Both the position numbers and the translations under genes were made by a program. A stretch of DNA of 64,000 nucleotides. It comes from Candidatus Woesearchaeota archaeon (GTDB taxonomy: Archaea; Nanobdellota; Nanobdellia; Woesearchaeales; JACPBV01). Each line of letters begins with the position of its first letter. The stretch's first letter is position 1. The notes beneath the pieces were generated by a model. That model was not told the DNA's origin and did not search any database. It worked only from the letters and a program-made list of their open reading frames with translations. Location of the stretch: contig JAHWIN010000011.1 of the NCBI GenBank assembly GCA_019322475.1, forward strand, positions 495 to 64,494, written 5' to 3'. This document shows, piece after piece, positions 1 through 64,000 of the stretch.

Positions 1-1
1 A

Positions 2-340
2 TCCTCAATCAAGAGGATATCCACAGACTATGGAACCCTAAAGAGGGAAAAGCTTTTCTTAGGCGGAGATTATATTCAGGTTTGTCTTGTCCAGAGCTAT
101 AAGCAGGAAGAGAACTTTGATATGATAAGCTTAGCGATAGTGGATCCTCTGATCAAGGACAGCTTTATGGGCAGGGTTGATAAGAATGCCTTCTTGGTCA
201 AGAAAAGCGTCTCAGAATCCTTTGATGCTGGCACTATAAATGTATCAGGAGGGTACGCATGCTTCCCTGTGATAAACGGCAGGGTAAGCATGCAGTTTGA
301 AGGAAGAGGAGACCATACCCTTATATCAGGATGGAGCTAG
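2..340 (+). CDS. hypothetical protein, C-terminal fragment (the reading frame is open to the window start)
   Basis: The frame of ORF 122..340 has no stop codon back to position 2, so the gene starts upstream of the window. No recognisable motif. Confidence 0.35.
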   Translation, partial: SSIKRISTDYGTLKREKLFLGGDYIQVCLVQSYKQEENFDMISLAIVDPLIKDSFMGRVDKNAFLVKKSVSESFDAGTINVSGGYACFPVINGRVSMQFEGRGDHTLISGWS

Positions 341-421
341 CCAATCAAAATATTTTTAAACCTCCTCACACCCCCTTACCTTAGTTATCTGCTAAAGCTC
401 CTATGGATCCTGGCTTGTTAG

Positions 422-901
422 GTGGTAAAGATCAATTGTGATATGTGTGGTAAGGAGGCAAGGCTTTTCAAGGCAGATGTAGAAGGCTCTCTTCTTAACC
501 TTTGTGAAAGATGTTCTAGGTTTGGAAAGGTTATATCTCCTCTAATTGAACCGATAAAGGTAAATAAGAAAGCCCCTTCTTCCGCTGCCGCTTCAAAAAC
601 CCAGGAGAAAACGGAAGAGCTCGTTCTTTCGATCATTCCTGATTACAGTTCTATAATAAAGAAAAAAAGGGAGGCATTAGGTATAAGCCAGGAGGATTTT
701 GCCAAAAAGATAAATGAAAAGTCTTCCCTGGTCCACAAGCTGGAGACAGGCCAGTTAGAGCCCCCTTTTAGCCTGGCAAGAAAGGTAGAGAAAGCCCTCC
801 ATATAAGGCTGATAGCCCAGCAGGAGCTTAAGCTGGAGGCATTAGCAAGCCCTAAAAGCGGGCATTTCACTATAGGCGACTTTATCAAGATTAAAAGATG
901 A
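422..901 (+). CDS. mbf1: archaeal multiprotein bridging factor 1-like protein (N-terminal Zn ribbon plus C-terminal XRE-type HTH)
   Basis: N-terminal CDMCG...CERC zinc-ribbon pattern. C-terminal stretch 'IKKKREALGISQEDFAKKINEKSSLVHKLETGQ' is typical of the aMBF1/XRE helix-turn-helix. Confidence 0.7.
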   Translation: MVKINCDMCGKEARLFKADVEGSLLNLCERCSRFGKVISPLIEPIKVNKKAPSSAAASKTQEKTEELVLSIIPDYSSIIKKKREALGISQEDFAKKINEKSSLVHKLETGQLEPPFSLARKVEKALHIRLIAQQELKLEALASPKSGHFTIGDFIKIKR

Positions 902-2335
902 TCACCTGCTGAATATGAGCCCTTCACAATCTCCTTCTTTCTTATTATATTCTTCCTTAAAATCTTCTTTTAGCATGCTTAAAAGCTCACTGGTCTTACC
1001 CAGGCACAACACATCAGATGGTGGGCATGGAAGTATATCACAGCTGTCTATCAATATTGCCTTAGCACCCCCTAATCTGGATTTTAGCTGCGTTATCTTA
1101 TCAGAGTTATAGATCGGATAATAGATAATCTCGTCAGCCTTTTTGTCAGACTCAGAGATAAAGATGGGGTTGCTTATCCAGATTCCGTCTTTAGCTTCAT
1201 TTTTTATGTATTCTTTAAATTCAGGATACTCTTTAAAGTTAGGGAACCTCATGCCTATAGAAGACTGCATGATCAGGGCTGAAACCATAATGGCCAAGAT
1301 GAAAACTGTATTCTTTCTCCTTCCTGCTTTCTTGAACATCTTAACAGCCCCATAAGCAGATATCAGGTAAAGATAAGGCAGGAATGTCAGGGCAAACCTG
1401 GTTTCCTTATGTGCTATAGACATAAAAAATATGAAGAATGCCGCAAAGATCCCCAGTACCAGTGACTTACCCATGTCTTTTTTCTTCAGGATAAAAAAAG
1501 CCCCTATGATGGAAAATAAGGTCATAAGATTCTCTGTAAGCAAAAATTTAAGGTAGAAATGAAAAGGCCTGTGATATATCCACCCTGTATTTTTGGTCAT
1601 GAATGCCTGCAGCAGGAAAGGGTATATTGGGTTTTTATAGGCTGTCAGGTTAAATATCAGGTAAGGTATCGATATAGCAAAAGCGCCGGATAAAAGCATA
1701 GTGATCTTATAGGCTTTTTTATCCCCATGGACCAGGATCATGGCTGCCATCGGGACTATCACAAAAAGTTGCAGGAATCTTGTCATGCAGCTTACCCCCA
1801 CCATCATACCGCTCAATATGTATTTTTCTTTAACAAAGAGATAAACAGCCAGAAGTGCAAAGAATGTCGAAGGTATCCCTGTAAGCAGTGTAGAGCTGTA
1901 GAATAAGAACGTAGGGCTCAATGCAAGGAATAATGCGCCTAAAAGGGCAGAATTTTTATCAAAAGCCTCTTTTCCTATAAGGTAGGTAAGCAATATGCAG
2001 CCTGCCCCAAAACCGATCTCCAGGATTCTTCCCACCAGGAGGGGATTTATCCTGATCTTCCATAGGAACCCAAGGATTATTGGCCATAGCACAGGCCTTG
2101 CAGGCTCCCACAGCCCAGCATGTCCAAGGGAGAATATGTATTTTCCCATCCCCATATAGGCTGCAGAGTCCCATAGGATCCCCCTTTGGAAGATTAGATG
2201 GATTATCTTTATAGTTATGAAAAAGGCAGATATTATGTAAAGTGCTCCTTTCCCTGTACAATTCTTCTTAATCTTCTGCAGAAGATCCATATTCCTTGCA
2301 GTTTTCATCATAGTTATAATATCTGCATATCTCAT
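902..2335 (-). CDS. polytopic membrane glycosyltransferase, ArnT/PMT (GT39/GT83)-like, with a C-terminal soluble domain
   Basis: 477 aa with many predicted TM helices and an ArnT/PMT-like layout. The N-terminal globular domain contains CxxC-like pairs. The family assignment is tentative. Confidence 0.5.
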   Translation of the reverse strand: MRYADIITMMKTARNMDLLQKIKKNCTGKGALYIISAFFITIKIIHLIFQRGILWDSAAYMGMGKYIFSLGHAGLWEPARPVLWPIILGFLWKIRINPLLVGRILEIGFGAGCILLTYLIGKEAFDKNSALLGALFLALSPTFLFYSSTLLTGIPSTFFALLAVYLFVKEKYILSGMMVGVSCMTRFLQLFVIVPMAAMILVHGDKKAYKITMLLSGAFAISIPYLIFNLTAYKNPIYPFLLQAFMTKNTGWIYHRPFHFYLKFLLTENLMTLFSIIGAFFILKKKDMGKSLVLGIFAAFFIFFMSIAHKETRFALTFLPYLYLISAYGAVKMFKKAGRRKNTVFILAIMVSALIMQSSIGMRFPNFKEYPEFKEYIKNEAKDGIWISNPIFISESDKKADEIIYYPIYNSDKITQLKSRLGGAKAILIDSCDILPCPPSDVLCLGKTSELLSMLKEDFKEEYNKKEGDCEGLIFSR

Positions 2336-2984
2336 TCAGGACATTGTTCTTTTCCATAAGCCCTTCAAATTTCTCCCCTTCTATGACTATGCTGGGGTAC
2401 TTCTCTATCCCGTATGTATGTTTGATTATGGATATTATGGGTTCATCTGTTTGTTTTGAGTCAAATGAGAAGACGAGCAGTTTGTCCTTGAAAAGCTTCT
2501 TGAGGTATGTAAGGACATATGCCTGGTCTTCACAGTCGGGGCATTCCCCATCATCAGAATAGAAATATAATATTGTGGCTATTTCGCTGTTGCAAAGCTC
2601 TTTTGTCTTTTTTGCAAGAAGCCAGTACCTTACCTGGGCAAGGGCATATTCTCTTTTTAACAGTCCGAAGCTGCCCTTGTTTATCTTGGAGTTTTCATCG
2701 AACCTCTCCAGCCTCTCTCTCGCAGACTCAAGGCTTTTTATGTTGTCTTCAAATGTCTTAGAGACAGCATCGCAGTTCTCCTCCTGGCTTAGCTGATCGA
2801 CAAAAGCATACTGGAGCTGCAGGCTGTTATATTCCAGGTTTTGCAGCCTGTTGACGGATTCTATATACTCCACCCTTCTTCCCTCTATGACAAGCCCCAT
2901 CATCATGCCCAGAAGGAAAATGCCTATCGTGATTATCGCAGCTATGATATATTTTTCAGTGCTTACCTTCCTCATACCTACCAC
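2268..2984 (-). CDS. membrane-anchored thioredoxin/DsbA-like oxidoreductase (CPDC active site)
   Basis: One N-terminal TM helix followed by a 'GECPDCEDQAYV' thioredoxin-fold CxxC motif. The 5' end overlaps the neighbouring ORF, so the true start is probably further downstream. Confidence 0.55.
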   Translation of the reverse strand: MVGMRKVSTEKYIIAAIITIGIFLLGMMMGLVIEGRRVEYIESVNRLQNLEYNSLQLQYAFVDQLSQEENCDAVSKTFEDNIKSLESARERLERFDENSKINKGSFGLLKREYALAQVRYWLLAKKTKELCNSEIATILYFYSDDGECPDCEDQAYVLTYLKKLFKDKLLVFSFDSKQTDEPIISIIKHTYGIEKYPSIVIEGEKFEGLMEKNNVLNEICRYYNYDENCKEYGSSAED

Positions 2985-4231
2985 CTCTGCTTTTTTCCTA
3001 TTATCATTTCAGCGAGTATCCCTATCCATATCACTCCAAGAAGCACAAAATAAGCGAATAAGTAAGCTATTATTGATAATATCCCATATTTGCCTGCATT
3101 TTCCTTTGTGCTTATGTGCGATTTTGCAAATATATAGATGGACAATACAAGCATTATCACAGCAGATATTATGCTTGCAAAATTAAGGTCAAGTATGTGG
3201 AAATCTATCTTGAAGTTCCTTATGAATGTCATGATGTCAAAGCCGACATGCCTAAGCCTTATTATGCTTCCCATAGGTATCCAGAGATTATAGTAAAACA
3301 TAGCCCCTATTATTATGACTGCAAGAAACCCGCTTACTATGATGAGAGGCATCTGGATCAGCCCAAAATCTCCATAGTTTTTGTTGAGCATCATCTTTCG
3401 GTATTTTAATGCATTGTATATGGAGCCCTTATACCACCTGTTCCTTTGCTTATATAGCTGCTTAAGCGTTTTTGGGGCTATGGTCGAAACCTCCCCTTCC
3501 AGCAGCTGGATTATACGGTAATGCTTGCTTTGGAGCCTTAATGCCATCTCCAGGTCCTCAGTAAGGTTGAAGTCTTCATCAAAATAGCCCACCTTCTTCA
3601 GTATTTCTGTCCTGTATATGCTGAACGGTCCGGGTGCAACATGTATGCAGTTCAGCCTGCTCATAAGCTCCTTGTAGAACATGTTTATCAGGTACTCAAA
3701 CCACTGCATCCTTTGCAGGAAGTTTTGTGGTTTTTCTACCTTAAGGACAGGAAGCACACAGGCTATATCCTTTTTGTCAAAATAGGGGAGTATCTTCTTC
3801 AGGGAATCTTCTTTCACAAATGAATCAGCGTCAAGGCAGATGAAGAATTCCCCCTTTGCAGCCTTTAGACCGGCATTCAATGCAGCCCCTTTGCCTTTGT
3901 TTTCCTGGCTTATCAGCCGTATATCAAATCCCTTGTTCTCCTTGATTACCTTCTTGGCAACCTCCTCTGTTTTGTCAGAGCTGCCGTCATTGACAACTAT
4001 AAACTCCATCAGGTTGATTGGGTAATCAAGCTTCAATACAGAGGTTATTGTCCTCTCTATCCTGTCCTCTTCATTGTATGCAGGTATTACTATAGTTGCA
4101 AAAGGAAATCCATTGAGCTTCTTAGGTTTTTCAGCAGGGCTGTCATCCAGCAGTACCAGGAGCCAGAATACCACAAAATAGAGGGCAGCCAGGTATGCAA
4201 ACCAGATGATTATCCTTATGAAAGTTTCCAT
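2978..4231 (-). CDS. processive family-2 glycosyltransferase (cellulose/chitin/PNAG-synthase-like)
   Basis: N-terminal TM helix, then 'IVIPAYNEE', 'NDGSSD', 'LDADS', 'LTEDLE' and the 'QRNRW' (QxxRW) motif, followed by C-terminal TM helices. This is the D,D,D,QxxRW architecture of processive beta-glycosyltransferases. Confidence 0.75.
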   Translation of the reverse strand: METFIRIIIWFAYLAALYFVVFWLLVLLDDSPAEKPKKLNGFPFATIVIPAYNEEDRIERTITSVLKLDYPINLMEFIVVNDGSSDKTEEVAKKVIKENKGFDIRLISQENKGKGAALNAGLKAAKGEFFICLDADSFVKEDSLKKILPYFDKKDIACVLPVLKVEKPQNFLQRMQWFEYLINMFYKELMSRLNCIHVAPGPFSIYRTEILKKVGYFDEDFNLTEDLEMALRLQSKHYRIIQLLEGEVSTIAPKTLKQLYKQRNRWYKGSIYNALKYRKMMLNKNYGDFGLIQMPLIIVSGFLAVIIIGAMFYYNLWIPMGSIIRLRHVGFDIMTFIRNFKIDFHILDLNFASIISAVIMLVLSIYIFAKSHISTKENAGKYGILSIIAYLFAYFVLLGVIWIGILAEMIIGKKQRW

Positions 4232-4359
4232 CTTTTTCGAAAGTTATATTTTCAATATAAATGTTTTGAAAATAACCTTGCCCTGCTGCGAGATGCCCTG
4301 ATCCTGACAGGTTAGCCCTTCTATAAGTTTCTTTGCCCTACAATCGGCTACCTTTTTCC

Positions 4360-5136
4360 TTATCCCTTCCAGAAACCCCTTATTATTTCAGCCCTTTTCT
4401 TATTGAGCCCGCCCAGCCTATAGATAACTACATTTTTTATCCTGTTCCTTTTGGCGATCTCCAGGTCCCTTTTCAGCTCCTCATCTTTCAGCTGCTTTTC
4501 ATCCCCGATTATTCCTTTTCCTATAACCCCCAGCCCGATAAGATAGTTCTCTTTATACTCCTCTTGTCCTTCTCTTATCTGCCTTTCAAGATACCTTTTG
4601 ATCGCCTTGTTCTCTATCATGCTTGTATAAAGCATGCCTATCTTCTTATGATTGTATTCCCTCGGGCTGAAAGAAAGGGCAAGAAACCTGAAAATACGCC
4701 TAAAAAGCGCATTTTCCATGGGATATTCAGCAGTTATTATCCCTTTGTTATATCTCCCGGAATTTTTTATAAATTCCCTTATGATCTTCCTGTTCCTGAA
4801 AAAATTATGCAGCTCTTTTTTCCAGTTGCCTCTTTTTAATGGAAGTTCCGCATCCCAAAGCACCTTGATCCTTTCTTTGTCTTCTTTTAGCTCACCGATG
4901 ACCCTTTTAAGCGCCCCTCTTTTCGAAAAGGGGCTCATCCAGTACCCCTCTTCTTCTTTTAATGTTGGCCAGTATATGATATCTTTTACGTTCTTGTTCT
5001 TGATGATCTTCTCCCTGATGCCCTTAAACTGGCTTAAGCTTGCTGAAGCTATATACACATCTGAAGGGAAGCTTATCATCCTTAATCTTCCCAGGCTTTC
5101 TCTGGTTGGAAACTCTTCAAAAAATCCGATCCTCAT
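4360..5136 (-). CDS. hypothetical protein in the glycosyltransferase cluster (possible polysaccharide-modifying enzyme)
   Basis: 258-aa ORF with no recognised motif, sitting in the same orientation between two GT2 genes. Confidence 0.35.
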   Translation of the reverse strand: MRIGFFEEFPTRESLGRLRMISFPSDVYIASASLSQFKGIREKIIKNKNVKDIIYWPTLKEEEGYWMSPFSKRGALKRVIGELKEDKERIKVLWDAELPLKRGNWKKELHNFFRNRKIIREFIKNSGRYNKGIITAEYPMENALFRRIFRFLALSFSPREYNHKKIGMLYTSMIENKAIKRYLERQIREGQEEYKENYLIGLGVIGKGIIGDEKQLKDEELKRDLEIAKRNRIKNVVIYRLGGLNKKRAEIIRGFWKG

Positions 5137-5831
5137 TTTTTATAGTCAAACCTGTACCTGAAGACATCCTTCCTGATTGGCCCGATAATAGCTTGGTATG
5201 CTGTTGCCATGACTATTGTAGAACCAACCTTTATCCTTCCGAATGTATCGAACCTTCTTACAGAGGTGTCTATCTTCCTGTTAAGTATCCCGAATCTTCC
5301 ATGTTTAAGGCACCTCTTTATGTAGTCATTTTCTTCAAACATAGTCAATTCCTCATCAAATCCTTTGATCCTATTGTGTATGCTTTTTTTGACCAAGATG
5401 CAGCACCCCCCAAGTACAGGGGAGACCTTCTCAGAGACCTTGACGAAGCCGTTAAAGATCTTAAAATAGGCCTTGTCTTCTAATCTGTTGCTCATGGGCC
5501 TAAGAAGGCAGCCTGCAGCCCCAAGTTTCTTTTTCTTGAACTCGTCAAGGATGCCTTTGATAAACCCCTCTTCAAGGCAGCAGTCAGCATCGAGAAAAAG
5601 AAGAAGGCTCCCCTTTGCTGATTTAGCCCCCCTGTTCCTCCCTATCCCGGGTTTATTCCCTCCTTTAACTATCCTGCATCTGAACCTTCTTGCTATATCC
5701 CTTGTCTTGTCCTTTGAATTGTTATCAGCTATTATTATCTCATAATCCTTTATGTTCTGCATTTTTATCGAATCTAGGAGTTTGCCGAGGTATTTTCCCT
5801 CATTATATGTTGGAATTATGATGCTAAGCAT
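5133..5831 (-). CDS. family-2 glycosyltransferase (dolichyl-phosphate sugar synthase-like)
   Basis: 'LSIIIPTYNEGKYL', 'EIIIADNNSKDKT' and 'LDADC' are the GT2 DxD signature motifs. The protein is soluble and 232 aa long. Confidence 0.7.
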   Translation of the reverse strand: MLSIIIPTYNEGKYLGKLLDSIKMQNIKDYEIIIADNNSKDKTRDIARRFRCRIVKGGNKPGIGRNRGAKSAKGSLLLFLDADCCLEEGFIKGILDEFKKKKLGAAGCLLRPMSNRLEDKAYFKIFNGFVKVSEKVSPVLGGCCILVKKSIHNRIKGFDEELTMFEENDYIKRCLKHGRFGILNRKIDTSVRRFDTFGRIKVGSTIVMATAYQAIIGPIRKDVFRYRFDYKK

Positions 5832-5913
5832 AATCCTGATTAAGTTAGGGGAATATATAAATCTATGGCAAAATTTATAATTTAGTTATCCTTCCCTTCT
5901 GTAGGGGATTGTT

Positions 5914-6618
5914 ATGGATAAGATAAATTCCGGAAGCAGGATTCTTGACAGCATGATTGGCGGAGGCTATGAAAGTGACATAATAACCACCATATATGGC
6001 CCTGCAGGCTCAGGCAAGACGCTCTTGTGCCTTCTTTGCAGCATCAACATAGCCAGGAACAGGAAGAAAGTTATTTATGTTGATACAGAAAATAATTTCT
6101 CTGTAGAGAGGCTCAAGCAGATAGCAAAATACGACTATCACAAGATACTTGGCAGGATGGTATTCTTGAAGCCGACATCATTTGAAGAGCAGAAAGATGC
6201 CTTTGACAGGCTAAGGAAGATAATGGACAATGGCATAGGCCTTATAGTTGTTGACACCATAGCCATGCTTTACAGGCTTGAGCTGGGAAAAAACGACCAG
6301 GTTTATGATGTCAACAGGGAATTGGGGAGGCAGATCTCCTACCTGGGCGAGATAGCAAGAAAAAAGAACATCCCCGTCTTGATAACAAACCAGGTCTATG
6401 CAGACTTTGAGAAAAAGGGAAAAGTAAACCTTGTTGGAGGGGATCTTCTGAAATACAGCTCCAAATGCCTCTTAGAGCTGCAGATAACCCCTGCACGAAA
6501 CAGGAGATGCATAGTAAGGAAGCACAGGTCCATAAGTGAGGATAAGGAGATTATCTTCAGGATAGTTGAAGGCGGTATGATCGGCACAAAAGAGGGAAAG
6601 GGCTTTAAGTTCTTTTGA
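5914..6618 (+). CDS. radB: RadB (archaeal RadA paralogue; RecA-family ATPase)
   Basis: Walker A 'GPAGSGKT', Walker B 'LIVVDT', a ~230-aa RecA core and no N-terminal HhH domain. Confidence 0.75.
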   Translation: MDKINSGSRILDSMIGGGYESDIITTIYGPAGSGKTLLCLLCSINIARNRKKVIYVDTENNFSVERLKQIAKYDYHKILGRMVFLKPTSFEEQKDAFDRLRKIMDNGIGLIVVDTIAMLYRLELGKNDQVYDVNRELGRQISYLGEIARKKNIPVLITNQVYADFEKKGKVNLVGGDLLKYSSKCLLELQITPARNRRCIVRKHRSISEDKEIIFRIVEGGMIGTKEGKGFKFF

Positions 6619-6751
6619 CGCATTTAGGCCATACTCTATGATCTCAAGCTGTTCTGTCTTGTTTTTAAGAACATCTCTCCCTCCTCCCCTATTTTATGCT
6701 GTCACCGCCTCAAACAATAGTTTTTTAAACAAAACTTCACTTACATAGGCA

Positions 6752-8317
6752 GTGACTGGTATGAAGCTCAACGAAAAGATAAGGGATTTTAACAAGAAGA
6801 AAAATGGCTTGCCTATAGATAAAGAACTGGTAAAAAAACAGCATGAAAAAGGCAAGCTGACAGCGCAGGAGCGATTAAGCCTCCTTCTTGATGAAGGCAC
6901 ATTCACAGAGATAGGCGAATTTATAGAGTTGAAAAGCCATGATTTCAATCTTCAGGAAAAGAAAAAGGCTGGAGATGGAGTTATCGCAGGCTACGGCCAG
7001 GTTAACGGCAGGCCTGTTTGCGTATATGCGCAGGATTTTACCTTCATGGGCGGGTCTATGGGAGAGATGCACAATAAGAAGATAGCCCAGGTTATGGATT
7101 TTGCTTTAAAGACGGGCTGCCCGATCATAGGGCTTTTTGATTCTGGCGGAGCAAGGATCCAGGAAGGCATCAATGGCCTTGATGGGGGAGGCCACATCTT
7201 TAAGATGAATTCACGCTGTAGCGGCGTAATACCCCAGATAAGCGCAATAATGGGGCCTTGCGCAGGCATCGCAGTATATTCTCCGGCATTGACTGATTTC
7301 GTATTTATGGTTGACAAGATAAGCTACATGTTTATAACCGGACCTGATGTTGTCAGGAGCGTAACAGGAGAAGATGTAGATTTCATGGGCCTTGGAGGCG
7401 CAGATGTCCATAGCACCAAGAGCGGGGTTTCTCATTTCTCTGCCTCAAGCGAGAAAGACTGCATACTGCAGATAAAAAAGCTGCTCAGTTACCTTCCTCA
7501 GAATAACCTTGAGGATACGCCCCCCATAGATATGGGTGACACCCCTGACAGGATAAACAGCAGGCTGAACGAGATAATACCTGCCGATCCGAAAAAAAGT
7601 TACGATGTTAGGGATGTTATAACAGAGATAGTGGATAAGAATTCCTTCTTCGAGGTCCATTCAGGATACGCGCAGAACTGCGTTGTAGGCTTTGCACGCC
7701 TCAACTCCAATGTTGTAGGCATAGTTGCAAACCAGCCAAAGGTCCTTGCAGGCTGCCTTGACGTAAACAGCTCTCAGAAGATATCCCGCTTTGTAAGGTT
7801 CTCTGACTCTTTCAACATACCTTTGATAAACCTTATTGATGTAACAGGATATCTGCCTGGAACAGACCAGGAATATAGTGGTGTGATAAAGCACGGCGCT
7901 AAGATCCTCTATGCTTATTCAGAAGCTACAGTCCCAAAGATAAGCCTTGTTATGAGAAAGGCGTATGGCGGAGCCTATATAGCCTTGGTAAGCAAGGATA
8001 TGGCATATGATTACACCCTTGCATACCCTATGGCAGAGATAGCGGTCATGGGAGCCGAGCAGGCAGTCAATATCCTTAACAAGAGGGACAAGGCCTCTAA
8101 GCAGTGGGATTCCATAAAAAAAGAAAAGACAGCTGAATTCTCTGAAAAATTCTTAAACCCCTATGTGGCTGCAAGCCAGGGAAAGATAGACAAGATAATA
8201 GACCCTAAGGAGACCAGGATTGCACTGATAAGCGCATTGGAGATGCTTATGCCCAAAAGGGAGGCCACAAAAGGCAAAAAGGCCATGCCAAGAAAACACG
8301 GCAATATGCCTCTGTAA
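6752..8317 (+). CDS. acyl-CoA (propionyl/methylmalonyl-CoA) carboxylase, carboxyltransferase subunit
   Basis: 521 aa with the PccB/AccD5-like duplicated crotonase-fold carboxyltransferase domains. Stretches such as 'GGARIQEG' and 'GPCAGIAVYSPALTDF' are characteristic. Confidence 0.85.
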   Translation: MTGMKLNEKIRDFNKKKNGLPIDKELVKKQHEKGKLTAQERLSLLLDEGTFTEIGEFIELKSHDFNLQEKKKAGDGVIAGYGQVNGRPVCVYAQDFTFMGGSMGEMHNKKIAQVMDFALKTGCPIIGLFDSGGARIQEGINGLDGGGHIFKMNSRCSGVIPQISAIMGPCAGIAVYSPALTDFVFMVDKISYMFITGPDVVRSVTGEDVDFMGLGGADVHSTKSGVSHFSASSEKDCILQIKKLLSYLPQNNLEDTPPIDMGDTPDRINSRLNEIIPADPKKSYDVRDVITEIVDKNSFFEVHSGYAQNCVVGFARLNSNVVGIVANQPKVLAGCLDVNSSQKISRFVRFSDSFNIPLINLIDVTGYLPGTDQEYSGVIKHGAKILYAYSEATVPKISLVMRKAYGGAYIALVSKDMAYDYTLAYPMAEIAVMGAEQAVNILNKRDKASKQWDSIKKEKTAEFSEKFLNPYVAASQGKIDKIIDPKETRIALISALEMLMPKREATKGKKAMPRKHGNMPL

Positions 8318-8318
8318 A

Positions 8319-8708
8319 ATGCAGGATTTAAAGGTCAAGCTGGACGGAAAAGATTACGACGTTAAGGTAGAGGAGCTAGACTCTGGAAGGTTGAAGGTAT
8401 ATCTTGATGGGGAATCTTTTGAGGTAGAGACAAGGTCAGACATAGAAAAGCAGCTTTTTGAAGAGGTCAAAAGTTCAGATGATCCAAAAGGAAAAAAGAT
8501 AGTGGCTGCCCCCCTTCCCGGAGCGGTATTTTCTGTATCTGTAAAAGAAGGGGATAAGGTGTCTAAGGGGCAGAAATTGGTAAGCCTTATGGCAATGAAG
8601 ATGGAGAATGAGGTTTGTGCTCCTGTCAAAGGGATTATAAAAGAGATTAAGGTAAAAAAAGGAGATTCTGTCGATAAAGGGGACATCCTCATGCTCTACA
8701 AGGATTGA
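8319..8708 (+). CDS. biotin carboxyl carrier protein (biotin/lipoyl attachment domain)
   Basis: 'LMAMKMENE' matches the A-M-K-M biotinylation motif. The gene is translationally coupled to the upstream carboxyltransferase gene. Confidence 0.8.
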   Translation: MQDLKVKLDGKDYDVKVEELDSGRLKVYLDGESFEVETRSDIEKQLFEEVKSSDDPKGKKIVAAPLPGAVFSVSVKEGDKVSKGQKLVSLMAMKMENEVCAPVKGIIKEIKVKKGDSVDKGDILMLYKD

Positions 8709-8713
8709 CTCTC

Positions 8714-8755
8714 TGATTGCTCAAGCTGGGCACATACCCCTCAGCTTGCTGCGGT
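8714..8755 (+). repeat. 42-nt conserved post-stop element, copy 1 (hairpin plus GCTGCGGT)
   Basis: tgattgctcaagctgg-N11-cccctcagcttgctgcggt starts at the BCCP stop codon. CAAGCTG / CAGCTTG form a 7-bp stem, and a T-run follows. Confidence 0.4.
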
Positions 8756-8909
8756 GGGGATTTTTTATTTTAAGAAGCAGTTAGTTCATTCCACCTGAAT
8801 TCCCTGAGTTTGATCCCCCTTTTTCTTAAGTGCATAGAGATCTCTTCATTCAGTTCAAGCAGGCCCTTAGACTCAGTTAGATAGGCCATCTCCTCTATCT
8901 CTTTTATGT

Positions 8910-9149
8910 TCATTTTTCCTTCTCCCCTGAGGTCTTTCCGAATAATATGCCTGCTAGGACATTAAGGGCCCATGCCTGGAAAACATTGATCTGCAGCTGG
9001 CTGAAATTCTTGAAAACATAGTTCCACAGCCACATTACCGGAAAAGCAAGGATCAATCCCACCAATGCAGACAAAATGATGATAAGAAACATAGTGTATC
9101 CCAACTCAAATATCCTTTTTAATAATGGTGTATTGTCCAAAAAACCCAT
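8910..9149 (-). CDS. small hypothetical membrane protein
   Basis: 79 aa with two hydrophobic helices and no conserved motif. Confidence 0.3.
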   Translation of the reverse strand: MGFLDNTPLLKRIFELGYTMFLIIILSALVGLILAFPVMWLWNYVFKNFSQLQINVFQAWALNVLAGILFGKTSGEKEK

Positions 9150-9275
9150 CTTGATTAATAAGTAATTCGTGCTAATTTATAAATCTTATTGAAAATAAAA
9201 AATAACTGGCACCAGATAGGTTTCTATTGGGCATATCAAACAAAAAAAAATAAATACTCCTCCAATATACTTGAT

Positions 9276-9701
9276 ATGAAGATGGCATCAAATAAGACAG
9301 AGCACAGGGTAAGGTACTCAGACACGGATCATTTTGGTGTTGTTTATTATGCCCGCTATCTTGACTGGTTCGAAGCAGGGAGGACAGAGATTCTAAGGTC
9401 AAAAGGCATCTCTTACGCAGATCTGGAAAAGAAAGGTCTTTTTGCTCCAGTTATAGAGATAAAGGTTAATTACAATAAGCCGGCAAGATACGACGATATT
9501 ATCGAGCTTGAGACCTCTGTTGAAAACATAGGGAATTCAAGCATCAGGTTCAGTTATAAGGTTTTCAGGAACCATCCGGAGTCAGATGGCGAGCAGGCCG
9601 AAAAAGAGCTTTTAGCTGAAGCATATACAGTCAATGTTTTCATCAATAAGGGCATGGAGCCTGTAAGGATACCGGATTACGTTAGGGATATCCTGAAATG
9701 A
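9276..9701 (+). CDS. acyl-CoA thioesterase, hotdog fold (YbgC/4HBT family)
   Basis: Starting at the internal ATG at 9276 gives 'HRVRYSDTDHFGVVYYARYLDWFEAGRTE', the 4HBT/YbgC catalytic signature. The ORF as tracked begins at 9189. Confidence 0.65.
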   Translation: MKMASNKTEHRVRYSDTDHFGVVYYARYLDWFEAGRTEILRSKGISYADLEKKGLFAPVIEIKVNYNKPARYDDIIELETSVENIGNSSIRFSYKVFRNHPESDGEQAEKELLAEAYTVNVFINKGMEPVRIPDYVRDILK

Positions 9702-9774
9702 GCCTGATCATCTGACGATTCTTAAAAAGATAGCAGCCATTAAGAAAAGCCGAAAATATCTGTTTCCCTGCTTT

Positions 9775-10449
9775 TCATTTGGCTATAACATCACCCTCGA
9801 TGATCCTTGTCTTTTTTCCTTTCTTGTCCTTTATTATAAGAAAACAGTCTTTATCAACATCAGTTGCAGTCCCTCTATACGTTTTTCCTATGCTTCTGAC
9901 AACAACCTCAGAGCCTAAGAACGATCTTTTCTTCCACTCATTGATTATCTTATTGTATTTTTTATTTTTAAGTTTCTCAATGTAAGCCTCAAGATGCCTT
10001 AAAACCGCATTTATCAGCCGTTTATTGTCTACATCTTTTCCTATTATCTGGCTTAATGAAACCGCCTTATCCTTCAGGCTCTTGGGAATCTTGTTGTTTG
10101 TGTTTATCCCTATCCCCACTATCGCTTTATCACCTGCCTGTGTCAATATCCCGCATACCTTCTTTTTATTGTAGGTCAGGTCATTAGGCCACTTGATAAC
10201 GGTTTCTACCCTATAAGTATCTTTTATCGCATTGTATACGGACAACGCAGCAGCAAAAGTAAGATAACTCATTTCAAAAGGCTCAAGAACGATAGACATA
10301 TAGGCCCCTCCTCTTAAGGAGCTCCACCTCCTCTTAAATCTTCCCTTCCCTTTTGTCTGGGAGTCTGCTATTATCACCGAATTTACCTTAAACTCCCTGG
10401 CTTTTTCACTTGTAGATCGCAGTTCCTTAAAGTGGTAGGCCTTAAGCAT
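9775..10449 (-). CDS. birA: biotin--[acetyl-CoA-carboxylase] ligase (BirA, catalytic core without the HTH domain)
   Basis: 'GKGRFKRRWSS' matches the biotin-protein-ligase GRGRxGRxW motif. Its 3' end overlaps the biotin carboxylase gene. Confidence 0.75.
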   Translation of the reverse strand: MLKAYHFKELRSTSEKAREFKVNSVIIADSQTKGKGRFKRRWSSLRGGAYMSIVLEPFEMSYLTFAAALSVYNAIKDTYRVETVIKWPNDLTYNKKKVCGILTQAGDKAIVGIGINTNNKIPKSLKDKAVSLSQIIGKDVDNKRLINAVLRHLEAYIEKLKNKKYNKIINEWKKRSFLGSEVVVRSIGKTYRGTATDVDKDCFLIIKDKKGKKTRIIEGDVIAK

Positions 10450-12325
10450 TTTCTCCTGAATTTATCTGCTCCTGCCTCCCGGCCATAGCCCACGCCAAAG
10501 GCATACTCCCTTTCTTTCTCTTTTCCATATGCTGGGAAACAGCTGTGCTTATTATCAGCACCTTCTCTTTTTTGGTAAGGCTGTTTTTCCTTGGCTTCTC
10601 TTTTACAAGCTTCCCTATTATGCCATGCTTTTCTATGAAGCTTGTGGTTATATTGCCTTTGACAAAGCCCTTGCAGTTAAGCACAGCTTTATGGAAAGGG
10701 GCAGTCGTCTCTACGCCTTCTATCATGAACTCATCCAGTGCCCTCTTCATCCTGGCTATGGCTTCATTCCTGTTGGCGCCCTTGCACATTAGTTTAGCTA
10801 TCAAAGAATCATAATGGGGGCTTACAACATGCCCTGTATGGCATGAGCTGCATACCCTTATCCCTGGCCCTCCTGGAGGAAGATAGTTTGTTATTGTGCC
10901 TGTCTGCGGACAAAAATCCTTTGATGGGCACTCTGCATTTATCCTGCACTCTATAGCAGACCCATCTATTTTTATATCCTCCTGCCTGTATGCCAGTTCT
11001 GCGCCTGCAGCAATCTTTATCTGCTCCTTAAGAAGGTCAACACCGGTTATCATCTCAGTTATGCCGTGCTCTACCTGTATCCTTGTGTTCATCTCCATGA
11101 AATAAAAGTTATTCTTGTCGTCAAGAAGGAATTCAACAGTTCCAGCTCCCTCATATTTTACAGATTTCACTATCTGGGTTGCAGCCTTCCCTATGGTCTC
11201 CCTTAATTTTTTGTTTAGGGCAGGGGAAGGTGCCTCTTCTATCAGCTTTTGGTGCCTTCTCTGTATGCTGCAGTCCCTCTCCCCAAGGTGGATAACATTG
11301 CCATGGCTGTCTCCGAGTATCTGGAGTTCTATATGCCTTGGCTCTTCCATGTACTTTTCCATGTACAGCGAATTATCCCCGAAAGAGGCTTCAGCTTCTG
11401 ATCGTGCGCTCTTGAAAGCAGCAGCTATATCTTTTTCATTCCTGACAACCCTCATCCCTTTTCCACCCCCTCCCGATACAGCCTTGATTATAAGCGGATA
11501 ACCTATAATCTTGGCTGATTTTAATGCATCAGCCTCGTCTTTTAATGACCCTCTTCCCATGATAACAGGGATGCCTAGGCTTTTTATGGTCTCTTTTGCC
11601 CTGTCCTTATTGCCCATAAGCACTATTGACTTTGAGGAAGGCCCTACAAACTTGATCCTATTCTGCTCGCATATCCTTGCGAAATCGCTGTTTTCTGAAA
11701 GGAACCCGTATCCAGGATGTATTGCATCTGCATTTGCCTTTTTGGCTATCCTTATTATCCTTTTATAGTCCAGGTAAGAATTAGAGCCCTCCCCCACGCA
11801 ATATTTTTCATCTGCAAACCTTACTGCCAGGGTTTTCTTGTCCTGTTTTGAATATACCACAACTGTTTTTATGCCTAGTTCCCTGCATGCCCTCAGTATC
11901 CTTAATGCTATCTCGCCCCTGTTTGCTATAAGCACCTTCTTGAACAGCTTTTCCCTGCTTACCTTGGTATACTCCTTTTCCTCTTCTACATTGGTCAATC
12001 CTTTAGCGAGCATATCCAGGAAGGATTTGGATGATCTGTCTTTGATTATCTTGTTGATCTGGCTTTCAGTAAGGTTAGGGAGCTTTTTTGCAAAGTTCTT
12101 TGCTATAAGGTCCCCAAACCCGTTTATATCAGGATTATGCATCAGTTTTTCATCTTTCTCTAGGGTAACTAGATGTGATTTTATTATCTTCTCTATCTCA
12201 TTGCATATATAAGGGACCCTGTCGTGGGTTTTCTTAGCTACCCTTTTCAGAAAGCCATAGCTCTTTGCCATCGGCAGAAGCAGCTTGTTTACAGTATCTG
12301 CCACCCTTCTCTCTGTGCTTCCCAT
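10442..12325 (-). CDS. biotin carboxylase subunit (AccC/PycA-like, ATP-grasp)
   Basis: 'KVLIANRGEIALRILRACRELGI', 'GGGGKGMRVV', 'EMNTRIQVEH' and 'SPHYDSLIAKL' mark the biotin carboxylase domains. The tracked ORF adds a ~130-aa N-terminal stretch, so the true start may be an internal Met. Confidence 0.85.
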   Translation of the reverse strand: MGSTERRVADTVNKLLLPMAKSYGFLKRVAKKTHDRVPYICNEIEKIIKSHLVTLEKDEKLMHNPDINGFGDLIAKNFAKKLPNLTESQINKIIKDRSSKSFLDMLAKGLTNVEEEKEYTKVSREKLFKKVLIANRGEIALRILRACRELGIKTVVVYSKQDKKTLAVRFADEKYCVGEGSNSYLDYKRIIRIAKKANADAIHPGYGFLSENSDFARICEQNRIKFVGPSSKSIVLMGNKDRAKETIKSLGIPVIMGRGSLKDEADALKSAKIIGYPLIIKAVSGGGGKGMRVVRNEKDIAAAFKSARSEAEASFGDNSLYMEKYMEEPRHIELQILGDSHGNVIHLGERDCSIQRRHQKLIEEAPSPALNKKLRETIGKAATQIVKSVKYEGAGTVEFLLDDKNNFYFMEMNTRIQVEHGITEMITGVDLLKEQIKIAAGAELAYRQEDIKIDGSAIECRINAECPSKDFCPQTGTITNYLPPGGPGIRVCSSCHTGHVVSPHYDSLIAKLMCKGANRNEAIARMKRALDEFMIEGVETTAPFHKAVLNCKGFVKGNITTSFIEKHGIIGKLVKEKPRKNSLTKKEKVLIISTAVSQHMEKRKKGSMPLAWAMAGRQEQINSGENA

Positions 12326-12558
12326 ATTAGGATATAGTTGGTTTTTTCTTTAAAAATGTTGGTTTTTTCTAAGGGCTCTTATCAAACAGCAGGGGGCCTC
12401 AACTTGCCATTTATCCAAAATGTAGCTTATTTGCCCCATACCCCCTCCAAAAACCGCCACATTTAAATAGCCATAATAATTCTTGACCCCCAGTATACAG
12501 AAAATTCGAATTCTGTACGAGTTGGAAGTATAACTAAACTAAAAGGTGAATATATAAG

Positions 12559-12741
12559 ATGGGATTTGAAAGCAGTTTTGGAGAAAGAGAGATGCACAAG
12601 GCAACATGTGCAGATTGTGGTAATGAATGTGAGGTTCCTTTCAAGCCAACAGAAGGCAGGCCTGTATATTGCAGGGAATGCTACCAGAAGCACAGGAAGC
12701 CAAGGTCAGGCGGAAGAGGCGGATTCAAGCCTAGGTTTTGA
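12559..12741 (+). CDS. small zinc-ribbon protein with a C-terminal RGG/basic tail
   Basis: CADCG...CRECY is a four-cysteine ribbon followed by 'RSGGRGGFKPRF'. It lies upstream of the acdh-etfBA genes on the same strand. Confidence 0.45.
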   Translation: MGFESSFGEREMHKATCADCGNECEVPFKPTEGRPVYCRECYQKHRKPRSGGRGGFKPRF

Positions 12742-12836
12742 TCATTCTGTTTCTTTTTTATATTTTTTAAAATTTTTTAAGAGCAATCTTTATAAATCAC
12801 TATGGATTTCTTGTTTTTCAAGGGGGATGTTTTTCG

Positions 12837-13991
12837 ATGGATTTTACATTTACGCCAGAGCAGTCAGCTATAAAGAAGATGATCACAGAGTTTGTAGACT
12901 CTGAAGTCAAGCCTTATGCAGATGATGCAGATAAGGAAGAGATATTCCCTGAAGAGCAGATAGGCAAGCTGGCTAAGCTCGGAATCATGGGCATGTCTAT
13001 ACCTAAGAAGTATGGCGGGACCGAGCTGGATAATGTTTCTCAGACTATAATAATGGAAGAGGTCAGCAGGGGCTGCAGCGCAACAGCAGTCACTATGGGC
13101 GCACATTCAAGTCTTGCATGCCATCCTATAGTCAATTTTGGCACTGAAGAACAGAAAAAAAGGTTTCTGCCAAAACTCGCTTCTGGGGAATATTTAGGTG
13201 CATTTGCCCTTACAGAGCCCAATGCAGGAAGCGACGCAGTCAATGTCCAGACTACCGCAGTTCGTGAAAAAGATAATTACATAATAAACGGAAATAAGAT
13301 CTTCATTACAAACGGCGGTAAAGCAGACCTCATAAACATAGTGGCTACGACCGACAGGGGCAAAAAGCACCATGGCCTGAGCATATTTGCTGTAGAGGCA
13401 AAAAAGGCTAAGGGATTCAGCCTCGGCAAAAAAGAGGATAAGCTTGGCCTGAGGGGCTCCAATACCCAGGAGCTCGTCTTTGAGGATATGGAGATCCCAA
13501 AGGAAAACCTTATTGGGGGTATTGAAGGTGAGGGGTTTAAGATAGCTATGAGCGTTTTCAACTCAGGGAGGATAGGCATAGGCGTCCAGGGAGTTGGCAT
13601 TGCCCAGGCTGCTTTTGACGAAGCCTTGAGGTATGTCCAGGAGAGGGAGCAGTTCGGCAGGAAGCTCCATAAGTTCCAGGCTTTGCAGTTCATGCTTTCA
13701 GATATGGCAGTTAGGATAGATGCTGCAAGGCTTTTGTGCTATAGGGCAGCGCATACTAAAGATAAGGGAAAAAGGTATGTAAAAGATGCTGCTATGGCAA
13801 AGGTGTATGGCTCAGAGACAGCCATGGATGTGGCAAGAAAAGCCCTACAGATACACGGCGGCTACGGCTATATCAAGGATTACCCTCTGGAAAGGTTTTA
13901 CAGGGACGCCAAGATAACAGAGATCTATGAGGGCACGTCTGAAGTGCAGAGGCTCGTTATAGCAGCAGAGCTTTTAGGCAGGGGCTTTTGA
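12837..13991 (+). CDS. acyl-CoA dehydrogenase (short/medium-chain type)
   Basis: Full-length ACAD fold. The C-terminal '[13 protein letters not shown]' contains the catalytic-Glu signature. Confidence 0.85.
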
Positions 13992-14061
13992 ATAAACGAA
14001 AAGAGATAACATCTGGGCTATACCAGAACTATAAGATTAGAGGATCAGGCACACGATCAAA

Positions 14062-14856
14062 ATGAAAATAATAGTATGTATCAAGCAGGTTCCTGACACT
14101 AATAAGGTAAAGATAAACCCTAAGACAGGAACATTGGTCAGGGAAGGGGTCAAGGCGATAATGAACCCCGAGGATAAGCATGCTTTGATAGAGGCAGTAA
14201 GGATAAAGAAGGATCATGGCGCTAAGGTGGCTGCCCTTTCTATGGGCCCCCCTCAGGCAGAAGATGTATTGAGGGAAGCATTGGCCCTGGGTGCAGACGA
14301 AGCCATATTATTGTGCGATAGGGCATTTGCAGGCTCAGACACATGGGCAACAGCAAATGCCATAGGTGCAGCTGTAAGGTCTATCGGGGATTGTAGCTTA
14401 TTGTTGTTTGGAAGGCAGGCTATAGACGGAGACACAGCCCAGGTTGGCCCCCAGGTAGCAGAGTTTCTTAACATGCCTCAGATAACATATGCCCGGAAGA
14501 TAGAGATTATCGGTGATAAGGTGAGGGTTGAAAGGCAGATGGAAGACGGCTACGAGATAATAGAGTCAAAGATGCCCTGCCTTATAACCTGCATGGAAGA
14601 GCTAAACAAGATGGAATATCCTTCTTTGGGCGGCATAAGGGAAGCATATATGGAAAAAAAGGTAAATGTTCTTGGGATGAAAGACATAGGTGCGGACAGC
14701 TCAACTGTAGGGCTGCTAAGCTCTCCCACCTCTGTAAAAAGATCATTCACCCCTCCGCCAAAAGGCAGCGGCCAGATGATAAAAGGCTCTGCCAAAGAGG
14801 CTGCAGATAAGATAGTTTCTTTATTGAAAGAGAAAGAGATGGTAGGTGCATTCTGA
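14062..14856 (+). CDS. etfB: electron transfer flavoprotein, beta subunit
   Basis: 'MKIIVCIKQVPD' is the EtfB N-terminal signature, and the gene is ATGA-coupled to etfA. Confidence 0.8.
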   Translation: MKIIVCIKQVPDTNKVKINPKTGTLVREGVKAIMNPEDKHALIEAVRIKKDHGAKVAALSMGPPQAEDVLREALALGADEAILLCDRAFAGSDTWATANAIGAAVRSIGDCSLLLFGRQAIDGDTAQVGPQVAEFLNMPQITYARKIEIIGDKVRVERQMEDGYEIIESKMPCLITCMEELNKMEYPSLGGIREAYMEKKVNVLGMKDIGADSSTVGLLSSPTSVKRSFTPPPKGSGQMIKGSAKEAADKIVSLLKEKEMVGAF

Positions 14857-16028
14857 TGGTAAAGGCAAGGCTGTCTATGAACTGCCCTGAAACCCAGCTT
14901 AACCTGGGAGGCATAGTCTTGATAAAGGGAAATGATTTTGAGGACATCCCTGATCTGCCTGAGGTTCAGCAGGCCATAGCTAATGGCTATTTAGAGGTCC
15001 TTGCTGAAAAGAAGAAAGAGGGACCCAAGGAAAAAAAAGAAGGCAGCGAGATCCTGGTATTTGCAGAGCAAAGGAACGGCAGGATAGCAAGAGTAGTCTT
15101 TGAGCTTTTGGGAAAAGCAGGGGAATTGGCAGATAAGTTAGGGGTAAATACAGCAGCCATACTTTTGGCAGATAAGGATGATGGCTTAAGCAAAGAGATC
15201 ATAAGTTACGGAGCAGATAAGGTTTATCTTGCTCGATCACCTTTATTAAAAGACTACCAGACAGGCTTATATGCAAAATCAATATCAAAACATATACAGG
15301 ATACAAAGCCCCAGATAGTCCTTTATGGAGCGACACACATAGGAAGGGATTTGGCCCCCAGGATAGCCCAAAGGCTCGGCACAGGATTGACAGCAGACTG
15401 TACAGATCTGAGCATCACTGATGAGGGTTTGTTGTTGCAGACAAGGCCCGCATTTGGGGGAAACCTTATGGCTCAGATAATATGCAAAAAGCACAGGCCC
15501 CAGATGTCCACAGTAAGGCCGGGAGTCATGAAGATAAAGGAAAAGGATGAAAGCAGAAAAGGGGAGGTGGTAGCTATAACTCCAGATATCTCTGAAAAAG
15601 ACAGGCTCACAACTCTTGTAAAGGTGATAAAAGAGGCAAAAAAGAAAGTAAACCTTGAGGAAGCTGATATTATAGTTGCTGGAGGCAGGGGCCTTGGAAA
15701 AAAGGAAAATTTTAAGCTTATAACTGATCTTGCAGCCATTCTTAATGCAGAGGTTGGAGCTTCAAGAGCTGCTGTAGATTCAGGCTGGATATCCAAAGAC
15801 CACCAGGTTGGGCAGACCGGAAAGACAGTACGGCCTAAGCTCTATATTGCAGTAGGCATCTCAGGAGCTATCCAGCACAAGGCTGGGATGCAGGACTCCA
15901 GTTTGATAATAGCAATAAACAAGGATTCAGAAGCACCTATATTCGAGGTGGCAGATTACGGGATAGTTGGGGATCTGTTCCAGGTAGTTCCAGAGGTCAT
16001 AAGCAGGCTGAAGCAGGAAAAAGTGTAA
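14856..16028 (+). CDS. etfA: electron transfer flavoprotein, alpha subunit (with a ~65-aa N-terminal extension)
   Basis: 'ILVFAEQRNG' and the FAD-binding 'GISGAIQHKAGM' segment are EtfA hallmarks. The start codon overlaps the etfB stop. Confidence 0.8.
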   Translation: MVKARLSMNCPETQLNLGGIVLIKGNDFEDIPDLPEVQQAIANGYLEVLAEKKKEGPKEKKEGSEILVFAEQRNGRIARVVFELLGKAGELADKLGVNTAAILLADKDDGLSKEIISYGADKVYLARSPLLKDYQTGLYAKSISKHIQDTKPQIVLYGATHIGRDLAPRIAQRLGTGLTADCTDLSITDEGLLLQTRPAFGGNLMAQIICKKHRPQMSTVRPGVMKIKEKDESRKGEVVAITPDISEKDRLTTLVKVIKEAKKKVNLEEADIIVAGGRGLGKKENFKLITDLAAILNAEVGASRAAVDSGWISKDHQVGQTGKTVRPKLYIAVGISGAIQHKAGMQDSSLIIAINKDSEAPIFEVADYGIVGDLFQVVPEVISRLKQEKV

Positions 16029-16125
16029 GCTGATTCTTTATATGATGTCGTTTCTAAAAGTGATATTCTAAAGTACCAGTCCAGTGATAAGTGCTTCTAT
16101 AGTACAGTAGCACCCTGTTTGCCGC

Positions 16126-16893
16126 GTGCGGCATACAGAGTGCCACCGTACTGCTATAATCTCTGGATGTTATCCTGCCTATATGCTTAAAAGCCAAATA
16201 ACCATAAGTTTTATAATGAAAATAAGCTTTTCTAACATTATGATTCATCCTATACAGAGGCTTATAGTCCCCCCTTTATTGAAATTGGTGTGGGTAAAGG
16301 AGATAAAAGGCATAGAGAACATTCCAAGGGATGGGCTTTTTGTGGTTACGCCTAATCATCAGAGCTTTTTCGATGACTGGCTTGTCCCAAGCATAATCAT
16401 GCCTTATCTAGGCAAAGAGCTCCATATGTATGTAAACAGGAACTATTTTAAGAACAGGCTCTTTAGGATGTACTGTAACCACCATAAGTGTATCCCTGTT
16501 GAGGTTCATGAAAGCAGGGATAAAAAAGAGCTTAATGAAGCAGCGTTCCAGAAAGCCCTGTACTACTTAAGAAAAAAAGAGCCGATATGCATATATCCTG
16601 AAGGCCACAGGAGCTTTGATGGAGAGCTGCAAAAGGCAAAAGTAGGTGCTGCAAGGCTGGCGATAGCTGCTAAGGTTCCTGTGCTGCCTGTAGGAATATC
16701 AGGGTCAAGAGAGGTTTTGCCTAAAGACAAGTCATTCCCCTCCCTTAAAAGAAAGATCAGCATAATCATAGGAAAGCCGATACAATTAAATAACTATTAT
16801 GGCCACGAGGATGATAGAATGGCTTTAAAGGAAGCAACAGCCTTGATCATGAAAGAGATAGCAGGATTGATAGGCAAGGAGTATAATTATTAA
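16126..16893 (+). CDS. PlsC-family lysophospholipid/1-acyl-sn-glycerol-3-phosphate acyltransferase
   Basis: HX4D acyltransferase motif 'NHQSFFDDW' and 'YPEGHRS' block. The true start is probably the internal Met near 'MKISFSN'. Confidence 0.65.
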   Translation: MRHTECHRTAIISGCYPAYMLKSQITISFIMKISFSNIMIHPIQRLIVPPLLKLVWVKEIKGIENIPRDGLFVVTPNHQSFFDDWLVPSIIMPYLGKELHMYVNRNYFKNRLFRMYCNHHKCIPVEVHESRDKKELNEAAFQKALYYLRKKEPICIYPEGHRSFDGELQKAKVGAARLAIAAKVPVLPVGISGSREVLPKDKSFPSLKRKISIIIGKPIQLNNYYGHEDDRMALKEATALIMKEIAGLIGKEYNY

Positions 16894-16894
16894 G

Positions 16895-17527
16895 ATGGAC
16901 TACCCTATATGGGGGCGTATAATCCCCCCAGTCATTGGATTATGGATAAAAAAGATAAATGGGCTAGAGAACATACCAAAAACAGGAGGCCTTGTAGTAT
17001 CTGCTAATCATTCAAGCTACCTTGACCATCTGATGATATCTTCCATAGTCGTTAAGTATTCAGGAAGGAAGATCCATTACCTTGCAAAGAAAGAGCACTT
17101 CGAAAAATTTTTCCAGAGGCTTTGGCATAAGAATGTCGGAGCAATCCCGATAGATCGCCAGTCAGGAGGCAAAGAGGCATTAAATACCGCAGTTAAATAT
17201 TTAAATGATGGAAAGATAATAGGGGTATATCCTGAAGGGACAAGGACGCTTACAGGAAAGCTTCAAAGGGCAAGGACCGGGGCTGCCAGGCTTGCCTTAG
17301 CAGCTAAGGTTCCTGTTTTGCCTATAGGCCTTATAGGTACATTTGATATAATGCCCAAAGGCCAGCACTACCCTAAGATGAAAAGGGCAGTAGTAAATAT
17401 CGGAAAGCCCCTTTATTTTAAGGAGTATTATGGAAAAGAAGAGGATAAGGCGATAATAAGGTTGGTGACCACTAAGATAATGAGGGAGATTGCCTCATTA
17501 TGCGGGCAAAGATATGAGTTTGATTAA
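16895..17527 (+). CDS. PlsC-family 1-acyl-sn-glycerol-3-phosphate acyltransferase (second paralogue)
   Basis: 'NHSSYLDHL' (HX4D), 'YPEGTRT' and 'PVLPIG' acyltransferase blocks. Confidence 0.7.
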   Translation: MDYPIWGRIIPPVIGLWIKKINGLENIPKTGGLVVSANHSSYLDHLMISSIVVKYSGRKIHYLAKKEHFEKFFQRLWHKNVGAIPIDRQSGGKEALNTAVKYLNDGKIIGVYPEGTRTLTGKLQRARTGAARLALAAKVPVLPIGLIGTFDIMPKGQHYPKMKRAVVNIGKPLYFKEYYGKEEDKAIIRLVTTKIMREIASLCGQRYEFD

Positions 17528-17528
17528 G

Positions 17529-18503
17529 ATGAAAATAGCGGTTATAGGTGCAGGAGGATGGGGAACGACCCTCGCCAATCTTTTGGCTGAAAAGAACAAG
17601 GATGTTACCCTGTGGGCTCTTGAAAAAGAGGTAGTTGACGAGATAAGCTCTAAAAGGGAAAATTCACGGTTTCTACCGGGAATAAAGCTTCTTGGAAACA
17701 TCACCCCAACAAATGATCTGGAAGATGCCGTTACTGATAAGGATTTTATCATAACTGCAATACCCTCTTCATTCATTAGGGGGATGGCAAAAGAGATGTC
17801 CCGGTTTATCAGCCCGGATACTATTGTAATATCTGTGACAAAAGGCCTCGAAGACATGACATTCAAGAGGATGTCAGAGATCCTGGAAGACGAATTAAAA
17901 AACAGGGTAATCGCATTGTCCGGCCCCAATCACGCAGAGGAGGTCAGCAGGAAGATACCTACAGCGACAGTCATAGCATCCAAACATTCAGGCATCCTTC
18001 CTAAGGCCAAGGCAGTCCTGGAAACCCCTTATTTTAAGGTTTACCCTCATGACGATGTCGTAGGGATAGAGATATGCGGCGCAGTCAAGAATATAACTGC
18101 TATAGCCATAGGCGTTTGTGATGCCCTTAAATTAGGCGACAATGCAAAAGCGTCTATAATAACATTGGGCCTTACCGAGATGAGCCGGGTAGGAAGATTT
18201 TTTGGGGCAAAAAGGGCAACATTCTACGGCTTAGCCGGAGTAGGCGACCTTATAGCTACATGCACCTCAAAGCATTCCCGGAATAGGTTTGTAGGGGAAA
18301 GGATTGCAGAGGGAAAATCATTTGAAGATATAAGGGAAGAGATGCACGGAATGGTTGCAGAAGGAATAAGGGCAGCAAAGTCTGTTTATGATCTGGCAAA
18401 AAAAGAGGACATAGACCTCCCTTTGACAACCCAGGTCTATAAGGTCCTCTATGAGAAAAAAGACCTGAAAAAAGCCATAAACGACCTTATTACCCTCATC
18501 TGA
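17529..18503 (+). CDS. gpsA: NAD(P)H-dependent glycerol-3-phosphate dehydrogenase (GpsA; makes the bacterial-type sn-G3P backbone)
   Basis: 'MKIAVIGAGGWGTTLANLL' is the GpsA Rossmann signature and the protein is GpsA-like throughout. Start placed at ATG 17529; the tracked ORF begins at 17490. Confidence 0.8.
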   Translation: MKIAVIGAGGWGTTLANLLAEKNKDVTLWALEKEVVDEISSKRENSRFLPGIKLLGNITPTNDLEDAVTDKDFIITAIPSSFIRGMAKEMSRFISPDTIVISVTKGLEDMTFKRMSEILEDELKNRVIALSGPNHAEEVSRKIPTATVIASKHSGILPKAKAVLETPYFKVYPHDDVVGIEICGAVKNITAIAIGVCDALKLGDNAKASIITLGLTEMSRVGRFFGAKRATFYGLAGVGDLIATCTSKHSRNRFVGERIAEGKSFEDIREEMHGMVAEGIRAAKSVYDLAKKEDIDLPLTTQVYKVLYEKKDLKKAINDLITLI

Positions 18504-18518
18504 ACAGCTTTAATGGTT

Positions 18519-19121
18519 TTACTCCTCTGTAAAATCCTCGATATTCTCTTTGAATTCGCTGTCCTTTTTTATTATTCCTCTTCCTTTCAGGTATTCCCTT
18601 GCAAGTATATAGAATATCAGGCCAAGGCTTTTCTTCCCCTTGTTGTTGCACGGAACGACTAAGTCTATATTGTTTGACTGGTTGTTAGTATCGCACAATG
18701 CTACGATAGGGATCCCTATCTTGTTTCCGTCTATTATTGCATTCCTGTCAGGCCATGAATCTGTGGCAAAAAGTATCTTGGATTCGGAATATATGTCCAA
18801 TGCAGGATTTGTAAGCATCCCTGGCGGGTATCTCCCTGTTATTATCTTTATGCCTGTAGCCTTTCCAAACGCCTTTATAGATTTCCAAGCATTCTCTCTC
18901 CTGCTCACTACAACGATATCCTCCGGAGCGTATTGCGAAAGGAAATTAGCTGCTATCCTTATCCTCTCATCTATCCTGCTTAGGTTCAGTATGCTCAGCC
19001 CGTCAGGCCTAGTCTTGTAGATGAACTGTTCCATATAGCGTGTCTTGAATTTTGTTCCTATGTGGATTCCTGACTTAAGGTACTGGTCCTGAGGTATTAA
19101 AAGCTGCTTTTGTTCTGCCAT
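18519..19121 (-). CDS. rps2: ribosomal protein uS2
   Basis: 'LLIPQDQYLKSGIHIGT' and 'DLVVPCNNKGKKSLGLIFYILARE' are S2 signatures. Confidence 0.85.
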   Translation of the reverse strand: MAEQKQLLIPQDQYLKSGIHIGTKFKTRYMEQFIYKTRPDGLSILNLSRIDERIRIAANFLSQYAPEDIVVVSRRENAWKSIKAFGKATGIKIITGRYPPGMLTNPALDIYSESKILFATDSWPDRNAIIDGNKIGIPIVALCDTNNQSNNIDLVVPCNNKGKKSLGLIFYILAREYLKGRGIIKKDSEFKENIEDFTEE

Positions 19122-19243
19122 CGTATTATCCTCCTATATGTTGGCTGCGCTTCTTTATAACCCAAGCGCATCTTTGTTTTAGCCATAGCCGGCTGAAACT
19201 TAGGTATTGCTATATAGGATTCTATCTTTGTTTAAAAACCTTG

Positions 19244-19470
19244 CGGAACTTCGTATGTATTAAGCTTAGTCGAGGTTGTTGCCAAAACGATGGGGGTCAT
19301 CAATTTGTGAGGCTCTCTTAATTGTATCTTTTAGTCGACAGGGGGGACGCCCCCTCCGGGGGATGTCGAATATCAAAGGATAGGATTAAGAGCCGAACCC
19401 GATGACCCCCGACTGAAAGGAGAGTTTTGGCAACAACCTCACAGTCGGAGCTTAATACATACGGAACTTC
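19244..19470. other. about 227-bp structured element bounded by ~45-nt imperfect inverted repeats (candidate ncRNA or MITE-like element)
   Basis: The 5' arm cggaacttcgtatgtattaagcttagtcgaggttgttgccaaaac is reverse-complemented at the 3' end. Inside is a nested GATGGGGGTCATC / GATGACCCCCGA helix and a G/C-rich core (gggggacgccccctccggggg) in an otherwise AT-rich intergenic region. Confidence 0.35.
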
Positions 19471-19535
19471 AAACTAAACAGCTAAATAAGTGCCAGCAGC
19501 TGAACTATAGCTCCAGAAAACCCCCTACATGAAAA

Positions 19536-20066
19536 CTATACAGAAAAGACAGCAACATCCTCATAAACAGGCCCCTTTGGCGTCAATCTGCTCTTTACCA
19601 GCCTGAAATCCCTGATATCTATAGCCTTGCCCTTAACATCTATCTTTTTCAGGCTTCCTATAAGTTCTTCTTTTTCCGTTACAGACTTTACCCTTGCTAG
19701 TGTTATATGCGGCTTAAACTCAAAATCCTTCTTGATCTTAAGGTCCTTTAAGGCAGTTTCAACACCCTCCTGCAGCCTCATGACCTCTTCAGAAGGCTTT
19801 ACCCCTACCCATATCACCCTTATATAATCCTCGCTTGGAAAGACCCCTATCTTGTCCAGCTTAAGCTTAAACGGCCTAAAGCTTACCTTTTTAAGCCTTT
19901 TTTTGGCCTCTTCTGCCCTTTCTTCAGGCACCTTTCCAAGAAACTTTAAGGTGATGTGGAAGCTTTCTGTTTTCTTCAGTTTAGCCAGCTTATCATCTAT
20001 CTTGTTCTGTATCCCTTCCAGCTCTTTCTTTAATCCGCTAAATTCTATAGCAACAAAAAGCCTCAT
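19536..20066 (-). CDS. RNA 2',3'-cyclic phosphodiesterase / 2'-5' RNA ligase (LigT, 2H family)
   Basis: Two H-x-T-x motifs ('FHITLKFLG' and 'PHITLARV') in a ~175-aa protein. Confidence 0.8.
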   Translation of the reverse strand: MRLFVAIEFSGLKKELEGIQNKIDDKLAKLKKTESFHITLKFLGKVPEERAEEAKKRLKKVSFRPFKLKLDKIGVFPSEDYIRVIWVGVKPSEEVMRLQEGVETALKDLKIKKDFEFKPHITLARVKSVTEKEELIGSLKKIDVKGKAIDIRDFRLVKSRLTPKGPVYEDVAVFSV

Positions 20067-20141
20067 GCCAAAAGGGCATAGATTTAGCTATATAAACCTT
20101 ATTAAAAAGAAAAATAAAAAAATATCAAGAATAAGTTCAGC

Positions 20142-20507
20142 TTACTCTTCTTTCTTCTCTTCTTCCTGAGCTGGCTCTTCGCCAAAATCTTCCGTATCTT
20201 CTGCTTTTGGCTCTTCTTCCTGAGCTGGCTCTTCGCCTGCTTCTGGAGCAGCTTCTGCAGGAGCTTCTTCGCTGGATGGAGCGCTGCCTTCACCGACAAC
20301 CTCTCCAAAGCCGACCCTTCTCAATACCCTTGTTACCTTAACCTTTACTTCATCTCCTTCTTTGGTGTTAGGCACAAAGATGACAAAGCCGTCTTTCTTT
20401 GCTATTCCGTCTCCTTTCTCTCCTACAGCCTCTATCTTCACGTCTATCTCATCCCCAACCTTTACTGGGGCCATAAAACTTCTATTTGGTCTAAAATCTC
20501 TTTCCAT
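20142..20507 (-). CDS. TRAM-domain protein with an acidic repeat tail
   Basis: 'GDEIDVKIEAVGEKGDGIAKKDGFVIFVPNTKEGDEVKVKV' is a TRAM/OB-type segment. The C-terminus carries 'EEPAQEEE' repeats. Confidence 0.6.
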   Translation of the reverse strand: MERDFRPNRSFMAPVKVGDEIDVKIEAVGEKGDGIAKKDGFVIFVPNTKEGDEVKVKVTRVLRRVGFGEVVGEGSAPSSEEAPAEAAPEAGEEPAQEEEPKAEDTEDFGEEPAQEEEKKEE

Positions 20508-20642
20508 ATTCTATTTCACCTTATCTAATATTTGCGTGCTCTCGCACAATCTTACACTACGTGTAATACCCCCTAAGAATAGCCAGGAGTATTTAAAACT
20601 GATGGTTTTTCACCCACCATCCAAATAAAAATCAAAAAAAAA

Positions 20643-21707
20643 TCAAATATCCTTAAGCCCCTCCTCAGTCACCATAAAAGAGCATTCCCCGTCAGCAAGG
20701 TAAGGGGAATCTACAAGCTTAGCAACCCTGCACCCTTTCTTCCCTCTTCTTAGGTATATCCTTGTCTGGGAGTTATGCGCCACTATATGCCCCCCTATGG
20801 CTTCAGTCGGATCCCCGAAGAACATATCCGGCTTTGCCATGACCTGGTTGGTGACATATGTGCATAGGTTGTTGGCTTCTGCCACCTTGGCTAGTATATG
20901 CATATGCTTGTTTAGCTTCTGCTGCCTGTCTGCCAATGTTCCTCTTCCTATAAACTCTGCCCTGAAATGGGCTGTCAGAGAATCTACTATGGCTAATTTT
21001 ATATTCAGGCCCTGCTTCTTTATCAGGTCGTCTATCTTCTCTGCAAGAAGCATCTGATGGTCTGAATTATAGGCCCTTGCAACCTTTATCCTTTTTAGGG
21101 CATCATCAGGATCCATCCCAACCCCTTTTGCTATCTGCACTATCCTTTCAGGCCTGAACGTTGACTCTGTATCTATAAAGACGACATAGGATCCGGGAAT
21201 ATCCTTAAGGCAGTTTACGCTTAATATGTGCGCCAATTGTGTTTTTCCTCCGCCGTATGCAGAAAAGACCTCCGTTATCCCTCTCGATTCAAACCCTCCG
21301 CCTATCAATGAGTCAAAGGATTTGCTGCCTGTGCTTATCTTTATTGTGGTGCTTCTCTTCTCTAATATGTCCATTCCCGACTCAAACCCCATGTCCAATG
21401 AAGCTCTTGCAGCAGCTATCACCTTTTTAGCAGCTGATTGCGCCATCCCTGTAACCTCGATAAGCTCTCCGGGCGTTGCAACAGCGACAGCCATCAGGTC
21501 ATTATACCCTACAGTCTTTAGTTTTTCAACAGTAGCAGGCCCTACGCCAGGAAGGTCGCTAAGAGTTTTTTCCTTCTCTTTCTTCTCCTTTTTTTCTTGA
21601 TCTTCAGTTAAGCTTTCTTCCATTGTCTCTTCCTTAGGCTCTTCTTGTTCCATCTCATCATCTTTTTCTTCAATCTGTTGTTCTTCTTTCTTTTTCATCA
21701 TGATCAC
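20643..21707 (-). CDS. radA: DNA repair and recombination protein RadA
   Basis: N-terminal HhH segment 'LPGVGPATVEKL' followed by a RecA core with a Walker A-like segment. An acidic stretch of about 50 aa precedes the HhH. Confidence 0.9.
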   Translation of the reverse strand: MIMMKKKEEQQIEEKDDEMEQEEPKEETMEESLTEDQEKKEKKEKEKTLSDLPGVGPATVEKLKTVGYNDLMAVAVATPGELIEVTGMAQSAAKKVIAAARASLDMGFESGMDILEKRSTTIKISTGSKSFDSLIGGGFESRGITEVFSAYGGGKTQLAHILSVNCLKDIPGSYVVFIDTESTFRPERIVQIAKGVGMDPDDALKRIKVARAYNSDHQMLLAEKIDDLIKKQGLNIKLAIVDSLTAHFRAEFIGRGTLADRQQKLNKHMHILAKVAEANNLCTYVTNQVMAKPDMFFGDPTEAIGGHIVAHNSQTRIYLRRGKKGCRVAKLVDSPYLADGECSFMVTEEGLKDI

Positions 21708-21708
21708 C

Positions 21709-22029
21709 TCACATAACTATCTCTTCATCCATCATGCTGCCATTATCTCCTTTTTCTTTATCAGAAGATGAGCCTTGCCCTTTTAGGACAAGGTACTCAT
21801 ACGCCTTCTGCAGGACTAGGCTGGCTTTTGGCAGGTCATTAAGCCTTAAAGAATTAGATGTCTGCCATTTCCCTTCTTTATCTGTATATCTTCTCTGTAG
21901 GGTTATAGTCCTGTATTCTACAGGCCCCCCATCCTTCTTGTTTGTGCCGTTATTTTTCCATATCGTAGCACTTATGGCACCAGTGCTGAACTTCTTCTCT
22001 GGCAGATTGCCAGCTTTTTCTCCATTCAT
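21709..22029 (-). CDS. hypothetical small protein (possible PC4/YdbC-like ssDNA-binding fold)
   Basis: Weak resemblance to PC4/YdbC-like ssDNA-binding proteins, by eye only. Adjacent to radA. Confidence 0.3.
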   Translation of the reverse strand: MNGEKAGNLPEKKFSTGAISATIWKNNGTNKKDGGPVEYRTITLQRRYTDKEGKWQTSNSLRLNDLPKASLVLQKAYEYLVLKGQGSSSDKEKGDNGSMMDEEIVM

Positions 22030-22300
22030 TTAAAACACCTCTTTCCTTTCGGTTTTTGTTTCAAACCCACCTTATTTAGGAAGAGCAAGCTTCCGGCGGG
22101 CGAGGTATTGCTTTATGAGCAACCTATTAAGTTAAGCCATAGTCCTTTATATACCTTGCGCGCACTTGGCAAGTGGCAAGTGGACCATGGATTTTAGCCC
22201 TACAAAGCCTGAAAAGCCAAAATTTAAAGGAATCAGGGTTGGCAAGTGGAAACCCCCCAAACACCTAATTTCTAACTAAACCTGCAGAATACTAAGCTGT

Positions 22301-22924
22301 TCACTTCTGTTTCCGTTTTATCGGAAAAAGCCTCATTATTGCCAATAAGGCGATGATTGCACTTAAGATAATTGCTATAGGGATAATGTTTGATTTTTTC
22401 TGTTTATCTTCAATTACATAATCCTGATCAGTTATCATATCAGGTTCATCCATTTTTTCTTCACAATCCAGAGTTTCTTCCAGCCATCCATAGTCCAAGG
22501 AAGGGCACACTCTTCCCAAGAATTCAATCTCTTCAGCCCGTTTCCAGCCTGCAGGCAATTTTCCGCACCTGTCGATGTCTTCGACAAAGGCGCATATCTG
22601 TTCCACATCATTTACTACAGCATCCTCACAGTCTCCATTAGCCCCCGAATGCTGGACAGTGCAGCAGAAATCGCTTTTTATTGGGGCGCAGTCTGAACTT
22701 CTCTGCACCTCATCATAACCCTGAGGGCATTGGAACCCTTCGATGGTCTTCCACCCACCCGGAACAGTGCAGGTCATGCATTCATCTCCCATGAAAAATT
22801 CAGAGCACTCTTTTGTTTGCTCGTTTATCCCATATCGGGGTAAGGCCTGCGCAGCAAAGACAGCCAAAGGGATAGATAAGGCAAAGAATGCTGTAAATAG
22901 GATTGATATTGGTTTTTTTCTCAT
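22301..22924 (-). CDS. secreted cysteine-rich protein with a C-terminal TM anchor and basic tail
   Basis: N-terminal signal peptide, 16 Cys in the ectodomain, and a C-terminal 'PIAIILSAIIALLAIMRLFPIKRKQK' anchor reminiscent of sorting signals. Confidence 0.45.
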   Translation of the reverse strand: MRKKPISILFTAFFALSIPLAVFAAQALPRYGINEQTKECSEFFMGDECMTCTVPGGWKTIEGFQCPQGYDEVQRSSDCAPIKSDFCCTVQHSGANGDCEDAVVNDVEQICAFVEDIDRCGKLPAGWKRAEEIEFLGRVCPSLDYGWLEETLDCEEKMDEPDMITDQDYVIEDKQKKSNIIPIAIILSAIIALLAIMRLFPIKRKQK

Positions 22925-23057
22925 TATTCATATCTTAATCTTTGATCATTATAAATATTTCTAAAATAAAGGATATGATAATCTATTCCTCTTGGCTTTG
23001 CACTTTTATTAACCTTATTTATGTGCACTTTGTAATTAATGTGCAAGCCGTTCTTCT

Positions 23058-23516
23058 TCATATCCCTATTAGCTTGCATACTATCAAAACGCCCAGAATA
23101 AAAAAGATAATCTTCTCAGCTAAGGACCCGACCTTGATGATCCCTCTGGCCTTCATCCTGCTTAGAGGATAAAAAAGCCGCACTCCTTTTTTTGTAGCCA
23201 TATCAAGAAGAAGATGCCCTAGATACCCAAAAATAACCGCCATCCCGGCAAATTTCAGTCCAAAAACAAAAAAAACAGCAGATATCACCAATGGAAAATA
23301 AACAGTATGGAACACACCTCTATGGCTGAATAAGCTGCTCAGGTATGAAAACGGCCTAAGCCCCTTGGATATCTTTGATGAGCTGTTGTCGATGTCAGGA
23401 AATACCGAAAAAAACAGCAAGACTGCAATAAACAATATCTGTTTTTCTACCTTAAAATAATCAACCAGATAAAGCCCTATAAGAAACCCAAAAGCCAGAT
23501 GTGTCCTGAAAAGCAT
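23058..23516 (-). CDS. membrane-bound metal-dependent hydrolase, DUF457/YdjM family
   Basis: Four TM helices with conserved His/Asp positions ('HRGVFHT', 'GHLLLD'). Confidence 0.5.
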   Translation of the reverse strand: MLFRTHLAFGFLIGLYLVDYFKVEKQILFIAVLLFFSVFPDIDNSSSKISKGLRPFSYLSSLFSHRGVFHTVYFPLVISAVFFVFGLKFAGMAVIFGYLGHLLLDMATKKGVRLFYPLSRMKARGIIKVGSLAEKIIFFILGVLIVCKLIGI

Positions 23517-23518
23517 CT

Positions 23519-24694
23519 TTATATATCTTCAAACCCAGGAAGTTTATCGCCAGATCCATCGCTCTTATTTGTCTCTCCTGAGATCTCCTCTGCGCTTGAG
23601 CTGTCGACAACTACACTTTCCTCACCGCTATCAGGCTTGGCCACATCCTCTTTTTTCTCTGGCTCTTCTTCAATACCCTCTTCTTTCTTGTTCTCAGCCT
23701 CTTTCTTGAGCCTCTCTATCTCTTCCTTAGGGTCAGGCTTCGGAAAGACCCTGTTTGCTACAAACTCCAGCCTGTCAAAAAGCTCGTTCTTGCTTGTTCT
23801 CCCTATGACCTTTATTATGTTGCCAAGAAGGCTTGTTTTTACCTCTTCAAACCTCTCCGGATTATCCTTATACTCCAGTATCTTCTGCTGGTCCATCTCA
23901 AGGAGGTTTTCAGCCTGTCTCCTGAAAAATACAGCCCTTATGGATTCTGAGCCGTCATCTATTATAGCGTTCAATACATATGAATAAGCAGGCTCTACAG
24001 TCTGATGGCTCTCGCAGAAAAATCCTCCTTCCCTTTGCCTTACCCTTTTGTTGCACTCAGGGCAGACCTCAAAGAACCTTGGCTCAAATACCTGCAATAC
24101 TGTCCCGAGAAGCTCAACATCATTATCCTCTTCTTTAAGCTCGCTGATCTTCTTCCTTGTAGATGAATATGCCTTTACCTCCCCTAATGTCTCACCTTCA
24201 GGGTTTATCTCTATCTTGCTTCTGTCACCAAGATGGATCTCAGTCCTGTTGTTGTTCTCTCTCGTATATCCTGAGATTATCTTTACAACATCCCCTTCTT
24301 TTATGTCCTTTAAGGAATCTGTCTGTGATCCCCACATGACAACCCTTATAGAGCCCGTCTCATCTGCTATTACTATATTAGCGACCTTTCCCGGGCTTCC
24401 GTCCTTCCTTTGGAACTCAGTTATAGGATATGTCTGCTGGACCTTCCCTACAGTCTCAACATCCCTCATCCCCGCAAGTATGTTCTTTATCTGCAGCCTT
24501 GTGGCAGCAGCAGCCTCTTCTATAAGCTTTATCCCAAGGTCATTTGCAATTATATGCGCCGCTCCTTCTTCAGAGACAAGTCCTGAAAGCTGCTCCATCT
24601 TCTGCTTTATCTTAGAATTGATCTCATCTTCGCTCATCCCTGATTTCTCTTTTATCTTTTCAACGATCTGAGACAGAGGTATTTTTATCATCAT
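23519..24694 (-). CDS. replication protein A-like ssDNA-binding protein (OB folds plus Zn ribbon)
   Basis: 'ANIVIADETGSIRVVMW' is a typical RPA OB-fold segment and 'CPECNKRVRQREGGFFCESH' is a zinc ribbon. The C-terminal tail is acidic. Confidence 0.65.
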   Translation of the reverse strand: MMIKIPLSQIVEKIKEKSGMSEDEINSKIKQKMEQLSGLVSEEGAAHIIANDLGIKLIEEAAAATRLQIKNILAGMRDVETVGKVQQTYPITEFQRKDGSPGKVANIVIADETGSIRVVMWGSQTDSLKDIKEGDVVKIISGYTRENNNRTEIHLGDRSKIEINPEGETLGEVKAYSSTRKKISELKEEDNDVELLGTVLQVFEPRFFEVCPECNKRVRQREGGFFCESHQTVEPAYSYVLNAIIDDGSESIRAVFFRRQAENLLEMDQQKILEYKDNPERFEEVKTSLLGNIIKVIGRTSKNELFDRLEFVANRVFPKPDPKEEIERLKKEAENKKEEGIEEEPEKKEDVAKPDSGEESVVVDSSSAEEISGETNKSDGSGDKLPGFEDI

Positions 24695-24836
24695 GATAAG
24701 GTATCTAAATCCATTTAAATAATTTTATGTTTTGGAATATAATGGTTCTAAAATCAAAGATAGTGTGATTAAGCTGAACTACATATTTACTATCTCCTCA
24801 GCTATTCTTCATCATATGCACATAACTTTTAGCGTT

Positions 24837-26168
24837 TCAGGGCTCTATGGCTATCTGGGAGGAGCCCCTCTCACTCGGGGGTATATTCACCCTTTTGGCT
24901 ATTATCTCCTTCATCTCATTGCCTGCATCATCCTCTGCAGTAACTGCAAAATAATACCTGCCTTCAAACCCGTCTAGGAGTATATTATTCTCCCCCTTAG
25001 TAATCGGAATTTCCAGCTTATTCATCTGGCCTGTGCTGATAGGTGGTTTTGAAGGGCTGTCTTTACCCCCTATATTGATTATCTTCTTATAATAGACCTT
25101 ATAGCTTGAAGCATCAGAGGCATTGTTCCTCCATGTAAGATACCACCCATCCTCTCCTTTTTCCAAAAGATTCCCTTCTTCATCTGTTATTATCTCTGTG
25201 GCAGGAGGCTCAAAATCATCCTTGAACCTTAGCCCGTATTTGGCTATCATCTCCTTTTCATAATAAGGGTTTTCAAAGGAACCATCCTTTATTTTGACAA
25301 GTAATGTATAAGTCTTCTCAGGATAAAGCTTAGATTCTTCACCTGAAATAGCAGGGGCATCAGCTATAGGCACTATCGGGATTATCTCATAATCCTCGAT
25401 CCCCTCTACTCCATCTTCACCCTTGACCCCTTTTATTATCCTGTCCTTGTCAGAGCACACTATAAAATCATCGCCGTCATCAGCCTCATAGCTCCCTTTC
25501 TTAAGGCACTCGACAACACTTTCCTTTATCTCCTTAGCTTTTTCACCATACTCTTCAAATTTATCTATAAAATTATACCCTCCTTCATAGCTGAAAGAAG
25601 GCTTTAGCGAATAATCAGAATGCCCTTCCTCAGAACTCACTATCAGGTCCTGGGCTGCAATCCCGTTGACCATGATTGTATCTCCCTTATTCTCAAAGGT
25701 AAAGTCATAATTATCCAAAGGTATGGGAACAGCAGGATACGCCTTAAGGTACACATCAAGCTTCCTGTTGAGGAAATAAGAAAAGCCCACAGCAAGGTCC
25801 CTCTCTTCAGGATAGCACTCTGTCGTAATAGTGATCCCGCCCTCTTCACTTTCAAAAGTCTCCCAAAGGGAATATCCATCATCACCATACACATATTTCC
25901 CGCACTCACTATTATGGAACCCCCCATTGCTTCCAAGATCATAAACTGCATCATAAAATGCGTATTCTGCTGATTGGTCTATGTATTTTTTTATCTTAAT
26001 GGCATCATACATCAGTTTATAAGAGTCTAAAAAAACCTCTCCTATGAATTCTGTTTCTTTTGGAAGGTTTCTGGAACAATTCAATCCATAGAATAGCAAC
26101 AAGGATATTGCAAGGAAAAAAATTACAGGATAATACAATATCATTGCTCTTTTATTCAATACCATCAT
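24837..26168 (-). CDS. large secreted/anchored surface protein at the downstream end of the pilin-like operon
   Basis: N-terminal 'NKRAMILYYPVIFFLAISLLLF' hydrophobic anchor followed by a ~400-aa acidic ectodomain. Start is coupled to the upstream gene by a 4-nt overlap. Confidence 0.4.
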   Translation of the reverse strand: MMVLNKRAMILYYPVIFFLAISLLLFYGLNCSRNLPKETEFIGEVFLDSYKLMYDAIKIKKYIDQSAEYAFYDAVYDLGSNGGFHNSECGKYVYGDDGYSLWETFESEEGGITITTECYPEERDLAVGFSYFLNRKLDVYLKAYPAVPIPLDNYDFTFENKGDTIMVNGIAAQDLIVSSEEGHSDYSLKPSFSYEGGYNFIDKFEEYGEKAKEIKESVVECLKKGSYEADDGDDFIVCSDKDRIIKGVKGEDGVEGIEDYEIIPIVPIADAPAISGEESKLYPEKTYTLLVKIKDGSFENPYYEKEMIAKYGLRFKDDFEPPATEIITDEEGNLLEKGEDGWYLTWRNNASDASSYKVYYKKIINIGGKDSPSKPPISTGQMNKLEIPITKGENNILLDGFEGRYYFAVTAEDDAGNEMKEIIAKRVNIPPSERGSSQIAIEP

Positions 26169-26761
26169 GGGCCACTTGATTCTCCTAGCTCCTTTAATGT
26201 CTTTTCATATTTTGTTAGATTTCTCCCTGTCCCATGAGTTAAGTCTACTCCTATTAAAGGAACGCCCCTATCTGGATTGGGGGTTATAGCTCTGGAATAT
26301 CCTGCATCGCTTGAGATTATGCCCTCAGTAGAGCTTATCTGCACCTTAAAGCCTATAGATTCTAAGGTTAGGTATGTTTTCTTCCCCTTTTCAACCTCCT
26401 GTCTTTTAGATTCATCATATATCTTAAGGTTATAGTAATCACTCTCAAATATCTCGGTGGCTTTCTTTTCAAGCTCATGATAATTATCTTTATTAAAAGA
26501 ATCAACTATCAACTCACTAAAACTTTTCATCTCTCCGCCAGACTCAACCCTCGTTTCCAAAATCTCTATCATTTTTTGTTCTGCCTTAAGGTTATTCAAT
26601 TTGCCCCTTATTAGGATATGATCAGCCTTGTCTTTTGTCCTGCTGCGGACCCCCAGAAAAAGGACAATAGCTACAATTCCACAGACTCCAAACAAAAAAG
26701 AAGCAAGGTCATCAACTGCAATCCCCTTTTTTGACTTGAGTAGCTTATGCATTTTGCTCAC
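26165..26761 (-). CDS. pilin-like protein (class III signal peptide-like N-terminus)
   Basis: 'KSKKGIAVDDLASFLFGVCGIVAIVLFLGV' is a basic residue, Gly, then a hydrophobic helix. Overlaps the flanking genes. Confidence 0.4.
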   Translation of the reverse strand: MSKMHKLLKSKKGIAVDDLASFLFGVCGIVAIVLFLGVRSRTKDKADHILIRGKLNNLKAEQKMIEILETRVESGGEMKSFSELIVDSFNKDNYHELEKKATEIFESDYYNLKIYDESKRQEVEKGKKTYLTLESIGFKVQISSTEGIISSDAGYSRAITPNPDRGVPLIGVDLTHGTGRNLTKYEKTLKELGESSGP

Positions 26762-27266
26762 TTATTATCAGTTCCCCCCCTATTATTTCATTATTATAAG
26801 ATATATCCATCTTCATAGTTTTTCTTTTTGTGCTGATCTTCTCATCCCAATTCCTGCTTCTTATCACCTTGGGACCTATCTTTTTCTCTTTAGGAAGCTT
26901 AAGTTCCAGCTTAAACGCTATTTTTTTGCTTTTATCTCCTACATCATAGCATGAATGCAGGTTCTCTTCTGTAAATCTGCTAAATTCTATGGTTTTGGGA
27001 TTATTTATCCTGTCTAGAGCAAAGCAGTCATCAGAAAAGAACCTTTCGATATATGAAAATTCCTCTATCCCTTCTGGAATACTTGCACTACTTTCAACCT
27101 GGTTGTATATAGCCAACATAAAAATTATTAGCATGATACTTAGGGCTATGCCAAAAATAATGTAAGGGATTAATGAACCTCCAGGATAAAATGATATCCC
27201 TTTTTTATGCAGCTTCTTCATTTTCTTAACGTATCCGCCATAGCTAAACTTATAGGATCTATCCAA
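26745..27266 (-). CDS. pilin-like protein (class III signal peptide)
   Basis: The 'HKKGI' / 'SFYPGGSLIPYIIFGIALSIMLIIF' N-terminus. Confidence 0.4.
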   Translation of the reverse strand: MDRSYKFSYGGYVKKMKKLHKKGISFYPGGSLIPYIIFGIALSIMLIIFMLAIYNQVESSASIPEGIEEFSYIERFFSDDCFALDRINNPKTIEFSRFTEENLHSCYDVGDKSKKIAFKLELKLPKEKKIGPKVIRSRNWDEKISTKRKTMKMDISYNNEIIGGELIISEQNA

Positions 27267-28246
27267 TCAGGCTTAATAGTCTCTCCTGCCTCTTGGCCAG
27301 CATAATTATCAATCTCGATTACCATGGCTATCTTATCATTATCCAGCATGGGTTCACCATCCTGGGGAACCAACGCTGCTCCAGTAATCTTGCCTGATTC
27401 ATCATTCTTCAGGATGTTATTGATCATCAAGCACCCCATCTTCTTTATCTCCTCTTTTCTTGGGGATTTAGGGGAGAAGTATATCCTGATATTATTGCCC
27501 TCACTCTCTCTTTCCCCTACCTGTATCCTTATGACAGCATCTACACCACCCACTTTATCTTCCATCCTGCTTTCAGCTAAGCTTAGTGGATTATTGCCTA
27601 TATCCTCTATATACTCATTTCTTGCGTGCTCTGCCTTAATATCATTTCCTAGTCTGATCATAAATGAGGCTGCTATAAGGTTAGCCGCTTTCCCTTTTTC
27701 AATATCCTGGTCTTTGCCGATTCCAGAATCTACAAGGATACTTTTTATCTTTGGCTTTTCTGCAATCTCTTCACATTTAAGCCTTCTCAGGTCAGGCTTT
27801 TTTTCGCTTACTATTATCTCCCCTGCTATCTTTCCAACATACAGTTCTTTAGGCTTATTTATAACTTCAGTTAAAGGAGCATAATTAGAGCTTCCTGCAA
27901 AGGCATATGTAGATTCTGTAACATCATCAGCTGTAGAAGAAACACTCACAGTATAGTCCCTTATGATTATATCCATATTAGAGACATCCTCAGGATATTT
28001 GGTTATAGTATTGACCCCGTTAGGGACAAGATACATCTGTTCTATCATAAGCCCTATATCCTTTGCAGCCCTTATTTTAGGTATAGCATCACCATACCCA
28101 TAGCTGTAGGCTAATCCCTGGAACGTCAAGATAACGATAGCAGTCACTATTATTTCTATGCCCACCTTATAAAGTAGCTGCCCTCTTTTTGAGTTTACCC
28201 TTATCCTATCAAACCCAAAAAACCTCTTTTTTTCTTTGGTTCCCAC
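27218..28246 (-). CDS. pilin-like protein with a large globular domain (class III signal peptide)
   Basis: 'SKRGQ' followed by 'LLYKVGIEIIVTAIVILTF' matches the archaeal prepilin pattern [KR]G[QA]-hydrophobic. Confidence 0.45.
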   Translation of the reverse strand: MGTKEKKRFFGFDRIRVNSKRGQLLYKVGIEIIVTAIVILTFQGLAYSYGYGDAIPKIRAAKDIGLMIEQMYLVPNGVNTITKYPEDVSNMDIIIRDYTVSVSSTADDVTESTYAFAGSSNYAPLTEVINKPKELYVGKIAGEIIVSEKKPDLRRLKCEEIAEKPKIKSILVDSGIGKDQDIEKGKAANLIAASFMIRLGNDIKAEHARNEYIEDIGNNPLSLAESRMEDKVGGVDAVIRIQVGERESEGNNIRIYFSPKSPRKEEIKKMGCLMINNILKNDESGKITGAALVPQDGEPMLDNDKIAMVIEIDNYAGQEAGETIKPDWIDPISLAMADTLRK

Positions 28247-28247
28247 A

Positions 28248-29045
28248 TTAACCTTCTTCTTCCCCCTTATCCTCTGGAATGCATGTCTCTTTATAGCATA
28301 TCCCTGTTACGCCCTTGTATTTTTGTATATAAACCGCCCTGTTTCTTTGGTCAAATACGAGGGGGGAACTGGTGCTATGGAAAGATCCCTCACTGTCTGC
28401 TACCAGGGTATATCCCCAAAGGGCTATGCTCATCAATGTATTTTCTGCACTCTCCTTATTATATCTCTCAAAAGTAAAACCTCCCTTTAGGAAAAAATTT
28501 TGGTAAAAAGGCTTTACATCCATCTCTATATCTTTTAATGGAACATCCGATAAAAAATCAACATAATCCATACTCATGCATTTGGCTTTATGGTTGCAGA
28601 AAACCTCTTCAACACCGCCTATCTCTTCACCTTGCCATCCTTCCTGGCATAGGCAAACACATGCTTTCCTGTCTTCACAATTATCCGGCCGTTTAATTAC
28701 TATTGCTTTTTTATATCTGCCTGTAACACGCTCATAAGCCCCGATGCTTATCTCCTCAGAATACTTAGAAAATCCGTATATTGCAGTTCCTTTGTCCATT
28801 ATTAGGTTCATGCTTCTTGTACCGCCCTCTTCAGTCTCTTTTATCACTTCTATAAACCTGTTAAAAGACTGCTCTCCTCCGCTCGTCACCCTAAATAGTG
28901 ACTTTGCCAGGAATATTGCTGATAAGAAGAACAAGAGGGCTATGATTAGCCTTAGCAGGAACTCAGTCATAAGCCCTCTTCTTTTTTTTGCTATAGAAAA
29001 ATCTAAGATGCCTCTGCATTTTCTTGATTTTTTAGATGAACTCAT
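28248..29045 (-). CDS. cysteine-rich pilin-like protein (class III signal peptide)
   Basis: 'KKRRGL' followed by 'MTEFLLRLIIALLFFLSAIF'. The ectodomain contains the Cys cluster 'CEDRKACVCLCQEGW...CNHKAKC'. Confidence 0.45.
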   Translation of the reverse strand: MSSSKKSRKCRGILDFSIAKKRRGLMTEFLLRLIIALLFFLSAIFLAKSLFRVTSGGEQSFNRFIEVIKETEEGGTRSMNLIMDKGTAIYGFSKYSEEISIGAYERVTGRYKKAIVIKRPDNCEDRKACVCLCQEGWQGEEIGGVEEVFCNHKAKCMSMDYVDFLSDVPLKDIEMDVKPFYQNFFLKGGFTFERYNKESAENTLMSIALWGYTLVADSEGSFHSTSSPLVFDQRNRAVYIQKYKGVTGICYKETCIPEDKGEEEG

Positions 29046-29073
29046 TGTTTTTTAACACCAATCCATGTTTCTA

Positions 29074-29418
29074 TTAAGTTTTTTCTACTTCCTTTTTCTG
29101 AGGAGTTATACATTTTCTGTCTATGCTGGTAGGGTCTTTCTCATAATCTTCTAAATCCTTTTTACTGACACATCCCCCAAACTCGCTTACCCCTGGATCA
29201 CATGGGCATTTATCCACCATGTCAAGGATATTGTCTCCATCCCAATCCCCTATCAGGCTGTGCGCCTGTCTGGACTCTTTTCCTATAAGGCTGTTGAATA
29301 TCAGCAATAAGACAGTAGCAGTTACTAAAAGGATTGCTGCAACTATGACAACTGTCAATGACATCTCTATAGCTTTTTTATTCTTTCTCATTTTTACACC
29401 TCTCCTATATTCTCCCAA
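29074..29418 (-). CDS. small pilin-like protein (class III signal peptide)
   Basis: 'NKKAI' followed by 'EMSLTVVIVAAILLVTATVLLLIF', then a CxC-containing C-terminal domain. Confidence 0.45.
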   Translation of the reverse strand: MGEYRRGVKMRKNKKAIEMSLTVVIVAAILLVTATVLLLIFNSLIGKESRQAHSLIGDWDGDNILDMVDKCPCDPGVSEFGGCVSKKDLEDYEKDPTSIDRKCITPQKKEVEKT

Positions 29419-29440
29419 GTTCTATCTTTAATCTTGAACT

Positions 29441-30928
29441 CTAAGCCAATATCAGTTTACACTCCTTTGAGCCTTTCTCAGCGACAAAAAAGCTGTGTTT
29501 ATATTGTTTGTCTATGTTTACACATTCCTCCCTTGTAACGCTTGGAGTGATTCCAACAAACATATCCTTTGCCTCATCAAAAGAAGCGCAGTACCCCATA
29601 TCATCGATGCACCCTTCATCTATATTATCCACTAATTTATCATAAAATATAGCATAATGCGGCCTAAATGCCTCTATCAGGGTCAGAGAGCATTGCTTTC
29701 TTGTGACTATCCAGTTTCCATAAGCAGACGTTTTTTCTATAGTTTCCATAACATTTTCCTCAACCTTATCTATGTAACCTTCTTTTTTCCCATATCTGGC
29801 TAATTCTCTAAGTATCTTATCAGAGGGATTTAGCTTGCCGATCATAAAATAATTCCATAAGGCATGATAAGCTATACATATGCCTTCATCACTATCTTTT
29901 TTATCTTTTTCTTCTTTTAAGCTTTCATCTACTGCAAACTCAGTAAGCATAAGATTAAACTGGGTACACGGAGGCTCAAAGCTGAACCAGGGATTGTCTT
30001 TGTTTGTCCAGCCCTCCGAAGAGTCGCAGATGCAATTAGCCCCTTTAGAGGATTCACCTTCACAGAATAAGCTTTCTGCTTTGACGCATGGAGGATCAAA
30101 GCTTGCCCATGGCTCTTTCTCATTCACGCACCCTTCTTCTATGTTGCAGATTTGTTTTCCATCCTTCATTACCTGGCAGTATTTTTTAGTGCATTCCCTC
30201 CCATTCTCAGTTCTTGTTTTCATATCATTGTTATCAAAACCATGCAGGCCTGGGATATAACCAACACCATAGGTCTTTCCAGTTTCAGGATCGATCACCC
30301 GGTCATCAGTAAAGAAACAGGCAAGATTTTCCCCTTCAGGCTTGTACAATGCAGGATACTTTGGAAAAAGATAATAAGGATTTGTATTTCCAAAATATAT
30401 TGCATTTCTTTTTTTGATTTCTGCCCTTTCCAACTTAGCATATTTAGCGACTATATCATCATCTTTATCAGGGATGGCTATGCAGGGCATTATCCCCTCA
30501 ACAAAATGATCAGCGACACGCTGTTTTTTAACATTAAGCAGCCTCATGTTCGTCCCTTTTTTTTCCTCAACATACTCAAGTTCTATTGTATACTCCTTCA
30601 TTTCTAAAGTGCCATAGCCGGAAAAGCAGTCATTATCCTCTTTGCATAAGGCAAACGCTTCATATAAGCTGTCAAATATGTTTTTAATCTCCTCTGGAAC
30701 AGCCTCTTCCGGAGAAATCTCCTTTTCATATCTCCCGGGCAAAAATCTTTCAAAGCCCTTAGCTGCTTCCGCCGCCCTGGGTATAAGCCCTCCAGAAGAA
30801 AAAAATATGCCTCCTATGATAATAAAGACTATTAGTAAGATGGAGATTGTCATAACAGTCCCTGAAATGGCTTTTTTATTCATTAAACTTAACCCCTCTA
30901 CACCACTTGCTTCTCCAATAAATAACAA
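29441..30928 (-). CDS. large cysteine-rich pilin-like/adhesin protein with internal W-x-SF-[DE]-PPC repeats
   Basis: N-terminal 'NKKAI' followed by 'SGTVMTISILLIVFIIIGGIFF'. The ectodomain repeats 'KEPWASFDPPC' and 'DNPWFSFEPPC' between Cys-rich segments. Confidence 0.45.
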   Translation of the reverse strand: MLFIGEASGVEGLSLMNKKAISGTVMTISILLIVFIIIGGIFFSSGGLIPRAAEAAKGFERFLPGRYEKEISPEEAVPEEIKNIFDSLYEAFALCKEDNDCFSGYGTLEMKEYTIELEYVEEKKGTNMRLLNVKKQRVADHFVEGIMPCIAIPDKDDDIVAKYAKLERAEIKKRNAIYFGNTNPYYLFPKYPALYKPEGENLACFFTDDRVIDPETGKTYGVGYIPGLHGFDNNDMKTRTENGRECTKKYCQVMKDGKQICNIEEGCVNEKEPWASFDPPCVKAESLFCEGESSKGANCICDSSEGWTNKDNPWFSFEPPCTQFNLMLTEFAVDESLKEEKDKKDSDEGICIAYHALWNYFMIGKLNPSDKILRELARYGKKEGYIDKVEENVMETIEKTSAYGNWIVTRKQCSLTLIEAFRPHYAIFYDKLVDNIDEGCIDDMGYCASFDEAKDMFVGITPSVTREECVNIDKQYKHSFFVAEKGSKECKLILA

Positions 30929-31105
30929 GTCTTGTTTCTATCTCAATCTTAATCTATTTCCACCCAAAAAACCGGTTTACTATGCCTATTATCTGCTCCC
31001 TCAATCCTCCATAAAAAAATAGTATAAAGATGGCAAATAAAAATAATAGCGCCCACCATATCACTTTTTCCCATGGAAGCGCCAAAGCGCCTTTTTTATC
31101 TTTCA

Positions 31106-32125
31106 TTATTCACCACTAATATCTGATTGTATATCACAAAGGCCTTCAACATCATTCAGCCGTGAGATAAGTATAGCGTTTGTTACTTCTTCCGGATAAG
31201 GGTCACTCTTCCACAAAAATCTTCTTAGATCCCCAAATAGGGCAGTCTTTGATACATATGTTATTGCATACGTCTCTTCCAATGGCCTAAAATCTTCGAT
31301 GCCTTCAACATCAATGATTGCCTTGCCTTCCCCTTCATACTCTTGGATATACCTTTCATAACTTAAAAAATTATTTTCCTCTATGCAGCATTTCTCTCCC
31401 TCGCTTCCCTTGCATGACCATCCTTTATATTCTTCCAGCCCCTCGCCACATTCATCACTGCATACCCCCCCTTTATTTAAGCACTCTACTTTTTTATTGC
31501 AGCATACCTCTTTTTTTATCTCTCCATCCACCTTTTTGCTCGGGCATCTGCTGGATGGTGTTTCTTTTTCATCGCTTTCACACACCTCTCTGCACCAGCC
31601 CCCTCCTTGTATATTGCATTTGTTGCTCTTATCTATCACGATATGCTGGGTATCCTGAAGAAACTGCTTTAATCCTGTAGCAGAAAAAGATCCTACATCC
31701 TTGTTTATGTTGAAATCATAGCATATAAAGCATTTCTTTTCTCCTGTCCATGTAGTCCCGAACATATCATCTTTTGTCCCTTCCAGCCACATCCACCAGC
31801 ATCTGGCTGCCAGATCCCCTATCTCCATCATGGCCCCCTCAGTCTCATCCCCTGTATACTTTACATAACCTGGATCAGGTACATCTTTATGGATAATTTT
31901 GCATGTCCTTGGAGCCAGGTTAAAAAGGGTAAATCCGAACTTCTCAACCTCTGTTTTTGTCCTAAGTGCGTTAAAGCCCCTGCATAGCTGTTCAGATGTT
32001 GCTGCTTCTGCCTTGGAAAAAAACATCCCATGTAGGTTTACGATCATAAGCGCAGAAAAAAGCAGGATGGTAGTGGATACAATAAACTTCATCCCCAGGG
32101 CTTTCTTATTTCGACCTGATAACAT
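31106..32125 (-). CDS. secreted cysteine-rich protein (possible pilin/adhesin)
   Basis: N-terminal 'NKKAL' followed by 'GMKFIVSTTILLFSALMIV'. A dense Cys block 'CREVCESDE...CCNKKVECLNKGGVCSDECGEG...CKGSEGEKCC'. Confidence 0.4.
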   Translation of the reverse strand: MLSGRNKKALGMKFIVSTTILLFSALMIVNLHGMFFSKAEAATSEQLCRGFNALRTKTEVEKFGFTLFNLAPRTCKIIHKDVPDPGYVKYTGDETEGAMMEIGDLAARCWWMWLEGTKDDMFGTTWTGEKKCFICYDFNINKDVGSFSATGLKQFLQDTQHIVIDKSNKCNIQGGGWCREVCESDEKETPSSRCPSKKVDGEIKKEVCCNKKVECLNKGGVCSDECGEGLEEYKGWSCKGSEGEKCCIEENNFLSYERYIQEYEGEGKAIIDVEGIEDFRPLEETYAITYVSKTALFGDLRRFLWKSDPYPEEVTNAILISRLNDVEGLCDIQSDISGE

Positions 32126-32434
32126 TAATTATCCCCCTTAACATTAAGAAGAAAACTACTGTAAGGAATAATGCCACTATAATCTTAAATAAGTCCGCTG
32201 ACAGACCCTTCTTCCACCTCATCATCCTACTCTCGAAAACCATAGTCATCTACAGGCGTAATTTCTATTTAAATCTTTTGAATCCTCCCGAAGAAAACAG
32301 TCCATTCTTTAAAAAAAAGCTCTGCATATAATCCATCCTCTGGCAGGCATGATGCTCAAAACACCATATAATCAAGCTAAGATCCTTCATAAAAACAGTT
32401 AACCTTAAATAAAAGTACATACTTAGTACGTATT

Positions 32435-33214
32435 ATGCAGAAACTGGTATTCAGGAAAAAAGTATCTAAAGGAAGCAGGTTTAATCAGATATATATCCCC
32501 AAATGCCTTGAAAACAGGATATCAGTGGGGGATGAGGTAGAGGTAAGGCTGGTAAAAAAGCATATAGGCCTTTACTATTCCAGGGGATTAGGAAAATTGT
32601 CCGCTTTCAAGGAGAACCTGATAAGGGACATCTTCTCTTTCCTGGAAAGTTTCGATAAGATCCTGAACATATTTGTAGTAGGCTCATTTTTATCCATGAA
32701 GATAGATTACAATGACATAGACATAGTTATAATAACTGAAGAGAGGGAAGATGGCATCGAAGAGCAGGTTTATGGCAAGCTTATAGATAAGTTCAACCTA
32801 AAGTTCCATATCCTCAATATAGGGAGGAAAAAGCTGGAATACCTGCTTAAGGCCTGCCCCCTGACCAGGGCCATGTTCAGCCTTTATGTCAGCAATAAAG
32901 ACGTCAATTTAGAAAAAAAGAAAATAATCGATAAAAATCATCTAAGCTTTTTGCTTATGATGCCCGAAGACCTGCTTGAGATAAGGCTAAGCAGCAGGGT
33001 CTTTTTCGATAACCTAAGGAGGTTGATAGTTATTGAAATGTTTTTAGATGATAAAAGTTTAGAGCTAGAGGATGTAAGCTCGGAATTAAGCGATTTGATA
33101 GGTAAAAGGCTATACCAAAGGATGAAAGATAACCTGGAGGTAGAAGAGAGGGTTGTTGGAGATATGAGGGCTGTCATAAAGGCAAAGCTGATAAGGATAA
33201 GAAAGATGATCTAG
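32435..33214 (+). CDS. nucleotidyltransferase-domain protein with an N-terminal AbrB/SpoVT-like domain
   Basis: 'QIYIPKCLENRISVGDEVEVRLV' resembles a swapped-hairpin AbrB-like barrel. 'VVGSFLSMKIDYNDIDIVII' is the minimal-NTase GS...D.D motif. Confidence 0.5.
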   Translation: MQKLVFRKKVSKGSRFNQIYIPKCLENRISVGDEVEVRLVKKHIGLYYSRGLGKLSAFKENLIRDIFSFLESFDKILNIFVVGSFLSMKIDYNDIDIVIITEEREDGIEEQVYGKLIDKFNLKFHILNIGRKKLEYLLKACPLTRAMFSLYVSNKDVNLEKKKIIDKNHLSFLLMMPEDLLEIRLSSRVFFDNLRRLIVIEMFLDDKSLELEDVSSELSDLIGKRLYQRMKDNLEVEERVVGDMRAVIKAKLIRIRKMI

Positions 33215-33220
33215 ATTAAG

Positions 33221-33538
33221 ATGGGGAAAAAAGGCGATATAGACCAATTGGCCAATATAATGTCAAGGGCATTAAGGCATAAGATAGGCTCGATAGTCAA
33301 CAAGGACGAGTTCTACGCTGAAAGATACTCAAGAGATTCTGAAAACCTTATGAAAGAGGCTGAAAAGGTCCTGGACAGAAGAAAATGGAACAAGGAGGAT
33401 AAGGCAGATATCAGGGAAAGATTGAAGGAGAAGCTGCTTAAAGAGCTGAAAGAAAAGGATTTTCTTGACCAAAAGAAATTTGATATCATGGATGAAGAGG
33501 CGGATAAGGCTTTAGAAAGGTTCGGGTTGATGCCTTGA
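33221..33538 (+). CDS. hypothetical charged helical protein (possible partner of the upstream NTase)
   Basis: 105-aa Lys/Glu-rich protein, 7 nt downstream of the NTase gene. Confidence 0.3.
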   Translation: MGKKGDIDQLANIMSRALRHKIGSIVNKDEFYAERYSRDSENLMKEAEKVLDRRKWNKEDKADIRERLKEKLLKELKEKDFLDQKKFDIMDEEADKALERFGLMP

Positions 33539-33540
33539 TA

Positions 33541-33798
33541 TCATCCAACACAACACGCGCTCTCAGGCTCATCGCAGTCAGACCAGCCCCCTTCCTTGGG
33601 AGTAATCTCATTGCCCGAATAAGGCTTGCAGCAGTAGTTCGTAGTCCCTGAAATCCTGCATACGTTTACAGAAGAGCTTTGCTCTGTCTTTTTAACATTC
33701 TCTTCAAAATTAGCCATCCAGGAAAAGATAAGCACAGCGACAATGACAAGGACTACTATAGAAAAGATAGTTGTCTTAGAAACACCTCTATTGTCCAT
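33541..33798 (-). CDS. small cysteine-containing pilin (class III signal peptide, 'CCKP' motif)
   Basis: 'NRGVSKTTIFSIVVLVIVAVLIF' prepilin-like N-terminus. The C-terminal domain has 'YCCKPYSG' and a terminal 'ACC'. Confidence 0.5.
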   Translation of the reverse strand: MDNRGVSKTTIFSIVVLVIVAVLIFSWMANFEENVKKTEQSSSVNVCRISGTTNYCCKPYSGNEITPKEGGWSDCDEPESACCVG

Positions 33799-33827
33799 TT
33801 TAAATAAAAAAAGAAAAAATAAAAAGA

Positions 33828-34223
33828 TTAGCAGTCGTTTTTATCTATGGTTGTCCATATGCATCCTGCATGTTCTGGAGATTCGCATGCTGTCCTATCA
33901 TTGCTGAAAACACCGCAGTCCTTTCCATCATCTCCATAAGTTTCAGTGCATGCCTCTGCTTTTGTAGGCTTGCAGCAGATCTCTCCTGCAGTGACGTCTG
34001 AGAATTGCCCGTATACCCTTAGGCATATAGAGCTGCACCCTTCAATCTCGCTCTTTACCAGACCGTTAGCCTCAGCGCATGTCCCTCCTTTCGTGACATC
34101 AGAGACGCCCTTGCTGAAGACCCCCATCCTGCCTGTAAATACAGCCCATAGGACCACCAGCACGATAAGGACTATAGCTGCTATTATTATCGTGTTCAGG
34201 CTCAATCCTTGTCCCTTTTTCAT
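33828..34223 (-). CDS. small cysteine-rich pilin (class III signal peptide, 'CCKP' motif)
   Basis: 'MKKGQ' followed by 'GLSLNTIIIAAIVLIVLVVLW' is a textbook archaeal prepilin N-terminus. The ectodomain has ten Cys including 'EICCKPTKAE'. Confidence 0.55.
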   Translation of the reverse strand: MKKGQGLSLNTIIIAAIVLIVLVVLWAVFTGRMGVFSKGVSDVTKGGTCAEANGLVKSEIEGCSSICLRVYGQFSDVTAGEICCKPTKAEACTETYGDDGKDCGVFSNDRTACESPEHAGCIWTTIDKNDC

Positions 34224-34324
34224 AATTATGCACCTCTTTGTTTATTCTAAATGCTGATTATACCTTATAACTATTGTATGTTATATTTAAAACTTTCGGG
34301 TCGTGCTTAAAAAACAGCATTATT

Positions 34325-34819
34325 TTAGCATATGTCTATAGACAGATAAAGTATCTTTTCACCGGAAGCGTCTATAGGTATGGGGTCTGTCTTATGCTTC
34401 TTTTCCCCCGGGCATCCTCTTTCGCTTTTCACATCGACTATTGTCGCCTCCTCCGCCCTTGCCTCAAAATCATAATTTATGTGCCATTTTTCAAGCGTTT
34501 GGTTAAGTATATCCTTCGTCATCTCATTTATATACTGGCAGGAGCTTTTCCCGCCCCTGCACATAACCTGCGGATTCTCATGATCCCTCCCGCAGTCTTT
34601 ATAGAGCTCTTTTATGCTCATCCTGTGGGTGCTGCAGTTCTCTGTAGTTGTTCCCATAAGGGTGCTTAAGATGTTGGAGGCAATCTCAGTCTGCGTATAC
34701 CCTTTTTTGTACTCAAAAGGCTCTTTTAGCATTATGAACCTGATAGCAAAAAGCATGATTATTGATATCAGTATGACTATTATAGCGAGCCCCATTATCT
34801 CCATCTGTGCTTTTTTCAT
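34325..34819 (-). CDS. pilin-like protein (class III signal peptide)
   Basis: 'MKKAQ' followed by '[19 protein letters not shown]'. The globular domain carries eight Cys. Confidence 0.5.
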
Positions 34820-34918
34820 ATTATAGCAAGCGACACAAATTTTTATACAATATACAGGTCACTTGCTTATTACTAAAAGACAAGATTTGTTCAAAAACTT
34901 TTCTTTTAGTATAATCGT

Positions 34919-35422
34919 TCACTTTTTATAAAATTCTATGGCCAGGATCCCAAAGCCGATATCCTCTGAAGTTCCGTTGAATAAGGAGACAGGTATGAAT
35001 GTTGAAAGCCTGTTCGAATAGTTTGCCATGGTGCCGTTATATAATATCCACATTTTTTTTTCTGGAAATATCTCTTCAACCCATATCCTGCTGGACTCAA
35101 AAACATCGTAATAATATATGTTGTTTTCCCTTACAGTCCCGGAAGCGGCCTCCAGCTTCATGATGTCTATGCACCCCTCTGTTATTATGTTCTCTCTGGA
35201 GCATTGAAGCTCAGGAAGGAATGAAGCCTTCTGCGCTGCCTGTATGGCCTCCAGCTGGATGTTCTCCTCCATCTCCGTCTTTGAAGACCCGCTTATGACA
35301 TTCATGTAGAAGACAAAGCCGAACATTACAAATACTATGAAGATGAAGAGTATGGCCACGGATTCGCCCATCTGTATCTGTGCTTTTTCATCCTTCATTT
35401 TTTTCAGTAGATAAGTGTGCAT
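34919..35422 (-). CDS. pilin-like protein (class III signal peptide)
   Basis: 'DEKAQ' followed by 'IQMGESVAILFIFIVFVMF'. Confidence 0.45.
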   Translation of the reverse strand: MHTYLLKKMKDEKAQIQMGESVAILFIFIVFVMFGFVFYMNVISGSSKTEMEENIQLEAIQAAQKASFLPELQCSRENIITEGCIDIMKLEAASGTVRENNIYYYDVFESSRIWVEEIFPEKKMWILYNGTMANYSNRLSTFIPVSLFNGTSEDIGFGILAIEFYKK

Positions 35423-36465
35423 GAGTGCAGCTTTGCCAGGTTGTTTGCGCTTCCCTCTTCCCCGCTTATGTCCTTTGCAGCATCCTTTATGTCATCCATA
35501 TCCTCCTGACTAGTGCCTGGAAAATCAGAAGCCATCTTTTCTGATCCTTCCTTTATGGTTTCTATGCCTGTTATTGCATGGTCATATGCAGTTGAGCAAT
35601 GGCTATTTCCTGCATATACCACTTTCATCCTGGACGACCTGTTAAGGTAAACCCTGCTTACCAGGCTTAGTTTTCTGAAAGCCTTCCTCATCACACAGTC
35701 ATACATCTCCTTGTCTTCTGCAAATATCGCCCCAAATAAGCTTTCTTCCTTTAGGTAATGGCTTTTTCCCTCTGATCTCCACTCTGCCCCGTTCTTTTCC
35801 AGAAACTCTATCGTTCCTGTAGGCTCTATAAGGCTTGAATCCTTCAATGTAGTAAGATTGGCTGCTGTTAAGCTTTCATCATCCATCCCGCTAAGCTTTT
35901 GCAGTATGGCATCAGCATTGGAATTGCCCAGCAGTATTACCTTGACCTTATAGTTGTTCTTGTCTATCAGGCTGCCAAGCTCTGCTTCTGTAGTTAATTC
36001 CTTGTTCATCTCCTTTGGCAGCTTATCATAGATCCTCTGCCCCAGCCCCTCATTGTTGTCGACTATTATATACCTTAGCTGAGGATCTGTAAGATAAAGG
36101 AAGTTGGTTGCCCTGTAAGGCACGTTCCAGTCCAGTGCCCAGGTTATCATCTCTTTGCCCTTCAATACCCCTGGAGAGAATATAACATTGCCCCTTGTCG
36201 ATTTTGGGCTCACCCCTATAAAGTACCTGTTGCACTCAAATCCTATGTCAATGTTAGGCAGGTCTATGATATTGACGGTATTCATGGAAGCCTGGGCCCC
36301 CGTAAGCAGGGACTCAAGCTTTGTGACTATGCTTCCTTCAGTCCTTACTTCAGAGAATTCCCTCTGTTTATTGACAACATTTATGAAGAATATGAATATG
36401 ACAGCCCCCGCTATAAGTATGAATATCCAGTTGAAATGTACCTCTATCATGCCTCTTTTTTCCAT
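35404..36465 (-). CDS. large pilin-like protein (class III signal peptide) at the head of the five-gene pilin sub-cluster
   Basis: 'MEKRG' followed by 'MIEVHFNWIFILIAGAVIFIFF', then a 320-aa globular domain with no nucleotide-binding motif. Confidence 0.45.
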   Translation of the reverse strand: MEKRGMIEVHFNWIFILIAGAVIFIFFINVVNKQREFSEVRTEGSIVTKLESLLTGAQASMNTVNIIDLPNIDIGFECNRYFIGVSPKSTRGNVIFSPGVLKGKEMITWALDWNVPYRATNFLYLTDPQLRYIIVDNNEGLGQRIYDKLPKEMNKELTTEAELGSLIDKNNYKVKVILLGNSNADAILQKLSGMDDESLTAANLTTLKDSSLIEPTGTIEFLEKNGAEWRSEGKSHYLKEESLFGAIFAEDKEMYDCVMRKAFRKLSLVSRVYLNRSSRMKVVYAGNSHCSTAYDHAITGIETIKEGSEKMASDFPGTSQEDMDDIKDAAKDISGEEGSANNLAKLHSCTLIY

Positions 36466-36614
36466 CAGAAGCTTTATCTCTTATTGTCTTATTTATATTT
36501 ATTGGAAATTTCGCCTCATGGAAACCCCTGATGACTGTTCCGTGTTTGCCAAGAAAGCAAAAGCTGCGCCTCTCTGGAATAGATTAAAAGATAGAACTAA
36601 ACCCTATATCCCTG

Positions 36615-37211
36615 TTAGATATTCTTATTTTTTGCAGGCGCCTTTTTCCTCTTAGGCATTGCCTTTTCATCGGCTTTCCCGCTTTTATCTTCTTTGCCCT
36701 TTTTTGCCTTATCTTCAGCTACAGCATCCTTTTTGATTTCTTTCTTCTGGATGCCCTTAGCTTCTTTTACAGGCTTTTTCTTTTCCTTAGCTTCTGTTTT
36801 CCCGCCCTTTTTCTTCTCTTCAGAAACATCATTCTGGCCTTCCTTTTTTCCCCTTATCCTTCTTGGCCTTTCTCCTTTCTCCTTTCTCTTTGTTTCCCAC
36901 ACAGGTATATTCAGTTTGTCGAATTCCTTCTTGACATCCTCATGAGAAGCCCCTTTTTTGATATCTATCTTCCTTGAGGTAGGCTCCAGATGCAGCATAT
37001 TGCATTTCCTCCTCCTGACATTGCCGTCTATAAGAACATGATTGTTGTCTAAGATTTCCAGAATTACAGCCTCTCTGCCTGCATCCCTTCCGCATGTCTT
37101 TATGCAGATCCTTCCTGTTTCCATCATTTTTAGTTCCTCCGGTCTCTCTGTATATGGGCATAGTTGCCTTATTGCCCTGGAGACTTCATTCCTTTCTTGC
37201 CTTTTCGACAA
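36615..37211 (-). CDS. rpl14e: ribosomal protein eL14 (KOW) with a lysine-rich C-terminal extension
   Basis: 'GRICIKTCGRDAGREAVILEILDNNHVLIDG' is the L14e KOW core. The C-terminal ~100 aa are K/E-rich. Confidence 0.7.
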   Translation of the reverse strand: MSKRQERNEVSRAIRQLCPYTERPEELKMMETGRICIKTCGRDAGREAVILEILDNNHVLIDGNVRRRKCNMLHLEPTSRKIDIKKGASHEDVKKEFDKLNIPVWETKRKEKGERPRRIRGKKEGQNDVSEEKKKGGKTEAKEKKKPVKEAKGIQKKEIKKDAVAEDKAKKGKEDKSGKADEKAMPKRKKAPAKNKNI

Positions 37212-37455
37212 ACAATGATTTCATGCATCTGCCGCATAGCGCTCCGCCATAAGGCCTGTTCACCTTCTTCCTGCTTTTGGCCATCTTCTTCATCTTATAA
37301 GGCCTCTCTCTGGCTATTCCTGGAAGTACAGCACCGCATTTTCCGCACTTGGCAGCCTTGGGCTTCCTGTGCTTGTAATGGGTTGTAGTCCTGCCTCCGG
37401 GAGTTTTTACACATATCCTCCTTAAAGACCTTGATCTTTTTCTTGGTTGCGGCAT
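37186..37455 (-). CDS. rpl34e: ribosomal protein eL34
   Basis: 'VKTPGGRTTTHYKHRK' and 'CGKCGAVLPG...CGRC' form the zinc-binding eL34 pattern. Confidence 0.7.
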   Translation of the reverse strand: MPQPRKRSRSLRRICVKTPGGRTTTHYKHRKPKAAKCGKCGAVLPGIARERPYKMKKMAKSRKKVNRPYGGALCGRCMKSLFVEKARKE

Positions 37456-37470
37456 TTTACTTTCACAAAT

Positions 37471-38217
37471 CTAGTACACTTTAAAAAGCTTTCTTAATGC
37501 TATGCTGAATATGATTGATAACAGGATATATGTCCCAAGCCATCCAAGCTTCCATCCAAAAAGGTTAAGCACCTTTATCTTGTTGTTGTCTACGCTTATC
37601 TGCTTTACGGTCTTGTCCTTGACCTGTTCTATGGGCTTGCTGTATTTCTGTTCCTCATTTATCGTAAGCTCTTTTGTATAGCTTTTATGGCCTATATTGT
37701 ACTCAAGAAGGTATTCTCCCTCCTCTCCTTTTAGTATCCATTTCGTTTCCCCGTCGCTTATGGTCTTGTTTAGCTCCCCATCACTTTCTATGCCGTTGGG
37801 AAGAACAAGCTCAACATCCCCCTTCACATTTTCATAAAAAGACATGGTTGTTGTAAACTCCTGGCTGGGCCTTATAGGAGAATACGCAAGGTTTGCATTC
37901 ATCCATCCGAATATCAGTATTATCGGTATAAATGTAAAAAGCATGGACCTCATAGAATGGGTCATGTATTTCATGTTCGTCTGCATGGCTTTCTTCTGGA
38001 CCTGCATCATCTTTTGGGGCTCGCTCCTTAGCTCCTTCATCTCTTTCTGCAGCTCCTTCATCTCTCCCTTGAGATCCTTCATAAGGCTCTGGTTGGTGGT
38101 GTACTTATAGATGGCTGTTATCAGTACAGTTATCAAAAAAGCCATTATGACTACCACCCAGAGAATAGGCAGTTTTAGTAATGGGTCAAATATTGGGCTT
38201 AATATACCTTCTAGCAT
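37471..38217 (-). CDS. DUF106-family membrane protein (archaeal Oxa1/YidC/EMC3-like insertase)
   Basis: TM1, then a coiled-coil 'MKDLKGEMKELQKEMKELR', then TM2 and TM3. It lies immediately downstream of secY as in other archaea, and has an extra ~90-aa C-terminal domain. Confidence 0.55.
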   Translation of the reverse strand: MLEGILSPIFDPLLKLPILWVVVIMAFLITVLITAIYKYTTNQSLMKDLKGEMKELQKEMKELRSEPQKMMQVQKKAMQTNMKYMTHSMRSMLFTFIPIILIFGWMNANLAYSPIRPSQEFTTTMSFYENVKGDVELVLPNGIESDGELNKTISDGETKWILKGEEGEYLLEYNIGHKSYTKELTINEEQKYSKPIEQVKDKTVKQISVDNNKIKVLNLFGWKLGWLGTYILLSIIFSIALRKLFKVY

Positions 38218-38241
38218 TTTATATTATACCTCTTTTTTGTT

Positions 38242-39648
38242 TTAGCTTATAAACTTTCTCATAGCAGGGTACATGTCCATCATGTGCTGCTTGGCTATCT
38301 CTTCATATAGGCTGTATACTATCATGACAGCAAGCAGGATGCCCATCCCGCTGCTTAAGCAGCTGCTTAGGTCAGCAAGTGCTGCCAAGAGCCCCACTGC
38401 TATGCCCCCCATTATGGTCAGGGGCCAGATATACCTTTTAAGCAGGCTTTCAAGTACCCTTTGATCCCTTCTGAAACCGGGTATCTGAAGACCTGATGCC
38501 ATCATCTGCTTAGCCTGTGATTTAGCGTCCATGCCTGATGTCTGGACCCAGAATATGCTGAATATTACAGATCCGCCCACCATGAATAATGTGTATACAG
38601 ATGCCTGTATTAGGTGCTCTCCCGTCAATGAATGGGTGAGTATGTTGGTGACTACCTGGGGATGCTGCATCCAATATACAAAACCCCCTACAAGCTGTCC
38701 GCTTCCCTCGCTGAATCTTGCAAATATGTTAGGCCCTATCCAGTTCTGCATCAGCCTCCCCCAAAGCTGGAAATTAGCCATCAATGCAGCTACAAGTATG
38801 ACTGGGATGTTGCTTGTATATAGGAATGCCAGCGGCCACCTTATGCCCTGCCCCCTAACTCTTCCAAAAGAAAGTGGTATTTCAACCTTCATCGCTTGGG
38901 CATAGACCACCACCATAAAGACCAGCGCTGTTGATATCAGTGCAGCAAGCTTGATTCCTGCAGTGGTTGGGTCTCCTGCAGCCAATGCCTGGAATAATGC
39001 AGGTACAGCCCCTACAGAATATGTTACACCTGTCAATCCTCCTGGCCCCGGAAGCCAGTTCAATGCCTGGATAAATATCTGCTGTGAGACTCCCGCAGCT
39101 ATGAACAGTGATACTCCTGAACCAAAGCCCCACTTGCTGACAACCTCATCAAGGAATAATATGAGCATGCCCCCTAAAAAAAGCTGGAATACGAGCAGAA
39201 GCTGTATCTGGAAGAAAAGAGGTGTTCCTCTCAATGCCTCAGGCGGAGAAAGGCCGCCCATAAATACATATACTACAGCCTCAAATATCGTGAAGAATAT
39301 TGCCAGCAGCTTTTGGATCCCCTCAAAGTTCTTCTTCCCTTCTGTTGTGGTAAGGTCAAACTTTACTATCTCAGACCCGTTCAAAAGCTGCAAGACGATA
39401 GAGGCAGTGACTATAGGCCCTATCCCTAATGATACTATGGATCCGAAATTAGCTGCCAGTATTATTGAAAGGTATTCAAACTGCGCTAGTTTGTTTGGGC
39501 CTAGCCCGAAAAGCGGCATAAGCCCAAGAACAAAGAATATGACCAGTACTATCAATGTCCATTTTAGCTTTTCTTTAAAGGACAGTTTTTTTTGGGTTGG
39601 GCCGCCAACCTCAGGAAGATTGTCAAGAATGGTTCTCCAGATAGACAT
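38242..39648 (-). CDS. secY: preprotein translocase subunit SecY
   Basis: 468 aa with ten TM helices and SecY blocks such as 'GLGPNKLAQFEYLSIILAANFGS' and 'GSGVSLFIAAGV'. It terminates the r-protein operon. Confidence 0.9.
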   Translation of the reverse strand: MSIWRTILDNLPEVGGPTQKKLSFKEKLKWTLIVLVIFFVLGLMPLFGLGPNKLAQFEYLSIILAANFGSIVSLGIGPIVTASIVLQLLNGSEIVKFDLTTTEGKKNFEGIQKLLAIFFTIFEAVVYVFMGGLSPPEALRGTPLFFQIQLLLVFQLFLGGMLILFLDEVVSKWGFGSGVSLFIAAGVSQQIFIQALNWLPGPGGLTGVTYSVGAVPALFQALAAGDPTTAGIKLAALISTALVFMVVVYAQAMKVEIPLSFGRVRGQGIRWPLAFLYTSNIPVILVAALMANFQLWGRLMQNWIGPNIFARFSEGSGQLVGGFVYWMQHPQVVTNILTHSLTGEHLIQASVYTLFMVGGSVIFSIFWVQTSGMDAKSQAKQMMASGLQIPGFRRDQRVLESLLKRYIWPLTIMGGIAVGLLAALADLSSCLSSGMGILLAVMIVYSLYEEIAKQHMMDMYPAMRKFIS

Positions 39649-39649
39649 T

Positions 39650-40102
39650 TTACTTGGGAGGCTTTGCCTCTTCTTTTTTTATGCTGCTCAAGATGACCTC
39701 TCCGCCAGCCTTTTTGACTTTCTCTACAGCATTTTTAGATGCACTTTCGACCTTTATCTTTAGTTTGGAATCGATTCTGCCCCTTCCTAGGAGCTTGCCA
39801 TACCCTAATTTCCCCAGGTCGATGAGGTTCCCTTCCTTCAGGAAGATTTCAGGATGTTCACATATGAGATCGAGATTGACAGCTTTTGCCTCTTTCCTTG
39901 CGCCTTTGGTCTTGAACCCGTGCTTTCCGAAATATTTCTTGTCCTTCCAGTATCTTGGCTTCATGGCATCTCCCCTTTTTCCGCTGCCTGCCATGCCTCT
40001 TCCGCCTCTGCTTCCGGCACCCCTGTGCTTTTTCTTGCTGCCCCATCCGTGGGTATGTGTGCCTCTCTGCCTGCTGAATTTCTTTCTTTTGTTGATTGTC
40101 AT
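39650..40102 (-). CDS. rpl15: ribosomal protein uL15
   Basis: The Gly/Arg-rich N-terminus 'THGWGSKKKHRGAGSRGGRGMAG' is typical of L15. Confidence 0.85.
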   Translation of the reverse strand: MTINKRKKFSRQRGTHTHGWGSKKKHRGAGSRGGRGMAGSGKRGDAMKPRYWKDKKYFGKHGFKTKGARKEAKAVNLDLICEHPEIFLKEGNLIDLGKLGYGKLLGRGRIDSKLKIKVESASKNAVEKVKKAGGEVILSSIKKEEAKPPK

Positions 40103-40534
40103 TTAGATCATCCTTTTCAATAGGTCATTGATCTTATCTCCCCTGTACCCCAATGCCCCGTGGGACTTGAACCCCACTTTTATGCCTTTTCTTCCGAAAC
40201 CCTTTTTAGGGGGGCTGAGCCTGAAGAAAGGCTTGATCTTCTTTCCGTCGATAACTATAAACTTAGAGTCATACTTTATCCTGCCTTTCCTGTCTTCACC
40301 CCTTCCTTTGAATTCTTCCCCTCTTTTTTCCACTACCTCTTTATGCATCTCATCGCTTATCTCCCCATAGGTTACAAAGTCCTTGACCTTGTTGATCATG
40401 CCTTTATAGGTAGGATTGTCCTCTACTATAGTGCAGTAATTCTTCCTGTACAGTCTTAAAAGGGTTAAGGTGTCCTTGATGTCTCCCTTTACGTTTATGG
40501 ATCCTCTAACCCTTACTATTGCTATCTTGCTCAT
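40103..40534 (-). CDS. rpl30: ribosomal protein uL30
   Basis: 'IAIVRVRGSINV' and 'TLLRLYRKNYCTIV' are L30 signatures. Confidence 0.8.
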   Translation of the reverse strand: MSKIAIVRVRGSINVKGDIKDTLTLLRLYRKNYCTIVEDNPTYKGMINKVKDFVTYGEISDEMHKEVVEKRGEEFKGRGEDRKGRIKYDSKFIVIDGKKIKPFFRLSPPKKGFGRKGIKVGFKSHGALGYRGDKINDLLKRMI

Positions 40535-41399
40535 TTTCCTCTGCCTTCTCGCATATTTTTCCTTCTACTATCCCAAGCTCTTCAAAATGCTTTGTGCTTG
40601 CTTTCACCTTGACCAGCTGGTTAAGGGCGTCAAAGCAGGCTGATAGAAGGTTGCTTTTTGTCTTTGTCTGCCCTTTTGTTTTTGACCATATGTCCTTGAT
40701 GCCTGCAAGCTTTAATACCTTTTGGCATTCGTTCTCTACCCTCAGCCCTGTCCCTTTTGGGGCAGGGATCAGCTCGATGACGCATGACCCGCATTTGCCT
40801 TTCACTGCAAAAGGGATTGTATGCGCCTCTTTGCACCCGCATTGCCATGACCCGCATCCTCTCCTTATCTTTATTATGTTTAGTTTGGACCTTCTTAGCG
40901 CTTTTTCTCTTGCAGGCACGGTTTCTTTGCTTTTCCCATATCCTAATCCTACATGGCCGTTATTGTCTCCCATAGCAGCAAATATGGCAAAATGGGGCTT
41001 GTTCCCTTCCTGGGTCTTTTTCTGTGTCTGCTTGAATATCCTTCTTTTTCCCCCTCCAAACTTCCCTTTTGACTGCCCTATCAATAAAAGGTCGGTTGAC
41101 AGGTTAGGGAGCAGAACATCTATGATCTCAGCTTCCAGTACCTTAAGCCCTTTGTCCATTATCTCATCAATATCCTTTATTTCTTCATCCTTTACCTTCT
41201 GGCCCAGGCTTGTTTTTGGTTTCCATGCAGTCTTGTCAAATCCTCTCTTGTCCTTGATCTCCTGGACTATCTGTTTTTCTACGTTTCCTACTTTCTCTTG
41301 ATTAGGTTTATTTTCTTCTTCAGGCATTTTATGCACCCATAATCTTGTTTTTTGTTTCTTCGAATTTATCTCCATTAAAATCCTTGATGTGTTTTCCAT
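40506..41399 (-). CDS. rps5: ribosomal protein uS5 (with an unusual Cys cluster)
   Basis: S5 dsRBD and C-terminal domain. The segment 'GCGSWQCGCKEAHTIPFAVKGKCGSCVIELIPAPKGTG' has five Cys where other archaeal uS5 have one. Confidence 0.8.
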   Translation of the reverse strand: MENTSRILMEINSKKQKTRLWVHKMPEEENKPNQEKVGNVEKQIVQEIKDKRGFDKTAWKPKTSLGQKVKDEEIKDIDEIMDKGLKVLEAEIIDVLLPNLSTDLLLIGQSKGKFGGGKRRIFKQTQKKTQEGNKPHFAIFAAMGDNNGHVGLGYGKSKETVPAREKALRRSKLNIIKIRRGCGSWQCGCKEAHTIPFAVKGKCGSCVIELIPAPKGTGLRVENECQKVLKLAGIKDIWSKTKGQTKTKSNLLSACFDALNQLVKVKASTKHFEELGIVEGKICEKAEENEQDSNSKG

Positions 41400-41811
41400 T
41401 TATCCTGTCATCTGCAGGAAGTATGCTTTTTGAATGGGGTATATTTATTTCTGCGTCAACACATCCTTTTAAAAGGGCATATATCCTTGAGCCCTTGACA
41501 GACTTTTGAAGCCCCATATCGAAGATAAGGTCCTTGATTCCTTTTTTCTTGGCTTTGCTTCCTATCAGCACCCCTACAAGATAGGCTGAAGGTATGTTCC
41601 CTTTGTTTCCTTCATATCCGTATTTTTTTAGCTCAGAGCTGTGCCCTGCCAATATTACCTTATCCCCGTTTTCACCGTATTCTGTTATCTGGGCTGATAT
41701 GTTCTTCAGGCTTTTTCTTACTACAAGCCTGGGCTTATTTGAGGATAATATCCTTAGCCTTTTCCTATAATCTGTTTTTCCGTTCTTTTTTCTTTTAAAG
41801 CCCAGTTTCAT
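41329..41811 (-). CDS. rpl18: ribosomal protein uL18
   Basis: 'TDYRKRLRILSSNKPRLVVRKS' is the L18 signature. The tracked N-terminus overlaps rps5, so the true start is probably internal. Confidence 0.8.
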   Translation of the reverse strand: MKLGFKRKKNGKTDYRKRLRILSSNKPRLVVRKSLKNISAQITEYGENGDKVILAGHSSELKKYGYEGNKGNIPSAYLVGVLIGSKAKKKGIKDLIFDMGLQKSVKGSRIYALLKGCVDAEINIPHSKSILPADDRINGKHIKDFNGDKFEETKNKIMGA

Positions 41812-42251
41812 TTTTTCATCATCTCTTCCAGATACAGCTTGATATGCCGTCTGCTCCTGAAAAATCCTCCTTTGGATCTTAGGTAAATATCCTTATAGGT
41901 TGCATTGTCGATTATTTTTTTCTCTTTCAGCTCCTTTAGCAGTTTCCTTTGGGACCTTATCTTGTTCATCCACTCCTTCTTTTTGGGTATCCTTGCCCCT
42001 CTGCTGCCCCTTATTGAGCCCATCCCTTTTTGTTTCCCTTTTCTTTTTTGCACAAGCCGCTTCCTGGCTCTTCCTCTTGAAACGCCCTTAACATGGACCT
42101 TGCTTATGGCCTTGTCTTTTATAAGGCTTCTTATGTCTGCCTTGGTTATCGATTCCTTTATCTCCTCTAGCCTGTCCTGGTCTAATCTTATCCTCTTCTT
42201 AGAGCATTTCAATATCTGGGCAGCCAGCCTTTTGCGCTTGTTTAGTTTCAT
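41808..42251 (-). CDS. rpl19e: ribosomal protein eL19
   Basis: 'LKLNKRKRLAAQILKCSKKRIRLD' is the eL19 N-terminal signature. Confidence 0.85.
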   Translation of the reverse strand: MKLNKRKRLAAQILKCSKKRIRLDQDRLEEIKESITKADIRSLIKDKAISKVHVKGVSRGRARKRLVQKRKGKQKGMGSIRGSRGARIPKKKEWMNKIRSQRKLLKELKEKKIIDNATYKDIYLRSKGGFFRSRRHIKLYLEEMMKK

Positions 42252-42268
42252 TTTTTATCGTTACGCCC

Positions 42269-42841
42269 TTAAATTTCCCTTTTTGTGAGAAGCTTGTCTT
42301 TCTCTTTCTTCTCATTTTCTTTCTTTTCTTCGTCGGTTAGCTTCTCCTCAAGTTTTTCTCCTTCCTTGCTTTTTTCCTCTTTCTTCTTTTTCTTCTTCTC
42401 TTCCTTGACCTTTTTATTATCAAGCCTGTTTTTTAGGCCCTCTTCCTTCCTTTTCAGGTACTCATCAGCATCAAGGTTTATTATCTTTATTCCATCTTCT
42501 TTTGCTTTTTTCAGCAGCATGATCTTGTTCTTAAGGTTGACGCATGAAGCTATGATTGCCCCTTCTTTCTCCTTATCTGCCCTGCTCAATTCCTCTTTAT
42601 TGTGTATTATCCTTATCTTTAGTCCCTCTCTGCTTAAGCCCCTTGTTCCTTTTGGGCCCCCATAGCCTGTAGAGACCTTTCTGGCATGGCCTTTTTTCTT
42701 CAGCCTTATCTTTGAATGAAGCCCCCTTGGCTTTACCCATCTCTTCTTAAGCCTTTTTTTATGGGCATCCTGCCTTATAAAGCTGGGCTTTTTAAGTTTC
42801 ATGTTTTTTCTCACTTCCAACAGCCGGTTTATTTCGCTCAT
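42269..42841 (-). CDS. rpl32e: ribosomal protein eL32 with a K/E-rich C-terminal extension
   Basis: 'WVKPRGLHSKIRLKKKGH' is the eL32 core. It is followed by about 60 aa of KEK-rich low-complexity sequence. Confidence 0.8.
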   Translation of the reverse strand: MSEINRLLEVRKNMKLKKPSFIRQDAHKKRLKKRWVKPRGLHSKIRLKKKGHARKVSTGYGGPKGTRGLSREGLKIRIIHNKEELSRADKEKEGAIIASCVNLKNKIMLLKKAKEDGIKIINLDADEYLKRKEEGLKNRLDNKKVKEEKKKKKKEEKSKEGEKLEEKLTDEEKKENEKKEKDKLLTKREI

Positions 42842-42869
42842 TTTATCTTCACTGCATCTGCATGCCTTT

Positions 42870-43430
42870 TTATTCTATGGTCTTTTCCCCTTTAGAGGTT
42901 ATATAGCATCCATCTTGGAATATCCTTCGGTCATATTTGGTTCTTTGAACCTTCTGTTCTATGTCAGCCGCAACCTGGCTTGCCAGCTCTTTATCAGGTG
43001 ACCTTACTATTATTATGTCCCCTTCAACCTTCACATCAGCCCCTTCCTTTATCTTAAGTATCCTTGGGATCTTCTCCCCGAAAAAATTCTTTATTATAAG
43101 CTCATCTCCTTTTACAGAAACGTTCATAGGAAAATGCCCCGAGCAGATCTTTAGCCTGTAATCATAGCTTTCATTTGCCCCCTTTAGCATGTTCTTTATA
43201 TGGGCTCTGAATGTATTTACAAGCTTCTGCTCTCTTTTGGTGGATCTTAGCGCCTTTAGCACTATCTTGTTCCCTTCCTTGCTTATGCTTATCCTTGGAT
43301 TAAAAAGCTTTTTGGAAGCCTCTCCGGCCTTCCCCTGTACCTTTACTAAAGGCCCGGCTACCTCAGCCTTGATCCCCTCTGGAATTTCTATCTCAGCCTT
43401 TATTTCCTTTTTTTCTTTGGCCATTTTCAT
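42870..43430 (-). CDS. rpl6: ribosomal protein uL6
   Basis: Duplicated L6 alpha/beta domains ('GHFPMNVSVKGDELIIKNFFGEK'). Confidence 0.85.
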   Translation of the reverse strand: MKMAKEKKEIKAEIEIPEGIKAEVAGPLVKVQGKAGEASKKLFNPRISISKEGNKIVLKALRSTKREQKLVNTFRAHIKNMLKGANESYDYRLKICSGHFPMNVSVKGDELIIKNFFGEKIPRILKIKEGADVKVEGDIIIVRSPDKELASQVAADIEQKVQRTKYDRRIFQDGCYITSKGEKTIE

Positions 43431-43476
43431 CTGGTTTTGATCATCAGGTGCATATTTGTCTTGCAGCCCCCTGTTT

Positions 43477-43866
43477 TCAGTAGCAGTAAGCTATAAGTTT
43501 TCCTCCCAATCCTTTTTTCTTGGCTTCATTATGCATCATTATCCCTTTAGGCGTAGATACAAAGACTATCCCAAAATCCTTTGCAGGAAGATACCTTTTC
43601 TCGAATTTTTCATAGCCGTCTTTCTTGACGCTGTATCTTGGCTTTATGGCGCCGCATTTGTTCAGCTTGCCTAGAAGATTGACATTTATCACGCTGCCTT
43701 TAGATGTTATAGTCTCTTCAAATGACCCTATGTACCCGTTTTCGTTCATTATCCTGAGCACTTCCTTGATTATCTTGGAGCAGGGCCGTATATTGCACTC
43801 TTTCTTTCCTATCTTCTCTAGGCTTAATATGGCCGATAAAGCCGTTGCTAATGTGTCATTCAGCAT
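43477..43866 (-). CDS. rps8: ribosomal protein uS8
   Basis: 'DTLATALSAI' and 'GYIGSFEE' are S8 signatures. Confidence 0.85.
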   Translation of the reverse strand: MLNDTLATALSAILSLEKIGKKECNIRPCSKIIKEVLRIMNENGYIGSFEETITSKGSVINVNLLGKLNKCGAIKPRYSVKKDGYEKFEKRYLPAKDFGIVFVSTPKGIMMHNEAKKKGLGGKLIAYCY

Positions 43867-43875
43867 TTTTTGACC

Positions 43876-44106
43876 TCAGTTATATTTTTTAAAGCTTAGT
43901 TTGGTAGCGATGTTTCTAAAGCATCTTCTGCATACGTTCAGGCTGTATTTGCCTATGTGCCCTCTTGGGCTTCCGCATATCCTGCAGTGTTTGGTGGTTG
44001 GCCCGAATTTTCTTTCCTTGGGGGCATTATGCTTTAAAAATCTTTTAAGCTTGACAGGCTTTGCCTCCAGCTGCTTGAAGACTTTCCTATGGTCCGAATA
44101 AGTCAT
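43876..44106 (-). CDS. rps14: ribosomal protein uS14 (zinc-binding type)
   Basis: 'CRICGSPRGHIGKYSLNVCRRCFR' is the four-Cys S14 type-Z motif. Confidence 0.85.
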   Translation of the reverse strand: MTYSDHRKVFKQLEAKPVKLKRFLKHNAPKERKFGPTTKHCRICGSPRGHIGKYSLNVCRRCFRNIATKLSFKKYN

Positions 44107-44108
44107 TA

Positions 44109-44618
44109 TTATTCACCTACCTCAACATTGAATTTTTTCTTCATGAACTCTATTGCCTCTTCTTTCTTTATCCTGTTCTTAGGGGCTATCTTTTTCCTCA
44201 TTATCCTCCTTCTTTTTATCCTGAATCCGGGCCTTTCAAAAGTTACACAGGCCTCAAGCCCCATTATCCCTATCTTAGGGTCATACTTGACCCCCTGTAT
44301 GTCTATATACTCATTGATTCCGAATGCTATGTTTCCTTCTTTGTCAAACTGCTTTATGCTTAGCTTATTCTCCTTAGCGTCCAATAGCTTGATAAGGGCC
44401 TCTTCAGCCTTTTTCCTTCTTAATGTAAGCTTGCACCCTATTGGTAGCCCTGGCCTCAATCCCCATCCGGGGATCCTTTTTTTTGTAAATGTTTTAACGG
44501 GGTCTATCCCGGTTATCATCTTTAAGAGCAGCATGCCTTTCTCCAGCTTGGACTGGTCTTTTCCTGCCCCTATGTTAAGCGTAACCTTCTCTATCCGTAT
44601 CTCTTTCATAACGTTCAT
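44109..44618 (-). CDS. rpl5: ribosomal protein uL5
   Basis: L5 blocks 'IEKVTLNIG' and 'GFRIKRR'. Confidence 0.85.
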   Translation of the reverse strand: MNVMKEIRIEKVTLNIGAGKDQSKLEKGMLLLKMITGIDPVKTFTKKRIPGWGLRPGLPIGCKLTLRRKKAEEALIKLLDAKENKLSIKQFDKEGNIAFGINEYIDIQGVKYDPKIGIMGLEACVTFERPGFRIKRRRIMRKKIAPKNRIKKEEAIEFMKKKFNVEVGE

Positions 44619-44619
44619 T

Positions 44620-45312
44620 TTATTCCTTTATTTTCAGTGAGATTGCGGGCTTGTCTTTTCCCACGACAAAAACATACTTTTTCAGGGTTTCTACCATATC
44701 TCCCTTTTCCCCTTTATAGATGACCTTGTTTAGTATGACATCCTCTATCTTCCCGATATCCCCTACGTGTTTCCCCCCTATAAGGTACACACAGCATCCT
44801 TTTTCAAGCTTTATGTGCTCCTTTATCTCATGTTTAGGGAGGCTGATGATTACAGTATCTCCTACCCTGTAGCTGTCTTTTTCTGTCAATATATTCTTTC
44901 CGTCATAAAGGTTGAGCTGGACTTTCCCCCCTACCTTGGTCTTTCCGGTGATCCTGCAGGGTTTGATAGCAGATTCCTTCTTGTCTATTGGAATGATGCT
45001 GATCTTGCCTTTATCGAGCAGGGCCCTGAATCTCTCGTCGCTTTCCTTTACCTCTATAACATCCATAAGGCCTACAGGAAACTTTAGTTCATCCCTCCTG
45101 ACCCCGTCTATTAGTACATTTTTCTCATGGAGCATCCTTTTTGCCTCTTTTGAGTTCTTGGCTGTTCCCAATATGTCTCTTATCACCAGCTTAAGCGGGA
45201 GCCCCATGCTGATAGGGTGGGGTCCGGGGCACGCCTTTGTGACAAAAGTTACCCCCCTTTTTTTTATAGGCCATGATCTGGGGATTGCCAGCCTTTTTAG
45301 GTGTGATTTCAT
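44620..45312 (-). CDS. rps4e: ribosomal protein eS4
   Basis: 'HLKRLAIPRSWPIKKRG' is the eS4 N-terminus. The protein also has S4 and KOW domains. Confidence 0.85.
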   Translation of the reverse strand: MKSHLKRLAIPRSWPIKKRGVTFVTKACPGPHPISMGLPLKLVIRDILGTAKNSKEAKRMLHEKNVLIDGVRRDELKFPVGLMDVIEVKESDERFRALLDKGKISIIPIDKKESAIKPCRITGKTKVGGKVQLNLYDGKNILTEKDSYRVGDTVIISLPKHEIKEHIKLEKGCCVYLIGGKHVGDIGKIEDVILNKVIYKGEKGDMVETLKKYVFVVGKDKPAISLKIKE

Positions 45313-45767
45313 TTTTTCTCCTTTCTTCCCTCTGTTGTTTGGATCCCTCTTTTCCTGTCGATTATCTTCTGCCTCATCTTGTCATCAAGATTAAGCTCGG
45401 TTATCATCAGGTTTGAAGGGTTGATCATATATGTTGTCTTGCTTCCCTCTTTCTTGCTTATCTCTATTCCGCTTATCCTTGCTTTCCCTTTCTTTAGGTC
45501 GACTTTTTCTACGTTCCCTCTGTGTTTCTTGAACTGGCCCCTCATCACCTTTACCTTGTCGCCTTTTTTTAGCCCCAGGCTCCTGATCTTATACTTCTTT
45601 ATGAGCTCCTTTGAAAGATGGGAATGGGCAAACTTCTGTTTTATGTGCAGGGGAGCATTATACCTGTATTTCCTTTGCTTCCTTACCTGCTTGCTGCTTT
45701 TCCACTTGGCTGAAAATTTTTTCTTCATTATACCACTATCCTTGCCATCTTGGCTACACCGGGCCAC
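45309..45767 (-). CDS. rpl24: ribosomal protein uL24 (KOW)
   Basis: 'KKGDKVKVMRGQFKKHRGNVEKV' is the L24 KOW motif. Confidence 0.8.
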   Translation of the reverse strand: MARCSQDGKDSGIMKKKFSAKWKSSKQVRKQRKYRYNAPLHIKQKFAHSHLSKELIKKYKIRSLGLKKGDKVKVMRGQFKKHRGNVEKVDLKKGKARISGIEISKKEGSKTTYMINPSNLMITELNLDDKMRQKIIDRKRGIQTTEGRKEKK

Positions 45768-46129
45768 CTTTCAGTGGCCTCTTTCGCTATTGGCCCCTTG
45801 AATATGGTCCCTTTGGGGTTTCCTTTCTCGTCCTTAAGTACGACTGCTGAATTATCCTCAAATTTTACGCTCATCCCATCCGGCCTTTTATACTCTTTTT
45901 TTTGCCTTACTATGACTGCCAGGACGGTCTGTTTTCTCATCTCAGGCTTCCCTCTGACTACAGATGCAAGTATCAGGTCTCCTACGCCTGCAGCCTGAAG
46001 CCTCCCCTTTACTGTCTTGTTCCTGTATACGCTGCAGACCTTTATTACTTTAGCTCCTGAATTGTCGCATGTGCTTACTTTCGCCCCTAATGGAAGGGCC
46101 CTAGTTACTTTCGCTTTTACCGCTTGCAT
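45728..46129 (-). CDS. rpl14: ribosomal protein uL14
   Basis: 'STCDNSGAKVIKV' and 'VLAVIVRQKK' are L14 signatures. Confidence 0.85.
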   Translation of the reverse strand: MQAVKAKVTRALPLGAKVSTCDNSGAKVIKVCSVYRNKTVKGRLQAAGVGDLILASVVRGKPEMRKQTVLAVIVRQKKEYKRPDGMSVKFEDNSAVVLKDEKGNPKGTIFKGPIAKEATERWPGVAKMARIVV

Positions 46130-46547
46130 CTTCTGCCTTCAACTCTTCCTTTTCTGTTTTTCTTGTTTTGCCCTCTTCCAGGGACTCTATCCTTTCCTCA
46201 AATCCTTTCTCTTTACCGAGGTTTTCTATTATCACAAAATTCTTTGTTTTGCTTAATGGCCTGCATTCAGATATCCTGACTATGTCCCCTTTCTTTGCAT
46301 TTATGCACGAGGGATTATGCGCTTTTAGCCTGGTCCTTCTTTTTTCATACCTTTCATACTTGGGGATATAAGCCTGCCTTATGAACTCTATCGTTGCAGT
46401 CTTTTGCATCTTTGTGGATATTATGACTCCTGTTAATATCTTTCCTCGGCATTTTAGGCTGCCGTGGAATGGACATCCTTTATCCTTGCATTCCTTTGCA
46501 TTTCCGGATTTTACTTTTATGCCTATATTCTTGCTCTTTCTTTCCAT
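46101..46547 (-). CDS. rps17: ribosomal protein uS17
   Basis: 'CPFHGSLKCRGKILTGVIISTKM' and 'KKGDIVRISECRPLSKTK' are S17 OB-fold signatures. Confidence 0.85.
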   Translation of the reverse strand: MERKSKNIGIKVKSGNAKECKDKGCPFHGSLKCRGKILTGVIISTKMQKTATIEFIRQAYIPKYERYEKRRTRLKAHNPSCINAKKGDIVRISECRPLSKTKNFVIIENLGKEKGFEERIESLEEGKTRKTEKEELKAEDASGKSESN

Positions 46548-46561
46548 TTTTTCCTCATGCT

Positions 46562-46870
46562 TTACATAATCTCTATGGTCTCTGGTGCAAAACCAGACTG
46601 GATAAGCATCTCTTTGACCTTCTGCTTATGGTCTCCTTGCAGCTCTATCTTTCCGTCTTTTGCTGTTCCGCCGCAAGCAAATTGTGTTTTTAGCTTTTTA
46701 GCCAGCCCCTTTAGGTTGATCTCTTTCTGATCTATGCCTTCAACGACAGTGCTTATCTTGTTGAACTTTTTCTTCACTGCTTTCACGATTATCTTCTGGC
46801 TTTCTTTCGCTATCGTTTCACAGACGCAAAGCTCTTTTGGTAATCCGCACTTGGTGCATATTTCGCTCAT
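46562..46870 (-). CDS. sui1: translation initiation factor aSUI1 (eIF1 homologue)
   Basis: N-terminal '[14 protein letters not shown]' Zn motif and a SUI1 domain '[31 protein letters not shown]'. Located inside the r-protein operon, as in other archaea. Confidence 0.75.
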
Positions 46871-47184
46871 GTTTTGTTATCTGCCTCCGGTTTTTTTTCA
46901 TTTAATATCGTTAATATCCTTGCGATGTTCTTTTTTATCTGTTTGGCCTGGCCGGGGCTTTTAGGGGTCGTTCCTGTCGCTATCTGGGCATTTAGCTTGA
47001 TGAGCTCTTTCCTTAGTTCTGCCAGCTTAGCTTCAAGGTCCTCCTTACCCATTGACCTTAGTTCCTTTATCTTCATCCTTTTTCTCCCCTTTCTTCTTTT
47101 TATTCTCTTTTGGTTCTTCCTTCTTTTCCTTTTGGCTTTCTTTCTTCTTTTTGGTTTTACCCTCTTCTTTTGCGCTTTCCGCAT
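46867..47184 (-). CDS. rpl29: ribosomal protein uL29 (with a basic N-terminal extension)
   Basis: '[28 protein letters not shown]' is the L29 core. The tracked ORF adds a 36-aa K/R-rich N-terminus, so the true start may be the internal Met. Confidence 0.8.
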
Positions 47185-47812
47185 CTTCTTCTGTTTCTTC
47201 TATTCTCTCTTCTTTCTCGTCTAGTACGTCTATATTGTCAGGAAGCTTGATATCAGGGGGCATTATGGATATCTTTATCCCTACGATGCCCGACTTCAGT
47301 TGTGCTACAGCATAAGCCTTGTGGACGCCTTCTATGGATATGTCTCCGCATTTCCTAAGATACCCTGAATAAAACCTCCAGTTCTTAGCCCTTGAGCTTG
47401 GTATCTTTCCGCTTAGTATTATCTCTATCCCCAGAGCCCCGGAACCCATGACCTCGGTCATTACCTTATGGCCTATCCCTTTAAAGTTCTTTGTTCCGAA
47501 CCTCTCAAGGTATGATGCGATGTTCTCAGCCATTATAGAGGCGTTAAGCCCCCTGTTTTCTACCTCAGAGATCTCTATCTGGGGGTTCTCCAGCTCAAAT
47601 CTCTTCTTCAATGTTTTTGTAAGCAGCTTTATGTTCTGGCCTTTTCTTCCTACCACAAGGCCGGGCCTTGAAGAGTATACAACAACCTTTTCTCCCAACG
47701 GTGTTTTTTGTACCTTTACATGGCTTAGCCCAGCATTTTTTAGGCCGCTTTTTACATATTCCTGTATCTGGAATTCCTTTATCTTTTCAGTCACAAATTT
47801 TCTTTCTATCAT
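47045..47812 (-). CDS. rps3: ribosomal protein uS3 (KH domain) with an acidic/lysine-rich tail
   Basis: A KH domain plus the S3 C-terminal domain. The C-terminal ~60 aa are E/K-rich. Confidence 0.85.
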   Translation of the reverse strand: MIERKFVTEKIKEFQIQEYVKSGLKNAGLSHVKVQKTPLGEKVVVYSSRPGLVVGRKGQNIKLLTKTLKKRFELENPQIEISEVENRGLNASIMAENIASYLERFGTKNFKGIGHKVMTEVMGSGALGIEIILSGKIPSSRAKNWRFYSGYLRKCGDISIEGVHKAYAVAQLKSGIVGIKISIMPPDIKLPDNIDVLDEKEERIEETEEDAESAKEEGKTKKKKESQKEKKEEPKENKKKKGEKKDEDKGTKVNG

Positions 47813-48345
47813 TTTTTGCCCTTTTTTCCTGCATCCTTCTGTTTTTTAGGCTCTTTTTTGGGAGCTTCCTTGTTTTTTTCTTTCTTTCCTTTTTCTTTTG
47901 CCTTTTTGTTTTCTGATTCCTGGACTATTATCTCTATATGCGTCCTCTTGGCTTTCCTCCTCCTTTGCCTTCCGTAACGCCATGGCCTGCTTGCCAGCTG
48001 CGCATTTATGTGCGGGATATAAAGGTCAGAGGTGTTGATTCCCTTGAACTGGGCATTGGCCTCTGCACATTCTATTAGCTTAAGGATCTCAATCGAAGCG
48101 TTTTTAGGGTATCTCCCGGGCCCCATCCCTTTCTTGTGGCTCAGGTCTCTTTTGAACCTCTTGAACTCGATTGCCTCTTTCCCGGCTATGACATTCTTTA
48201 ATATCTCTTTTGCCCTGCCGGTTTTCTTGTTCCTTATCAGGTTGCATATCTCTACGCTGAACTTTGTGGATATGGGGATAGACCTCCCTACCGCTCTGGC
48301 CATGTTCTCCTTGTCATATTTTTTGGTTGAATATTTATATGCCAT
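47809..48345 (-). CDS. rpl22: ribosomal protein uL22
   Basis: 'ARAVGRSIPISTKFSVEICNLIR' is the L22 signature. Confidence 0.85.
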   Translation of the reverse strand: MAYKYSTKKYDKENMARAVGRSIPISTKFSVEICNLIRNKKTGRAKEILKNVIAGKEAIEFKRFKRDLSHKKGMGPGRYPKNASIEILKLIECAEANAQFKGINTSDLYIPHINAQLASRPWRYGRQRRRKAKRTHIEIIVQESENKKAKEKGKKEKNKEAPKKEPKKQKDAGKKGKK

Positions 48346-48349
48346 GTTT

Positions 48350-48733
48350 CTATTTCACCGATAATGCAGATGAGCTTCTTGTAGCGCCTATTCCTGGAGC
48401 AGAATGCTCTACTTTTCCTCTTGTTATTACAAACTCCCCTAGGTGGTGCCCTATCATCTCTTCCTGGATCATCACAGGGGAAAATGTTTTTCCGTTATGG
48501 ATCCCTATGTTGGTCCCTACCATCTCAGGAAGTATTATCATGTCCTTGCAGTGGGTCTCTATATTCCTCTTATTGGATCTTATCCTCTTTAGTAATATCT
48601 TCTGCTGGTCGCTGAATCCCCTCTTCAGGCTTCTCCTTGCCCTTGAAGGCAGCAAAGGCATGAGCTCATTTAGGCTCATCGCTTTTAGTTCATCCAGCGT
48701 TTTTCCCTTGTAATTGAATTCTTTCTTTGCCAT
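48350..48733 (-). CDS. rps19: ribosomal protein uS19
   Basis: '[17 protein letters not shown]' is the S19 signature. Confidence 0.85.
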
Positions 48734-48757
48734 TTTTATGTATTACCTCTATAAGCC

Positions 48758-49474
48758 TTATCTTTTCTTCCTTCCTGTCCTCCTGGCAGCTATCTTTCCA
48801 ACCTTCCTTCCAGGTGGAGCGTCCCTTGATACGGTAGAGGCCTTTCCTTTGCTGCATGTGCTGGATCCTCCGAAAGGATGTGAAACAGCGTTCATGGCAA
48901 CACCGCATACCTTGGGGTATTTTTTGTTTCTCGCCTTCATGGCATAATGCTTGAATCCTGCTTTTAGGAATGGCTTGTCTTTTTTTCCGGATCCTGCTAT
49001 CTCTCCGATAGTGGCCCTGCACTTTGGGTTGAATCTCCCTTCCTTTTTAGAGGGCAGCAATATGATTACCTTATCCCTCATCTTGGATACTACCTTTGCA
49101 GAAGCGCCCGATGACCTTACGAATTTGCCGCCGTCTCCTGGCTGGTTTTCTATATTATATACTCTTGTCCCTTCAGGGATGTCCTTTAAGAAGAGAACAT
49201 TCCCTTTTTTGACAGCAGCTCCTTCTCCCATCTCTATCTCGCTCCCTACCCTTATGCCGTCTGGAGCCTGCAGCAGCCTTTTGTTTCCGTCTTCATACAT
49301 TACATCTGCTAAAGGGGCGCTATGCCCGGGGCAGTGGATTATATCTACGACCTTGCCTTTGCAGCGTTCTTCCTGATATGCTCCGTAAGTGGCTTTTCCT
49401 TTGTACCTGAAGCTTGGAGCCCTGTAAGTAGGCGATCCTTTTCCTCGTTTTTGCTGGATTAGGTTTTTTCCCAT
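48758..49474 (-). CDS. rpl2: ribosomal protein uL2
   Basis: L2 blocks including 'GGSSTCSKGKASTVSRDAPPGRKVG'. Confidence 0.9.
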   Translation of the reverse strand: MGKNLIQQKRGKGSPTYRAPSFRYKGKATYGAYQEERCKGKVVDIIHCPGHSAPLADVMYEDGNKRLLQAPDGIRVGSEIEMGEGAAVKKGNVLFLKDIPEGTRVYNIENQPGDGGKFVRSSGASAKVVSKMRDKVIILLPSKKEGRFNPKCRATIGEIAGSGKKDKPFLKAGFKHYAMKARNKKYPKVCGVAMNAVSHPFGGSSTCSKGKASTVSRDAPPGRKVGKIAARRTGRKKR

Positions 49475-49508
49475 TTTATCATGCTGTTATATTATCCTGT
49501 TTGATTGC

Positions 49509-49805
49509 CTACATCAGCCCCAGCTTTGTTGCAGTGTCGATAGCCGGGTTGTCGTTTGAAAACCTAACGTATGCCCTTTTCTTTCCATCAGGCCCGATTA
49601 GGGTATTCACTTTTTCGATCTTTACCTTGAATATCTTTTCTATGGCCTCTTTGACATCTTTTTTAGTGGCTTTCCTGTCTACCTCGAATAGGAGCTTGTT
49701 CTCGCTCTCCATCATCCTTATCGCTTTTTCTGTAGACAGCGGATTTTTTATTGTTTTGTATATGTCCATTTTACATGAATAGTTTCTTTTTTTCAAGCTC
49801 CTCAA
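49509..49805 (-). CDS. rpl23: ribosomal protein uL23
   Basis: 'NKLLFEVDRKATKKDVKEAIEKIFKVKIEKVNTL' is the L23 signature. Confidence 0.85.
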   Translation of the reverse strand: MRSLKKRNYSCKMDIYKTIKNPLSTEKAIRMMESENKLLFEVDRKATKKDVKEAIEKIFKVKIEKVNTLIGPDGKKRAYVRFSNDNPAIDTATKLGLM

Positions 49806-50577
49806 CAGCCCCTTTGCTCCATACTGTCAGCCTTCCTGGAACAGCTCCTGGAGCAAGCATGTTTGCATTTATGTTCTTGACTTCACATACATCTATCCCT
49901 GGTATGTTCTCTGCGGATTTGATAAGCTTGCATTCCTTTGAAACTACGATCAGCGGACCTTTCTTTTTCTTGTATTTTCTTCCCCTTAGCTTGCCCTTTC
50001 CTGCCCTTACCTTCTTCTTCTCACACCTCTTTAGCTCATCTTCCAGGCCGAATAAGGCTAAAACATCCTTTACCTTTTTTGTCTTGTCTATAGCCTCTAT
50101 CTCTGAATTGATTATGATAGGGTAATTGTCTGTGATTCTATGCCCTCTTTCACTCACTAATTTTTTATCTATGCTGGCAGCGATAGCTGATCTTATTGCC
50201 GTTTTTCTTTCCTTCTTGTTTATCTTCTGCCACCAGATCTTCTCAGATTTAGGGGGGTGTGCTCTCCTTCCTCCGACAGTCCCCGGAGCGATAGCCCCTG
50301 CCCAGTTCATCCTCGTTCCCCTTCTTGAAAGTATCTTTCTTGGAACCCTTGATATCCCGAATCCATAACTTCCCCTGTAATTATGCCTCCTTCTTGAGAT
50401 CTTGCCGGAAGCCCTTTTGCCTGCTTCAGTAGAAGCCCCGTACCTCTGCCTTTTATGTGACATTATGGCAAGGACAGCCCTCTTTATCAGGTCAGGCCTT
50501 ATATCTTCTTCAAACTGCTTAGGCAGCTTTATCTTTCCTTTTTCCTTGCTTTCCAGATCAAAAACCTTTGCTTCCAT
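49771..50577 (-). CDS. rpl4: ribosomal protein uL4
   Basis: L4 fold with the motif 'GRGTRMNWAGAIAPGTVGGRRAHPPK'. Confidence 0.85.
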   Translation of the reverse strand: MEAKVFDLESKEKGKIKLPKQFEEDIRPDLIKRAVLAIMSHKRQRYGASTEAGKRASGKISRRRHNYRGSYGFGISRVPRKILSRRGTRMNWAGAIAPGTVGGRRAHPPKSEKIWWQKINKKERKTAIRSAIAASIDKKLVSERGHRITDNYPIIINSEIEAIDKTKKVKDVLALFGLEDELKRCEKKKVRAGKGKLRGRKYKKKKGPLIVVSKECKLIKSAENIPGIDVCEVKNINANMLAPGAVPGRLTVWSKGAVEELEKKKLFM

Positions 50578-50596
50578 CTTTATCTTATCCTTCTTA

Positions 50597-51559
50597 TCAT
50601 TGCACGATATTTTTTATTATAGGAGCTTCCTTAGGGATATTTTTATTTGCCCTTATAGGCATGTTAAGCCTTATCATCCTTTTTTTAGGCCCCCCTATTG
50701 ATCCTTTTATCAGGACATAGGGGTTCTTGACAAGCCCATAGCTTATGAACCCGCCTTTAGGGTTGATCTCCTCTGGTTTCTCTCCTATCTTTATCAGCCA
50801 TTTGTTATATTCAGTCCTTTGGAAATATCCTGTCTGGCCTGCATGGGGTATTTTCCACATTATGTTTACCTGCCCGCACCATGGCCCTAATGATCCGGGA
50901 TTCCTCCTGCCTTTCTCTGCCTTGTGGTTTTTTCTCCCTATGCCGAATCTTTTGACGGGCCCTTGCAGCCCTTTTCCTTTTGTTATGGTATGAACATCAA
51001 GCTGGTTTCCCTCCTGGAAAACATCCTTTATGTTGATCTCTTTTCCAAGTATATTTTTTGCATAATTAAGCTTCTCTTCTTTCTTACCGCCGATAGCTAT
51101 CTCGAATAGCTCAGGTTTCTTCTTACCTATCCTTGTCAGCTTAGGCTGGGTATATACTACTAAGGTTATGTCGTCAAAATCCTTTGCCTCTTCTTTTTTC
51201 TTCTCCTTTTTAGGCATTATGATCCTTCTCTTAAGTTCCTTGTCCAGGTTGTCAGCAGGAATGTCAGAGACAGCCCTTAGGCCGTCGATGGTTTTTTTGT
51301 AAAAGCGGATAGAAGCAGTCTTTAATGGGGGGCATTCGACGATAGTAGCAGGGCAGAATATTGTTCCCCCTTTTGTCATGGAATTTGGGTTGTTGTCATT
51401 GATCATCAGATGGGCCATGCCTACCTTATATCCTGCAAAGCCAAGCAGCTTTGCCTCCTTTATATTAGCCCAGGACCTTACTCTGGCTACCTCTCTCTTG
51501 GCCCTCTTCCTTGGATGATAGGCCAGGCTTCCGAATCTTGGTCTTCTTGTTGTAGGCAT
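50597..51559 (-). CDS. rpl3: ribosomal protein uL3
   Basis: 'MPTTRRPRFGSLAYHPRKRA' is the archaeal L3 N-terminus. It is the first gene of the operon. Confidence 0.9.
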   Translation of the reverse strand: MPTTRRPRFGSLAYHPRKRAKREVARVRSWANIKEAKLLGFAGYKVGMAHLMINDNNPNSMTKGGTIFCPATIVECPPLKTASIRFYKKTIDGLRAVSDIPADNLDKELKRRIIMPKKEKKKEEAKDFDDITLVVYTQPKLTRIGKKKPELFEIAIGGKKEEKLNYAKNILGKEINIKDVFQEGNQLDVHTITKGKGLQGPVKRFGIGRKNHKAEKGRRNPGSLGPWCGQVNIMWKIPHAGQTGYFQRTEYNKWLIKIGEKPEEINPKGGFISYGLVKNPYVLIKGSIGGPKKRMIRLNMPIRANKNIPKEAPIIKNIVQ

Positions 51560-51837
51560 TTTTTATCCGAAATATTATATTTTTTGTTTCTGCTTCAGCT
51601 CACCCCTGAATCTTGTTCCGGGATATGTTATTGATTTGTAGTTTTTGATACAGCCCCGTATCTCATTGGGTTTGTAGCTTAAAAAAGCCTTTTATTAAAG
51701 CCTTTGCTAGAAATTTATTCCGTACTGAAAAGCTTCTTTTCAGGCTATATATGCAATGTACATAACATGTTTAGGTACACATAATTTGTTGAGAATTACT
51801 GAGAGTATATGGCTCTTTATAAATGTTACTGTGCTTT

Positions 51838-53490
51838 TCATGTTTTTTCTTCTTTTTTCACCTCTTCCTTAGCCCCTTCATTTCCTTTCTTGCCCTTCTC
51901 TCCCTCTTTCTTGCTCCCTTCAATTCCATCTTCTTTCCTCCTTTTCCCTTTACTGTCCTTCTTAACATATCTTGTCTTTATCCTGCAGTAATTCACAGGG
52001 TTCCTTACCCTTTGGCATATGCTGTCAGGCACACATACCCTGAAGTCCTTGTAATATGTGGAATTGGCGCAGTTAGGGGGCAGTATTTTTTTTGCCCTTT
52101 GCTTATGATACCTTAACTGCCCCTTTATCAGCACCTCCCTCAGCGGCTCTGGATTTTTTTTGTTCCATTCCTCTAATATCTTCTCTATCTCATCGTACCC
52201 CCACCCCACAGAAGTAAGGAAGTTTGTCAGGATAAACAGGCTTCTTTTCTTTCCGTCACTTACGCCCTTAAGTATAGATGATATGCACGGAGGGAAAAAT
52301 TGCTCAGGAACAGCCTCCTCAGGGATCTCATACTCCTTCTCTTCCTTGATGCCCTCCCCTTCTGTTTTTGCCTTAAAGTCAAAAGCCTGCACCAGCAGGT
52401 TCTTAGCCTCATTTTTGGCAGCCTGGTTCCTGTCCAGGAACCTGTACTTTGAGGTCCTTACGTTCTTTGCTATGGCTGCCTCTTTCCTGAACTGCATCAC
52501 CTTGCTTGGGTTTATAGGAACAGAGACCAGCCCTGACTTCTCGTTAAAGCTGTAAGGCATCCTGTACAGGTGCCGTGATGTTATCAGCAGCGTATCCACA
52601 TCGATAAAGCATGAGGGGTCTATATGGCTGTATATCTCATAGGAATTACAGTAAGGGCACCTCTCTTTTTTTGATGTGTCTGCAAAGCTTCTTGTTTTGG
52701 TCACCTCGCCCATCTTATCAACTCTTTTCATAAGCGAGTTGCACCTCTTGCATTTTATTGCAGAAGAAGGCAGGTCTGATCCTTGGGTATATCCGCATCT
52801 GCTGCACCCGTAAGAATAGGATTTCTCTTTCTTAGGGATGTTTCTCTTGCATCTTCTGCATACTTTTTTTATTATGTCCTCTTTCTTTTTTCCTATCTTG
52901 CCTGCAATGTCGCCTTTCTCCCTTTCGATCTTTTCAAGCAGCTTCTTGGTAAACGCAAGGTCCATCTCTTCGCTGTCTATAAAATAGACCAGGTACTCTG
53001 CGATCCTCCTTGCCCCTTCCGGAAAAAGCAGCCTGCTTTCCTTTCCGTTTACCTGCTCTGGAAACGCCTCAAAAGGCACGCCTATATGAAACCCCTTGTT
53101 TCCGGAGAACTTGCAGCTTATCGAGCTGACGTCATGCATCCTCAAGGCCCGTATTATAAGGTCAGCTATTATCTTGGAAAATTCAAAGTCTATAGAGTCG
53201 ATGTCCAGGACCAGGTCCCACCCCACCCTCAACTCCTCCATATCCTGCCTCTTCATCATGGGGTCAAGCTGCAGGGCATTCCTCCAAAGCTCCTCAGAGC
53301 CGTGGAATGATGTAGCCCCCTGTTTGGCAAGCTCAAGTATATCCTGGGGATATTTTAGGATATCAGGCCTTTTCCCAAATCCCTTATCCCCAAACTTGAT
53401 AGCGATCTCCCTGTCCTTTGCATTCTCGATTATCTCATCCTGTATCTCTTTGCGCTTATACAGCTTAAGGCTTTGGCTTAAGGTTATCAT
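51838..53490 (-). CDS. DNA primase, single-polypeptide PriS catalytic domain fused to a PriL-like C-terminal domain
   Basis: PriS motifs 'DLVLDIDS' and 'SGNKGFHIGVP'. Central Zn-ribbon repeats (CRRC...CSRC, CKRC, CPYC). A C-terminal 'FFPPCISSILKG...GWGYDEIEKILEEW' resembles the PriL C-terminal domain with its PPC motif. Confidence 0.7.
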   Translation of the reverse strand: MITLSQSLKLYKRKEIQDEIIENAKDREIAIKFGDKGFGKRPDILKYPQDILELAKQGATSFHGSEELWRNALQLDPMMKRQDMEELRVGWDLVLDIDSIDFEFSKIIADLIIRALRMHDVSSISCKFSGNKGFHIGVPFEAFPEQVNGKESRLLFPEGARRIAEYLVYFIDSEEMDLAFTKKLLEKIEREKGDIAGKIGKKKEDIIKKVCRRCKRNIPKKEKSYSYGCSRCGYTQGSDLPSSAIKCKRCNSLMKRVDKMGEVTKTRSFADTSKKERCPYCNSYEIYSHIDPSCFIDVDTLLITSRHLYRMPYSFNEKSGLVSVPINPSKVMQFRKEAAIAKNVRTSKYRFLDRNQAAKNEAKNLLVQAFDFKAKTEGEGIKEEKEYEIPEEAVPEQFFPPCISSILKGVSDGKKRSLFILTNFLTSVGWGYDEIEKILEEWNKKNPEPLREVLIKGQLRYHKQRAKKILPPNCANSTYYKDFRVCVPDSICQRVRNPVNYCRIKTRYVKKDSKGKRRKEDGIEGSKKEGEKGKKGNEGAKEEVKKEEKT

Positions 53491-53522
53491 CTCTCCCGAA
53501 AAGGATAATTTTTATATTTATA

Positions 53523-53942
53523 ATGCTTTTGCTGTGCCCATTAGTAGCTAAGCCTAACAACATGAAACACAAGAAAGAATTGCTGGAATGGATAGAAAAG
53601 CTCAGGGACTCAGATAGGATTATCTTAGTAGAAGGAAAAAAAGACAAGGCAGCGCTAAGAAACCTGGGCATAGGCAATGTAGTCCAGCTCAACAAAAGAC
53701 CATTATATATAGTAGTAGAGGAGCTTGCAGAAAAAAGCAAAGGTGTTATGATCCTGACAGACCTCGACAGGAAAGGAAAGCAGCTTTATGCAAAGCTCAA
53801 CCATCATCTCCAGTCCCTCGGCGTTAAGATAGACAACCGCTTCAGGAATTTCCTCTTCAGGAAAACCCAGTTAAGGCAGATAGAGGGAATGGATAGTTAT
53901 GTCGCTAAGGCTGAGCTTGGTTCTAAGCATCCGTTGGTTTAG
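53523..53942 (+). CDS. small Toprim-domain protein
   Basis: 'IILVEGKKDKAAL' and 'VMILTDLDRKGKQLY' supply the Toprim Glu and DxD motifs. The true start is probably the internal Met (MKHKKELLEW). Confidence 0.6.
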   Translation: MLLLCPLVAKPNNMKHKKELLEWIEKLRDSDRIILVEGKKDKAALRNLGIGNVVQLNKRPLYIVVEELAEKSKGVMILTDLDRKGKQLYAKLNHHLQSLGVKIDNRFRNFLFRKTQLRQIEGMDSYVAKAELGSKHPLV

Positions 53943-54085
53943 GTATTGCTGTTTAATGCACTTCTTAAAATTGTTGAACCTGTTTTCTTCCCCCCTCTAA
54001 GCTTAACCACCCATTTATAACGCTCCCTCCCCCCAACAACCAAAAAGAACAAAGCTTATAAATAAAAAATGTATTCTCAGGCCTT

Positions 54086-54943
54086 ATGGCATTCGGAAAC
54101 CAATTAAAGACAGTAGCCCTTCTCGGCCTTCTTACAGGTTTATTGTTATGGATAGGATCGTTCTGGGGAAGGTCAGGATTGTTCTTCGCTTTAGTCTTCT
54201 CTGTGATCATGAACTTCGGCTCTTACTGGTTTAGCGACAAGATTGCATTAGCCATCTATAGGGCAAAAGAGGTCAAGGAAAATGAAGCCCCAAGGCTCCA
54301 TAAGATAGTGAGGGAAGTTTCTCATCTTGCCAAGATTCCCATGCCAAAAGTATATATCCTTCCTGCCCCTTATGCAAACGCATTCGCTACCGGAAGGAAC
54401 AGGAAGCACGCTGCCGTTGCAGCCACCCAGGGAATATTAGACCTGTTGAGTGATGATGAGCTGAAAGGGGTGATCGCCCATGAAGTGTCCCACATAAAGC
54501 ACAACGACATATTGATACAGAGCGTTGCAGCGACTATCGCAGGAGTCATATCTTACATAGCCATGATAGCAAGATGGAGCGCTATCTTCGGAGGCTTCGG
54601 AGGAAGGGACAGGGACAGCGGATCTATGATAGAGCTTCTTGTCCTGGCTATACTGACCCCATTGTTAGCTACAATAATCCGGTTAGCGATATCAAGAAGC
54701 AGGGAGTACCTTGCAGATGAATCAGGCGCCAGGTTATTGCACAACGGCTATAGCCTTGCAGACGCTTTAGAAAAGCTTGAGGACTCGACAAAGCACGTTT
54801 CATTAAGGCCCACCTCGCAGTCTCAGGCAACAGCTCACATGTTTATCAGCTCGCCATTCAGGGGAAAGACTTTCTTATCACTTTTCATGACCCACCCTTC
54901 CACAGGATCAAGGGTAAAAAGGCTGAGGTCTATGAATTTCTGA
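54086..54943 (+). CDS. htpX: HtpX-like M48 membrane zinc metalloprotease
   Basis: 'HEVSHIKHND' is the HExxH motif of M48. The protein has four TM helices and a C-terminal 'MTHPS' block. Confidence 0.8.
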   Translation: MAFGNQLKTVALLGLLTGLLLWIGSFWGRSGLFFALVFSVIMNFGSYWFSDKIALAIYRAKEVKENEAPRLHKIVREVSHLAKIPMPKVYILPAPYANAFATGRNRKHAAVAATQGILDLLSDDELKGVIAHEVSHIKHNDILIQSVAATIAGVISYIAMIARWSAIFGGFGGRDRDSGSMIELLVLAILTPLLATIIRLAISRSREYLADESGARLLHNGYSLADALEKLEDSTKHVSLRPTSQSQATAHMFISSPFRGKTFLSLFMTHPSTGSRVKRLRSMNF

Positions 54944-54986
54944 TTGGCGTCCATCTCTTTTCTTTTTTCCCTTAACCTCTGCCAAT

Positions 54987-55035
54987 TTGTTACTCCTACA
55001 GATTTCCTCATCTTTTGTTTCTGTAGGGGTAACAA
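54987..55035. terminator. 16-bp inverted repeat hairpin between convergent htpX and the helicase gene (possible bidirectional terminator)
   Basis: TTGTTACTCCTACAGA, a 17-nt loop, then TCTGTAGGGGTAACAA, with one mismatch. T-rich runs flank it. Confidence 0.3.
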
Positions 55036-55079
55036 ATTTATGTAGGAGGTGATGATAGAAAACCTATCCCTTCTGATCC

Positions 55080-57323
55080 TCAATTCTCAAAAACTATCCT
55101 AAGTATCTCCTCCCCAAATCTCCTGACCTTATTCGGCCCAAGCCCATAGATCTCATACAATTCTTCAACAGATGATGGCCTGTTCACGCAAAGCTCGTTT
55201 AATGTCTTGTCGCTGAAGATATGGAAAGGCAACAGCTTCAATTCCTTTGACTTCTCCAGCCTCCACCTCCTGAGCTCAGAAGACAGGCTGCTCCCTGATT
55301 TTTCTCTTGTATCTCTCTTCTCTATATGCCCTAATTTCCCATTGCTTAGCTTCATCACAGTATCCTTATAGCTCTTAACACCTCTTTCTTCACCGCCGCC
55401 CATAATACCCTTATCATTAGAAACCCCATCATTTTGTATTATCCCTGTAGTCCTGTCATCGATGAAATGGGTAAGCGTAGAGTAATAGCTTATGATAAGC
55501 TTAGACTTTGCCCTTGAAAGGGCAACATACAAAACCCTTAACTCTTCCCCGTACTTGTCATAGCCCTCATCCGTCTTCAATATGTCCAGTATGGGGTGCT
55601 CAGAAGCCCTGCAAGGAAAATTGAAGTCGTTTGCCCCTATGACATATACAGTACTGGCTTCCAGCCCTTTTATGGCATGTATCGTGGATAATGTTATCTG
55701 GTTTTCCTTGGGCTCTATGTTGGATTTTTTGTCCTCCACAGTCCTTTTTATGAAATCTATCCTGAACTGCCTGAGCCTTTTTGATATCCTGTCAAGCTGC
55801 CTGTTCGTCCTTGCCAGAACAAATACCTCTTTCCTTTCTGTCTTTAGGCTGAGTATGCTCTGCGCAACAAACAGGTGCTCTGCTTCCTCATTATCATGTT
55901 CTACAAGAAGGACATCCTTTTCAGCAGATGCATTTTTTTCGCAGCAGCTTATTTCAGGCATCCCCATCGTCCTTATGACAGAATTCAGCGTTTTGATTAT
56001 GCCTTCTTTTGACCTGTAGTTTATCTTCAGCTCTAAGGCCTTGCATTTTGGATATTTTTCCTTGAATCCGGTTATGTGCCTTATCTCAGACCCCCTCCAT
56101 CCGAATATGCTCTGCCTTGGATCTCCGACAGCAAAGATATTCCCGGGATTAAGCTGTTCTATGAGCCTTATCTGCATATTGTTTACATCCTGGTACTCAT
56201 CAACAAGAACGTGCTCAAATTTGGGGATAGTCCCAGGAAATCTGGAAAACAGCTCCATAGTATGCACGATCTGGTCAGTATAATCCCTGTACCCCAGTTT
56301 TTTTTTATAATATGCTATCTTTTCCAAAGCCCCCAGGACAAGCCCCGCAGTATCTATCTCTTTTCCTGAGCATCCGTCTTTGGCAGCATCCTTAAGCTCG
56401 CTAAGCTCTTTTTTCATGTTCCTGTAATGGTCCATGACTGCAAACAGGTCATTTACAAGCCTAAGGTACAAGGTCATCTTATCCTCGGAAAAATGCTTCC
56501 TGTGGCTGAAATAAAGGTCCACAGCAGACTCCTGCGTATGCCCCATCTCCTTCAATACGTGGTTTACAAGAAGTATCCTTTTCCTGAAGTCCAGGACCCC
56601 GTAATTCCTGTCATAGATAAGATGCCCTGACCTGAGGAGCATCTTTTCACAGAATGAGTTGAATGTCTCGACCTGGAGATTATTCCCGGGCATCATATCT
56701 TCCAGCCTTTTTATCATCTCCTTCCTTGCTTTCCTTGTGAATGTTATTGCAAGTATTTTTTCATCGCCTATGTTCTTAAGCTTCGAAAGGAACTCTATCC
56801 TTTTTGTAAGCACCTTTGTCTTTCCTGTTCCTGCCCCTGCAACACAAAGTATATGCCTTGAATTGTCTATTACAGCTTTTTTCTGAAAGTCATTAAGCCC
56901 CTTGAGAAAATCACCTAATAATGAAAAGATCCTTCTGTCATCATCAGTGACAGGCTCAGCCATTTGATCGATTATTTTTTTTGTACTGTCGCCTTTGCCT
57001 TTGTTGCTGATCTCTTTTTTCCCTTTCTTGGTGAGGCAGACTACAGTATAATATTTATTAGGGTCGGGCTTCTTCACCTCGATAAGGCCCTTATACTCTA
57101 GCTCGCTCAAAAGCCTCTCTGTATCCTCTTTTGTAAACCCTCCAAGGCACCCGAAGTATCTGTTCTTGTCAAACCTGTGCCTGACTGCCCTTTCCGTCTT
57201 TTTTCCCCTTAATACATCAACAAGGTACCTTCTTCCTACCTTAAACCTAAGCTCATCAATAGCCTTCAATGCCATTATCTGGTTTGGCTCATCTATGAAT
57301 TCCTCCATTTTATCCTTTTCCAT
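55080..57323 (-). CDS. UvrD/PcrA-family superfamily-1 helicase with an N-terminal winged-helix domain and a C-terminal HRDC-like domain
   Basis: Walker A 'CVAGAGTGKT' and the UvrD motifs. The N-terminal ~120 aa form a wH-like domain. The C-terminal 'LNELCVNRPSSVEELYEIYGLGPNKVRRFGEEIL' fits an HRDC domain. Confidence 0.75.
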   Translation of the reverse strand: MEKDKMEEFIDEPNQIMALKAIDELRFKVGRRYLVDVLRGKKTERAVRHRFDKNRYFGCLGGFTKEDTERLLSELEYKGLIEVKKPDPNKYYTVVCLTKKGKKEISNKGKGDSTKKIIDQMAEPVTDDDRRIFSLLGDFLKGLNDFQKKAVIDNSRHILCVAGAGTGKTKVLTKRIEFLSKLKNIGDEKILAITFTRKARKEMIKRLEDMMPGNNLQVETFNSFCEKMLLRSGHLIYDRNYGVLDFRKRILLVNHVLKEMGHTQESAVDLYFSHRKHFSEDKMTLYLRLVNDLFAVMDHYRNMKKELSELKDAAKDGCSGKEIDTAGLVLGALEKIAYYKKKLGYRDYTDQIVHTMELFSRFPGTIPKFEHVLVDEYQDVNNMQIRLIEQLNPGNIFAVGDPRQSIFGWRGSEIRHITGFKEKYPKCKALELKINYRSKEGIIKTLNSVIRTMGMPEISCCEKNASAEKDVLLVEHDNEEAEHLFVAQSILSLKTERKEVFVLARTNRQLDRISKRLRQFRIDFIKRTVEDKKSNIEPKENQITLSTIHAIKGLEASTVYVIGANDFNFPCRASEHPILDILKTDEGYDKYGEELRVLYVALSRAKSKLIISYYSTLTHFIDDRTTGIIQNDGVSNDKGIMGGGEERGVKSYKDTVMKLSNGKLGHIEKRDTREKSGSSLSSELRRWRLEKSKELKLLPFHIFSDKTLNELCVNRPSSVEELYEIYGLGPNKVRRFGEEILRIVFEN

Positions 57324-57327
57324 ATTT

Positions 57328-59544
57328 TTATATCCTATATCCAGAATCAGTTATCTCTTTTATCCTTTTTGCCTTTAAGGTTCCTATCTTTTCTACCTTC
57401 TTCAGCTCCTCTTCGCCGGCATTGACAACGCCCTTTACAGAGCCAAACTCCCTTAATAATGGCTTTGCTAATGTGGCCCCTACGCCTGGAAGGGCGCCTA
57501 TTATGTACTCCTGCCACTCGTTCAACGGCATCTCCCTTTTAGCGTTATGCATGCTGAAATCACTTCCCCCTTCCTCCTGCTCCCTTTTGGCTATTATCTT
57601 TAGGAATGCAGAGCTTTCCCTGCTGTTCTTGGTGAAGATTACAGGAACCCCATAGCTTACAGCTATTGTAGAGATCATGCCCCTTATAGAGTTGGGATGG
57701 ACATTCCTTATTGAATAGATATCCCCCTCGCCCTCTACCATGACCAAAGGCCTTTCAAAATTCTTTCGTAGCTCTTTAACCTGCTGGAGCAGCCTGCCGT
57801 CGATTATTGAATTGACAAAATCCTCTGAGGTCTTGAACTCTACCCCTATCCTGGATGAAAGCAGGTAATCAGCATTGTCCATCTTCTCAAGCTGTATCTT
57901 TGCACCAAGGTCTATGAGCTCTTTTATCACAGCAGACCCCTTCTCCCTGTGATCCACTATTATCTTTACTTTTTCATCAGGGGCAGAATATCTCTCAAGC
58001 GTGGGCTGCGAGCTTAATTTCACCCCCAGCTTTCTTTTTATCTGGTCAAGTGTCCTGTACATCCTCTTCTCCTTGTGGTGTGCAGACCACTTATATCCCA
58101 CATCCCTTGTTTCCAAAGCCATCAGTACTATAACTCTTCCGGATTCATGCCTGCCTGTCCTCCCCCTTCTTTGTATGGTCCTTATTGCAGAAGGGATAGG
58201 CTCATAGAATATGACCAAAGGGACCTTAGGTACGTCAAGGCCCTCCTCCCCTACAGATGTTGCCACAAGGACATTGAACTCCCCTTCCCTGAACTTATCT
58301 AATACATCTCTCTGCTCCTTCTGGCTTAATCCGGTTCCTTCTTTCTTGGTCTGTCCTACAAAAAGTTTCGCCTTGACCCCGGGAATTGTCCCTAGCTCAT
58401 TTACTATCCCTGCAGCATTGTCCCTGTATTGGTTAAAAACGATAAGCTTTAGGCTGTTATTTTCCTCTATCCCTTTCCTGATTATCCTCTTAAGCTCTGC
58501 AAGCTTGGGATGCATCACCTTTTCCTCAAAAAGCTTGTACAGCTTCGCCCTTGATATCCTGAAATTTATGTCGCTTACTATGTTCTTGACAGCCTTTGTC
58601 TTGCCGCTGGCTGCATCTTTTTGCAGTTTCTCAAGATAGCTGTGAAGCGCGCTTACACCCTGGGTTTCAAGAAGCTCGACAGCATGCTGTATCTTCATTA
58701 TCTCTGCCAATAAGGATATTGCCTTCCATACTACAAAATCCCTTTCTCCTGAAGCAGCCCTCCCCCTTAGCTGGGCCTGCAGCTTTAGAAGGTCTGTTTT
58801 GTTCACATACTTCAGCTCTATATCCTTCCTGTGAAGTATCCCCCATGCCTTTAGTTTTTCAACCCTTTCTTTTAGAAAAAGGGCAAGCTGCTTTTGGATA
58901 TCCTTGAACTCCTGTGGAAGCTTGACCTTTACCCAGTCTATCTTGATATCCTGCACATAAGGCTTTACATCAGGGTCATCATCAGTCCTTACCTCTATCT
59001 GCTCTATGCTCAGGTTTGTGCATATCTCTTCTATCTTCTCAATCTCAGTTCCGGGAGAAGCGGTCAATGCCAATATTCTTGGATATTTTGCCCTCTTTAC
59101 ATACTGCTTTGCCAGCCACACATAAGCGTAATCCCCGACAGCCCTGTGCGCCTCATCAACACCCAATAAGGAGACATCATCAAGCTTTATCCTCCCTGCT
59201 ATAACATCATTCTCAAGCCCCTGCGGCGTAGAGAATATTATCTTTGAGTTTTCCCATAGCTCAGCCCTTTTCTCAGGCTTGACATAGCCTGTAAAGACAG
59301 CCATCTTCTCTTCAGCGATTTCAAAATATTTCTTAAAGACCTCCAGGTACTGGTCTATAAGCGGCCTTGTCGGCCCTATAAAAAGAACCTTGCTCAAAGG
59401 ATATAATCTCATCCTATGTGCAGCAAGCATGAGGAATATGTTCGTCTTCCCCAGCCCTGTAGGAAGCACGACCAGGCTGTTCTTGGCTGCACAGCTGTTG
59501 AAGATGGTCTGCTGGTAAAGCCTGGGCTCAAAGTTTTTTATCAT
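57328..59544 (-). CDS. hef: Hef (helicase-associated fork-specific endonuclease; XPF/FANCM homologue)
   Basis: SF2 helicase 'PTGLGKT' and 'DEAHRA'. The C-terminal ERCC4 nuclease segment 'GVEFKTSEDFVNSIIDGRLLQQ' is followed by an HhH2 region. Confidence 0.8.
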   Translation of the reverse strand: MIKNFEPRLYQQTIFNSCAAKNSLVVLPTGLGKTNIFLMLAAHRMRLYPLSKVLFIGPTRPLIDQYLEVFKKYFEIAEEKMAVFTGYVKPEKRAELWENSKIIFSTPQGLENDVIAGRIKLDDVSLLGVDEAHRAVGDYAYVWLAKQYVKRAKYPRILALTASPGTEIEKIEEICTNLSIEQIEVRTDDDPDVKPYVQDIKIDWVKVKLPQEFKDIQKQLALFLKERVEKLKAWGILHRKDIELKYVNKTDLLKLQAQLRGRAASGERDFVVWKAISLLAEIMKIQHAVELLETQGVSALHSYLEKLQKDAASGKTKAVKNIVSDINFRISRAKLYKLFEEKVMHPKLAELKRIIRKGIEENNSLKLIVFNQYRDNAAGIVNELGTIPGVKAKLFVGQTKKEGTGLSQKEQRDVLDKFREGEFNVLVATSVGEEGLDVPKVPLVIFYEPIPSAIRTIQRRGRTGRHESGRVIVLMALETRDVGYKWSAHHKEKRMYRTLDQIKRKLGVKLSSQPTLERYSAPDEKVKIIVDHREKGSAVIKELIDLGAKIQLEKMDNADYLLSSRIGVEFKTSEDFVNSIIDGRLLQQVKELRKNFERPLVMVEGEGDIYSIRNVHPNSIRGMISTIAVSYGVPVIFTKNSRESSAFLKIIAKREQEEGGSDFSMHNAKREMPLNEWQEYIIGALPGVGATLAKPLLREFGSVKGVVNAGEEELKKVEKIGTLKAKRIKEITDSGYRI

Positions 59545-59605
59545 TCAAGCCAGAAGCAAGCTGCATTTCTTTATATATCTTTTTGATAAGTCTTTCCCTT
59601 CTCCC

Positions 59606-60163
59606 TTAATAATCATGCCCCGGAGCAAGTATCTTATATCCTATTTTCCCAATCTTCTCCAGGCTCCCTTCCATCTTTCCAGGGTCAGAAAAAGGAAAAT
59701 CAACCCTCCCAAACCCGTTGAAGAAAAGGGTGTCTCCGGAAAATAATACTTTTTCCTTCTCATAATAGATGCAGACGCTCCCTTTTGTATGCCCCGGCGT
59801 ATCTATTATCTTAAGGCCTGAAAAGTCCCTCAGCTCATTCAGCTTTGCCTTGAACTCCTCAGCAAGGACAGGGTCCCCTATAGCATACATCCTGTTCTTG
59901 TTAAGCAGGCTTATCTCTCCCTTAGAGGCATAAAACCTTGCATTGGGGAAAAGATCATAGTTCCCGATATGGTCATAATGAAGATGGGTAAACAATACCC
60001 TGTTGACATTCTCCAGGCCGACAGCATTTTTAAGTTCCCTCTCAACAAGATCCCTATAAGCCCTAGGCCCTGTATCTATTACGATCTTCTCCTTGAGGTC
60101 AAGAAAATAGACATTGCTGTCAACGTTCAGCTTCCATACCCTTGGGGCTATCTCTTCCATCAT
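59606..60163 (-). CDS. MBL-fold metallo-hydrolase
   Basis: 'FTHLHYDHIGN' matches the HxHxDH metallo-beta-lactamase motif. Confidence 0.7.
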   Translation of the reverse strand: MMEEIAPRVWKLNVDSNVYFLDLKEKIVIDTGPRAYRDLVERELKNAVGLENVNRVLFTHLHYDHIGNYDLFPNARFYASKGEISLLNKNRMYAIGDPVLAEEFKAKLNELRDFSGLKIIDTPGHTKGSVCIYYEKEKVLFSGDTLFFNGFGRVDFPFSDPGKMEGSLEKIGKIGYKILAPGHDY

Positions 60164-60252
60164 TAAAAAAGTTACCCTAAGCAGATATATAAATCTTTAG
60201 CCGCACAATCTCCAGATAGGGTATAGCTTGCTTAATAACCTAATGACCTTAT

Positions 60253-60582
60253 CTAAGGCCAGTTAAAATGCCCTTTTATAAAGCCCTGCTCATGTAGATA
60301 ATAGCTGAATATGGCGCCTAAGACAAACAGGACAGTGGTGGCCAGCCAGTTGCCATATCTGGACCCTAGAAGATACCCTATAAGGAACCCCAAGATTGTC
60401 AGGGCGTAAGGAAGCACCATAGTTTTTTTCCTGGCATATATCCATCTTCCTGCCATCATCCCGACAACAAAGATTATCATGTAGCTGAGCACAGCGCTTG
60501 GCGCCAGCAATGAGAATACGAACCCTGTAACAAGAAGTATAAAGGCTATGAACTCTACCCAGTTTCCCATATCCATTAACAT
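60253..60582 (-). CDS. small hypothetical membrane protein
   Basis: Three or four TM helices and no recognisable motif. Confidence 0.35.
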   Translation of the reverse strand: MLMDMGNWVEFIAFILLVTGFVFSLLAPSAVLSYMIIFVVGMMAGRWIYARKKTMVLPYALTILGFLIGYLLGSRYGNWLATTVLFVLGAIFSYYLHEQGFIKGHFNWP

Positions 60583-60585
60583 TTT

Positions 60586-61353
60586 TTATCTTTTGGGCCA
60601 GGGCCCGCTCCATGCTTTTCTTTCAAAAAATAGGTAATACAGCAGCCAGCATATTACCCCTATGGCTATCGAACCGAAAACAGCCATCAGCACATTTATG
60701 TCAAGAAGCAGCAATACTGCTGCAGCGATTACTACGCTGAAGATAAACGCATATGCCATCCTGCTTCCAAAATAAAGCCTGTTCCCGCTTAGAGGCGGTA
60801 TCGGGAGTATGTCATAGACAGCAAAGATAAGGCAGAACACGATCAGCTTTTCTATCAGTGCGCTATAAGCAAAAGCATTGACTATCTTGAAAAATGCGGC
60901 TATCGTTATAAGCGTAAATGTCCCTGCCACAGCAATCATCCCGTGCTGGAAATAGCCCAGCCCATACCTGAAGTGGCCTATCCTGTGTCCGGCAAGATGG
61001 TGTATCATGATGCCTCCTGGCAAAAGGACCCATACCCTGCCCCTGGATATGAAAGCAAAGACCAGCCCTATCAAAAGCCCGGTCATCCACATCTTATATT
61101 CAGTATTGTATCCTACGCTCCAGCCAGCCAGCTTCTGCACAAAGTTATATATGATGAGGACCAACGTAACTATCAGCGCAGCATTGAACCAGTTAAATAA
61201 TCCTGTGGCAAGGCTGAACCTCTCTTTGCCCCACTCATCAAAGGATATTATGAAAGAGATTATGGCTATGGATATGATAAATCCTCTTAGCTCGGCAGGG
61301 TTAAACTTGTAGTATCTCTTTATCTTCCCTCCCATATCGACTAAACGGCCCAT
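60586..61353 (-). CDS. polytopic membrane protein resembling a catalytically degenerate M50 site-2 protease
   Basis: 'ILPIPPLSGNRL' resembles the S2P 'LLPIPPLDGG' motif with the Asp replaced by Ser. 'HHLAGH' sits where the HExxH motif would be and lacks the Glu. Confidence 0.35.
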   Translation of the reverse strand: MGRLVDMGGKIKRYYKFNPAELRGFIISIAIISFIISFDEWGKERFSLATGLFNWFNAALIVTLVLIIYNFVQKLAGWSVGYNTEYKMWMTGLLIGLVFAFISRGRVWVLLPGGIMIHHLAGHRIGHFRYGLGYFQHGMIAVAGTFTLITIAAFFKIVNAFAYSALIEKLIVFCLIFAVYDILPIPPLSGNRLYFGSRMAYAFIFSVVIAAAVLLLLDINVLMAVFGSIAIGVICWLLYYLFFERKAWSGPWPKR

Positions 61354-61375
61354 CTTACACTATAACTAACCTCCT

Positions 61376-62113
61376 CTATATATAAATATTTTGGGTTTGG
61401 TGGTCCACGCTTATAGAATAACTCACATCAACCTTATTTATCCCCTTTTTGACCATATCTATAATTTCATCCTCATGCCCAGCCCCCATCACAGCCAGTA
61501 TTTTCTTATCCTCTTTCATCTTCATAAGCTTGACCAGCTTTTTAGCCATCACCTTATTCCTCTCCTCGATAAGCACCTTATAGATGTTAGGATACCTTTT
61601 CTTGACTTTCCCTACCAGCTTCTTTATTATCTTCTTGCTCGGCACAGTCCTCAGGTCAAACTCCACCTCCCTTTTCCTTAGGGCAACAGCCTTGAATACA
61701 TCCACTATAAAATTCCACTTCTCCTTCCATGTGATAGACTTTGAGAGCCTCCTTAAGGTGATCTCGATGTTCTGGTCTATCAGCGCCAGCTCTATCTTGT
61801 TTTTCCTGGCAAGCCTTACAGCCTGCTTCATCTCAGATCCTGGCATCACCCCTACATACTCCCCCAGTTTTTTTTCAGCCCACGCCCCTATCAGGGAAAA
61901 AAGAAAGCCTTTGAATCCGATCTTAAATATATTATAGAGCCTTACCTTCTCTTTTTTGGAGCTCATCAGTGCATAAAGCCTTTGTTTATCCAGCTCTAAG
62001 GCAATTACATCCGGCTTTTTCTTTTCTATAGCCTCCTTGACCTCGTCCAGGCTCTGTTTTGCTATATGCGAAGTCCCGATTATGCTTAGATTCCTGTATT
62101 CTTCCATAACCAA
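61376..62113 (-). CDS. TraB/PrgY/GumN-family protein
   Basis: 'LSIIGTSHIAKQSLDEVKEAIEKKKPDVIALELD' is the TraB-family N-terminal signature. Confidence 0.6.
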   Translation of the reverse strand: MVMEEYRNLSIIGTSHIAKQSLDEVKEAIEKKKPDVIALELDKQRLYALMSSKKEKVRLYNIFKIGFKGFLFSLIGAWAEKKLGEYVGVMPGSEMKQAVRLARKNKIELALIDQNIEITLRRLSKSITWKEKWNFIVDVFKAVALRKREVEFDLRTVPSKKIIKKLVGKVKKRYPNIYKVLIEERNKVMAKKLVKLMKMKEDKKILAVMGAGHEDEIIDMVKKGINKVDVSYSISVDHQTQNIYI

Positions 62114-62176
62114 AGAAAAATCGCTACATTTATATATCTAATGTTATACATCATCCTATGCCCGCTATTATAGTGG

Positions 62177-62515
62177 ATGGCGTGTGTATTTTGTTTGTAC
62201 GTTTGTATTGATTCAACAAGACTGGAGGGGATTTCAATGCTGAAGATGAAAAGGATTTCAGAAACATATGATATGAAGGTATTTACAGATACAGGGGATT
62301 ATTTCGGTGATATTGAAGAGTCTATACTTGCTACAAATAAGGTTTTCGGATGGAGGGTAAAGGCCACAAAGAACTCCTTTTTGACAAAGGTTCTTGGTTC
62401 AGCAAAAGGCGTTATAGTGCCTCACCAGTTGGTAAAGGCAATAGGTGACATCCTTATCATAAGCAAGGCAGCTGTTCCTTCTTATTCAGGTGAAGAGGGA
62501 GAAGCACATTCATGA
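62177..62515 (+). CDS. small PRC-barrel-like protein
   Basis: 'MKVFTDTGDYFGDIEESIL...GVIVPHQ' has beta-barrel-like periodicity. The true start is probably at the internal 'MLKMKR'. Confidence 0.35.
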   Translation: MACVFCLYVCIDSTRLEGISMLKMKRISETYDMKVFTDTGDYFGDIEESILATNKVFGWRVKATKNSFLTKVLGSAKGVIVPHQLVKAIGDILIISKAAVPSYSGEEGEAHS

Positions 62516-62516
62516 T

Positions 62517-62558
62517 TGATTGCTCAAACTGGATACCTGCCTCTCAGCTTGCTGCGGT
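62517..62558 (+). repeat. 42-nt conserved post-stop element, copy 2
   Basis: tgattgctcaaactgg-N11-cctctcagcttgctgcggt starts at the stop codon of the 62177..62515 ORF. It is near-identical to copy 1. Confidence 0.4.
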
Positions 62559-62663
62559 TTGAACTATCTCATCCTTAACAGCCTATCTTTATCTGTAGGG
62601 CATGTTTTCTTAGCCCTCCATTTTGCTAAAATATTTAAACTAACCCTTTCTACTTTACTGTAT

Positions 62664-62765
62664 ACGGCAGTGGTCTAGTGGCTATGATTCGAGCTTCCCA
62701 AGCTCGCTACCCGGGAGATTGCAGCCTTTCGCTGCAATCCGGGGATTCAAGTCCCGGCTGCCGTA
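62664..62765 (+). tRNA. intron-containing tRNA (anticodon arm reads CCC, i.e. Gly, with a ~28-nt insertion between the anticodon stem and T-arm)
   Basis: Acceptor ACGGCAG / CTGCCGT, extended to 10 bp by flanking TAT / ATA. D-loop AGTGG. Anticodon arm CGAGC-TTCCCAA-GCTCG. T-arm CCGGGG-ATTCAAG-TCCCGG. A 32-nt segment containing the GATTGCAGC / GCTGCAATC hairpin sits where a 4-5-nt variable loop is expected. Duplicated CCGGG at both junctions. Confidence 0.55.
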
Positions 62766-62841
62766 TACATCTTTTGATCTTGACAGGATAGGTTTTTTCA
62801 AATAGCAAATTTTATAAACAATAAGGATAAAATCAAATCCT

Positions 62842-63423
62842 ATGGCATGGACATTTTTGCACGAACTTAAGAGGAAAGCTATCCACGTTACTATACTTCT
62901 TATCATACTCCTTTATTCCCTCTTGGAAAAAAATATCTCTAAGCAGATGTCTCTATTTGTGCTTGTTTTTATCCTTTTGTTCATCCTTCTTATGGAGTAT
63001 ATAAGGCTTGAGCTTAATATAGAGATTCCTGTACTGCAGCAGATAATCAGGGCAAAGGAAGAAAGAAGGATGCATGGAGCTACATACTTCCTTTCAGCCA
63101 CCATAATCTCTCTGGCGGTCTTTGACTTCAGGATAGCGCTGGCAGCCCTTCTTATGGCTGTTTTTGGAGATATGTTTGCAGCGATAATAGGCCATAGGTT
63201 TGGGAAGACCCTGCTCTTTAAGAATAAGACGCTAAGCGGCTGCTTGGCAGAACTGGTCATAAACCTTATCGTAGGCCTGATAGTCCTGAACAACATCTAT
63301 ATAATAACCTCCATGGCATTTACAGCTACGATTGTAGAATCATTCGTCAGTGAGCTTGACGACAACCTCTTTGTCCCCTTGTTTGCAGGTTTTGTAGGGC
63401 AGCTATTGTTCTTCTTGATATGA
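62842..63423 (+). CDS. CTP-dependent polyprenol (dolichol) kinase-family membrane protein
   Basis: 'LKRKAIHV' and 'FGDMFAAIIGHRFGK' match the DolK/phytol-kinase GDxxAxxxGxxxG motif. Five or six TM helices. Confidence 0.5.
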   Translation: MAWTFLHELKRKAIHVTILLIILLYSLLEKNISKQMSLFVLVFILLFILLMEYIRLELNIEIPVLQQIIRAKEERRMHGATYFLSATIISLAVFDFRIALAALLMAVFGDMFAAIIGHRFGKTLLFKNKTLSGCLAELVINLIVGLIVLNNIYIITSMAFTATIVESFVSELDDNLFVPLFAGFVGQLLFFLI

Positions 63424-63533
63424 AATTTTTACACAAGGCAGCAGGTGTTACAAAATCTGGTTGGCCATAGGCCTTTGTGCAAACTTTGAGCCCCTTTGCC
63501 TTGTTCTGTAATGCTGATTAAGATAAAAAGCCC

Positions 63534-63998
63534 TTATTTAAATCTATCCCTTATTTGCTCTTCAGTCATCTGCTCAACCATCTCAAACATGGAATTGAGG
63601 CCTTTCTCCAGGGCCCCTCTTTCACATATGTTATTATGGGTATAGGGATATACTATCCACCTCTTGTCCGTCTTGGAGAATGGGTTTACAAAATATACCC
63701 CTAATCTTTTAAATCTTGCAAGCTTGTCCCAATTCTTCAATAAGGCATCAAGGTTGGCCCTTGTATTGAAAACAGCCAGGCCAAAATAACCATCTTCATC
63801 AAACTTGGTTATCATCTCATCGATATCCTTGATTATGGGCTTGACGATAAAGAATTGCTCTTTATCCTTGTATTTTACATGCACATCAAACCCGCCCTTT
63901 CCTTTTTCTATAAGCTCTATCTTCCCTGTAAAAGAGTCCCTGTTCTTTAGGAAGTTGATTATCCACTCGGTTAGGTGCTCCTTAGCCGTATCCTTCAT
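63534..63998 (-). CDS. hypothetical protein
   Basis: 154-aa soluble ORF with no recognisable motif. Confidence 0.3.
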   Translation of the reverse strand: MKDTAKEHLTEWIINFLKNRDSFTGKIELIEKGKGGFDVHVKYKDKEQFFIVKPIIKDIDEMITKFDEDGYFGLAVFNTRANLDALLKNWDKLARFKRLGVYFVNPFSKTDKRWIVYPYTHNNICERGALEKGLNSMFEMVEQMTEEQIRDRFK

Positions 63999-64000
63999 GC

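What the first reader, a model, noticed from the sequence alone, without database searches (positions are those of the whole stretch)
16126..18503. Bacterial-type glycerolipid backbone module (GpsA plus two PlsC acyltransferases) in an archaeal genome
This contig is archaeal: eL19, eL32, eS4, aSUI1, RadA/RadB, Hef and a PriS-PriL primase are all present. Yet it encodes GpsA (signature GAGGWGTTLA), which makes sn-glycerol-3-phosphate, the bacterial/eukaryotic stereoisomer. It also encodes two tandem PlsC-type acyltransferases with HX4D and PEGxR motifs. Together these would make ester-linked diacyl-G3P (phosphatidic acid), crossing the archaeal/bacterial 'lipid divide'. No G1P dehydrogenase, GGGP synthase or DGGGP synthase gene is visible in this window. 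If the lineage is DPANN-like, which usually scavenges host lipids, a self-encoded G3P/acyl pathway is especially notable.
Basis: partly seen in the sequence, partly recalled or inferred. Interest (0 to 1): 0.8.

Follow-up and report, generated by a model that had tools for sequence, protein, structure and literature searches.

The report
Bacterial-type lipid backbone operon in Woesearchaeota
A small archaeon of the Woesearchaeota really does carry a three-gene operon for making bacterial-style (glycerol-3-phosphate, ester-linked) membrane lipid precursors. The operon is old and conserved across this archaeal group, but its presence there has been reported before and its function has never been tested.

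Summary
Window 16240-18503 (+) encodes two tandem PF01553 acyltransferases and a full-length bacterial-type GpsA, flanked by archaeal uS2, RadA, eS4 and eL32. The first gene starts at ATG 16240, not GTG 16126.

All three proteins are already in GenBank, from a 64,661-bp Candidatus Woesearchaeota contig, under the same names.

The contig is not chimeric and the module is not a recent transfer. GC, GC3 and codon usage match the rest of the contig. The order PlsC-A/PlsC-B/GpsA/uS2(-)/LigT/TRAM/RadA recurs in 38 of about 40 informative Woesearchaeal species genomes.

The two acyltransferases are ancient, distinct paralogues. B keeps all four glycerolipid acyltransferase blocks. A lacks the block II Asp-Arg.

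The neighbourhood extends the finding: acyl-CoA carboxylase, biotin ligase, an acyl-CoA thioesterase and Acd/EtfBA lie just upstream. Relatives also carry a hot-dog dehydratase/thiolase/thiolase/FabG-like block that this window lacks.

The most likely function is CoA-dependent synthesis of phosphatidic acid from DHAP.

GpsA, PlsC and fatty-acid genes in Woesearchaeota were published between 2016 and 2021, so novelty is low. The biochemistry remains untested.

The parts
16240..16893 (+). Acyltransferase paralogue A (217 aa), GPAT/LPAAT (AGPAT) fold; candidate first acyltransferase
   Evidence: PF01553 scores 81.3 bits. TIGR00530 scores 59 bits, below the 102.95 cutoff. The protein is identical to GenBank P0241, '1-acyl-sn-glycerol-3-phosphate acyltransferase [Ca. 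Woesearchaeota]'. The AlphaFold model has pLDDT 92.7, and its best PDB match is T. maritima PlsC 5KYM (E 3e-10, TM 0.66), followed by squash GPAT 1K30 and human GPAT1. Blocks I, III and IV are present. Block II reads KCIPVEV, without Asp-Arg.
16895..17527 (+). Acyltransferase paralogue B (210 aa), canonical PlsC-like LPAAT motifs
   Evidence: PF01553 scores 103.2 bits. TIGR00530 scores 94.4 bits, just under the 102.95 cutoff. The only PDB hit is 5KYM PlsC, E 4.9e-16. Motifs are NHSSYLDH, GAIPIDR, PEGTRT and VPVLPIG. It is identical to GenBank P0121, and more than 120 Woesearchaeal clusters share 58-77% identity.
17529..18503 (+). GpsA, NAD(P)H-dependent sn-glycerol-3-phosphate dehydrogenase (GenBank start two codons earlier, 17523)
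   Evidence: NF000942 scores 403 bits against a cutoff of 257. PF01210, PF07479 and PF20618 all match. The best PDB hit is T. maritima G3PDH 1Z82 at E 4e-73, against 1e-39 for Archaeoglobus 1TXG. Family-invariant residues G7/G9/G12, K105, K187, N188, D240, T244 and R251 are all present. It is identical to GenBank P0001.
16211..16217 (+). TTTATAA, putative archaeal TATA box for the three-gene operon
   Evidence: Read directly from the sequence. It lies 23 nt upstream of ATG 16240. The gaps between the three genes are 1 nt each. The promoter function is inferred, not tested.
12837..13991 (+). Acyl-CoA dehydrogenase (Bcd-like); candidate enoyl-CoA reductase together with Etf
   Evidence: Four Acyl-CoA_dh Pfam domains match. 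The best NCBIfam hit is AcrC-like at 505 bits, below its cutoff. It lies directly upstream of the acyltransferase pair in L002, L004-L008, L010, L013, L014, L016, L040 and L054.
14062..14856 (+). Electron transfer flavoprotein beta subunit
   Evidence: PF01012 scores 151.5 bits. NF040731 scores 355.8 bits, below its cutoff.
14856..16028 (+). Electron transfer flavoprotein alpha subunit
   Evidence: PF01012 and PF00766 match.
12560..12741 (+). Small zinc-ribbon protein conserved upstream of Acd
   Evidence: tblastn with the L054 zf gene (PF23477) gives 93% identity. The sequence was read.
10442..12325 (-). Biotin carboxylase (AccC) with an N-terminal extension of about 125 aa
   Evidence: TIGR00514 scores 658.5 bits against a cutoff of 626.5, aligned to residues 128-567.
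9775..10449 (-). Biotin-protein ligase BirA
   Evidence: TIGR00121 scores 157 bits against a cutoff of 83.1.
9189..9701 (+). YbgC/FadM-family acyl-CoA thioesterase
   Evidence: TIGR00051 scores 95.1 bits against a cutoff of 68.7. PF03061 and PF13279 match.
8319..8708 (+). Biotin carboxyl carrier protein
   Evidence: PF00364 scores 69.3 bits. NF004173 scores 104.8 bits, below its cutoff.
6752..8317 (+). Acyl-CoA carboxylase carboxyltransferase subunit (PccB/MmdA type)
   Evidence: PF01039 scores 599 bits. TIGR01117 scores 734 bits, below its cutoff.
18519..19121 (-). Archaeal ribosomal protein uS2, convergent with gpsA; conserved flank that anchors the module in an archaeal chromosome
   Evidence: TIGR01012 uS2_euk_arch scores 250.7 bits against a cutoff of 211.5. 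It is adjacent to gpsA in about 40 loci.

Best explanation
The window comes from a Woesearchaeota (DPANN) chromosome. Positions 16240-18503 form one operon. GpsA reduces DHAP to sn-glycerol-3-phosphate. Two diverged, soluble or peripheral AGPAT-family acyltransferases then add two acyl chains to give phosphatidic acid. Paralogue B is the canonical 1-acyl-G3P (sn-2) acyltransferase. Paralogue A probably performs the first acylation of G3P.

The acyl donors are most likely acyl-CoAs. Every neighbouring lipid gene is CoA-based: acyl-CoA carboxylase, acyl-CoA thioesterase and acyl-CoA dehydrogenase/Etf. Relatives add thiolases, a FabG-like reductase and a hot-dog dehydratase. No ACP, PlsX or PlsY lies nearby.

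The module was inherited vertically within Woesearchaeales after an old acquisition.

Shown here: gene identities, motifs, fold, operon structure, conservation, and native composition. Inferred: the division of labour between A and B, the acyl-CoA donor, and that the product is used as membrane lipid.
For: - Family assignments pass curated thresholds for GpsA and Pfam thresholds for both acyltransferases.
- GpsA keeps all family-invariant residues.
- The paralogue A model is confident and matches PlsC/GPAT structures. Paralogue B aligns to 5KYM with blocks I-IV intact.
- Gene gaps are 1 nt, and a TATA-like box precedes the first gene.
- The tandem A-B-GpsA order occurs in 38 Woesearchaeal loci. 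A and B form two separate clades and share 39% identity over their full length.
- Acd/EtfBA, ACC, BirA and a thioesterase lie adjacent in the window.
- Relatives carry FabA-like, thiolase, DUF362, thiolase and FabG-like genes next to the module.
- A PlsY motif was found next to gpsA in 8 of 9 acidobacterial loci but in none of the Woesearchaeal loci.
- Precedent: the PlsC homologue PlsM has no TM domain, uses acyl-CoA and acylates G3P directly (PMC10593935).
- Published genome surveys found no GGGPS or DGGGPS in Woesearchaeota (PMC8421398).
Against: - There is no biochemical or lipidomic evidence for any archaeon.
- Both acyltransferases score below the TIGR00530 cutoff.
- Paralogue A lacks the block II Asp-Arg that is implicated in glycerol-phosphate binding. 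That role is my own knowledge (Lewin et al. 1999).
- No CdsA/CarS or CDP-alcohol phosphatidyltransferase motif was found within 10 kb in any Woesearchaeal locus (this was a motif-only test).
- In this window the condensing/KR/DH block is absent.
- Close relatives vary. L001 keeps only paralogue A, and L003 has neither acyltransferase upstream.
- Lokiarchaeum ossiferum also has a related GpsA next to an acyltransferase. To my knowledge, only isoprenoid ether lipids have been attributed to cultured Asgard archaea.
- Coleman et al. judged a lipid role for archaeal PlsC/GpsA homologues unlikely.
Confidence: 0.55

Rival explanations
1. This is salvage or remodelling rather than de novo synthesis. 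The organism takes fatty acids or lysolipids from a bacterial host or the environment. The two acyltransferases re-acylate them, and GpsA supplies or balances G3P.
For: - The DPANN lifestyle is widely thought to depend on lipid scavenging (PMC7242380, PMC11868695).
- This window lacks the thiolase/KR/dehydratase block that relatives have.
- A YbgC/FadM-family acyl-CoA thioesterase is present.
- PF01553 includes lysophospholipid acyltransferases, and several relatives are annotated as 'lysophospholipid acyltransferase family'.
Against: - Tight operonic coupling to GpsA in 38 genomes fits backbone synthesis better than remodelling.
- Acyl-CoA carboxylase and its biotin ligase are retained in the window.
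- Relatives have a biosynthetic-type (FabG/FabA-like) chain-building block next to the module.
Confidence: 0.25
2. The genes have nothing to do with membrane backbone stereochemistry. GpsA works in glycerol or redox metabolism, or makes G3P for polar head groups. The PF01553 enzymes acylate some other acceptor, such as ether lysolipids, amino lipids or a small molecule.
For: - G3PDH and GlpK in archaea are known from glycerol metabolism, and Coleman et al. argue against a lipid role.
- Both acyltransferases are below the curated AGP_acyltrn cutoff.
- Paralogue A has a non-canonical block II.
- Huang et al. interpret the adjacent Bcd/EtfAB as redox balancing.
Against: - No GlpK or GlpA/D is nearby.
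- Conserved co-transcription of a G3P-forming enzyme with two glycerolipid-fold acyltransferases is hard to explain otherwise.
- Paralogue B has every motif of a bona fide LPAAT.
Confidence: 0.15
3. It is an assembly or binning artefact (a bacterial fragment joined to an archaeal contig), or a very recent horizontal transfer.
For: The gene families are typically bacterial. The nearest non-archaeal GpsA representatives are Firmicutes/Clostridium at 45-49% identity.
Against: - GC (0.41-0.45), GC3 and codon usage of the three genes are indistinguishable from uS2, RadA, SecY, primase and Hef on the same contig.
- The same junctions (RadA or EtfA | PlsC-A, and GpsA | uS2) recur in about 40 independent assemblies from different studies.
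- No bacterial GpsA exceeds 53% identity (trimmed-alignment maximum; 38-50% for the full-length bacterial representatives listed), while Woesearchaeal sequences share 47-81%.
Confidence: 0.02

Closest known systems
Bacterial phosphatidic acid pathway (GpsA, then PlsB or PlsX/PlsY, then PlsC)
   Same: It has the same GpsA family with all conserved residues, the same AGPAT-fold acyltransferase with HX4D/PEGTR catalytic blocks, and gpsA clustered with the acyltransferase genes.
   Different: No PlsB, PlsX or PlsY is nearby. A second short PlsC-like paralogue occupies the place of the first acyltransferase. The genomic context is CoA-based rather than ACP-based. The host is an archaeon.
Mycobacterial PlsM/PlsB2 acyl-CoA-dependent route (PMC10593935)
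   Same: A PlsC homologue without transmembrane segments uses acyl-CoA and can acylate G3P itself. No PlsX or PlsY is involved.
   Different: The partner enzyme in mycobacteria is a large PlsB-type protein, whereas here both enzymes are PlsC-like proteins of about 210 aa. No sequence affinity to PlsM was tested. Activity is unknown.
PlsC/PlsY/GpsA homologues reported in Marine Group II/III, Lokiarchaeota and DPANN (Villanueva et al. 2017 as cited in PMC6431249; PMC6737245; PMC8204110)
   Same: This is the same phenomenon: bacterial-type glycerolipid genes in uncultured archaea. Woesearchaeota are explicitly listed for GpsA, and DPANN for PlsC.
   Different: Those surveys describe the genes as patchy. 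Here the three genes form a conserved operon across one order, with a paralogue pair and adjacent chain-building genes. In Lokiarchaeia only GpsA is closely related (55-56% identity), and the neighbouring acyltransferase is distant (36%).
Thermotoga maritima PlsC (PDB 5KYM)
   Same: It is the best sequence and structure match for both paralogues. The catalytic core and blocks I, III and IV are the same.
   Different: The alignment starts at residue 66 of 5KYM. The N-terminal two-helix membrane anchor is reduced to about 20 residues with one predicted helix.
Archaeoglobus fulgidus G3PDH (PDB 1TXG), the characterised euryarchaeal GpsA
   Same: It has the same fold and family.
   Different: The window protein is much closer to the bacterial T. 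maritima enzyme (E 4e-73) than to the Archaeoglobus enzyme (E 1e-39).

Membership tests
GpsA, NAD(P)H-dependent glycerol-3-phosphate dehydrogenase | N-terminal NAD-binding domain plus C-terminal substrate domain (PF01210 + PF07479) | tested here: met
   The domains score 178.1 and 193.4 bits and both align full length.
GpsA, NAD(P)H-dependent glycerol-3-phosphate dehydrogenase | Score above a curated NCBIfam cutoff | tested here: met
   NF000942 scores 403 bits (cutoff 257) and NF000940 scores 339.9 bits (cutoff 202).
GpsA, NAD(P)H-dependent glycerol-3-phosphate dehydrogenase | GxGxxG dinucleotide loop and the conserved Lys, Lys-Asn, Asp, Thr and Arg substrate/catalytic residues | tested here: met
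   G7/G9/G12, K105, K187-N188, D240, T244 and R251 are each conserved in at least 97% of 128 homologues, including bacterial ones. Their roles are assigned from my own knowledge of GPD1/GpsA structures.
GpsA, NAD(P)H-dependent glycerol-3-phosphate dehydrogenase | Produces the sn-3 stereoisomer from DHAP | not testable with these tools
   This requires an enzyme assay. It is inferred from family membership.
PlsC / AGPAT (LPLAT) glycerolipid acyltransferases | PF01553 acyltransferase domain | tested here: met
   Paralogue A scores 81.3 bits and B scores 103.2 bits, against a cutoff of 23.
PlsC / AGPAT (LPLAT) glycerolipid acyltransferases | Curated 1-acyl-G3P acyltransferase model TIGR00530 above its cutoff | tested here: not met
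   Paralogue A scores 59.0 bits and B scores 94.4 bits, against a cutoff of 102.95. B is a near miss and A is clearly below.
PlsC / AGPAT (LPLAT) glycerolipid acyltransferases | Block I HX4D catalytic dyad | tested here: met
   A has NHQSFFDD and B has NHSSYLDH. The His is invariant and the Asp is conserved in at least 90% of the 40-sequence alignment.
PlsC / AGPAT (LPLAT) glycerolipid acyltransferases | Block II (G-x-[IF]-F-I-[RD]-R) glycerol-phosphate binding | tested here: inconclusive
   B has GAIPIDR (met). A has KCIPVEV plus a 6-residue insertion, and no conserved Arg (not met).
PlsC / AGPAT (LPLAT) glycerolipid acyltransferases | Block III (PEGTR) and block IV (hydrophobic-Pro) | tested here: met
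   A has YPEGHRS and VPVLPVG. B has YPEGTRT and VPVLPIG. P120, E121 and R124 are invariant in the A family.
PlsC / AGPAT (LPLAT) glycerolipid acyltransferases | GPAT/LPAAT alpha-beta fold | tested here: met
   The paralogue A model has pLDDT 92.7. Top PDB hits are 5KYM PlsC, 1K30 GPAT, 8E4Y GPAT1 and PatA. Paralogue B was not modelled.
PlsC / AGPAT (LPLAT) glycerolipid acyltransferases | Acceptor (G3P or LPA) and donor (acyl-CoA or acyl-ACP) specificity | not testable with these tools
   The fold search cannot separate GPAT from LPAAT.
Bacterial PlsX/PlsY acyl-phosphate route | PlsY gene associated with gpsA | tested here: not met
   The PlsY signature GSGN[IV]GATN was found between LigT and GpsA in 8 of the 9 acidobacterial loci, but in no Woesearchaeal locus and not in the window. 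This was a motif-level test covering only 10 kb on each side.
Canonical archaeal G1P ether-lipid pathway | G1PDH, GGGPS and DGGGPS genes | tested here: not met
   None was found among the roughly 68 window ORFs scanned with Pfam. GGGPS and DGGGPS are reported absent from Woesearchaeota genomes (PMC8421398). The rest of this genome was not available.

The most novel reading that the evidence does not exclude
A whole order-level clade of archaea (the Woesearchaeales lineages carrying this island) may have replaced the archaeal G1P-isoprenoid-ether membrane with a self-made G3P-diacyl ester membrane. On this reading an ACP-independent, CoA-based fatty-acid pathway (thiolases, FabG-like KR, hot-dog dehydratase, Acd/Etf as enoyl reductase, and acyl-CoA carboxylase) feeds a two-paralogue PlsC system. 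A copy of the GpsA gene was later passed from this clade to Lokiarchaeia.
Probability: 0.3. Interest if true: 0.8.

Novelty: already known. Interest (0 to 1): 0.4.

Why it matters
The 'lipid divide' (G1P ethers in Archaea, G3P esters in Bacteria and Eukarya) is central to models of early cell evolution and eukaryogenesis. An archaeal lineage that encodes only the bacterial-type backbone would be a natural counter-example, and a model for how a membrane transition can happen.

This locus adds three things to the published gene-presence tables:
- The genes form a conserved, native operon rather than patchy or contaminant hits.
- The two acyltransferases are differentiated paralogues.
- The operon sits in a CoA-based lipid gene island.

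It also shows that a published statement, that Woesearchaeota cannot make membrane lipids because GGGPS and DGGGPS are missing (PMC8421398), overlooked this alternative route. The three-gene operon is small enough to be tested directly by heterologous expression.

Tried and rejected
- Exact look-ups of the window GpsA and of its GenBank version in the assembly index found nothing. The source record and the rest of the MAG could therefore not be retrieved.
- Chimeric contig: rejected on composition and on synteny across about 40 assemblies.
- Recent HGT: rejected on the same grounds, and because Woesearchaeal GpsA sequences have diverged to 47-81% identity while keeping their context.
- The GTG 16126 start: rejected in favour of ATG 16240.
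- Transmembrane anchoring: no 19-residue window exceeds Kyte-Doolittle 1.6 in either acyltransferase. They are not integral membrane proteins.
- tblastn of the relatives' FabA/thiolase/DUF362/thiolase/KR block against the window found no hit apart from the zf and Acd genes.
- Motif scans for CdsA/CarS, CDP-alcohol phosphatidyltransferase, PlsY and UbiA near the module found nothing in the Woesearchaeal loci.
- A literature search for Lokiarchaeum ossiferum lipid data gave nothing usable.
- The label 'Candidatus Nomurabacteria' on L009, and 'uncultured Methanosarcinales' on many loci, were set aside as mis-binning or mislabelling. Those contigs carry archaeal uS2 at 65-79% identity and the same synteny.
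- L043, first counted as Woesearchaeal, groups with Lokiarchaeia and lacks the synteny.
- The trees are neighbour-joining only, because no ML program was available.
Full report
**What is there.** Three same-strand ORFs lie at 16126/16240-16893, 16895-17527 and 17490/17529-18503.
- The first two match the Pfam acyltransferase family PF01553 at 81.3 and 103.2 bits (cutoff 23).
- The third has the complete G3P dehydrogenase architecture: PF01210 at 178 bits, PF07479 at 193 bits, plus PF20618.
- NCBIfam places the third gene above a curated cutoff for NAD(P)H-dependent glycerol-3-phosphate dehydrogenase (NF000942, 403 bits against 257).
- Both acyltransferases fall below the curated 1-acyl-G3P acyltransferase model TIGR00530 (59.0 and 94.4 bits against 102.95).

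**Gene starts.** The first gene should start at ATG 16240, giving 217 aa. The GenBank protein has that start (P0241), and the consensus of its orthologues begins there. A TTTATAA element lies 23 nt upstream. The three genes are separated by 1 nt each, which indicates one transcription unit.

**Whose genome.** All three proteins are identical to GenBank entries from a 64,661-bp contig of 'Candidatus Woesearchaeota archaeon'. They are already named G3P dehydrogenase and 1-acyl-sn-glycerol-3-phosphate acyltransferase. The window also encodes:
- archaeal uS2 and RadA, both above equivalog cutoffs;
- a RadB-like protein;
- SecY, a fused PriS-PriL primase and Hef;
- uL3, uL4, eS4 and eL32.

**Not an artefact, not recent.** GC is flat at 0.41-0.47 across 1-24 kb. 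GC, GC3 and codon usage of the three genes are indistinguishable from the informational genes on the contig.

A scan of one genome per GTDB species with GpsA returned 53 loci. tblastn of the window's proteins against them shows the order acyltransferase, acyltransferase, GpsA, then uS2, LigT, TRAM and often RadA on the opposite strand. This order occurs in 38 Woesearchaeota/Nanoarchaeota species genomes from many independent studies.
- Two further loci are cut by contig ends.
- One (L001) keeps only the first acyltransferase, and one (L003) has neither.
- Woesearchaeal GpsA sequences have diverged to 47-81% identity while keeping this context.

The module is therefore an old, vertically inherited feature of the lineage.

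**The two acyltransferases.** They share 39% identity over their full length, including shared N- and C-terminal features. In a tree of 76 copies, the upstream (A) and downstream (B) copies form two clades. The duplication therefore predates the sampled radiation, and both copies have been kept.
- Paralogue B has all four glycerolipid acyltransferase blocks: NHSSYLDH, GAIPIDR, PEGTR and VPVLPIG. It aligns to T. maritima PlsC (5KYM) at E 4.9e-16.
- Paralogue A keeps blocks I, III and IV, but block II reads KCIPVEV with a six-residue insertion and no conserved Arg.
- An AlphaFold model of A is confident (pLDDT 92.7). It matches PlsC first, then squash GPAT, human GPAT1 and PatA. This places A in the GPAT/LPAAT fold but does not identify its acceptor.
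- Neither protein has a predicted transmembrane helix. The long N-terminal anchor of 5KYM is reduced to about 20 residues.

A documented precedent exists for a TM-less PlsC homologue that uses acyl-CoA and acylates G3P directly: mycobacterial PlsM (PMC10593935). Two PlsC-type enzymes can therefore plausibly make phosphatidic acid without PlsB, PlsX or PlsY. A PlsY signature was found next to gpsA in 8 of the 9 acidobacterial loci, but in no Woesearchaeal locus.

**GpsA.** All residues conserved in at least 97% of 128 homologues are present: the GxGxxG loop, K105, K187-N188, D240, T244 and R251. The protein is far closer to the bacterial T. maritima enzyme (1Z82, E 4e-73) than to the characterised Archaeoglobus enzyme (1TXG, E 1e-39).

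An exhaustive search of 1.84 billion cluster representatives gave a best non-self hit at 56% identity. That cluster contains 'Promethearchaeota' (Asgard) proteins. The next representatives, at 44-49%, include Clostridium, Firmicutes and a Methanobacteriota MAG.

In neighbour-joining trees:
- Woesearchaeal plus Lokiarchaeial GpsA form a clade (92/100);
- the Lokiarchaeial sequences are monophyletic (100/100);
- Woesearchaeota alone are almost never monophyletic (5/100).

This suggests transfer from Woesearchaeales into Lokiarchaeia. It needs ML confirmation.

**A larger lipid neighbourhood.** On the same strand, directly upstream, lie an acyl-CoA dehydrogenase and EtfB/EtfA. Further upstream are:
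- a carboxyltransferase, BCCP and biotin carboxylase (TIGR00514 above cutoff);
- BirA (above cutoff);
- a YbgC/FadM acyl-CoA thioesterase (above cutoff).

In close relatives the stretch between biotin carboxylase and Acd holds five more genes. These are a FabA-like hot-dog protein, an archaeal-type thiolase, a zinc-ribbon/DUF362 protein, a second thiolase, and a FabG-like reductase that scores 295.9 bits against the 3-oxoacyl-ACP reductase cutoff of 297.75. More distant Woesearchaeal loci keep the same block within 10 kb of the module. FabG- and FabA-type enzymes are the biosynthetic kind, not the crotonase/3HCDH pair used in beta-oxidation or butyrate fermentation. That distinction is my own knowledge.

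Together these genes look like a CoA-based route from acetyl-CoA to phosphatidic acid. In this window the five-gene block is absent: biotin carboxylase is followed directly by the small zf gene and Acd. One contig cannot show whether the block was moved or lost.

**How it most likely works.** GpsA makes G3P from DHAP. Paralogue A performs the first acylation and paralogue B the second, using acyl-CoA. The product is phosphatidic acid for membrane lipid. I put this at about 0.55.
- The main rival (0.25) is salvage or re-acylation of scavenged fatty acids and lysolipids. This fits DPANN biology and the missing chain-building block here.
- A non-backbone role is less likely (0.15). In that case G3P would serve head groups or glycerol metabolism, and the acyltransferases would act on other acceptors.
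- Artefact or recent HGT is effectively excluded.

No downstream enzyme (CdsA/CarS or a CDP-alcohol transferase) was seen near the module. Lokiarchaeum ossiferum also has a related GpsA beside a distant acyltransferase, although to my knowledge cultured Asgard archaea have yielded only archaeal ether lipids. This cautions against reading membrane composition from gene presence.

**What is known.**
- GpsA in Woesearchaeota was tabulated in 2016 (PMC5059525).
- GpsA in Woesearchaeota and PlsC/PlsY in DPANN, MGII/III and Asgard were tabulated in 2019. Those authors doubted a lipid role because the genes seemed patchy (PMC6431249).
- Castelle et al. [quoted passage not shown]
- Later work adds FabG/FabI/FabZ and cyclopropane-fatty-acid synthase in Woesearchaeota (PMC10936187), and discusses bacterial-like lipids in this group (PMC11868695).
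- Huang et al. 2021 analysed this very subgroup (their MAGs YT1_182 and MP5_5_87 are L010 and L001). They concluded that it may be unable to make membrane lipids for lack of GGGPS and DGGGPS, and treated Bcd/EtfAB as redox balancing. They did not mention the acyltransferase-GpsA operon (PMC8421398).

**Verdict.** I did not find the following details in the papers I could read:
- operon-level conservation;
- the A/B paralogue split;
- the CoA-based island, and its partial absence in this genome;
- the Woesearchaeal-Lokiarchaeial GpsA link.

I rate novelty as 'already known' and interest at 0.4.

Noticed in passing
window 24837-37211 (- strand): About 17 consecutive ORFs (up to 495 aa) have no Pfam hit at E<=1e-5, and GC is slightly lower here (0.37-0.40). 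A comparable run of Pfam-less genes follows the RPA gene in relatives (L054 16037-20993; the P0129 contig). It therefore looks like a conserved lineage-specific cluster rather than a mobile element.
   Followed up: partly
window 10442-12836, compared with L054 1-5440 and L002 498-5426: The five-gene block of FabA-like, thiolase, DUF35/DUF362, thiolase and FabG-like genes lies between biotin carboxylase and zf-Acd in close relatives. It is absent from this window. It has either been deleted or relocated in this genome.
   Followed up: partly
L037, L038, L043 (Lokiarchaeia) and P0354: Complete Lokiarchaeial genomes (Lokiarchaeum ossiferum, Harpocratesius repetitus) carry a GpsA 55-56% identical to the Woesearchaeal one. 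It nests inside the Woesearchaeal clade in NJ trees. In L. ossiferum it is convergent with a 269-aa PF01553 acyltransferase. A 2019 paper stated that no Loki or Thor genome had gpsA.
   Followed up: partly
L009 (LBZW01000033.1) and many 'uncultured Methanosarcinales archaeon' loci (e.g. L002, L005-L008): A 5-kb contig filed under Candidatus Nomurabacteria (CPR bacterium) carries EtfA, both acyltransferases, GpsA and an archaeal uS2 at 75% identity. It is a mis-binned Woesearchaeal contig. The 'Methanosarcinales' labels on the binchicken MAGs with the same synteny also look wrong.
   Followed up: partly
L044-L052 (Acidobacteriota loci): A LigT-like gene, PlsY and GpsA lie in a row on one strand in the acidobacterial loci. 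A LigT gene also lies about 1 kb from gpsA in Woesearchaeota, on the opposite strand after uS2. This may be coincidence.
   Followed up: no
window 10442-12325 (-): The biotin carboxylase is 627 aa. Its N-terminal extension of about 125 residues matches no Pfam family. The orthologue on the P0129 contig is 646 aa, so the extension is conserved.
   Followed up: no
window 51838-53490 (-): A single 550-aa ORF combines the small (PriS) and large (PriL) primase subunit domains.
   Followed up: no
window 55080-57323 (-): A UvrD/REP-type superfamily 1 helicase carries an N-terminal RQC domain and a C-terminal HRDC domain, which are normally found with RecQ helicases.
   Followed up: no
window 12566-12904 (+) versus 12560-12741 (+): The 112-aa ORF in the mechanical ORF list is probably spurious. 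The real gene here is a 60-aa zinc-ribbon protein (PF23477 family in relatives), 93% identical to its L054 orthologue and conserved upstream of Acd.
   Followed up: yes

What the first reader, a model, noticed from the sequence alone, without database searches (positions are those of the whole stretch)
19244..19470. ~227-bp intergenic element bounded by ~45-nt imperfect inverted repeats, with nested G/C-rich helices
The terminal arms cggaacttcgtatgtattaagcttagtcgaggttgttgccaaaac and gttttggcaacaacctcacagtcggagcttaatacatacggaacttc are mutual reverse complements, with a small internal loop. A second helix is nested just inside (GATGGGGGTCATC / GATGACCCCCGAC). The centre is unusually G/C-rich for this genome (caggggggacgccccctccggggg). 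It lies between rps2 and ligT, both on the minus strand. The length and the long-range terminal pairing fit either a structured ncRNA (a reduced RNase P or SRP RNA, or a novel sRNA) or a miniature inverted-repeat transposable element.
Basis: seen in the sequence. Interest (0 to 1): 0.6.

Follow-up and report, generated by a model that had tools for sequence, protein, structure and literature searches.

The report
Solo hairpin insertion, probably a MITE
A 227-base DNA palindrome between two housekeeping genes of an uncultured Woesearchaeota archaeon looks like a single-copy insertion of a small non-coding mobile element, not an RNase P or SRP RNA, so it is real but fairly ordinary.

Summary
Window 19244-19470 folds into one long, almost unbranched hairpin on either strand (RNA z -9.3 and -8.9, DNA z -8.4). 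It lies between rps2 and ligT, both on the minus strand. They bracket ~37-40-nt terminal inverted repeats, as a target-site duplication would. Thirty related Woesearchaeota loci with ligT directly upstream of S2 have a 110-181 nt gap and lack the element. There the ligT stop nearly abuts a conserved S2 promoter; here the element ends 5 nt from that TATA box. It has no ORF over 36 aa and no Rfam hit (RNase P and SRP absent at E<=10). G-U pairing does not favour either strand. No second copy turned up in the window, 550 kb of relatives, metagenome or viral contigs, phages, plasmids or 5.8 billion protein clusters. The nearest relative's LigT is only 65% identical, so covariation cannot be tested. 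Best reading: a solo MITE-like foldback insertion (~0.5). Main rival: a lineage-specific structured RNA (~0.25). Interest is low to moderate. In passing, the adjacent S2 leader is a conserved, covarying hairpin with a candidate pseudoknot and no Rfam match.

The parts
19244..19252 (.). Left 9-bp direct repeat CGGAACTTC (putative target-site duplication)
   Evidence: Perfect 9/9 direct repeat with 19462-19470. A 9-mer repeat at a fixed spacing occurs at 1.7e-5 per position in this window.
19252..19288 (.). Left terminal inverted repeat: perfect blocks 19252-19266 and 19272-19288, separated by the 5-nt side of an internal loop (TAGTC)
   Evidence: Inverted repeats I1 and I2, both 100% complementary; paired in the MFE folds.
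19289..19423 (.). Internal, imperfectly palindromic core. Helices: GGGGGTCATC/GATGACCCCC (19292-19301 / 19401-19410), 19315-19332 / 19375-19392, 19332-19340 / 19364-19372. Apical G6-ACG-C5-TCC-G5 at 19341-19362, where the C5 run can pair with either G run. 13-nt one-sided bulge GACTGAAAGGAGA at 19411-19423.
   Evidence: Aligning the left half with the reverse complement of the right half gives 82 matches, 15 mismatches and several indels. Core GC is 0.52.
19424..19463 (.). Right terminal inverted repeat: perfect blocks 19424-19440 and 19449-19463, with the 8-nt side of the internal loop (ACAGTCGG)
   Evidence: I1, I2.
19462..19470 (.). Right 9-bp direct repeat CGGAACTTC (putative target-site duplication)
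   Evidence: D6.
19471..19535 (-). 65-nt spacer between the ligT stop codon and the element. It has T4 tracts just after the stop and a third GGGGGT-type motif (GTAGGGGGTTTTC on the minus strand).
   Evidence: D1. The S2-leader profile finds no second leader copy here.
19122..19243 (-). Context, not part of the element: the conserved S2 promoter and leader. On the minus strand: BRE-like CAAGG (19243-19239), TATA TTTTTAAAC (19238-19230), AATACC (19208-19203), hairpin 1 (19199-19176), hairpin 2 with a GGGTTATAAAG loop (19169-19147), SD GGAGG, ATG at 19121.
   Evidence: Conserved across Woesearchaeota loci. The profile hits window 19250-19136 at E 4e-9. Covariation.

Best explanation
The element is a solo, non-coding, foldback-type mobile-element insertion, MITE-like.

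Its anatomy is about 209 bp of imperfect palindrome with ~37-40-bp terminal inverted repeats beginning (G)TATGTATTAAGCT. It landed in the short spacer between the ligT stop codon and the BRE/TATA of the rps2 promoter, and duplicated a 9-bp target (CGGAACTTC).

Inferred, not shown:
- It was mobilised in trans by a transposase that makes 9-bp staggered cuts.
- It is now a passive passenger.
- If ligT transcription reads through, it would form a long hairpin in the ligT 3' UTR just ahead of the T5 tract of the S2 TATA box.

Shown: the anatomy, the direct repeat, the lack of coding capacity, and its absence from orthologous sites.
For: 1. A perfect 9-bp direct repeat directly abuts the inverted repeats. 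The chance rate for a 9-mer repeat at a fixed spacing is 1.7e-5 per position, so about 1e-4 allowing a few offsets.
2. It is absent from the orthologous site. Of 53 related loci where ligT lies upstream of S2 on the same strand, 30 have a gap of 110-181 nt, against 414 nt here.
3. In the relatives with the closest LigT proteins and the same radA-TRAM-ligT-S2-gpsA-plsC order (L203, L204, L205), the ligT stop lies a few nt from the conserved TATA box and nothing matches the element.
4. The spacer accepts other insertions. L201/L202 carry an orphan 206-aa ORF there, and LAGLIDADG genes sit nearby in L201 and L204.
5. The palindrome looks like a DNA-level feature:
- Both strands fold about equally well.
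- G-U pairs are balanced, 6 on the + strand and 5 on the - strand.
- It contains perfect 15- and 17-bp helices.
- Single-stranded DNA folds with z -8.4.
6. Its size (227 bp), intergenic position and longest ORF of 36 aa fit a MITE.
7. MITEs are documented in archaea, and a Woesearchaea genome is among the densest at 105 per Mb (PMC11602168).
Against: Only one copy is known:
- None elsewhere in the 64-kb window.
- None in 550 kb of related loci by covariance model or by blastn and nhmmer on the 80 genome loci.
- None in viral contigs or in phages and plasmids.
- No six-frame peptide match among 5.8 billion protein clusters.

No IS element or transposase sharing the termini was found. The rest of the source genome could not be searched.

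The relatives are distant (LigT 65% identity or less). 'Absence' therefore shows a lineage-specific gain, not a recent transposition.

The direct repeat is quasi-palindromic (GAAnTTC), so it also adds a few base pairs to the stem.

An unrelated, strongly structured element sits at the same spot in L058 (z -8.8). That could point to a function for structure at this site.
Confidence: 0.5

Rival explanations
1. It is a lineage-specific structured non-coding RNA of about 200-230 nt. It could be a stand-alone gene or be processed from the ligT 3' UTR, and it could be a domesticated MITE. Its long terminal helix would protect it or mark it for processing.
For: - Extreme fold stability.
- GC raised to 0.485-0.52 against 0.39 in the flanking spacer.
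- The + strand folds 11 kcal/mol better than the - strand.
- On both strands a TATA-like box lies ~28-33 nt upstream of TATTAAG in the arm. That is the spacing between TATA and TATTACC in the S2 promoters of this clade (read).
- On the minus strand a T5 tract follows the element directly.
- L058 has another strongly structured element at the same site.
Against: - No Rfam family matches.
- No homologue exists anywhere, so there is no covariation.
- G-U usage is symmetric, 6 versus 5.
- Perfect 15-17-bp helices are unusual for a functional RNA.
- The flanking 9-bp direct repeat is left unexplained.
- The predicted start sites fall inside the outer helix.
- There are no expression data.
Confidence: 0.25
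2. It is a cis-acting structural element of the ligT-rps2 spacer. A large hairpin would stabilise the ligT mRNA 3' end, help terminate its transcription, and insulate the S2 promoter from read-through.
For: - It sits exactly between the ligT stop and the S2 BRE/TATA.
- Its 3' end on the minus strand lies 5 nt from the T5 of the TATA box.
- Relatives L058 (z -8.8) and L049 (z -3.2) have unrelated hairpins in the same spacer. In L058 the closing stem abuts the TATA box.
Against: - Thirty of 53 relatives manage with a 110-181 nt gap and no such structure.
- Archaeal termination relies on oligo-T tracts, which are already present after the ligT stop (established knowledge).
- A 227-nt rod is far larger than such a role needs.
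- It does not explain the direct repeat.
- It is compatible with a MITE origin rather than a true alternative to it.
Confidence: 0.15
3. It is a reduced RNase P RNA or SRP RNA.
For: Only the length and the pairing of the 5' and 3' ends.
Against: - No match to any RNase P or SRP model, even at E<=10 with permissive filters, and none at gathering scores.
- The fold is an unbranched rod with no P4-type long-range pairing.
- From my own knowledge, no AGCA/GGAA helix-8 motif is visible in the sequence.
- It is absent from all relatives at this site and from 550 kb of their DNA. An essential RNA would be conserved.
Confidence: 0.02

Closest known systems
Prokaryotic MITEs and foldback repeats (for example ERIC/IRU, Correia elements, the Sulfolobus SM MITEs, and the archaeal MITEs catalogued in PMC11602168)
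   Same: - Size of 50-800 bp and no coding capacity.
- Intergenic position next to a promoter.
- Terminal inverted repeats of at least 10-15 bp.
- A 2-10-bp target-site duplication; here 9 bp.
- The whole element can fold as a hairpin.
   Different: - Only one copy is known.
- No partner IS or transposase has been identified.
- The TIRs are unusually long (~37-40 bp) and the interior is palindromic throughout.
- No sequence similarity to anything in the collections searched.
IS families that make 9-bp duplications (IS4/IS10/IS50 type, IS903 group of IS5, IS256, IS1) and their MITE derivatives
   Same: A 9-bp direct repeat with a partly symmetric target (GAA-C-TTC). IS10 is known to prefer a symmetric 9-bp target (from my own knowledge).
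   Different: - The termini (G)TATGTATTAAGC do not recall the CT..., GG... or GA... ends typical of those families (memory only; ISfinder was not available).
- No transposase gene sharing the termini lies in the window.
REPINs / REP doublets
   Same: A short hairpin-forming intergenic palindrome.
   Different: From my own knowledge, REPINs are usually much shorter, occur in tens to hundreds of copies with a RAYT gene, and make no target duplication. Here there is a single copy with a 9-bp repeat.
Archaeal SRP RNA and RNase P RNA
   Same: The 5' and 3' ends pair, and the length is a few hundred nt.
   Different: - No covariance-model match.
- No branched architecture or conserved motifs.
- Not conserved among relatives.

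Membership tests
MITE | Terminal inverted repeats of at least 10-15 bp | tested here: met
   Perfect 15-nt and 17-nt inverted blocks form ~37-40-nt arms.
MITE | Flanking target-site duplication of 2-10 bp | tested here: met
   A perfect 9-bp direct repeat CGGAACTTC lies at both ends. The background rate is 1.7e-5 per position.
MITE | Small size with no transposase or other coding capacity | tested here: met
   The element is 227 bp and its longest ORF is 36 aa. No six-frame peptide hit at E<=10.
MITE | Several copies in the genome | tested here: inconclusive
   One copy in the 64-kb window.
MITE | A related autonomous IS with the same termini | tested here: inconclusive
   Nothing else in the window shares the termini. 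ISfinder and the full genome were not available.
MITE | Presence/absence at orthologous sites | tested here: met
   Absent from the ligT-S2 spacer of all syntenic relatives examined. Those relatives are distant: LigT identity is 65% or less.
Archaeal SRP RNA (Rfam Archaea_SRP and the small bacterial SRP) | Match to the family covariance model (helix 8 motifs, helix 5 rod) | tested here: not met
   No hit at gathering scores or at E<=10 with permissive filters.
RNase P RNA (archaeal and type T) | Match to the family covariance model (P4 pseudoknot, CR-I to CR-V) | tested here: not met
   No hit. The predicted fold is an unbranched rod.
c-di-AMP riboswitch (RF00379) | Score at or above the gathering threshold of 38 bits | tested here: not met
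   14.7 bits, E 0.69, with many non-canonical pairs. This is a chance match.
Structured ncRNA in general | Covariation that supports the helices across homologues | not testable with these tools
   No homologue exists in any collection searched.

The most novel reading that the evidence does not exclude
The rod is an expressed, lineage-specific structured RNA of about 200 nt, perhaps an exapted MITE. It sits immediately upstream of the S2 promoter. With the unrelated structured insert at the same place in L058, it would point to a recurrent role for large RNA or DNA hairpins at the ligT/rps2 boundary in Woesearchaeota.
Probability: 0.2. Interest if true: 0.5.

Novelty: new member of a known kind. 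Interest (0 to 1): 0.25.

Why it matters
If the MITE reading holds, this is one more orphan mobile-element relic in a DPANN genome. Its uses are modest. It marks the ligT-rps2 spacer as an insertion hot spot. It also gives a sequence tag (termini TATGTATTAAGC, 9-bp duplication) for finding the partner transposase and for strain typing in metagenomes.

It would matter more if it were transcribed as a stable RNA, because almost nothing is known about non-coding RNAs in Woesearchaeota.

The adjacent by-product may be the more valuable lead. It is a widely conserved, covarying S2 mRNA leader with a Shine-Dalgarno-like loop that pairs with the 5' end. No Rfam family reached its gathering score in four relatives that carry it, and the E<=10 scan of the window's own copy gave only chance-level matches.

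Tried and rejected
- **Rfam, gathering thresholds, whole window:** nothing.
- **Rfam, E<=10, 19100-19600:** only a 14.7-bit c-di-AMP match and a 72-position model (osmY) matched over only 30 nt at E 9.8. Both rejected as chance.
- **tRNA or tmRNA:** none in the window.
- **Second copy in the window:** The repeat finder, blastn with word size 7 and nhmmer --max find only the element itself.
- **Homologues in 80 S2-anchored genome loci:** blastn and nhmmer negative. The best hit is a 19-nt 89% match in the L058 spacer. It is barely above the maximum of 100 shuffles (28 versus 26) and was treated as chance.
- **Single-sequence covariance model R1:** over 550 kb it finds only the element on both strands.
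- **Metagenome scan with the 17-mer arm:** 120 stretches, all with a single arm, so chance.
- **Viral contig scans with two arm patterns:** chance hits only.
- **Phage and plasmid blastn:** no match.
- **Exact-protein look-ups of the window's LigT and S2:** not on record.
- **Six-frame peptide concatenate against 5.8 billion protein clusters:** nothing at E<=10.
- **Is the 65-nt spacer a duplicated copy of the S2 leader?** Rejected. The leader profile hits only 19250-19136.
- **Bulge-helix-bulge processing stem:** the internal loop can be drawn only as a 3-nt bulge, 4 bp and a 6-nt bulge, which is not canonical. Rejected by inspection.
- **C/D-box or K-turn reading of CGAUGA...CUGA:** the spacing is wrong. 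Rejected by inspection.
- **Replication origin (ORB-like G-strings):** the centre is not AT-rich, and the neighbouring genes converge at 18.5 kb rather than diverge. The window was not screened for orc1/cdc6. Rejected.
- **Assembly artefact:** rejected. The palindrome is imperfect, with indels, and lies in the middle of the contig.
- **MITE paper supplements:** not held.

Full report
**Observation**

The repeat finder on 19150-19560 gives these inverted blocks:
- 19252-19266 with 19449-19463 (15 nt, perfect)
- 19272-19288 with 19424-19440 (17 nt, perfect)
- 19292-19301 with 19401-19410 (GGGGGTCATC / GATGACCCCC, perfect)
- 19315-19332 with 19375-19392 (18 nt, 83%)
- 19332-19340 with 19364-19372

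The tip is G6-ACG-C5-TCC-G5 (19341-19362). Its C5 run can pair with either G run.

As RNA the + strand folds at -112.1 kcal/mol (z -9.3) and the - strand at -101.1 (z -8.9). As single-stranded DNA z is -8.4. No shuffle reached these values, so the structure is not chance.

GC is 0.485 for the element and 0.52 for its core, against 0.424 for the window and 0.39 for the rest of the spacer.

Pfam confirms Ribosomal_S2 at 18519-19121 (-) and LigT at 19536-20066 (-). TRAM and RadA lie beyond on the same strand. A bacterial-type GpsA and an acyltransferase lie on the other side.

**A correction that matters**

The outermost 9 nt on each side (19244-19252 and 19462-19470) are the same sequence, CGGAACTTC, in direct orientation (D6). 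They are not reverse complements. They pair only partly, because GAAnTTC is quasi-palindromic.

The architecture is therefore direct repeat, inverted repeat, core, inverted repeat, direct repeat.

In this window a 9-mer recurs at a given spacing of 150-300 nt with frequency 1.7e-5 per position. A perfect 9-mer exactly abutting both ends of the palindrome is therefore about a 1e-4 event by chance.

**Organism and relatives**

S2-anchored loci from GTDB representative genomes are all Woesearchaeota/Nanoarchaeota (DPANN) MAGs. The best S2 identity is 79%.

The window's LigT is NCBI MBW2988941.1 from a Woesearchaeota contig of 64,661 nt. The next LigT among 5.8 billion protein clusters is only 65% identical. 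No close relative is available, so covariation in the element cannot be tested.

**The element is an insertion relative to every syntenic relative**

- Of 53 loci where ligT lies upstream of S2 on the same strand, 30 have a gap of 110-181 nt. The gap here is 414 nt.
- The relatives with the closest LigT proteins and the same radA-TRAM-ligT-S2-gpsA-plsC order (L203, L204, L205) have called-gene gaps of 152, 114 and 123 nt.
- In alignments the relatives' ligT stop lies a few nt to about 45 nt upstream of a conserved CTTTTTAAAC box. The window has 65 nt, then the 227-nt element, then CAAGG, then the same box.
- The same spacer holds an orphan 206-aa ORF in L201/L202, with no Pfam hit.
- LAGLIDADG genes sit between radA and TRAM in L201 and L204.

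The neighbourhood tolerates, or attracts, insertions.

**What the element abuts**

The ~120 nt between the element and the S2 start codon are conserved across Woesearchaeota. A profile built from the upstream regions of 84 fetched loci (nearly all Woesearchaeota relatives) hits the window only at 19250-19136 (E 4e-9).

This block has the following parts, in order:
- a TATA-like box;
- about 30 nt later, AUUACC or AUUGCC;
- a variable hairpin;
- a second hairpin with loop UGAGGUAAUAAAAA or GGGCGAUAAUA;
- the Shine-Dalgarno sequence and the ATG.

The element therefore lies just outside the S2 transcription unit, at the edge of its BRE. It could be transcribed on the minus strand only as a ligT 3' extension or from a promoter of its own.

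**Tests of the RNA readings**

Rfam finds nothing at gathering scores in the 64 kb. With permissive filters on 19100-19600 it finds only a 14.7-bit c-di-AMP match (gathering 38, E 0.69, many non-canonical pairs) and a 72-position model (osmY) matched over only 30 nt at E 9.8. No RNase P or SRP model appears even at E<=10. ARAGORN finds no tRNA.

The fold is an unbranched rod with one small fork at the tip. That is not the branched architecture of RNase P RNA or of an archaeal SRP RNA. This comparison rests on my own knowledge of those families, not on a tool result.

G-U pairs number 6 on the + strand and 5 on the - strand, so neither strand shows RNA-level selection. The 15- and 17-bp perfect helices look like a DNA palindrome.

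Some points favour an RNA:
- The + strand is 11 kcal/mol more stable than the - strand.
- GC is raised.
- On each strand a TATA-like box lies ~28-33 nt upstream of the TATTAAG in the arm. That is the spacing between TATA and TATTACC in the S2 promoters of this clade (my reading).
- On the minus strand a T5 tract follows the element.

These points are suggestive only. The implied start sites lie inside the outer helix.

**Searches for further copies**

All were negative:
- Nothing in the window.
- Nothing in the 80 genome loci by blastn and nhmmer.
- The single-sequence covariance model R1 over 550 kb finds only the element on both strands.
- All 120 metagenome stretches matching the 17-mer arm carry one arm only and are unrelated.
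- Viral contigs, phages and plasmids give nothing.
- A concatenate of all six reading frames finds no called ORF among 5.8 billion protein clusters at E<=10.
- The source MAG is not in the genome collection, because the best S2 hit there is 79%. Its other contigs could not be searched.

**Interpretation**

The direct repeat, the inverted repeats, the small non-coding body and the lineage-specific presence in a spacer that is otherwise minimal together give the anatomy of a MITE or foldback insertion.

MITEs are reported in 20% of archaeal genomes, and a Woesearchaea genome is among the densest (PMC11602168).

My best explanation, at about 0.5, is a solo MITE-like insertion that duplicated a 9-bp target next to the S2 BRE. 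Shown: the anatomy, the repeat statistics, the lack of coding capacity and the absence from orthologous sites. Inferred: transposase-mediated mobility, the transposase family, and present-day passivity.

What keeps the confidence from being higher:
- The defining multi-copy criterion is unmet in the accessible data.
- No partner IS is known.
- The relatives are too distant to show a recent empty site.
- L058 has an unrelated but strongly structured ~115-nt element whose closing stem abuts the S2 TATA box (z -8.8 on the sense strand, -6.1 antisense). L049 has weaker hairpins (z -3.2). Structure at this boundary may therefore have a use.

The rivals are:
- a lineage-specific structured RNA, possibly an exapted MITE (0.25);
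- a cis-acting ligT 3'-end or insulator hairpin (0.15), which is compatible with a MITE origin;
- RNase P or SRP RNA (0.02).

**Comparison with known kinds**

It works like, and most resembles, prokaryotic MITEs and foldback repeats. It meets four of six MITE criteria. The other two, copy number and partner IS, are inconclusive. I file it as a probable new member of that kind, not a proven one.

It fails the membership tests for SRP RNA, RNase P RNA and the c-di-AMP riboswitch.

**Side finding: the S2 leader**

The test used an anchored alignment of 48 loci.
- The second hairpin's stem has changes on both sides at 6 of 6 pairs.
- The 5' AUU[A/G]CC pairs with the loop GG[U/C]NAU. The key pair is A-U in 25 loci, G-C in 22 and G-U in 1, with none unpaired.
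- The covariation score is 0.513 against 0.174 for shuffles, and at most 0.145 for slid registers.
- Caveat: the loci were selected for at least 5 of 6 complementary positions between the two motifs.

The loop resembles a Shine-Dalgarno sequence (GAGGUGAU or GAGGUAAU). In L010 it is repeated as the real SD before the ATG.

No Rfam family reaches its gathering score in four loci that carry it. This looks like an undescribed archaeal ribosomal-protein leader with a pseudoknot. It deserves its own follow-up.

**Verdict**

Interest: 0.25.

Noticed in passing
window 19122-19243 (minus strand); same block upstream of S2 in L001-L080 and L201-L205: A conserved Woesearchaeota S2 (rps2) promoter and leader. 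Its parts, in order:
- a TATA box;
- about 30 nt later, AUUACC or AUUGCC;
- a variable hairpin 1;
- hairpin 2, with a covarying stem (6 of 6 pairs with double changes) and a conserved SD-like loop, UGAGGUAAUAAAAA.

The 5' AUU[A/G]CC covaries with the loop GG[U/C]NAU (A-U 25, G-C 22, G-U 1, none unpaired), which suggests a pseudoknot or an SD-mimic switch.

No Rfam family reaches its gathering score in four loci that carry it. Evidence. It is a candidate new archaeal ribosomal-protein leader.
   Followed up: partly
L058:2745-2885 (also L049:2750-2872 and the L051 gap): An unrelated, strongly structured ~115-nt three-way-junction element lies between the ligT stop and the S2 TATA box in L058 (z -8.8 sense, -6.1 antisense). 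Its closing stem GAGGUUUUGG/CCAAAACCUU abuts the TATA box. L049 has weaker hairpins there. In L051 the S2 leader itself is replaced by a ~150-nt rod.
   Followed up: partly
L201:3629-4249 and L202:1063-1683: An orphan 206-aa ORF with no Pfam hit (E<=1) is inserted in the same ligT-S2 spacer. From my reading, it displaced the original ligT 3' end (TCAGTTAAC) to its downstream side. LAGLIDADG-type genes lie between radA and TRAM in L201 and L204. The region appears to be an insertion hot spot.
   Followed up: partly
window 16895-18503 (+), with conserved neighbours in L201-L205: A bacterial-type NAD(P)-dependent glycerol-3-phosphate dehydrogenase (GpsA, including the GPD_NAD_C_bact domain) and PlsC-type acyltransferase(s) sit next to rps2 in this archaeon and its relatives, with the gene order conserved. 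These are bacterial-like lipid synthesis genes in a DPANN genome.
   Followed up: no
window 19289-19304 (+), 19413-19398 (-) and 19528-19513 (-): There are three copies of a G(T/A)NGGGGGT(C/T)(A/T)TC-like motif. Two form the inner helix of the element. The third (GTAGGGGGTTTTCTGG) lies outside it, in the 65-nt spacer after ligT (D1). Its significance is unknown.
   Followed up: no
window 54984-55038: A compact hairpin with 19-nt arms, 95% complementary, and a 17-nt loop (AATTTGTTACTCCTACAGA ... TCTGTAGGGGTAACAAATT). It is the only other long local inverted repeat in the window.
   Followed up: no
window 1-64000: ARAGORN finds no tRNA gene and Rfam finds no family at gathering scores in the whole 64 kb. 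Most genes from 18.5 kb onward appear to be on the minus strand, with a steadily falling cumulative GC skew.
   Followed up: no
window 20146-20253 (TRAM gene, 20142-20507, minus strand): A tandem 54-nt repeat (76% identical) encodes an acidic EEPAQEEE-type C-terminal tail on the TRAM-domain protein.
   Followed up: no

Follow-up and report, generated by a model that had tools for sequence, protein, structure and literature searches.

A conserved Woesearchaeota cluster of pilin-like genes, two families of which bear murein hydrolase modules in sister species

What do the products of a long run of genes assemble into when every one begins like a type IV pilin and no assembly machinery lies beside them? 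The question is raised by a cluster on a contig of a tiny, uncultured Candidatus Woesearchaeota archaeon, within a window of 64 kb (the whole stretch of DNA analysed). All 13 minus-strand genes listed in the initial annotation are present at their coordinates, but two small genes, s1 and s2, had been overlooked. Because each of the two overlaps adjacent genes and has orthologues in the corresponding position, the cluster consists of 15 minus-strand genes. Two plus-strand genes (32435..33538) interrupt the series and divide it into two units: module A, which starts at g13, and module B, from s1 through g1. The plus-strand pair has the appearance of a foreign insert. For several genes the true starts are probably internal ATGs, giving leaders of 4-10 residues; g4 and g5 have longer ones. 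The genes are, with one displaced relative:

35404..36465, minus strand: g13, 353 aa, opens module A; leader MEKRG then MIEVHFNWIFILIAG; large conserved pilin-like protein
34919..35398, minus strand: g12, 159 aa from the ATG at 35398; MKDEKA/QIQMGESVAILFIF; small pilin-like protein
34325..34819, minus strand: g11, 164 aa; small pilin-like protein
33828..34223, minus strand: g10, 131 aa, 10 Cys; MKKG/QGLSLNTIIIAAIVLIVLVVLW; candidate major subunit
33541..33798, minus strand: g9, 85 aa, 6 Cys; MDNRG/VSKTTIFSIVVLV; small, g10-like
32106..32249, minus strand: s1, 47 aa, heads module B; ..MMRWKKG/LSADLFKIIVALFL (WKKG/LSADLF); Flp/EpdE-sized
31106..32125, minus strand: g8, 339 aa, 18 Cys; NKKA/LGMKFIVSTTILLF; Cys-rich ectodomain
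30954..31106, minus strand: s2, 50 aa; MKDKKG/ALALPWEKVIWWALLF (KDKKG/ALALPW)
29441..30883, minus strand: g7, about 480 aa from the ATG at 30883, 19 Cys; MNKKA/ISGTVMTISILLIV
29074..29391, minus strand: g6, 105 aa from the ATG at 29391; MRKNKKA/IEMSLTVVIVAAIL; g10-like N-terminus and a DxDxDG-type motif
28248..29045, minus strand: g5, 265 aa, 9 Cys; ..AKKRRG/LMTEFLLRLIIALLFF; leader of 24 residues
27218..28246, minus strand: g4, 342 aa; ..NSKRG/QLLYKVGIEIIVTAIV; leader of 22 residues; C-terminal half Amidase_3-like
26745..27221, minus strand: g3, 158 aa from the ATG at 27221; MKKLHKKG/ISFYPGGSLIPYIIFG
26165..26752, minus strand: g2, 195 aa from the ATG at 26752; MHKLLKSKKG/IAVDDLASFLFGV
24837..26168, minus strand: g1, 443 aa, last gene; MMVLNKRA/MILYYPVIFF; conserved N-terminal scaffold of about 170 aa
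2..337, plus strand: C-terminal part of a pilin-like protein of about 160 aa, truncated by the window edge

All 15 proteins have a single N-terminal transmembrane (TM) segment directly after [KR][GA], as in NKKA/IEMSL. Each of the 13 listed ones has exactly one strongly hydrophobic 19-residue segment, near the N-terminus, and the hydrophobic tracts span at least 19 residues with a mean Kyte-Doolittle value of 2.0-3.2. The prepilin pattern thus holds for the 12 genes to which it had been assigned and also for g1, which had been described as having an anchor only but fits as well (NKRA/MILYY) and has orthologues with clear KK[GAS]/Q-type motifs. When scored across orthologues from about 80 species, the motif is retained in at least 90% of orthologues for 13 of 14 families. 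Q at position +1 is found in 66/67, 68/69 and 79/92 orthologues of g12, g11 and g10, and an acidic residue at +2 to +6 in 65/79, 66/67 and 68/69 orthologues of g13, g12 and g11. A +1 Q is reportedly characteristic of EppA substrates (Szabo et al. 2007). Class III signal peptides are defined by a motif, a +1 Q and acidic-residue features of this kind (PMC4471445). Among opposite-strand proteins with an N-terminal hydrophobic segment in the related loci, the motif occurs in 12 of 58 (21%), compared with 15 of 15 in the cluster; together with the conservation among orthologues, this is more than chance. The families resemble each other only across the N-terminal 30-90 columns in hhalign, a pilin-like trait; the match between g10 and g6 (probability 97%) is likewise confined to this region. 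The observation first made from the DNA is therefore confirmed, and is stronger than was claimed.

In module A, relatives of g13 occur in 260 GTDB species; its 224 homologues are all Woese/Nanoarchaeota hypotheticals, and the motif is found in all 79 orthologues having a TM segment. The AF2 model of g13 (pLDDT 93) has a helix (3-59), a beta domain (64-238) and a helical bundle (239-346) and matched no solved fold. The model of g12 (pLDDT 87) has a helix (4-59) followed by beta strands. The N-terminal helices in both models are 56-57 residues long, and the alpha-1 helix of pilins has about 50 (PMC8179133). In 73 of 84 loci g11 adjoins g13 and g12. Most relatives have the family of about 160 aa immediately before g13 on its upstream side; in the window it is displaced by about 35 kb, to 2..337, where an HMM built on 52 upstream neighbours gave a match (E 7.4e-28). 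The g10 family, present in 1-3 tandem copies at each locus, is likely the major subunit of a filament because some 35 N-terminal residues are nearly invariant in an alignment of 54 homologues while the Cys-containing C-terminus is hypervariable, and because the paralogues are in tandem, traits that it shares with major pilins. Its sole PDB sequence match, to the N-terminal helix of the archaeal 'flagellin-like' filament subunit 8rey_M, is not significant (E=0.3).

In module B, s1 overlaps g8 by 20 nt, and many related loci have a motif-bearing ORF of 40-72 aa immediately before g8. The motif is present in all 19-21 orthologues of s2 found by HMM, in 18/27 of g7, 31/32 of g5, 29/29 of g3 and 27/28 of g2, the last with an acidic residue in 20. 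The presence of Cys-rich members is borne out, with 19, 18, 10, 9, 6 and 6 Cys in the richest. Cys columns are invariant among 37 orthologues of g8, which matched nothing in Pfam or the PDB; no Pfam domain was found in the long orthologues of g7, and g6 matches a TSP3-like stretch weakly.

The lack of an assembly ATPase and platform near the cluster was upheld: the whole 64-kb window contains neither a T2SE/FlaI-type ATPase nor a polytopic platform or an A24 peptidase, and no assembly ATPase, platform or prepilin peptidase was found within 10 kb in 85 related loci. The proteins matched no pilin model of Pfam or NCBIfam and no solved pilin fold. The statement that most have no recognisable homology is accurate for these curated families, but uncharacterised homologues are plentiful. 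These absences, together with an unusually high number of genes, fit a less probable alternative in which the proteins are ordinary, uncleaved signal-anchor proteins (N-in, C-out) and build an envelope or host-contact complex that is specific to the lineage and not a filament. In that case the basic-small motif would reflect the positive-inside rule and family conservation, not a peptidase site. The g12 ectodomain is also weakly similar to Cache/PDC sensor domains, which likewise come after a TM helix. Against this stand the low motif frequency in the control proteins and two features unexpected in plain anchors, the near-invariant Q directly after a small residue and an acidic residue conserved within the hydrophobic tract's first turn. 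That the N-terminus of g10 is so extremely conserved beside a free-running C-terminus fits a polymerisation interface.

The families of g1 and g4 point to a target. Among 24 orthologues of g1, domain matches comprise VanY (10), Peptidase_M15 (9), SLT (3, 1e-29), Amidase_2 (1, 1.5e-26) and fn3 (2), beginning at residue 170-245. Murein hydrolase modules (M15/VanY, SLT, amidase) are thus interchangeable on the g1 scaffold in sister species, which is a new finding, and judged by their sequences they look active. The C-terminal 270 aa of the window's own g1 have no detectable Pfam or NCBIfam domain. In g4, 3 of 12 long-form orthologues match Amidase_3 (best 7.6e-13). In one of them, L043, the domain spans 185-352, and the window's g4 aligns with this orthologue over its full length (E 2e-14). 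Its Amidase_3-like domain is degenerate, with GHGG changed to GIG, MHVGE to IQVGE and the Zn ligands lost. The organism's own g1 and g4 are without a demonstrable active hydrolase.

This state of g1 and g4 would suit an apparatus serving the archaeon's own envelope, for remodelling of a murein-like wall or for pilus adhesion, DNA uptake or motility, with the hydrolase modules being housekeeping or irrelevant in this organism. In bacteria, too, dedicated lytic enzymes aid the assembly of trans-envelope machines. This explanation is improbable: murein is normally absent from archaea, unrelated classes of murein hydrolase replace one another at a single position in the locus, which implies that murein cleavage itself is under selection, and the murein hydrolases of Woese/Pacearchaeota are regarded as directed at bacteria (PMC8204110, PMC9723730, PMC12352652).

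That the proteins are merely secreted by standard Sec (class I) signal peptides is very doubtful. All Sec signals do share a basic n-region before a hydrophobic one, but against this reading stand the length and hydrophobicity of the tracts, their continuation as a long helix in both models, and the conserved residues, which precede the hydrophobic region instead of following it. A provirus, tailocin-like or other mobile element, suggested by the foreign-looking pair and by matches to Phage_lysozyme2 and a tip-attachment Ig domain in single orthologues, is the remotest explanation, since 2.9 million viral contigs contained no relative, no integrase, capsid or terminase is present at the block, its GC content equals that of the flanks, at least 11 loci share the chromosomal position adjoining RPA, and 27 of 43 informative loci have the whole gene series, colinear in 26. 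The cluster is vertically conserved.

The explanation considered reasonably probable is that the gene products are the structural subunits of a surface organelle resembling a type IV filament, confined to this lineage and directed against bacterial cell walls, and that the genes for its machinery lie elsewhere; the original interpretation as a set of pilins and adhesins is partly supported. In the minor (pseudo)pilin priming complexes (T2SS GspH-I-J-K; T4aP FimU-PilVWX), too, a constant group of about four pilin-like proteins is encoded together beside the major-subunit gene, and one of them is large and has an extra helical domain, as g13 does with its beta domain and helical bundle; this likeness is one of layout only, and searches detected no similarity in sequence or fold. 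In the Sulfolobus bindosome, class III signals are carried by functional, non-filament sugar-binding proteins that are surface-assembled via a T4F-type ATPase and a membrane protein; it has a substrate-binding function and its Bas genes are known. The cluster shares class III-type signals with it, but the lineage is different and nothing comparable to the Bas genes was identified here.

The Epd pili of Methanococcus maripaludis, type-4-filament 'system 1', are likewise encoded by a locus of many genes, with numerous different products that have class III signals (10.64898/2026.04.22.720090; PMC4858521), and system 1 is reported from some DPANN (10.64898/2026.04.22.720090). Very short major-pilin candidates, stand-alone or tandem pilin paralogues and the K-G/A-Q type junction are common to both. 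In contrast to Epd, the cluster lacks genes for EppA, an ATPase and a paired platform, both inside it and nearby; it has no demonstrable sequence membership in the Epd pilin families, 15-20 pilin-like genes compared with an 11-gene pilus cluster that includes machinery genes, and murein hydrolase modules in its families. The modular type IV pilins PilB/PilC of Streptococcus sanguinis combine a small class III pilin module with a grafted functional module that is presumably displayed on the filament (PMC8179133). At the sequence level the g1 and g4 families share this layout, in which the N-terminal scaffold is conserved and the C-terminal modules can be exchanged, but the host is an archaeon and the modules are murein hydrolases (M15/VanY, SLT, Amidase_2/3), not an adhesin. 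In a survey of bacterial modular pilins, S74 and M26 peptidases were the only predicted enzymatic modules (PMC8179133).

The closest functional analogue of the proposed role would be found in episymbiotic Saccharibacteria/CPR, whose ultrasmall, host-dependent cells find and bind a bacterial host by T4P (PMC9894109, PMC11623550). Their machinery is bacterial, with clear PilB/C/D genes, and hydrolase-bearing pilins are not described (PMC9894109, PMC11623550). Within the same lineage, the giant murein-transglycosylase proteins and 'module 98' of Woese-/Pacearchaeota have the same inferred target, bacterial murein, and the 51 families that make up module 98 resemble those of the cluster in being specific to the lineage and without annotation (PMC8204110; PMC9723730). 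The giant proteins reach 3000 aa, contain an SLT domain and are treated as free extracellular enzymes (PMC8204110; PMC9723730), whereas the hydrolase-bearing proteins of the cluster type have 350-800 aa, pilin-like N-termini and a fixed place in a conserved operon. The giant neighbours found in this analysis have Ig-like and TSP3 repeats, not SLT.

On the best reading, such an organelle would be specific to Woesearchaeota (GTDB Nanoarchaeota). Each protein would be inserted in the membrane by Sec, and a prepilin-type peptidase encoded elsewhere would clip the basic leader of 4-24 residues after [KR][GAS]. The freed hydrophobic N-terminal helix would serve as membrane anchor and polymerisation interface. 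The always-linked core of g13, g12, g11 and the protein of about 160 aa (2..337) may prime or cap the filament, and module B would contribute accessory 'modular pilins', with the Cys-rich ectodomains of g8 and g7 and the cell-wall modules. Some DPANN possess type-4-filament ATPase and platform systems (10.64898/2026.04.22.720090), and a nanoarchaeal ATPase is known without identifiable cognate pilins (PMC4858521). Ultrasmall cells with pili reaching into hosts have been seen in the groundwater from which many of the genomes considered here came (PMC7906910). Nanoarchaeota are prominent for their peptidoglycan hydrolases, and of these enzymes in archaea as a whole the majority have no recognised signal peptide (PMC12352652). 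Because sister-species proteins of two families bear enzymes that cut bacterial walls, the block may build a filament for gripping and breaching bacterial hosts, an organelle that would fasten the archaeon to bacteria and attach to their murein or break it down locally.

The cluster holds 15 genes rather than the 13 minus-strand genes of the initial annotation, because two short genes, s1 (47 aa) and s2 (50 aa), join the 13 (g1 to g13, numbered from the last gene to the first), all of which are present as named. The two were detected by re-reading the gaps at a lower ORF cut-off. Both overlap neighbouring genes and have the same N-terminal pattern as the rest, and small ORFs are found at equivalent positions in relatives. 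The earlier reading of the genes as operons stands in that there are two tightly coupled units, but the gene number was too low and a pair of plus-strand genes (32435..33538) lies between the units. The arrangement is as follows:

36465 to 33541, minus strand: module A, g13-g12-g11-g10-g9 (35404..36465, 34919..35398, 34325..34819, 33828..34223, 33541..33798)
within 32435..33538, plus strand: 259-aa Pol-beta/NTP_transf_2-like nucleotidyltransferase (weak Pfam matches)
within 32435..33538, plus strand: 105-aa charged protein, the other gene of the inserted pair
32249 to 24837, minus strand: module B, s1-g8-s2-g7-g6-g5-g4-g3-g2-g1 (32106..32249, 31106..32125, 30954..31106, 29441..30883, 29074..29391, 28248..29045, 27218..28246, 26745..27221, 26165..26752, 24837..26168)

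The closest GTDB relative (locus L005) has an equivalent pair at the same position, with 68% and 73% identity, and the insertion is therefore stable in this sublineage. The pair may be toxin-antitoxin-like. The cluster is flanked upstream by a block of ribosomal-protein, SecY, EMC3-like, L34e and L14e genes (36615..51559) and downstream by an RPA-like single-strand-binding protein (23519..24694) and a YdjM-like membrane protein. The products of g13, g12 and g10 (KY358_01455, KY358_01450 and KY358_01440) are all named hypothetical proteins by NCBI. Cysteine counts reach 19, in agreement with the Cys-richness described earlier.

A [KR][GA] dipeptide immediately N-terminal to the hydrophobic tract is found in all 15 window genes. 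Twelve of the 13 N-termini had previously been described as prepilin-like, which was correct, but the supposed exception, 24837..26168 (g1), fits too (NKRA/MILYY). Each of the 13 proteins has exactly one strongly hydrophobic segment, near the N-terminus, with a 19-residue window of mean hydropathy 2.0-3.2. When the most plausible starts are used the leaders are 4-10 residues long, apart from those of g4 (22) and g5 (24).

The conservation of this pattern was followed in 84 related loci, comprising 80 GTDB species representatives (of 260 encoding a g13 relative) and four exact-match look-ups; an 85th locus (L085) was added by a later look-up. The ORFs of these loci were sorted into the families of the window by iterated HMMs. 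In 13 of 14 families [KR][GAS] just ahead of the hydrophobic tract is kept in at least 90% of the orthologues, the exception being g7 (18 of 27). Gln occupies position +1 in 66 of 67 g12, 68 of 69 g11 and 79 of 92 g10 members, and it is the commonest +1 residue in the g4 orthologues (12/32). An acidic residue at +2 to +6 is found in g13 (65/79), g12 (66/67) and g11 (68/69), but in just 9 of 92 g10 members. Opposite-strand non-cluster proteins with an initial hydrophobic segment from the same loci served as a control, and 12 of these 58 (21%) had the dipeptide. It is far commoner in the cluster orthologues, and the N-terminal pattern is therefore a conserved, selected feature. The pattern fits the published definition of class III signal peptides, in which a hydrophilic leader ending in a small residue precedes about 21 hydrophobic residues, often with Glu near +5 (PMC4471445). 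Archaea tolerate Ala or Ser in place of Gly as the small residue, and the acidic residue is frequently missing from their pilins.

The first ~35 residues of the g10 family, [KR][GAS]Q-GLSLNTIIIAAIVLIVLVVLWAIFTGRMG.F, are almost invariant among 54 aligned homologues, while the remaining 45-95 residues are hypervariable except for three Cys, and one to three tandem copies are found per locus. This profile supports the view that g10 may behave like a major pilin. Profile-profile comparison shows that the mutual likeness of the cluster families is confined to the N-terminal 30-90 columns. AF2 models based on deep alignments have initial helices of 56-57 residues; the alpha-1 helix of type IV pilins has about 50. 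The g13 model (pLDDT 93) consists of helix 3-59, then a beta domain and a helical bundle. The g12 model (pLDDT 87) has helix 4-59 and after it six beta strands, of which four make up a C-terminal run, plus two short helices. No solved pilin fold was matched by either model.

Pfam was run on all 15 proteins and on the family alignments, and NCBIfam on 10 proteins. No window protein matched the curated pilin or class III models (Pfam PF04021, PF07790 and PF01917; NCBIfam pilin N-terminal models), and the stray matches were one to Arch_flagellin (E 0.04) among 54 g10 homologues and one to Flp1_like (E 0.0086) among 37 g8 homologues. PDB sequences were searched with profiles of the g1, g4, g8, g10, g12 and g13 families, with no significant match; the only match of the g10 profile was to the N-terminal helix of an archaeal 'flagellin-like' filament subunit (8rey_M, E 0.3, not significant). 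Membership of a known pilin family is therefore not established. What holds of the major and minor pilin set first proposed is a pilin-type N-terminal architecture, seen in the motif, the helices and the g10 profile; the assignment to pilins finds no match to a known family or fold.

The claim that no assembly ATPase or platform lies near the cluster was borne out, with no T2SE/FlaI-type ATPase and no TadC/FlaJ-type platform in the 64-kb window. Around every related locus, too, 10 kb in each direction was free of T2SE/FlaI-type ATPases and TadC/FlaJ/PilC platforms, and no A24-family prepilin peptidase (PibD/FlaK/EppA) was found in the window or in the 85 related loci. The search listed all Walker-A proteins and all proteins with at least five TM segments in the window and 84 loci, and candidates were scanned with Pfam. 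Those rejected, none of them T2SE, TadC or A24, were RadA/KaiC-like, UvrD, SMC-like, Na/H exchanger, ZIP, Vut_1, M50-like and LPG-synthase proteins. The Walker-A proteins of the window are RadA/KaiC-like and UvrD-like, and its polytopic proteins are SecY, a glycosyltransferase-type membrane protein, an M48 peptidase, a CTP-transferase-family protein and a protein with six predicted TM segments (60586..61353, minus strand, 255 aa). The last was rejected as a prepilin peptidase, with no GxGD motif and no Pfam match at E 0.001. It has an HHLAGH motif and is possibly a membrane protease of a divergent, M50-like type.

Type-4-filament systems ('system 1', Aap-like and 4A) have been reported in some DPANN (10.64898/2026.04.22.720090), and no literature on such machinery or on prepilin peptidases in Woesearchaeota specifically was found. 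The cluster shares two features with the pilins of Epd/type-4-filament system 1, Gln at +1 and very short major pilins (the candidates in the window have 47-131 aa). The hallmark genes of that system, a dedicated EppA peptidase, a clade-1 ATPase and two platform genes, were found neither in the window nor in the neighbourhoods.

The cluster is widespread. In 43 distinct loci the sequence extends at least 8 kb past g13 on its downstream side. Of these loci, 27 hold the whole series through g1 (26 colinear, 11 with RPA directly after), eight have module A only and then unrelated genes, and eight are truncated or partial. An equivalent layout is found on a 774-kb chromosome-level record (OZ246410.1), and the g12 family has 1282 representatives of 50%-identity clusters. 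Lineages credibly named in records carrying the cluster are Woesearchaeota, Nanoarchaeota or Nanoarchaeia throughout. Dozens of cluster-bearing GTDB records (L006, L007, L011, L015, L016, L059 and others; binchicken MAGs) are titled 'uncultured Methanosarcinales archaeon' and one 'Dehalococcoidales bacterium', titles that probably represent placeholder or wrong taxonomy.

Most relatives have three additional genes directly upstream of g13:

upstream gene 1: ~400-aa protein with a KSQ-type pilin-like N-terminus
upstream gene 2: 1000-3100-aa protein, the second gene upstream of g13, in which bacterial Ig-like domains and TSP3 repeats accompany a Sec-type signal (for example L003 3486..9491, L062 1499..9511, L020 4196..9295 and equivalents)
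upstream gene 3: ~160-aa protein in which K[KS][AS]Q precedes a hydrophobic helix

Three of the giants were scanned and had Ig-like domains and TSP3 repeats only, with no SLT domain, and were thus rejected as the published SLT giants. The TSP3_bac repeat type is significant in these proteins. Residues ~48-83 of g6 (29074..29391, minus strand) contain a DWDGDNILDMVDKCPCDPG stretch that resembles thrombospondin-type-3 calcium-binding repeats, and g6 has a weak NCBIfam match to TraB (E 0.007). In the window, g13 lacks this upstream trio. The window edge truncates a plus-strand ORF at 2..337 that encodes the C-terminal part of the ~160-aa family (HMM E 7.4e-28); the upstream module therefore lies about 35 kb away from the main cluster, and the rest of it is probably to be sought past the start of the contig. 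Many relatives also have an extra 260-610-aa protein between g1 and RPA (~600 aa when full-length; L003 18811..20625, L075 19218..20993 and equivalents), which is absent from the window and has an N-terminal TM segment, no K-G/A motif and no Pfam match.

Members of the g1 family share a conserved scaffold at the N-terminus, ~170 residues long (leader, helix and conserved domain), and downstream of it are murein hydrolase domains that differ from species to species. The 24 orthologues scanned gave matches to VanY (10), Peptidase_M15 (9), SLT (3, best 1e-29), Amidase_2 (1, 1.5e-26) and fn3 (2), and single matches to glucosaminidase, phage lysozyme and 3D domains. For example, SLT is found at residues 175-307 in L065, VanY at 225-328 in L003 and M15 at ~230-323 in L034. 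Window g1 and its closest relative have no domain recognisable by Pfam past the scaffold; an FN3-like C-terminus seen by eye in window g1 was rejected, with no Pfam match and fn3 in only two orthologues. Three of the 12 long-form g4 orthologues have an Amidase_3 domain (best E 7.6e-13), which spans residues 185-352 in L043. Window g4 aligns with the L043 protein over its full length (E 2e-14) but without the Zn ligands (GHGG is replaced by GIG and MHVGE by IQVGE). Its domain can therefore have a binding or regulatory role at most. This degenerate domain is the only recognisable module in the window itself, and to judge by sequence the copies in this genome have no demonstrably active hydrolase. 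Long g5 and g7 orthologues have no grafted modules, apart from one borderline SLT.

The exchange of unrelated murein-hydrolase classes at one fixed position on the scaffold argues that murein cleavage itself may be the selected function of the g1 C-terminal slot. Murein is normally missing from archaea. Hydrolases of Woese- and Pacearchaeota were proposed to target bacteria in earlier genome surveys (PMC8204110, PMC9723730, PMC12352652). In the g1 and g4 orthologues an unrelated functional domain comes after a pilin-type module at the N-terminus, an architecture equal to that of the bacterial 'modular pilins' (PMC8179133).

The products of the cluster are probably subunits of a lineage-specific type-IV-filament-like organelle. 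Their leaders would be removed by a prepilin-type peptidase encoded elsewhere, and g10, or possibly the Flp-sized s1 and s2, would polymerise via the conserved helix. The g13, g12, g11 and ~160-aa proteins would make up a fixed core, possibly a priming or tip complex, and the module B proteins would be accessory modular pilins displaying Cys-rich, cell-wall-binding or cell-wall-cleaving domains. A possible adhesin is the giant Ig/TSP3 protein whose gene adjoins the cluster in relatives. Beyond the sequence pattern, the synteny, the predicted helices and the domain content, we infer each of these steps. Cryo-TEM of the groundwater that is the source of many of these genomes has shown pili from ultrasmall cells (lineage not named) into host cells (PMC7906910).

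A more far-reaching proposal is tentative and rather doubtful as a whole. The cluster would then encode a dedicated, vertically inherited Woesearchaeota filament or pseudopilus of 15-20 pilin-like proteins, whose modular pilins with interchangeable murein hydrolases would grapple bacteria and locally open their walls in a cross-domain parasitic or predatory contact. In its bolder version, the genomes would be without the canonical PilB/PilC/PilD set and assembly would take some other route.

In the main alternative the products would be signal anchors that stay uncleaved and belong to an envelope or contact complex without filaments. Such anchors would fit the missing pilin-family and machinery evidence, but they leave three features unexplained: the conserved junction between small residue and Q, the acidic residue kept in the first turn of the helix, and the conservation profile of g10. 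This alternative is considered unlikely. It is quite improbable that the apparatus serves the archaeon's own envelope, generic adhesion or DNA uptake. Plain Sec secretion, the reading that the initial annotation had set against its own, would imply class I signals with a hydrophobic region of 7-15 residues and then an AxA-type site; the tracts here have at least 19 residues and run on into long helices (hydropathy; AF2 of g13 and g12), which makes it very hard to sustain. A mobile or viral element is scarcely credible, with no relatives of the cluster among 2.9 million viral contigs.

Two further observations concern the rest of the window. A membrane-anchored thioredoxin-like protein (2268..2984, minus strand; HyaE-family match, E 4.5e-05) adjoins glycosyltransferases, and its relevance to disulfide formation in the Cys-rich ectodomains is pure speculation. 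Biotin carboxylase/carboxyltransferase, acyl-CoA dehydrogenase-like and ETF-like ORFs are found at 6752..16028, where the 627-aa ORF 10442..12325 is a biotin carboxylase by Pfam and the others were assigned from size and position alone. They would agree with a report of bacterial-type lipid-metabolism genes in Woesearchaeota (PMC8204110).

No published description of this cluster was found in the literature. Its families are unannotated and may belong to 'module 98' (51 families) of Castelle et al. 2021. A set of proteins with class III signals is as such a known category; what is new here is the size of the set, the lack of co-located machinery, the lack of likeness to known pilin families and the hydrolase-bearing members. 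The cluster is real, widespread and experimentally tractable, and its cleavage and assembly are putative. It offers concrete targets in the g10 subunit, the g13-g12-g11 core and the hydrolase modules.

Few uncultured archaea are as abundant as Woesearchaeota and their relatives, and the locus may bear on how they contact other cells. Secretion ATPases were described in 2016 in nanoarchaea without identifiable pilins (PMC4858521), a gap that the locus would address. It may also explain the apparent absence of a signal peptide on many archaeal peptidoglycan hydrolases. The pili seen by cryo-TEM on ultrasmall cells, the murein hydrolases of Woese- and Pacearchaeota and the large lineage-specific protein sets could thus be united in a single testable object, a conserved operon with pilin-type N-termini and two members whose orthologues have murein-cleaving modules.
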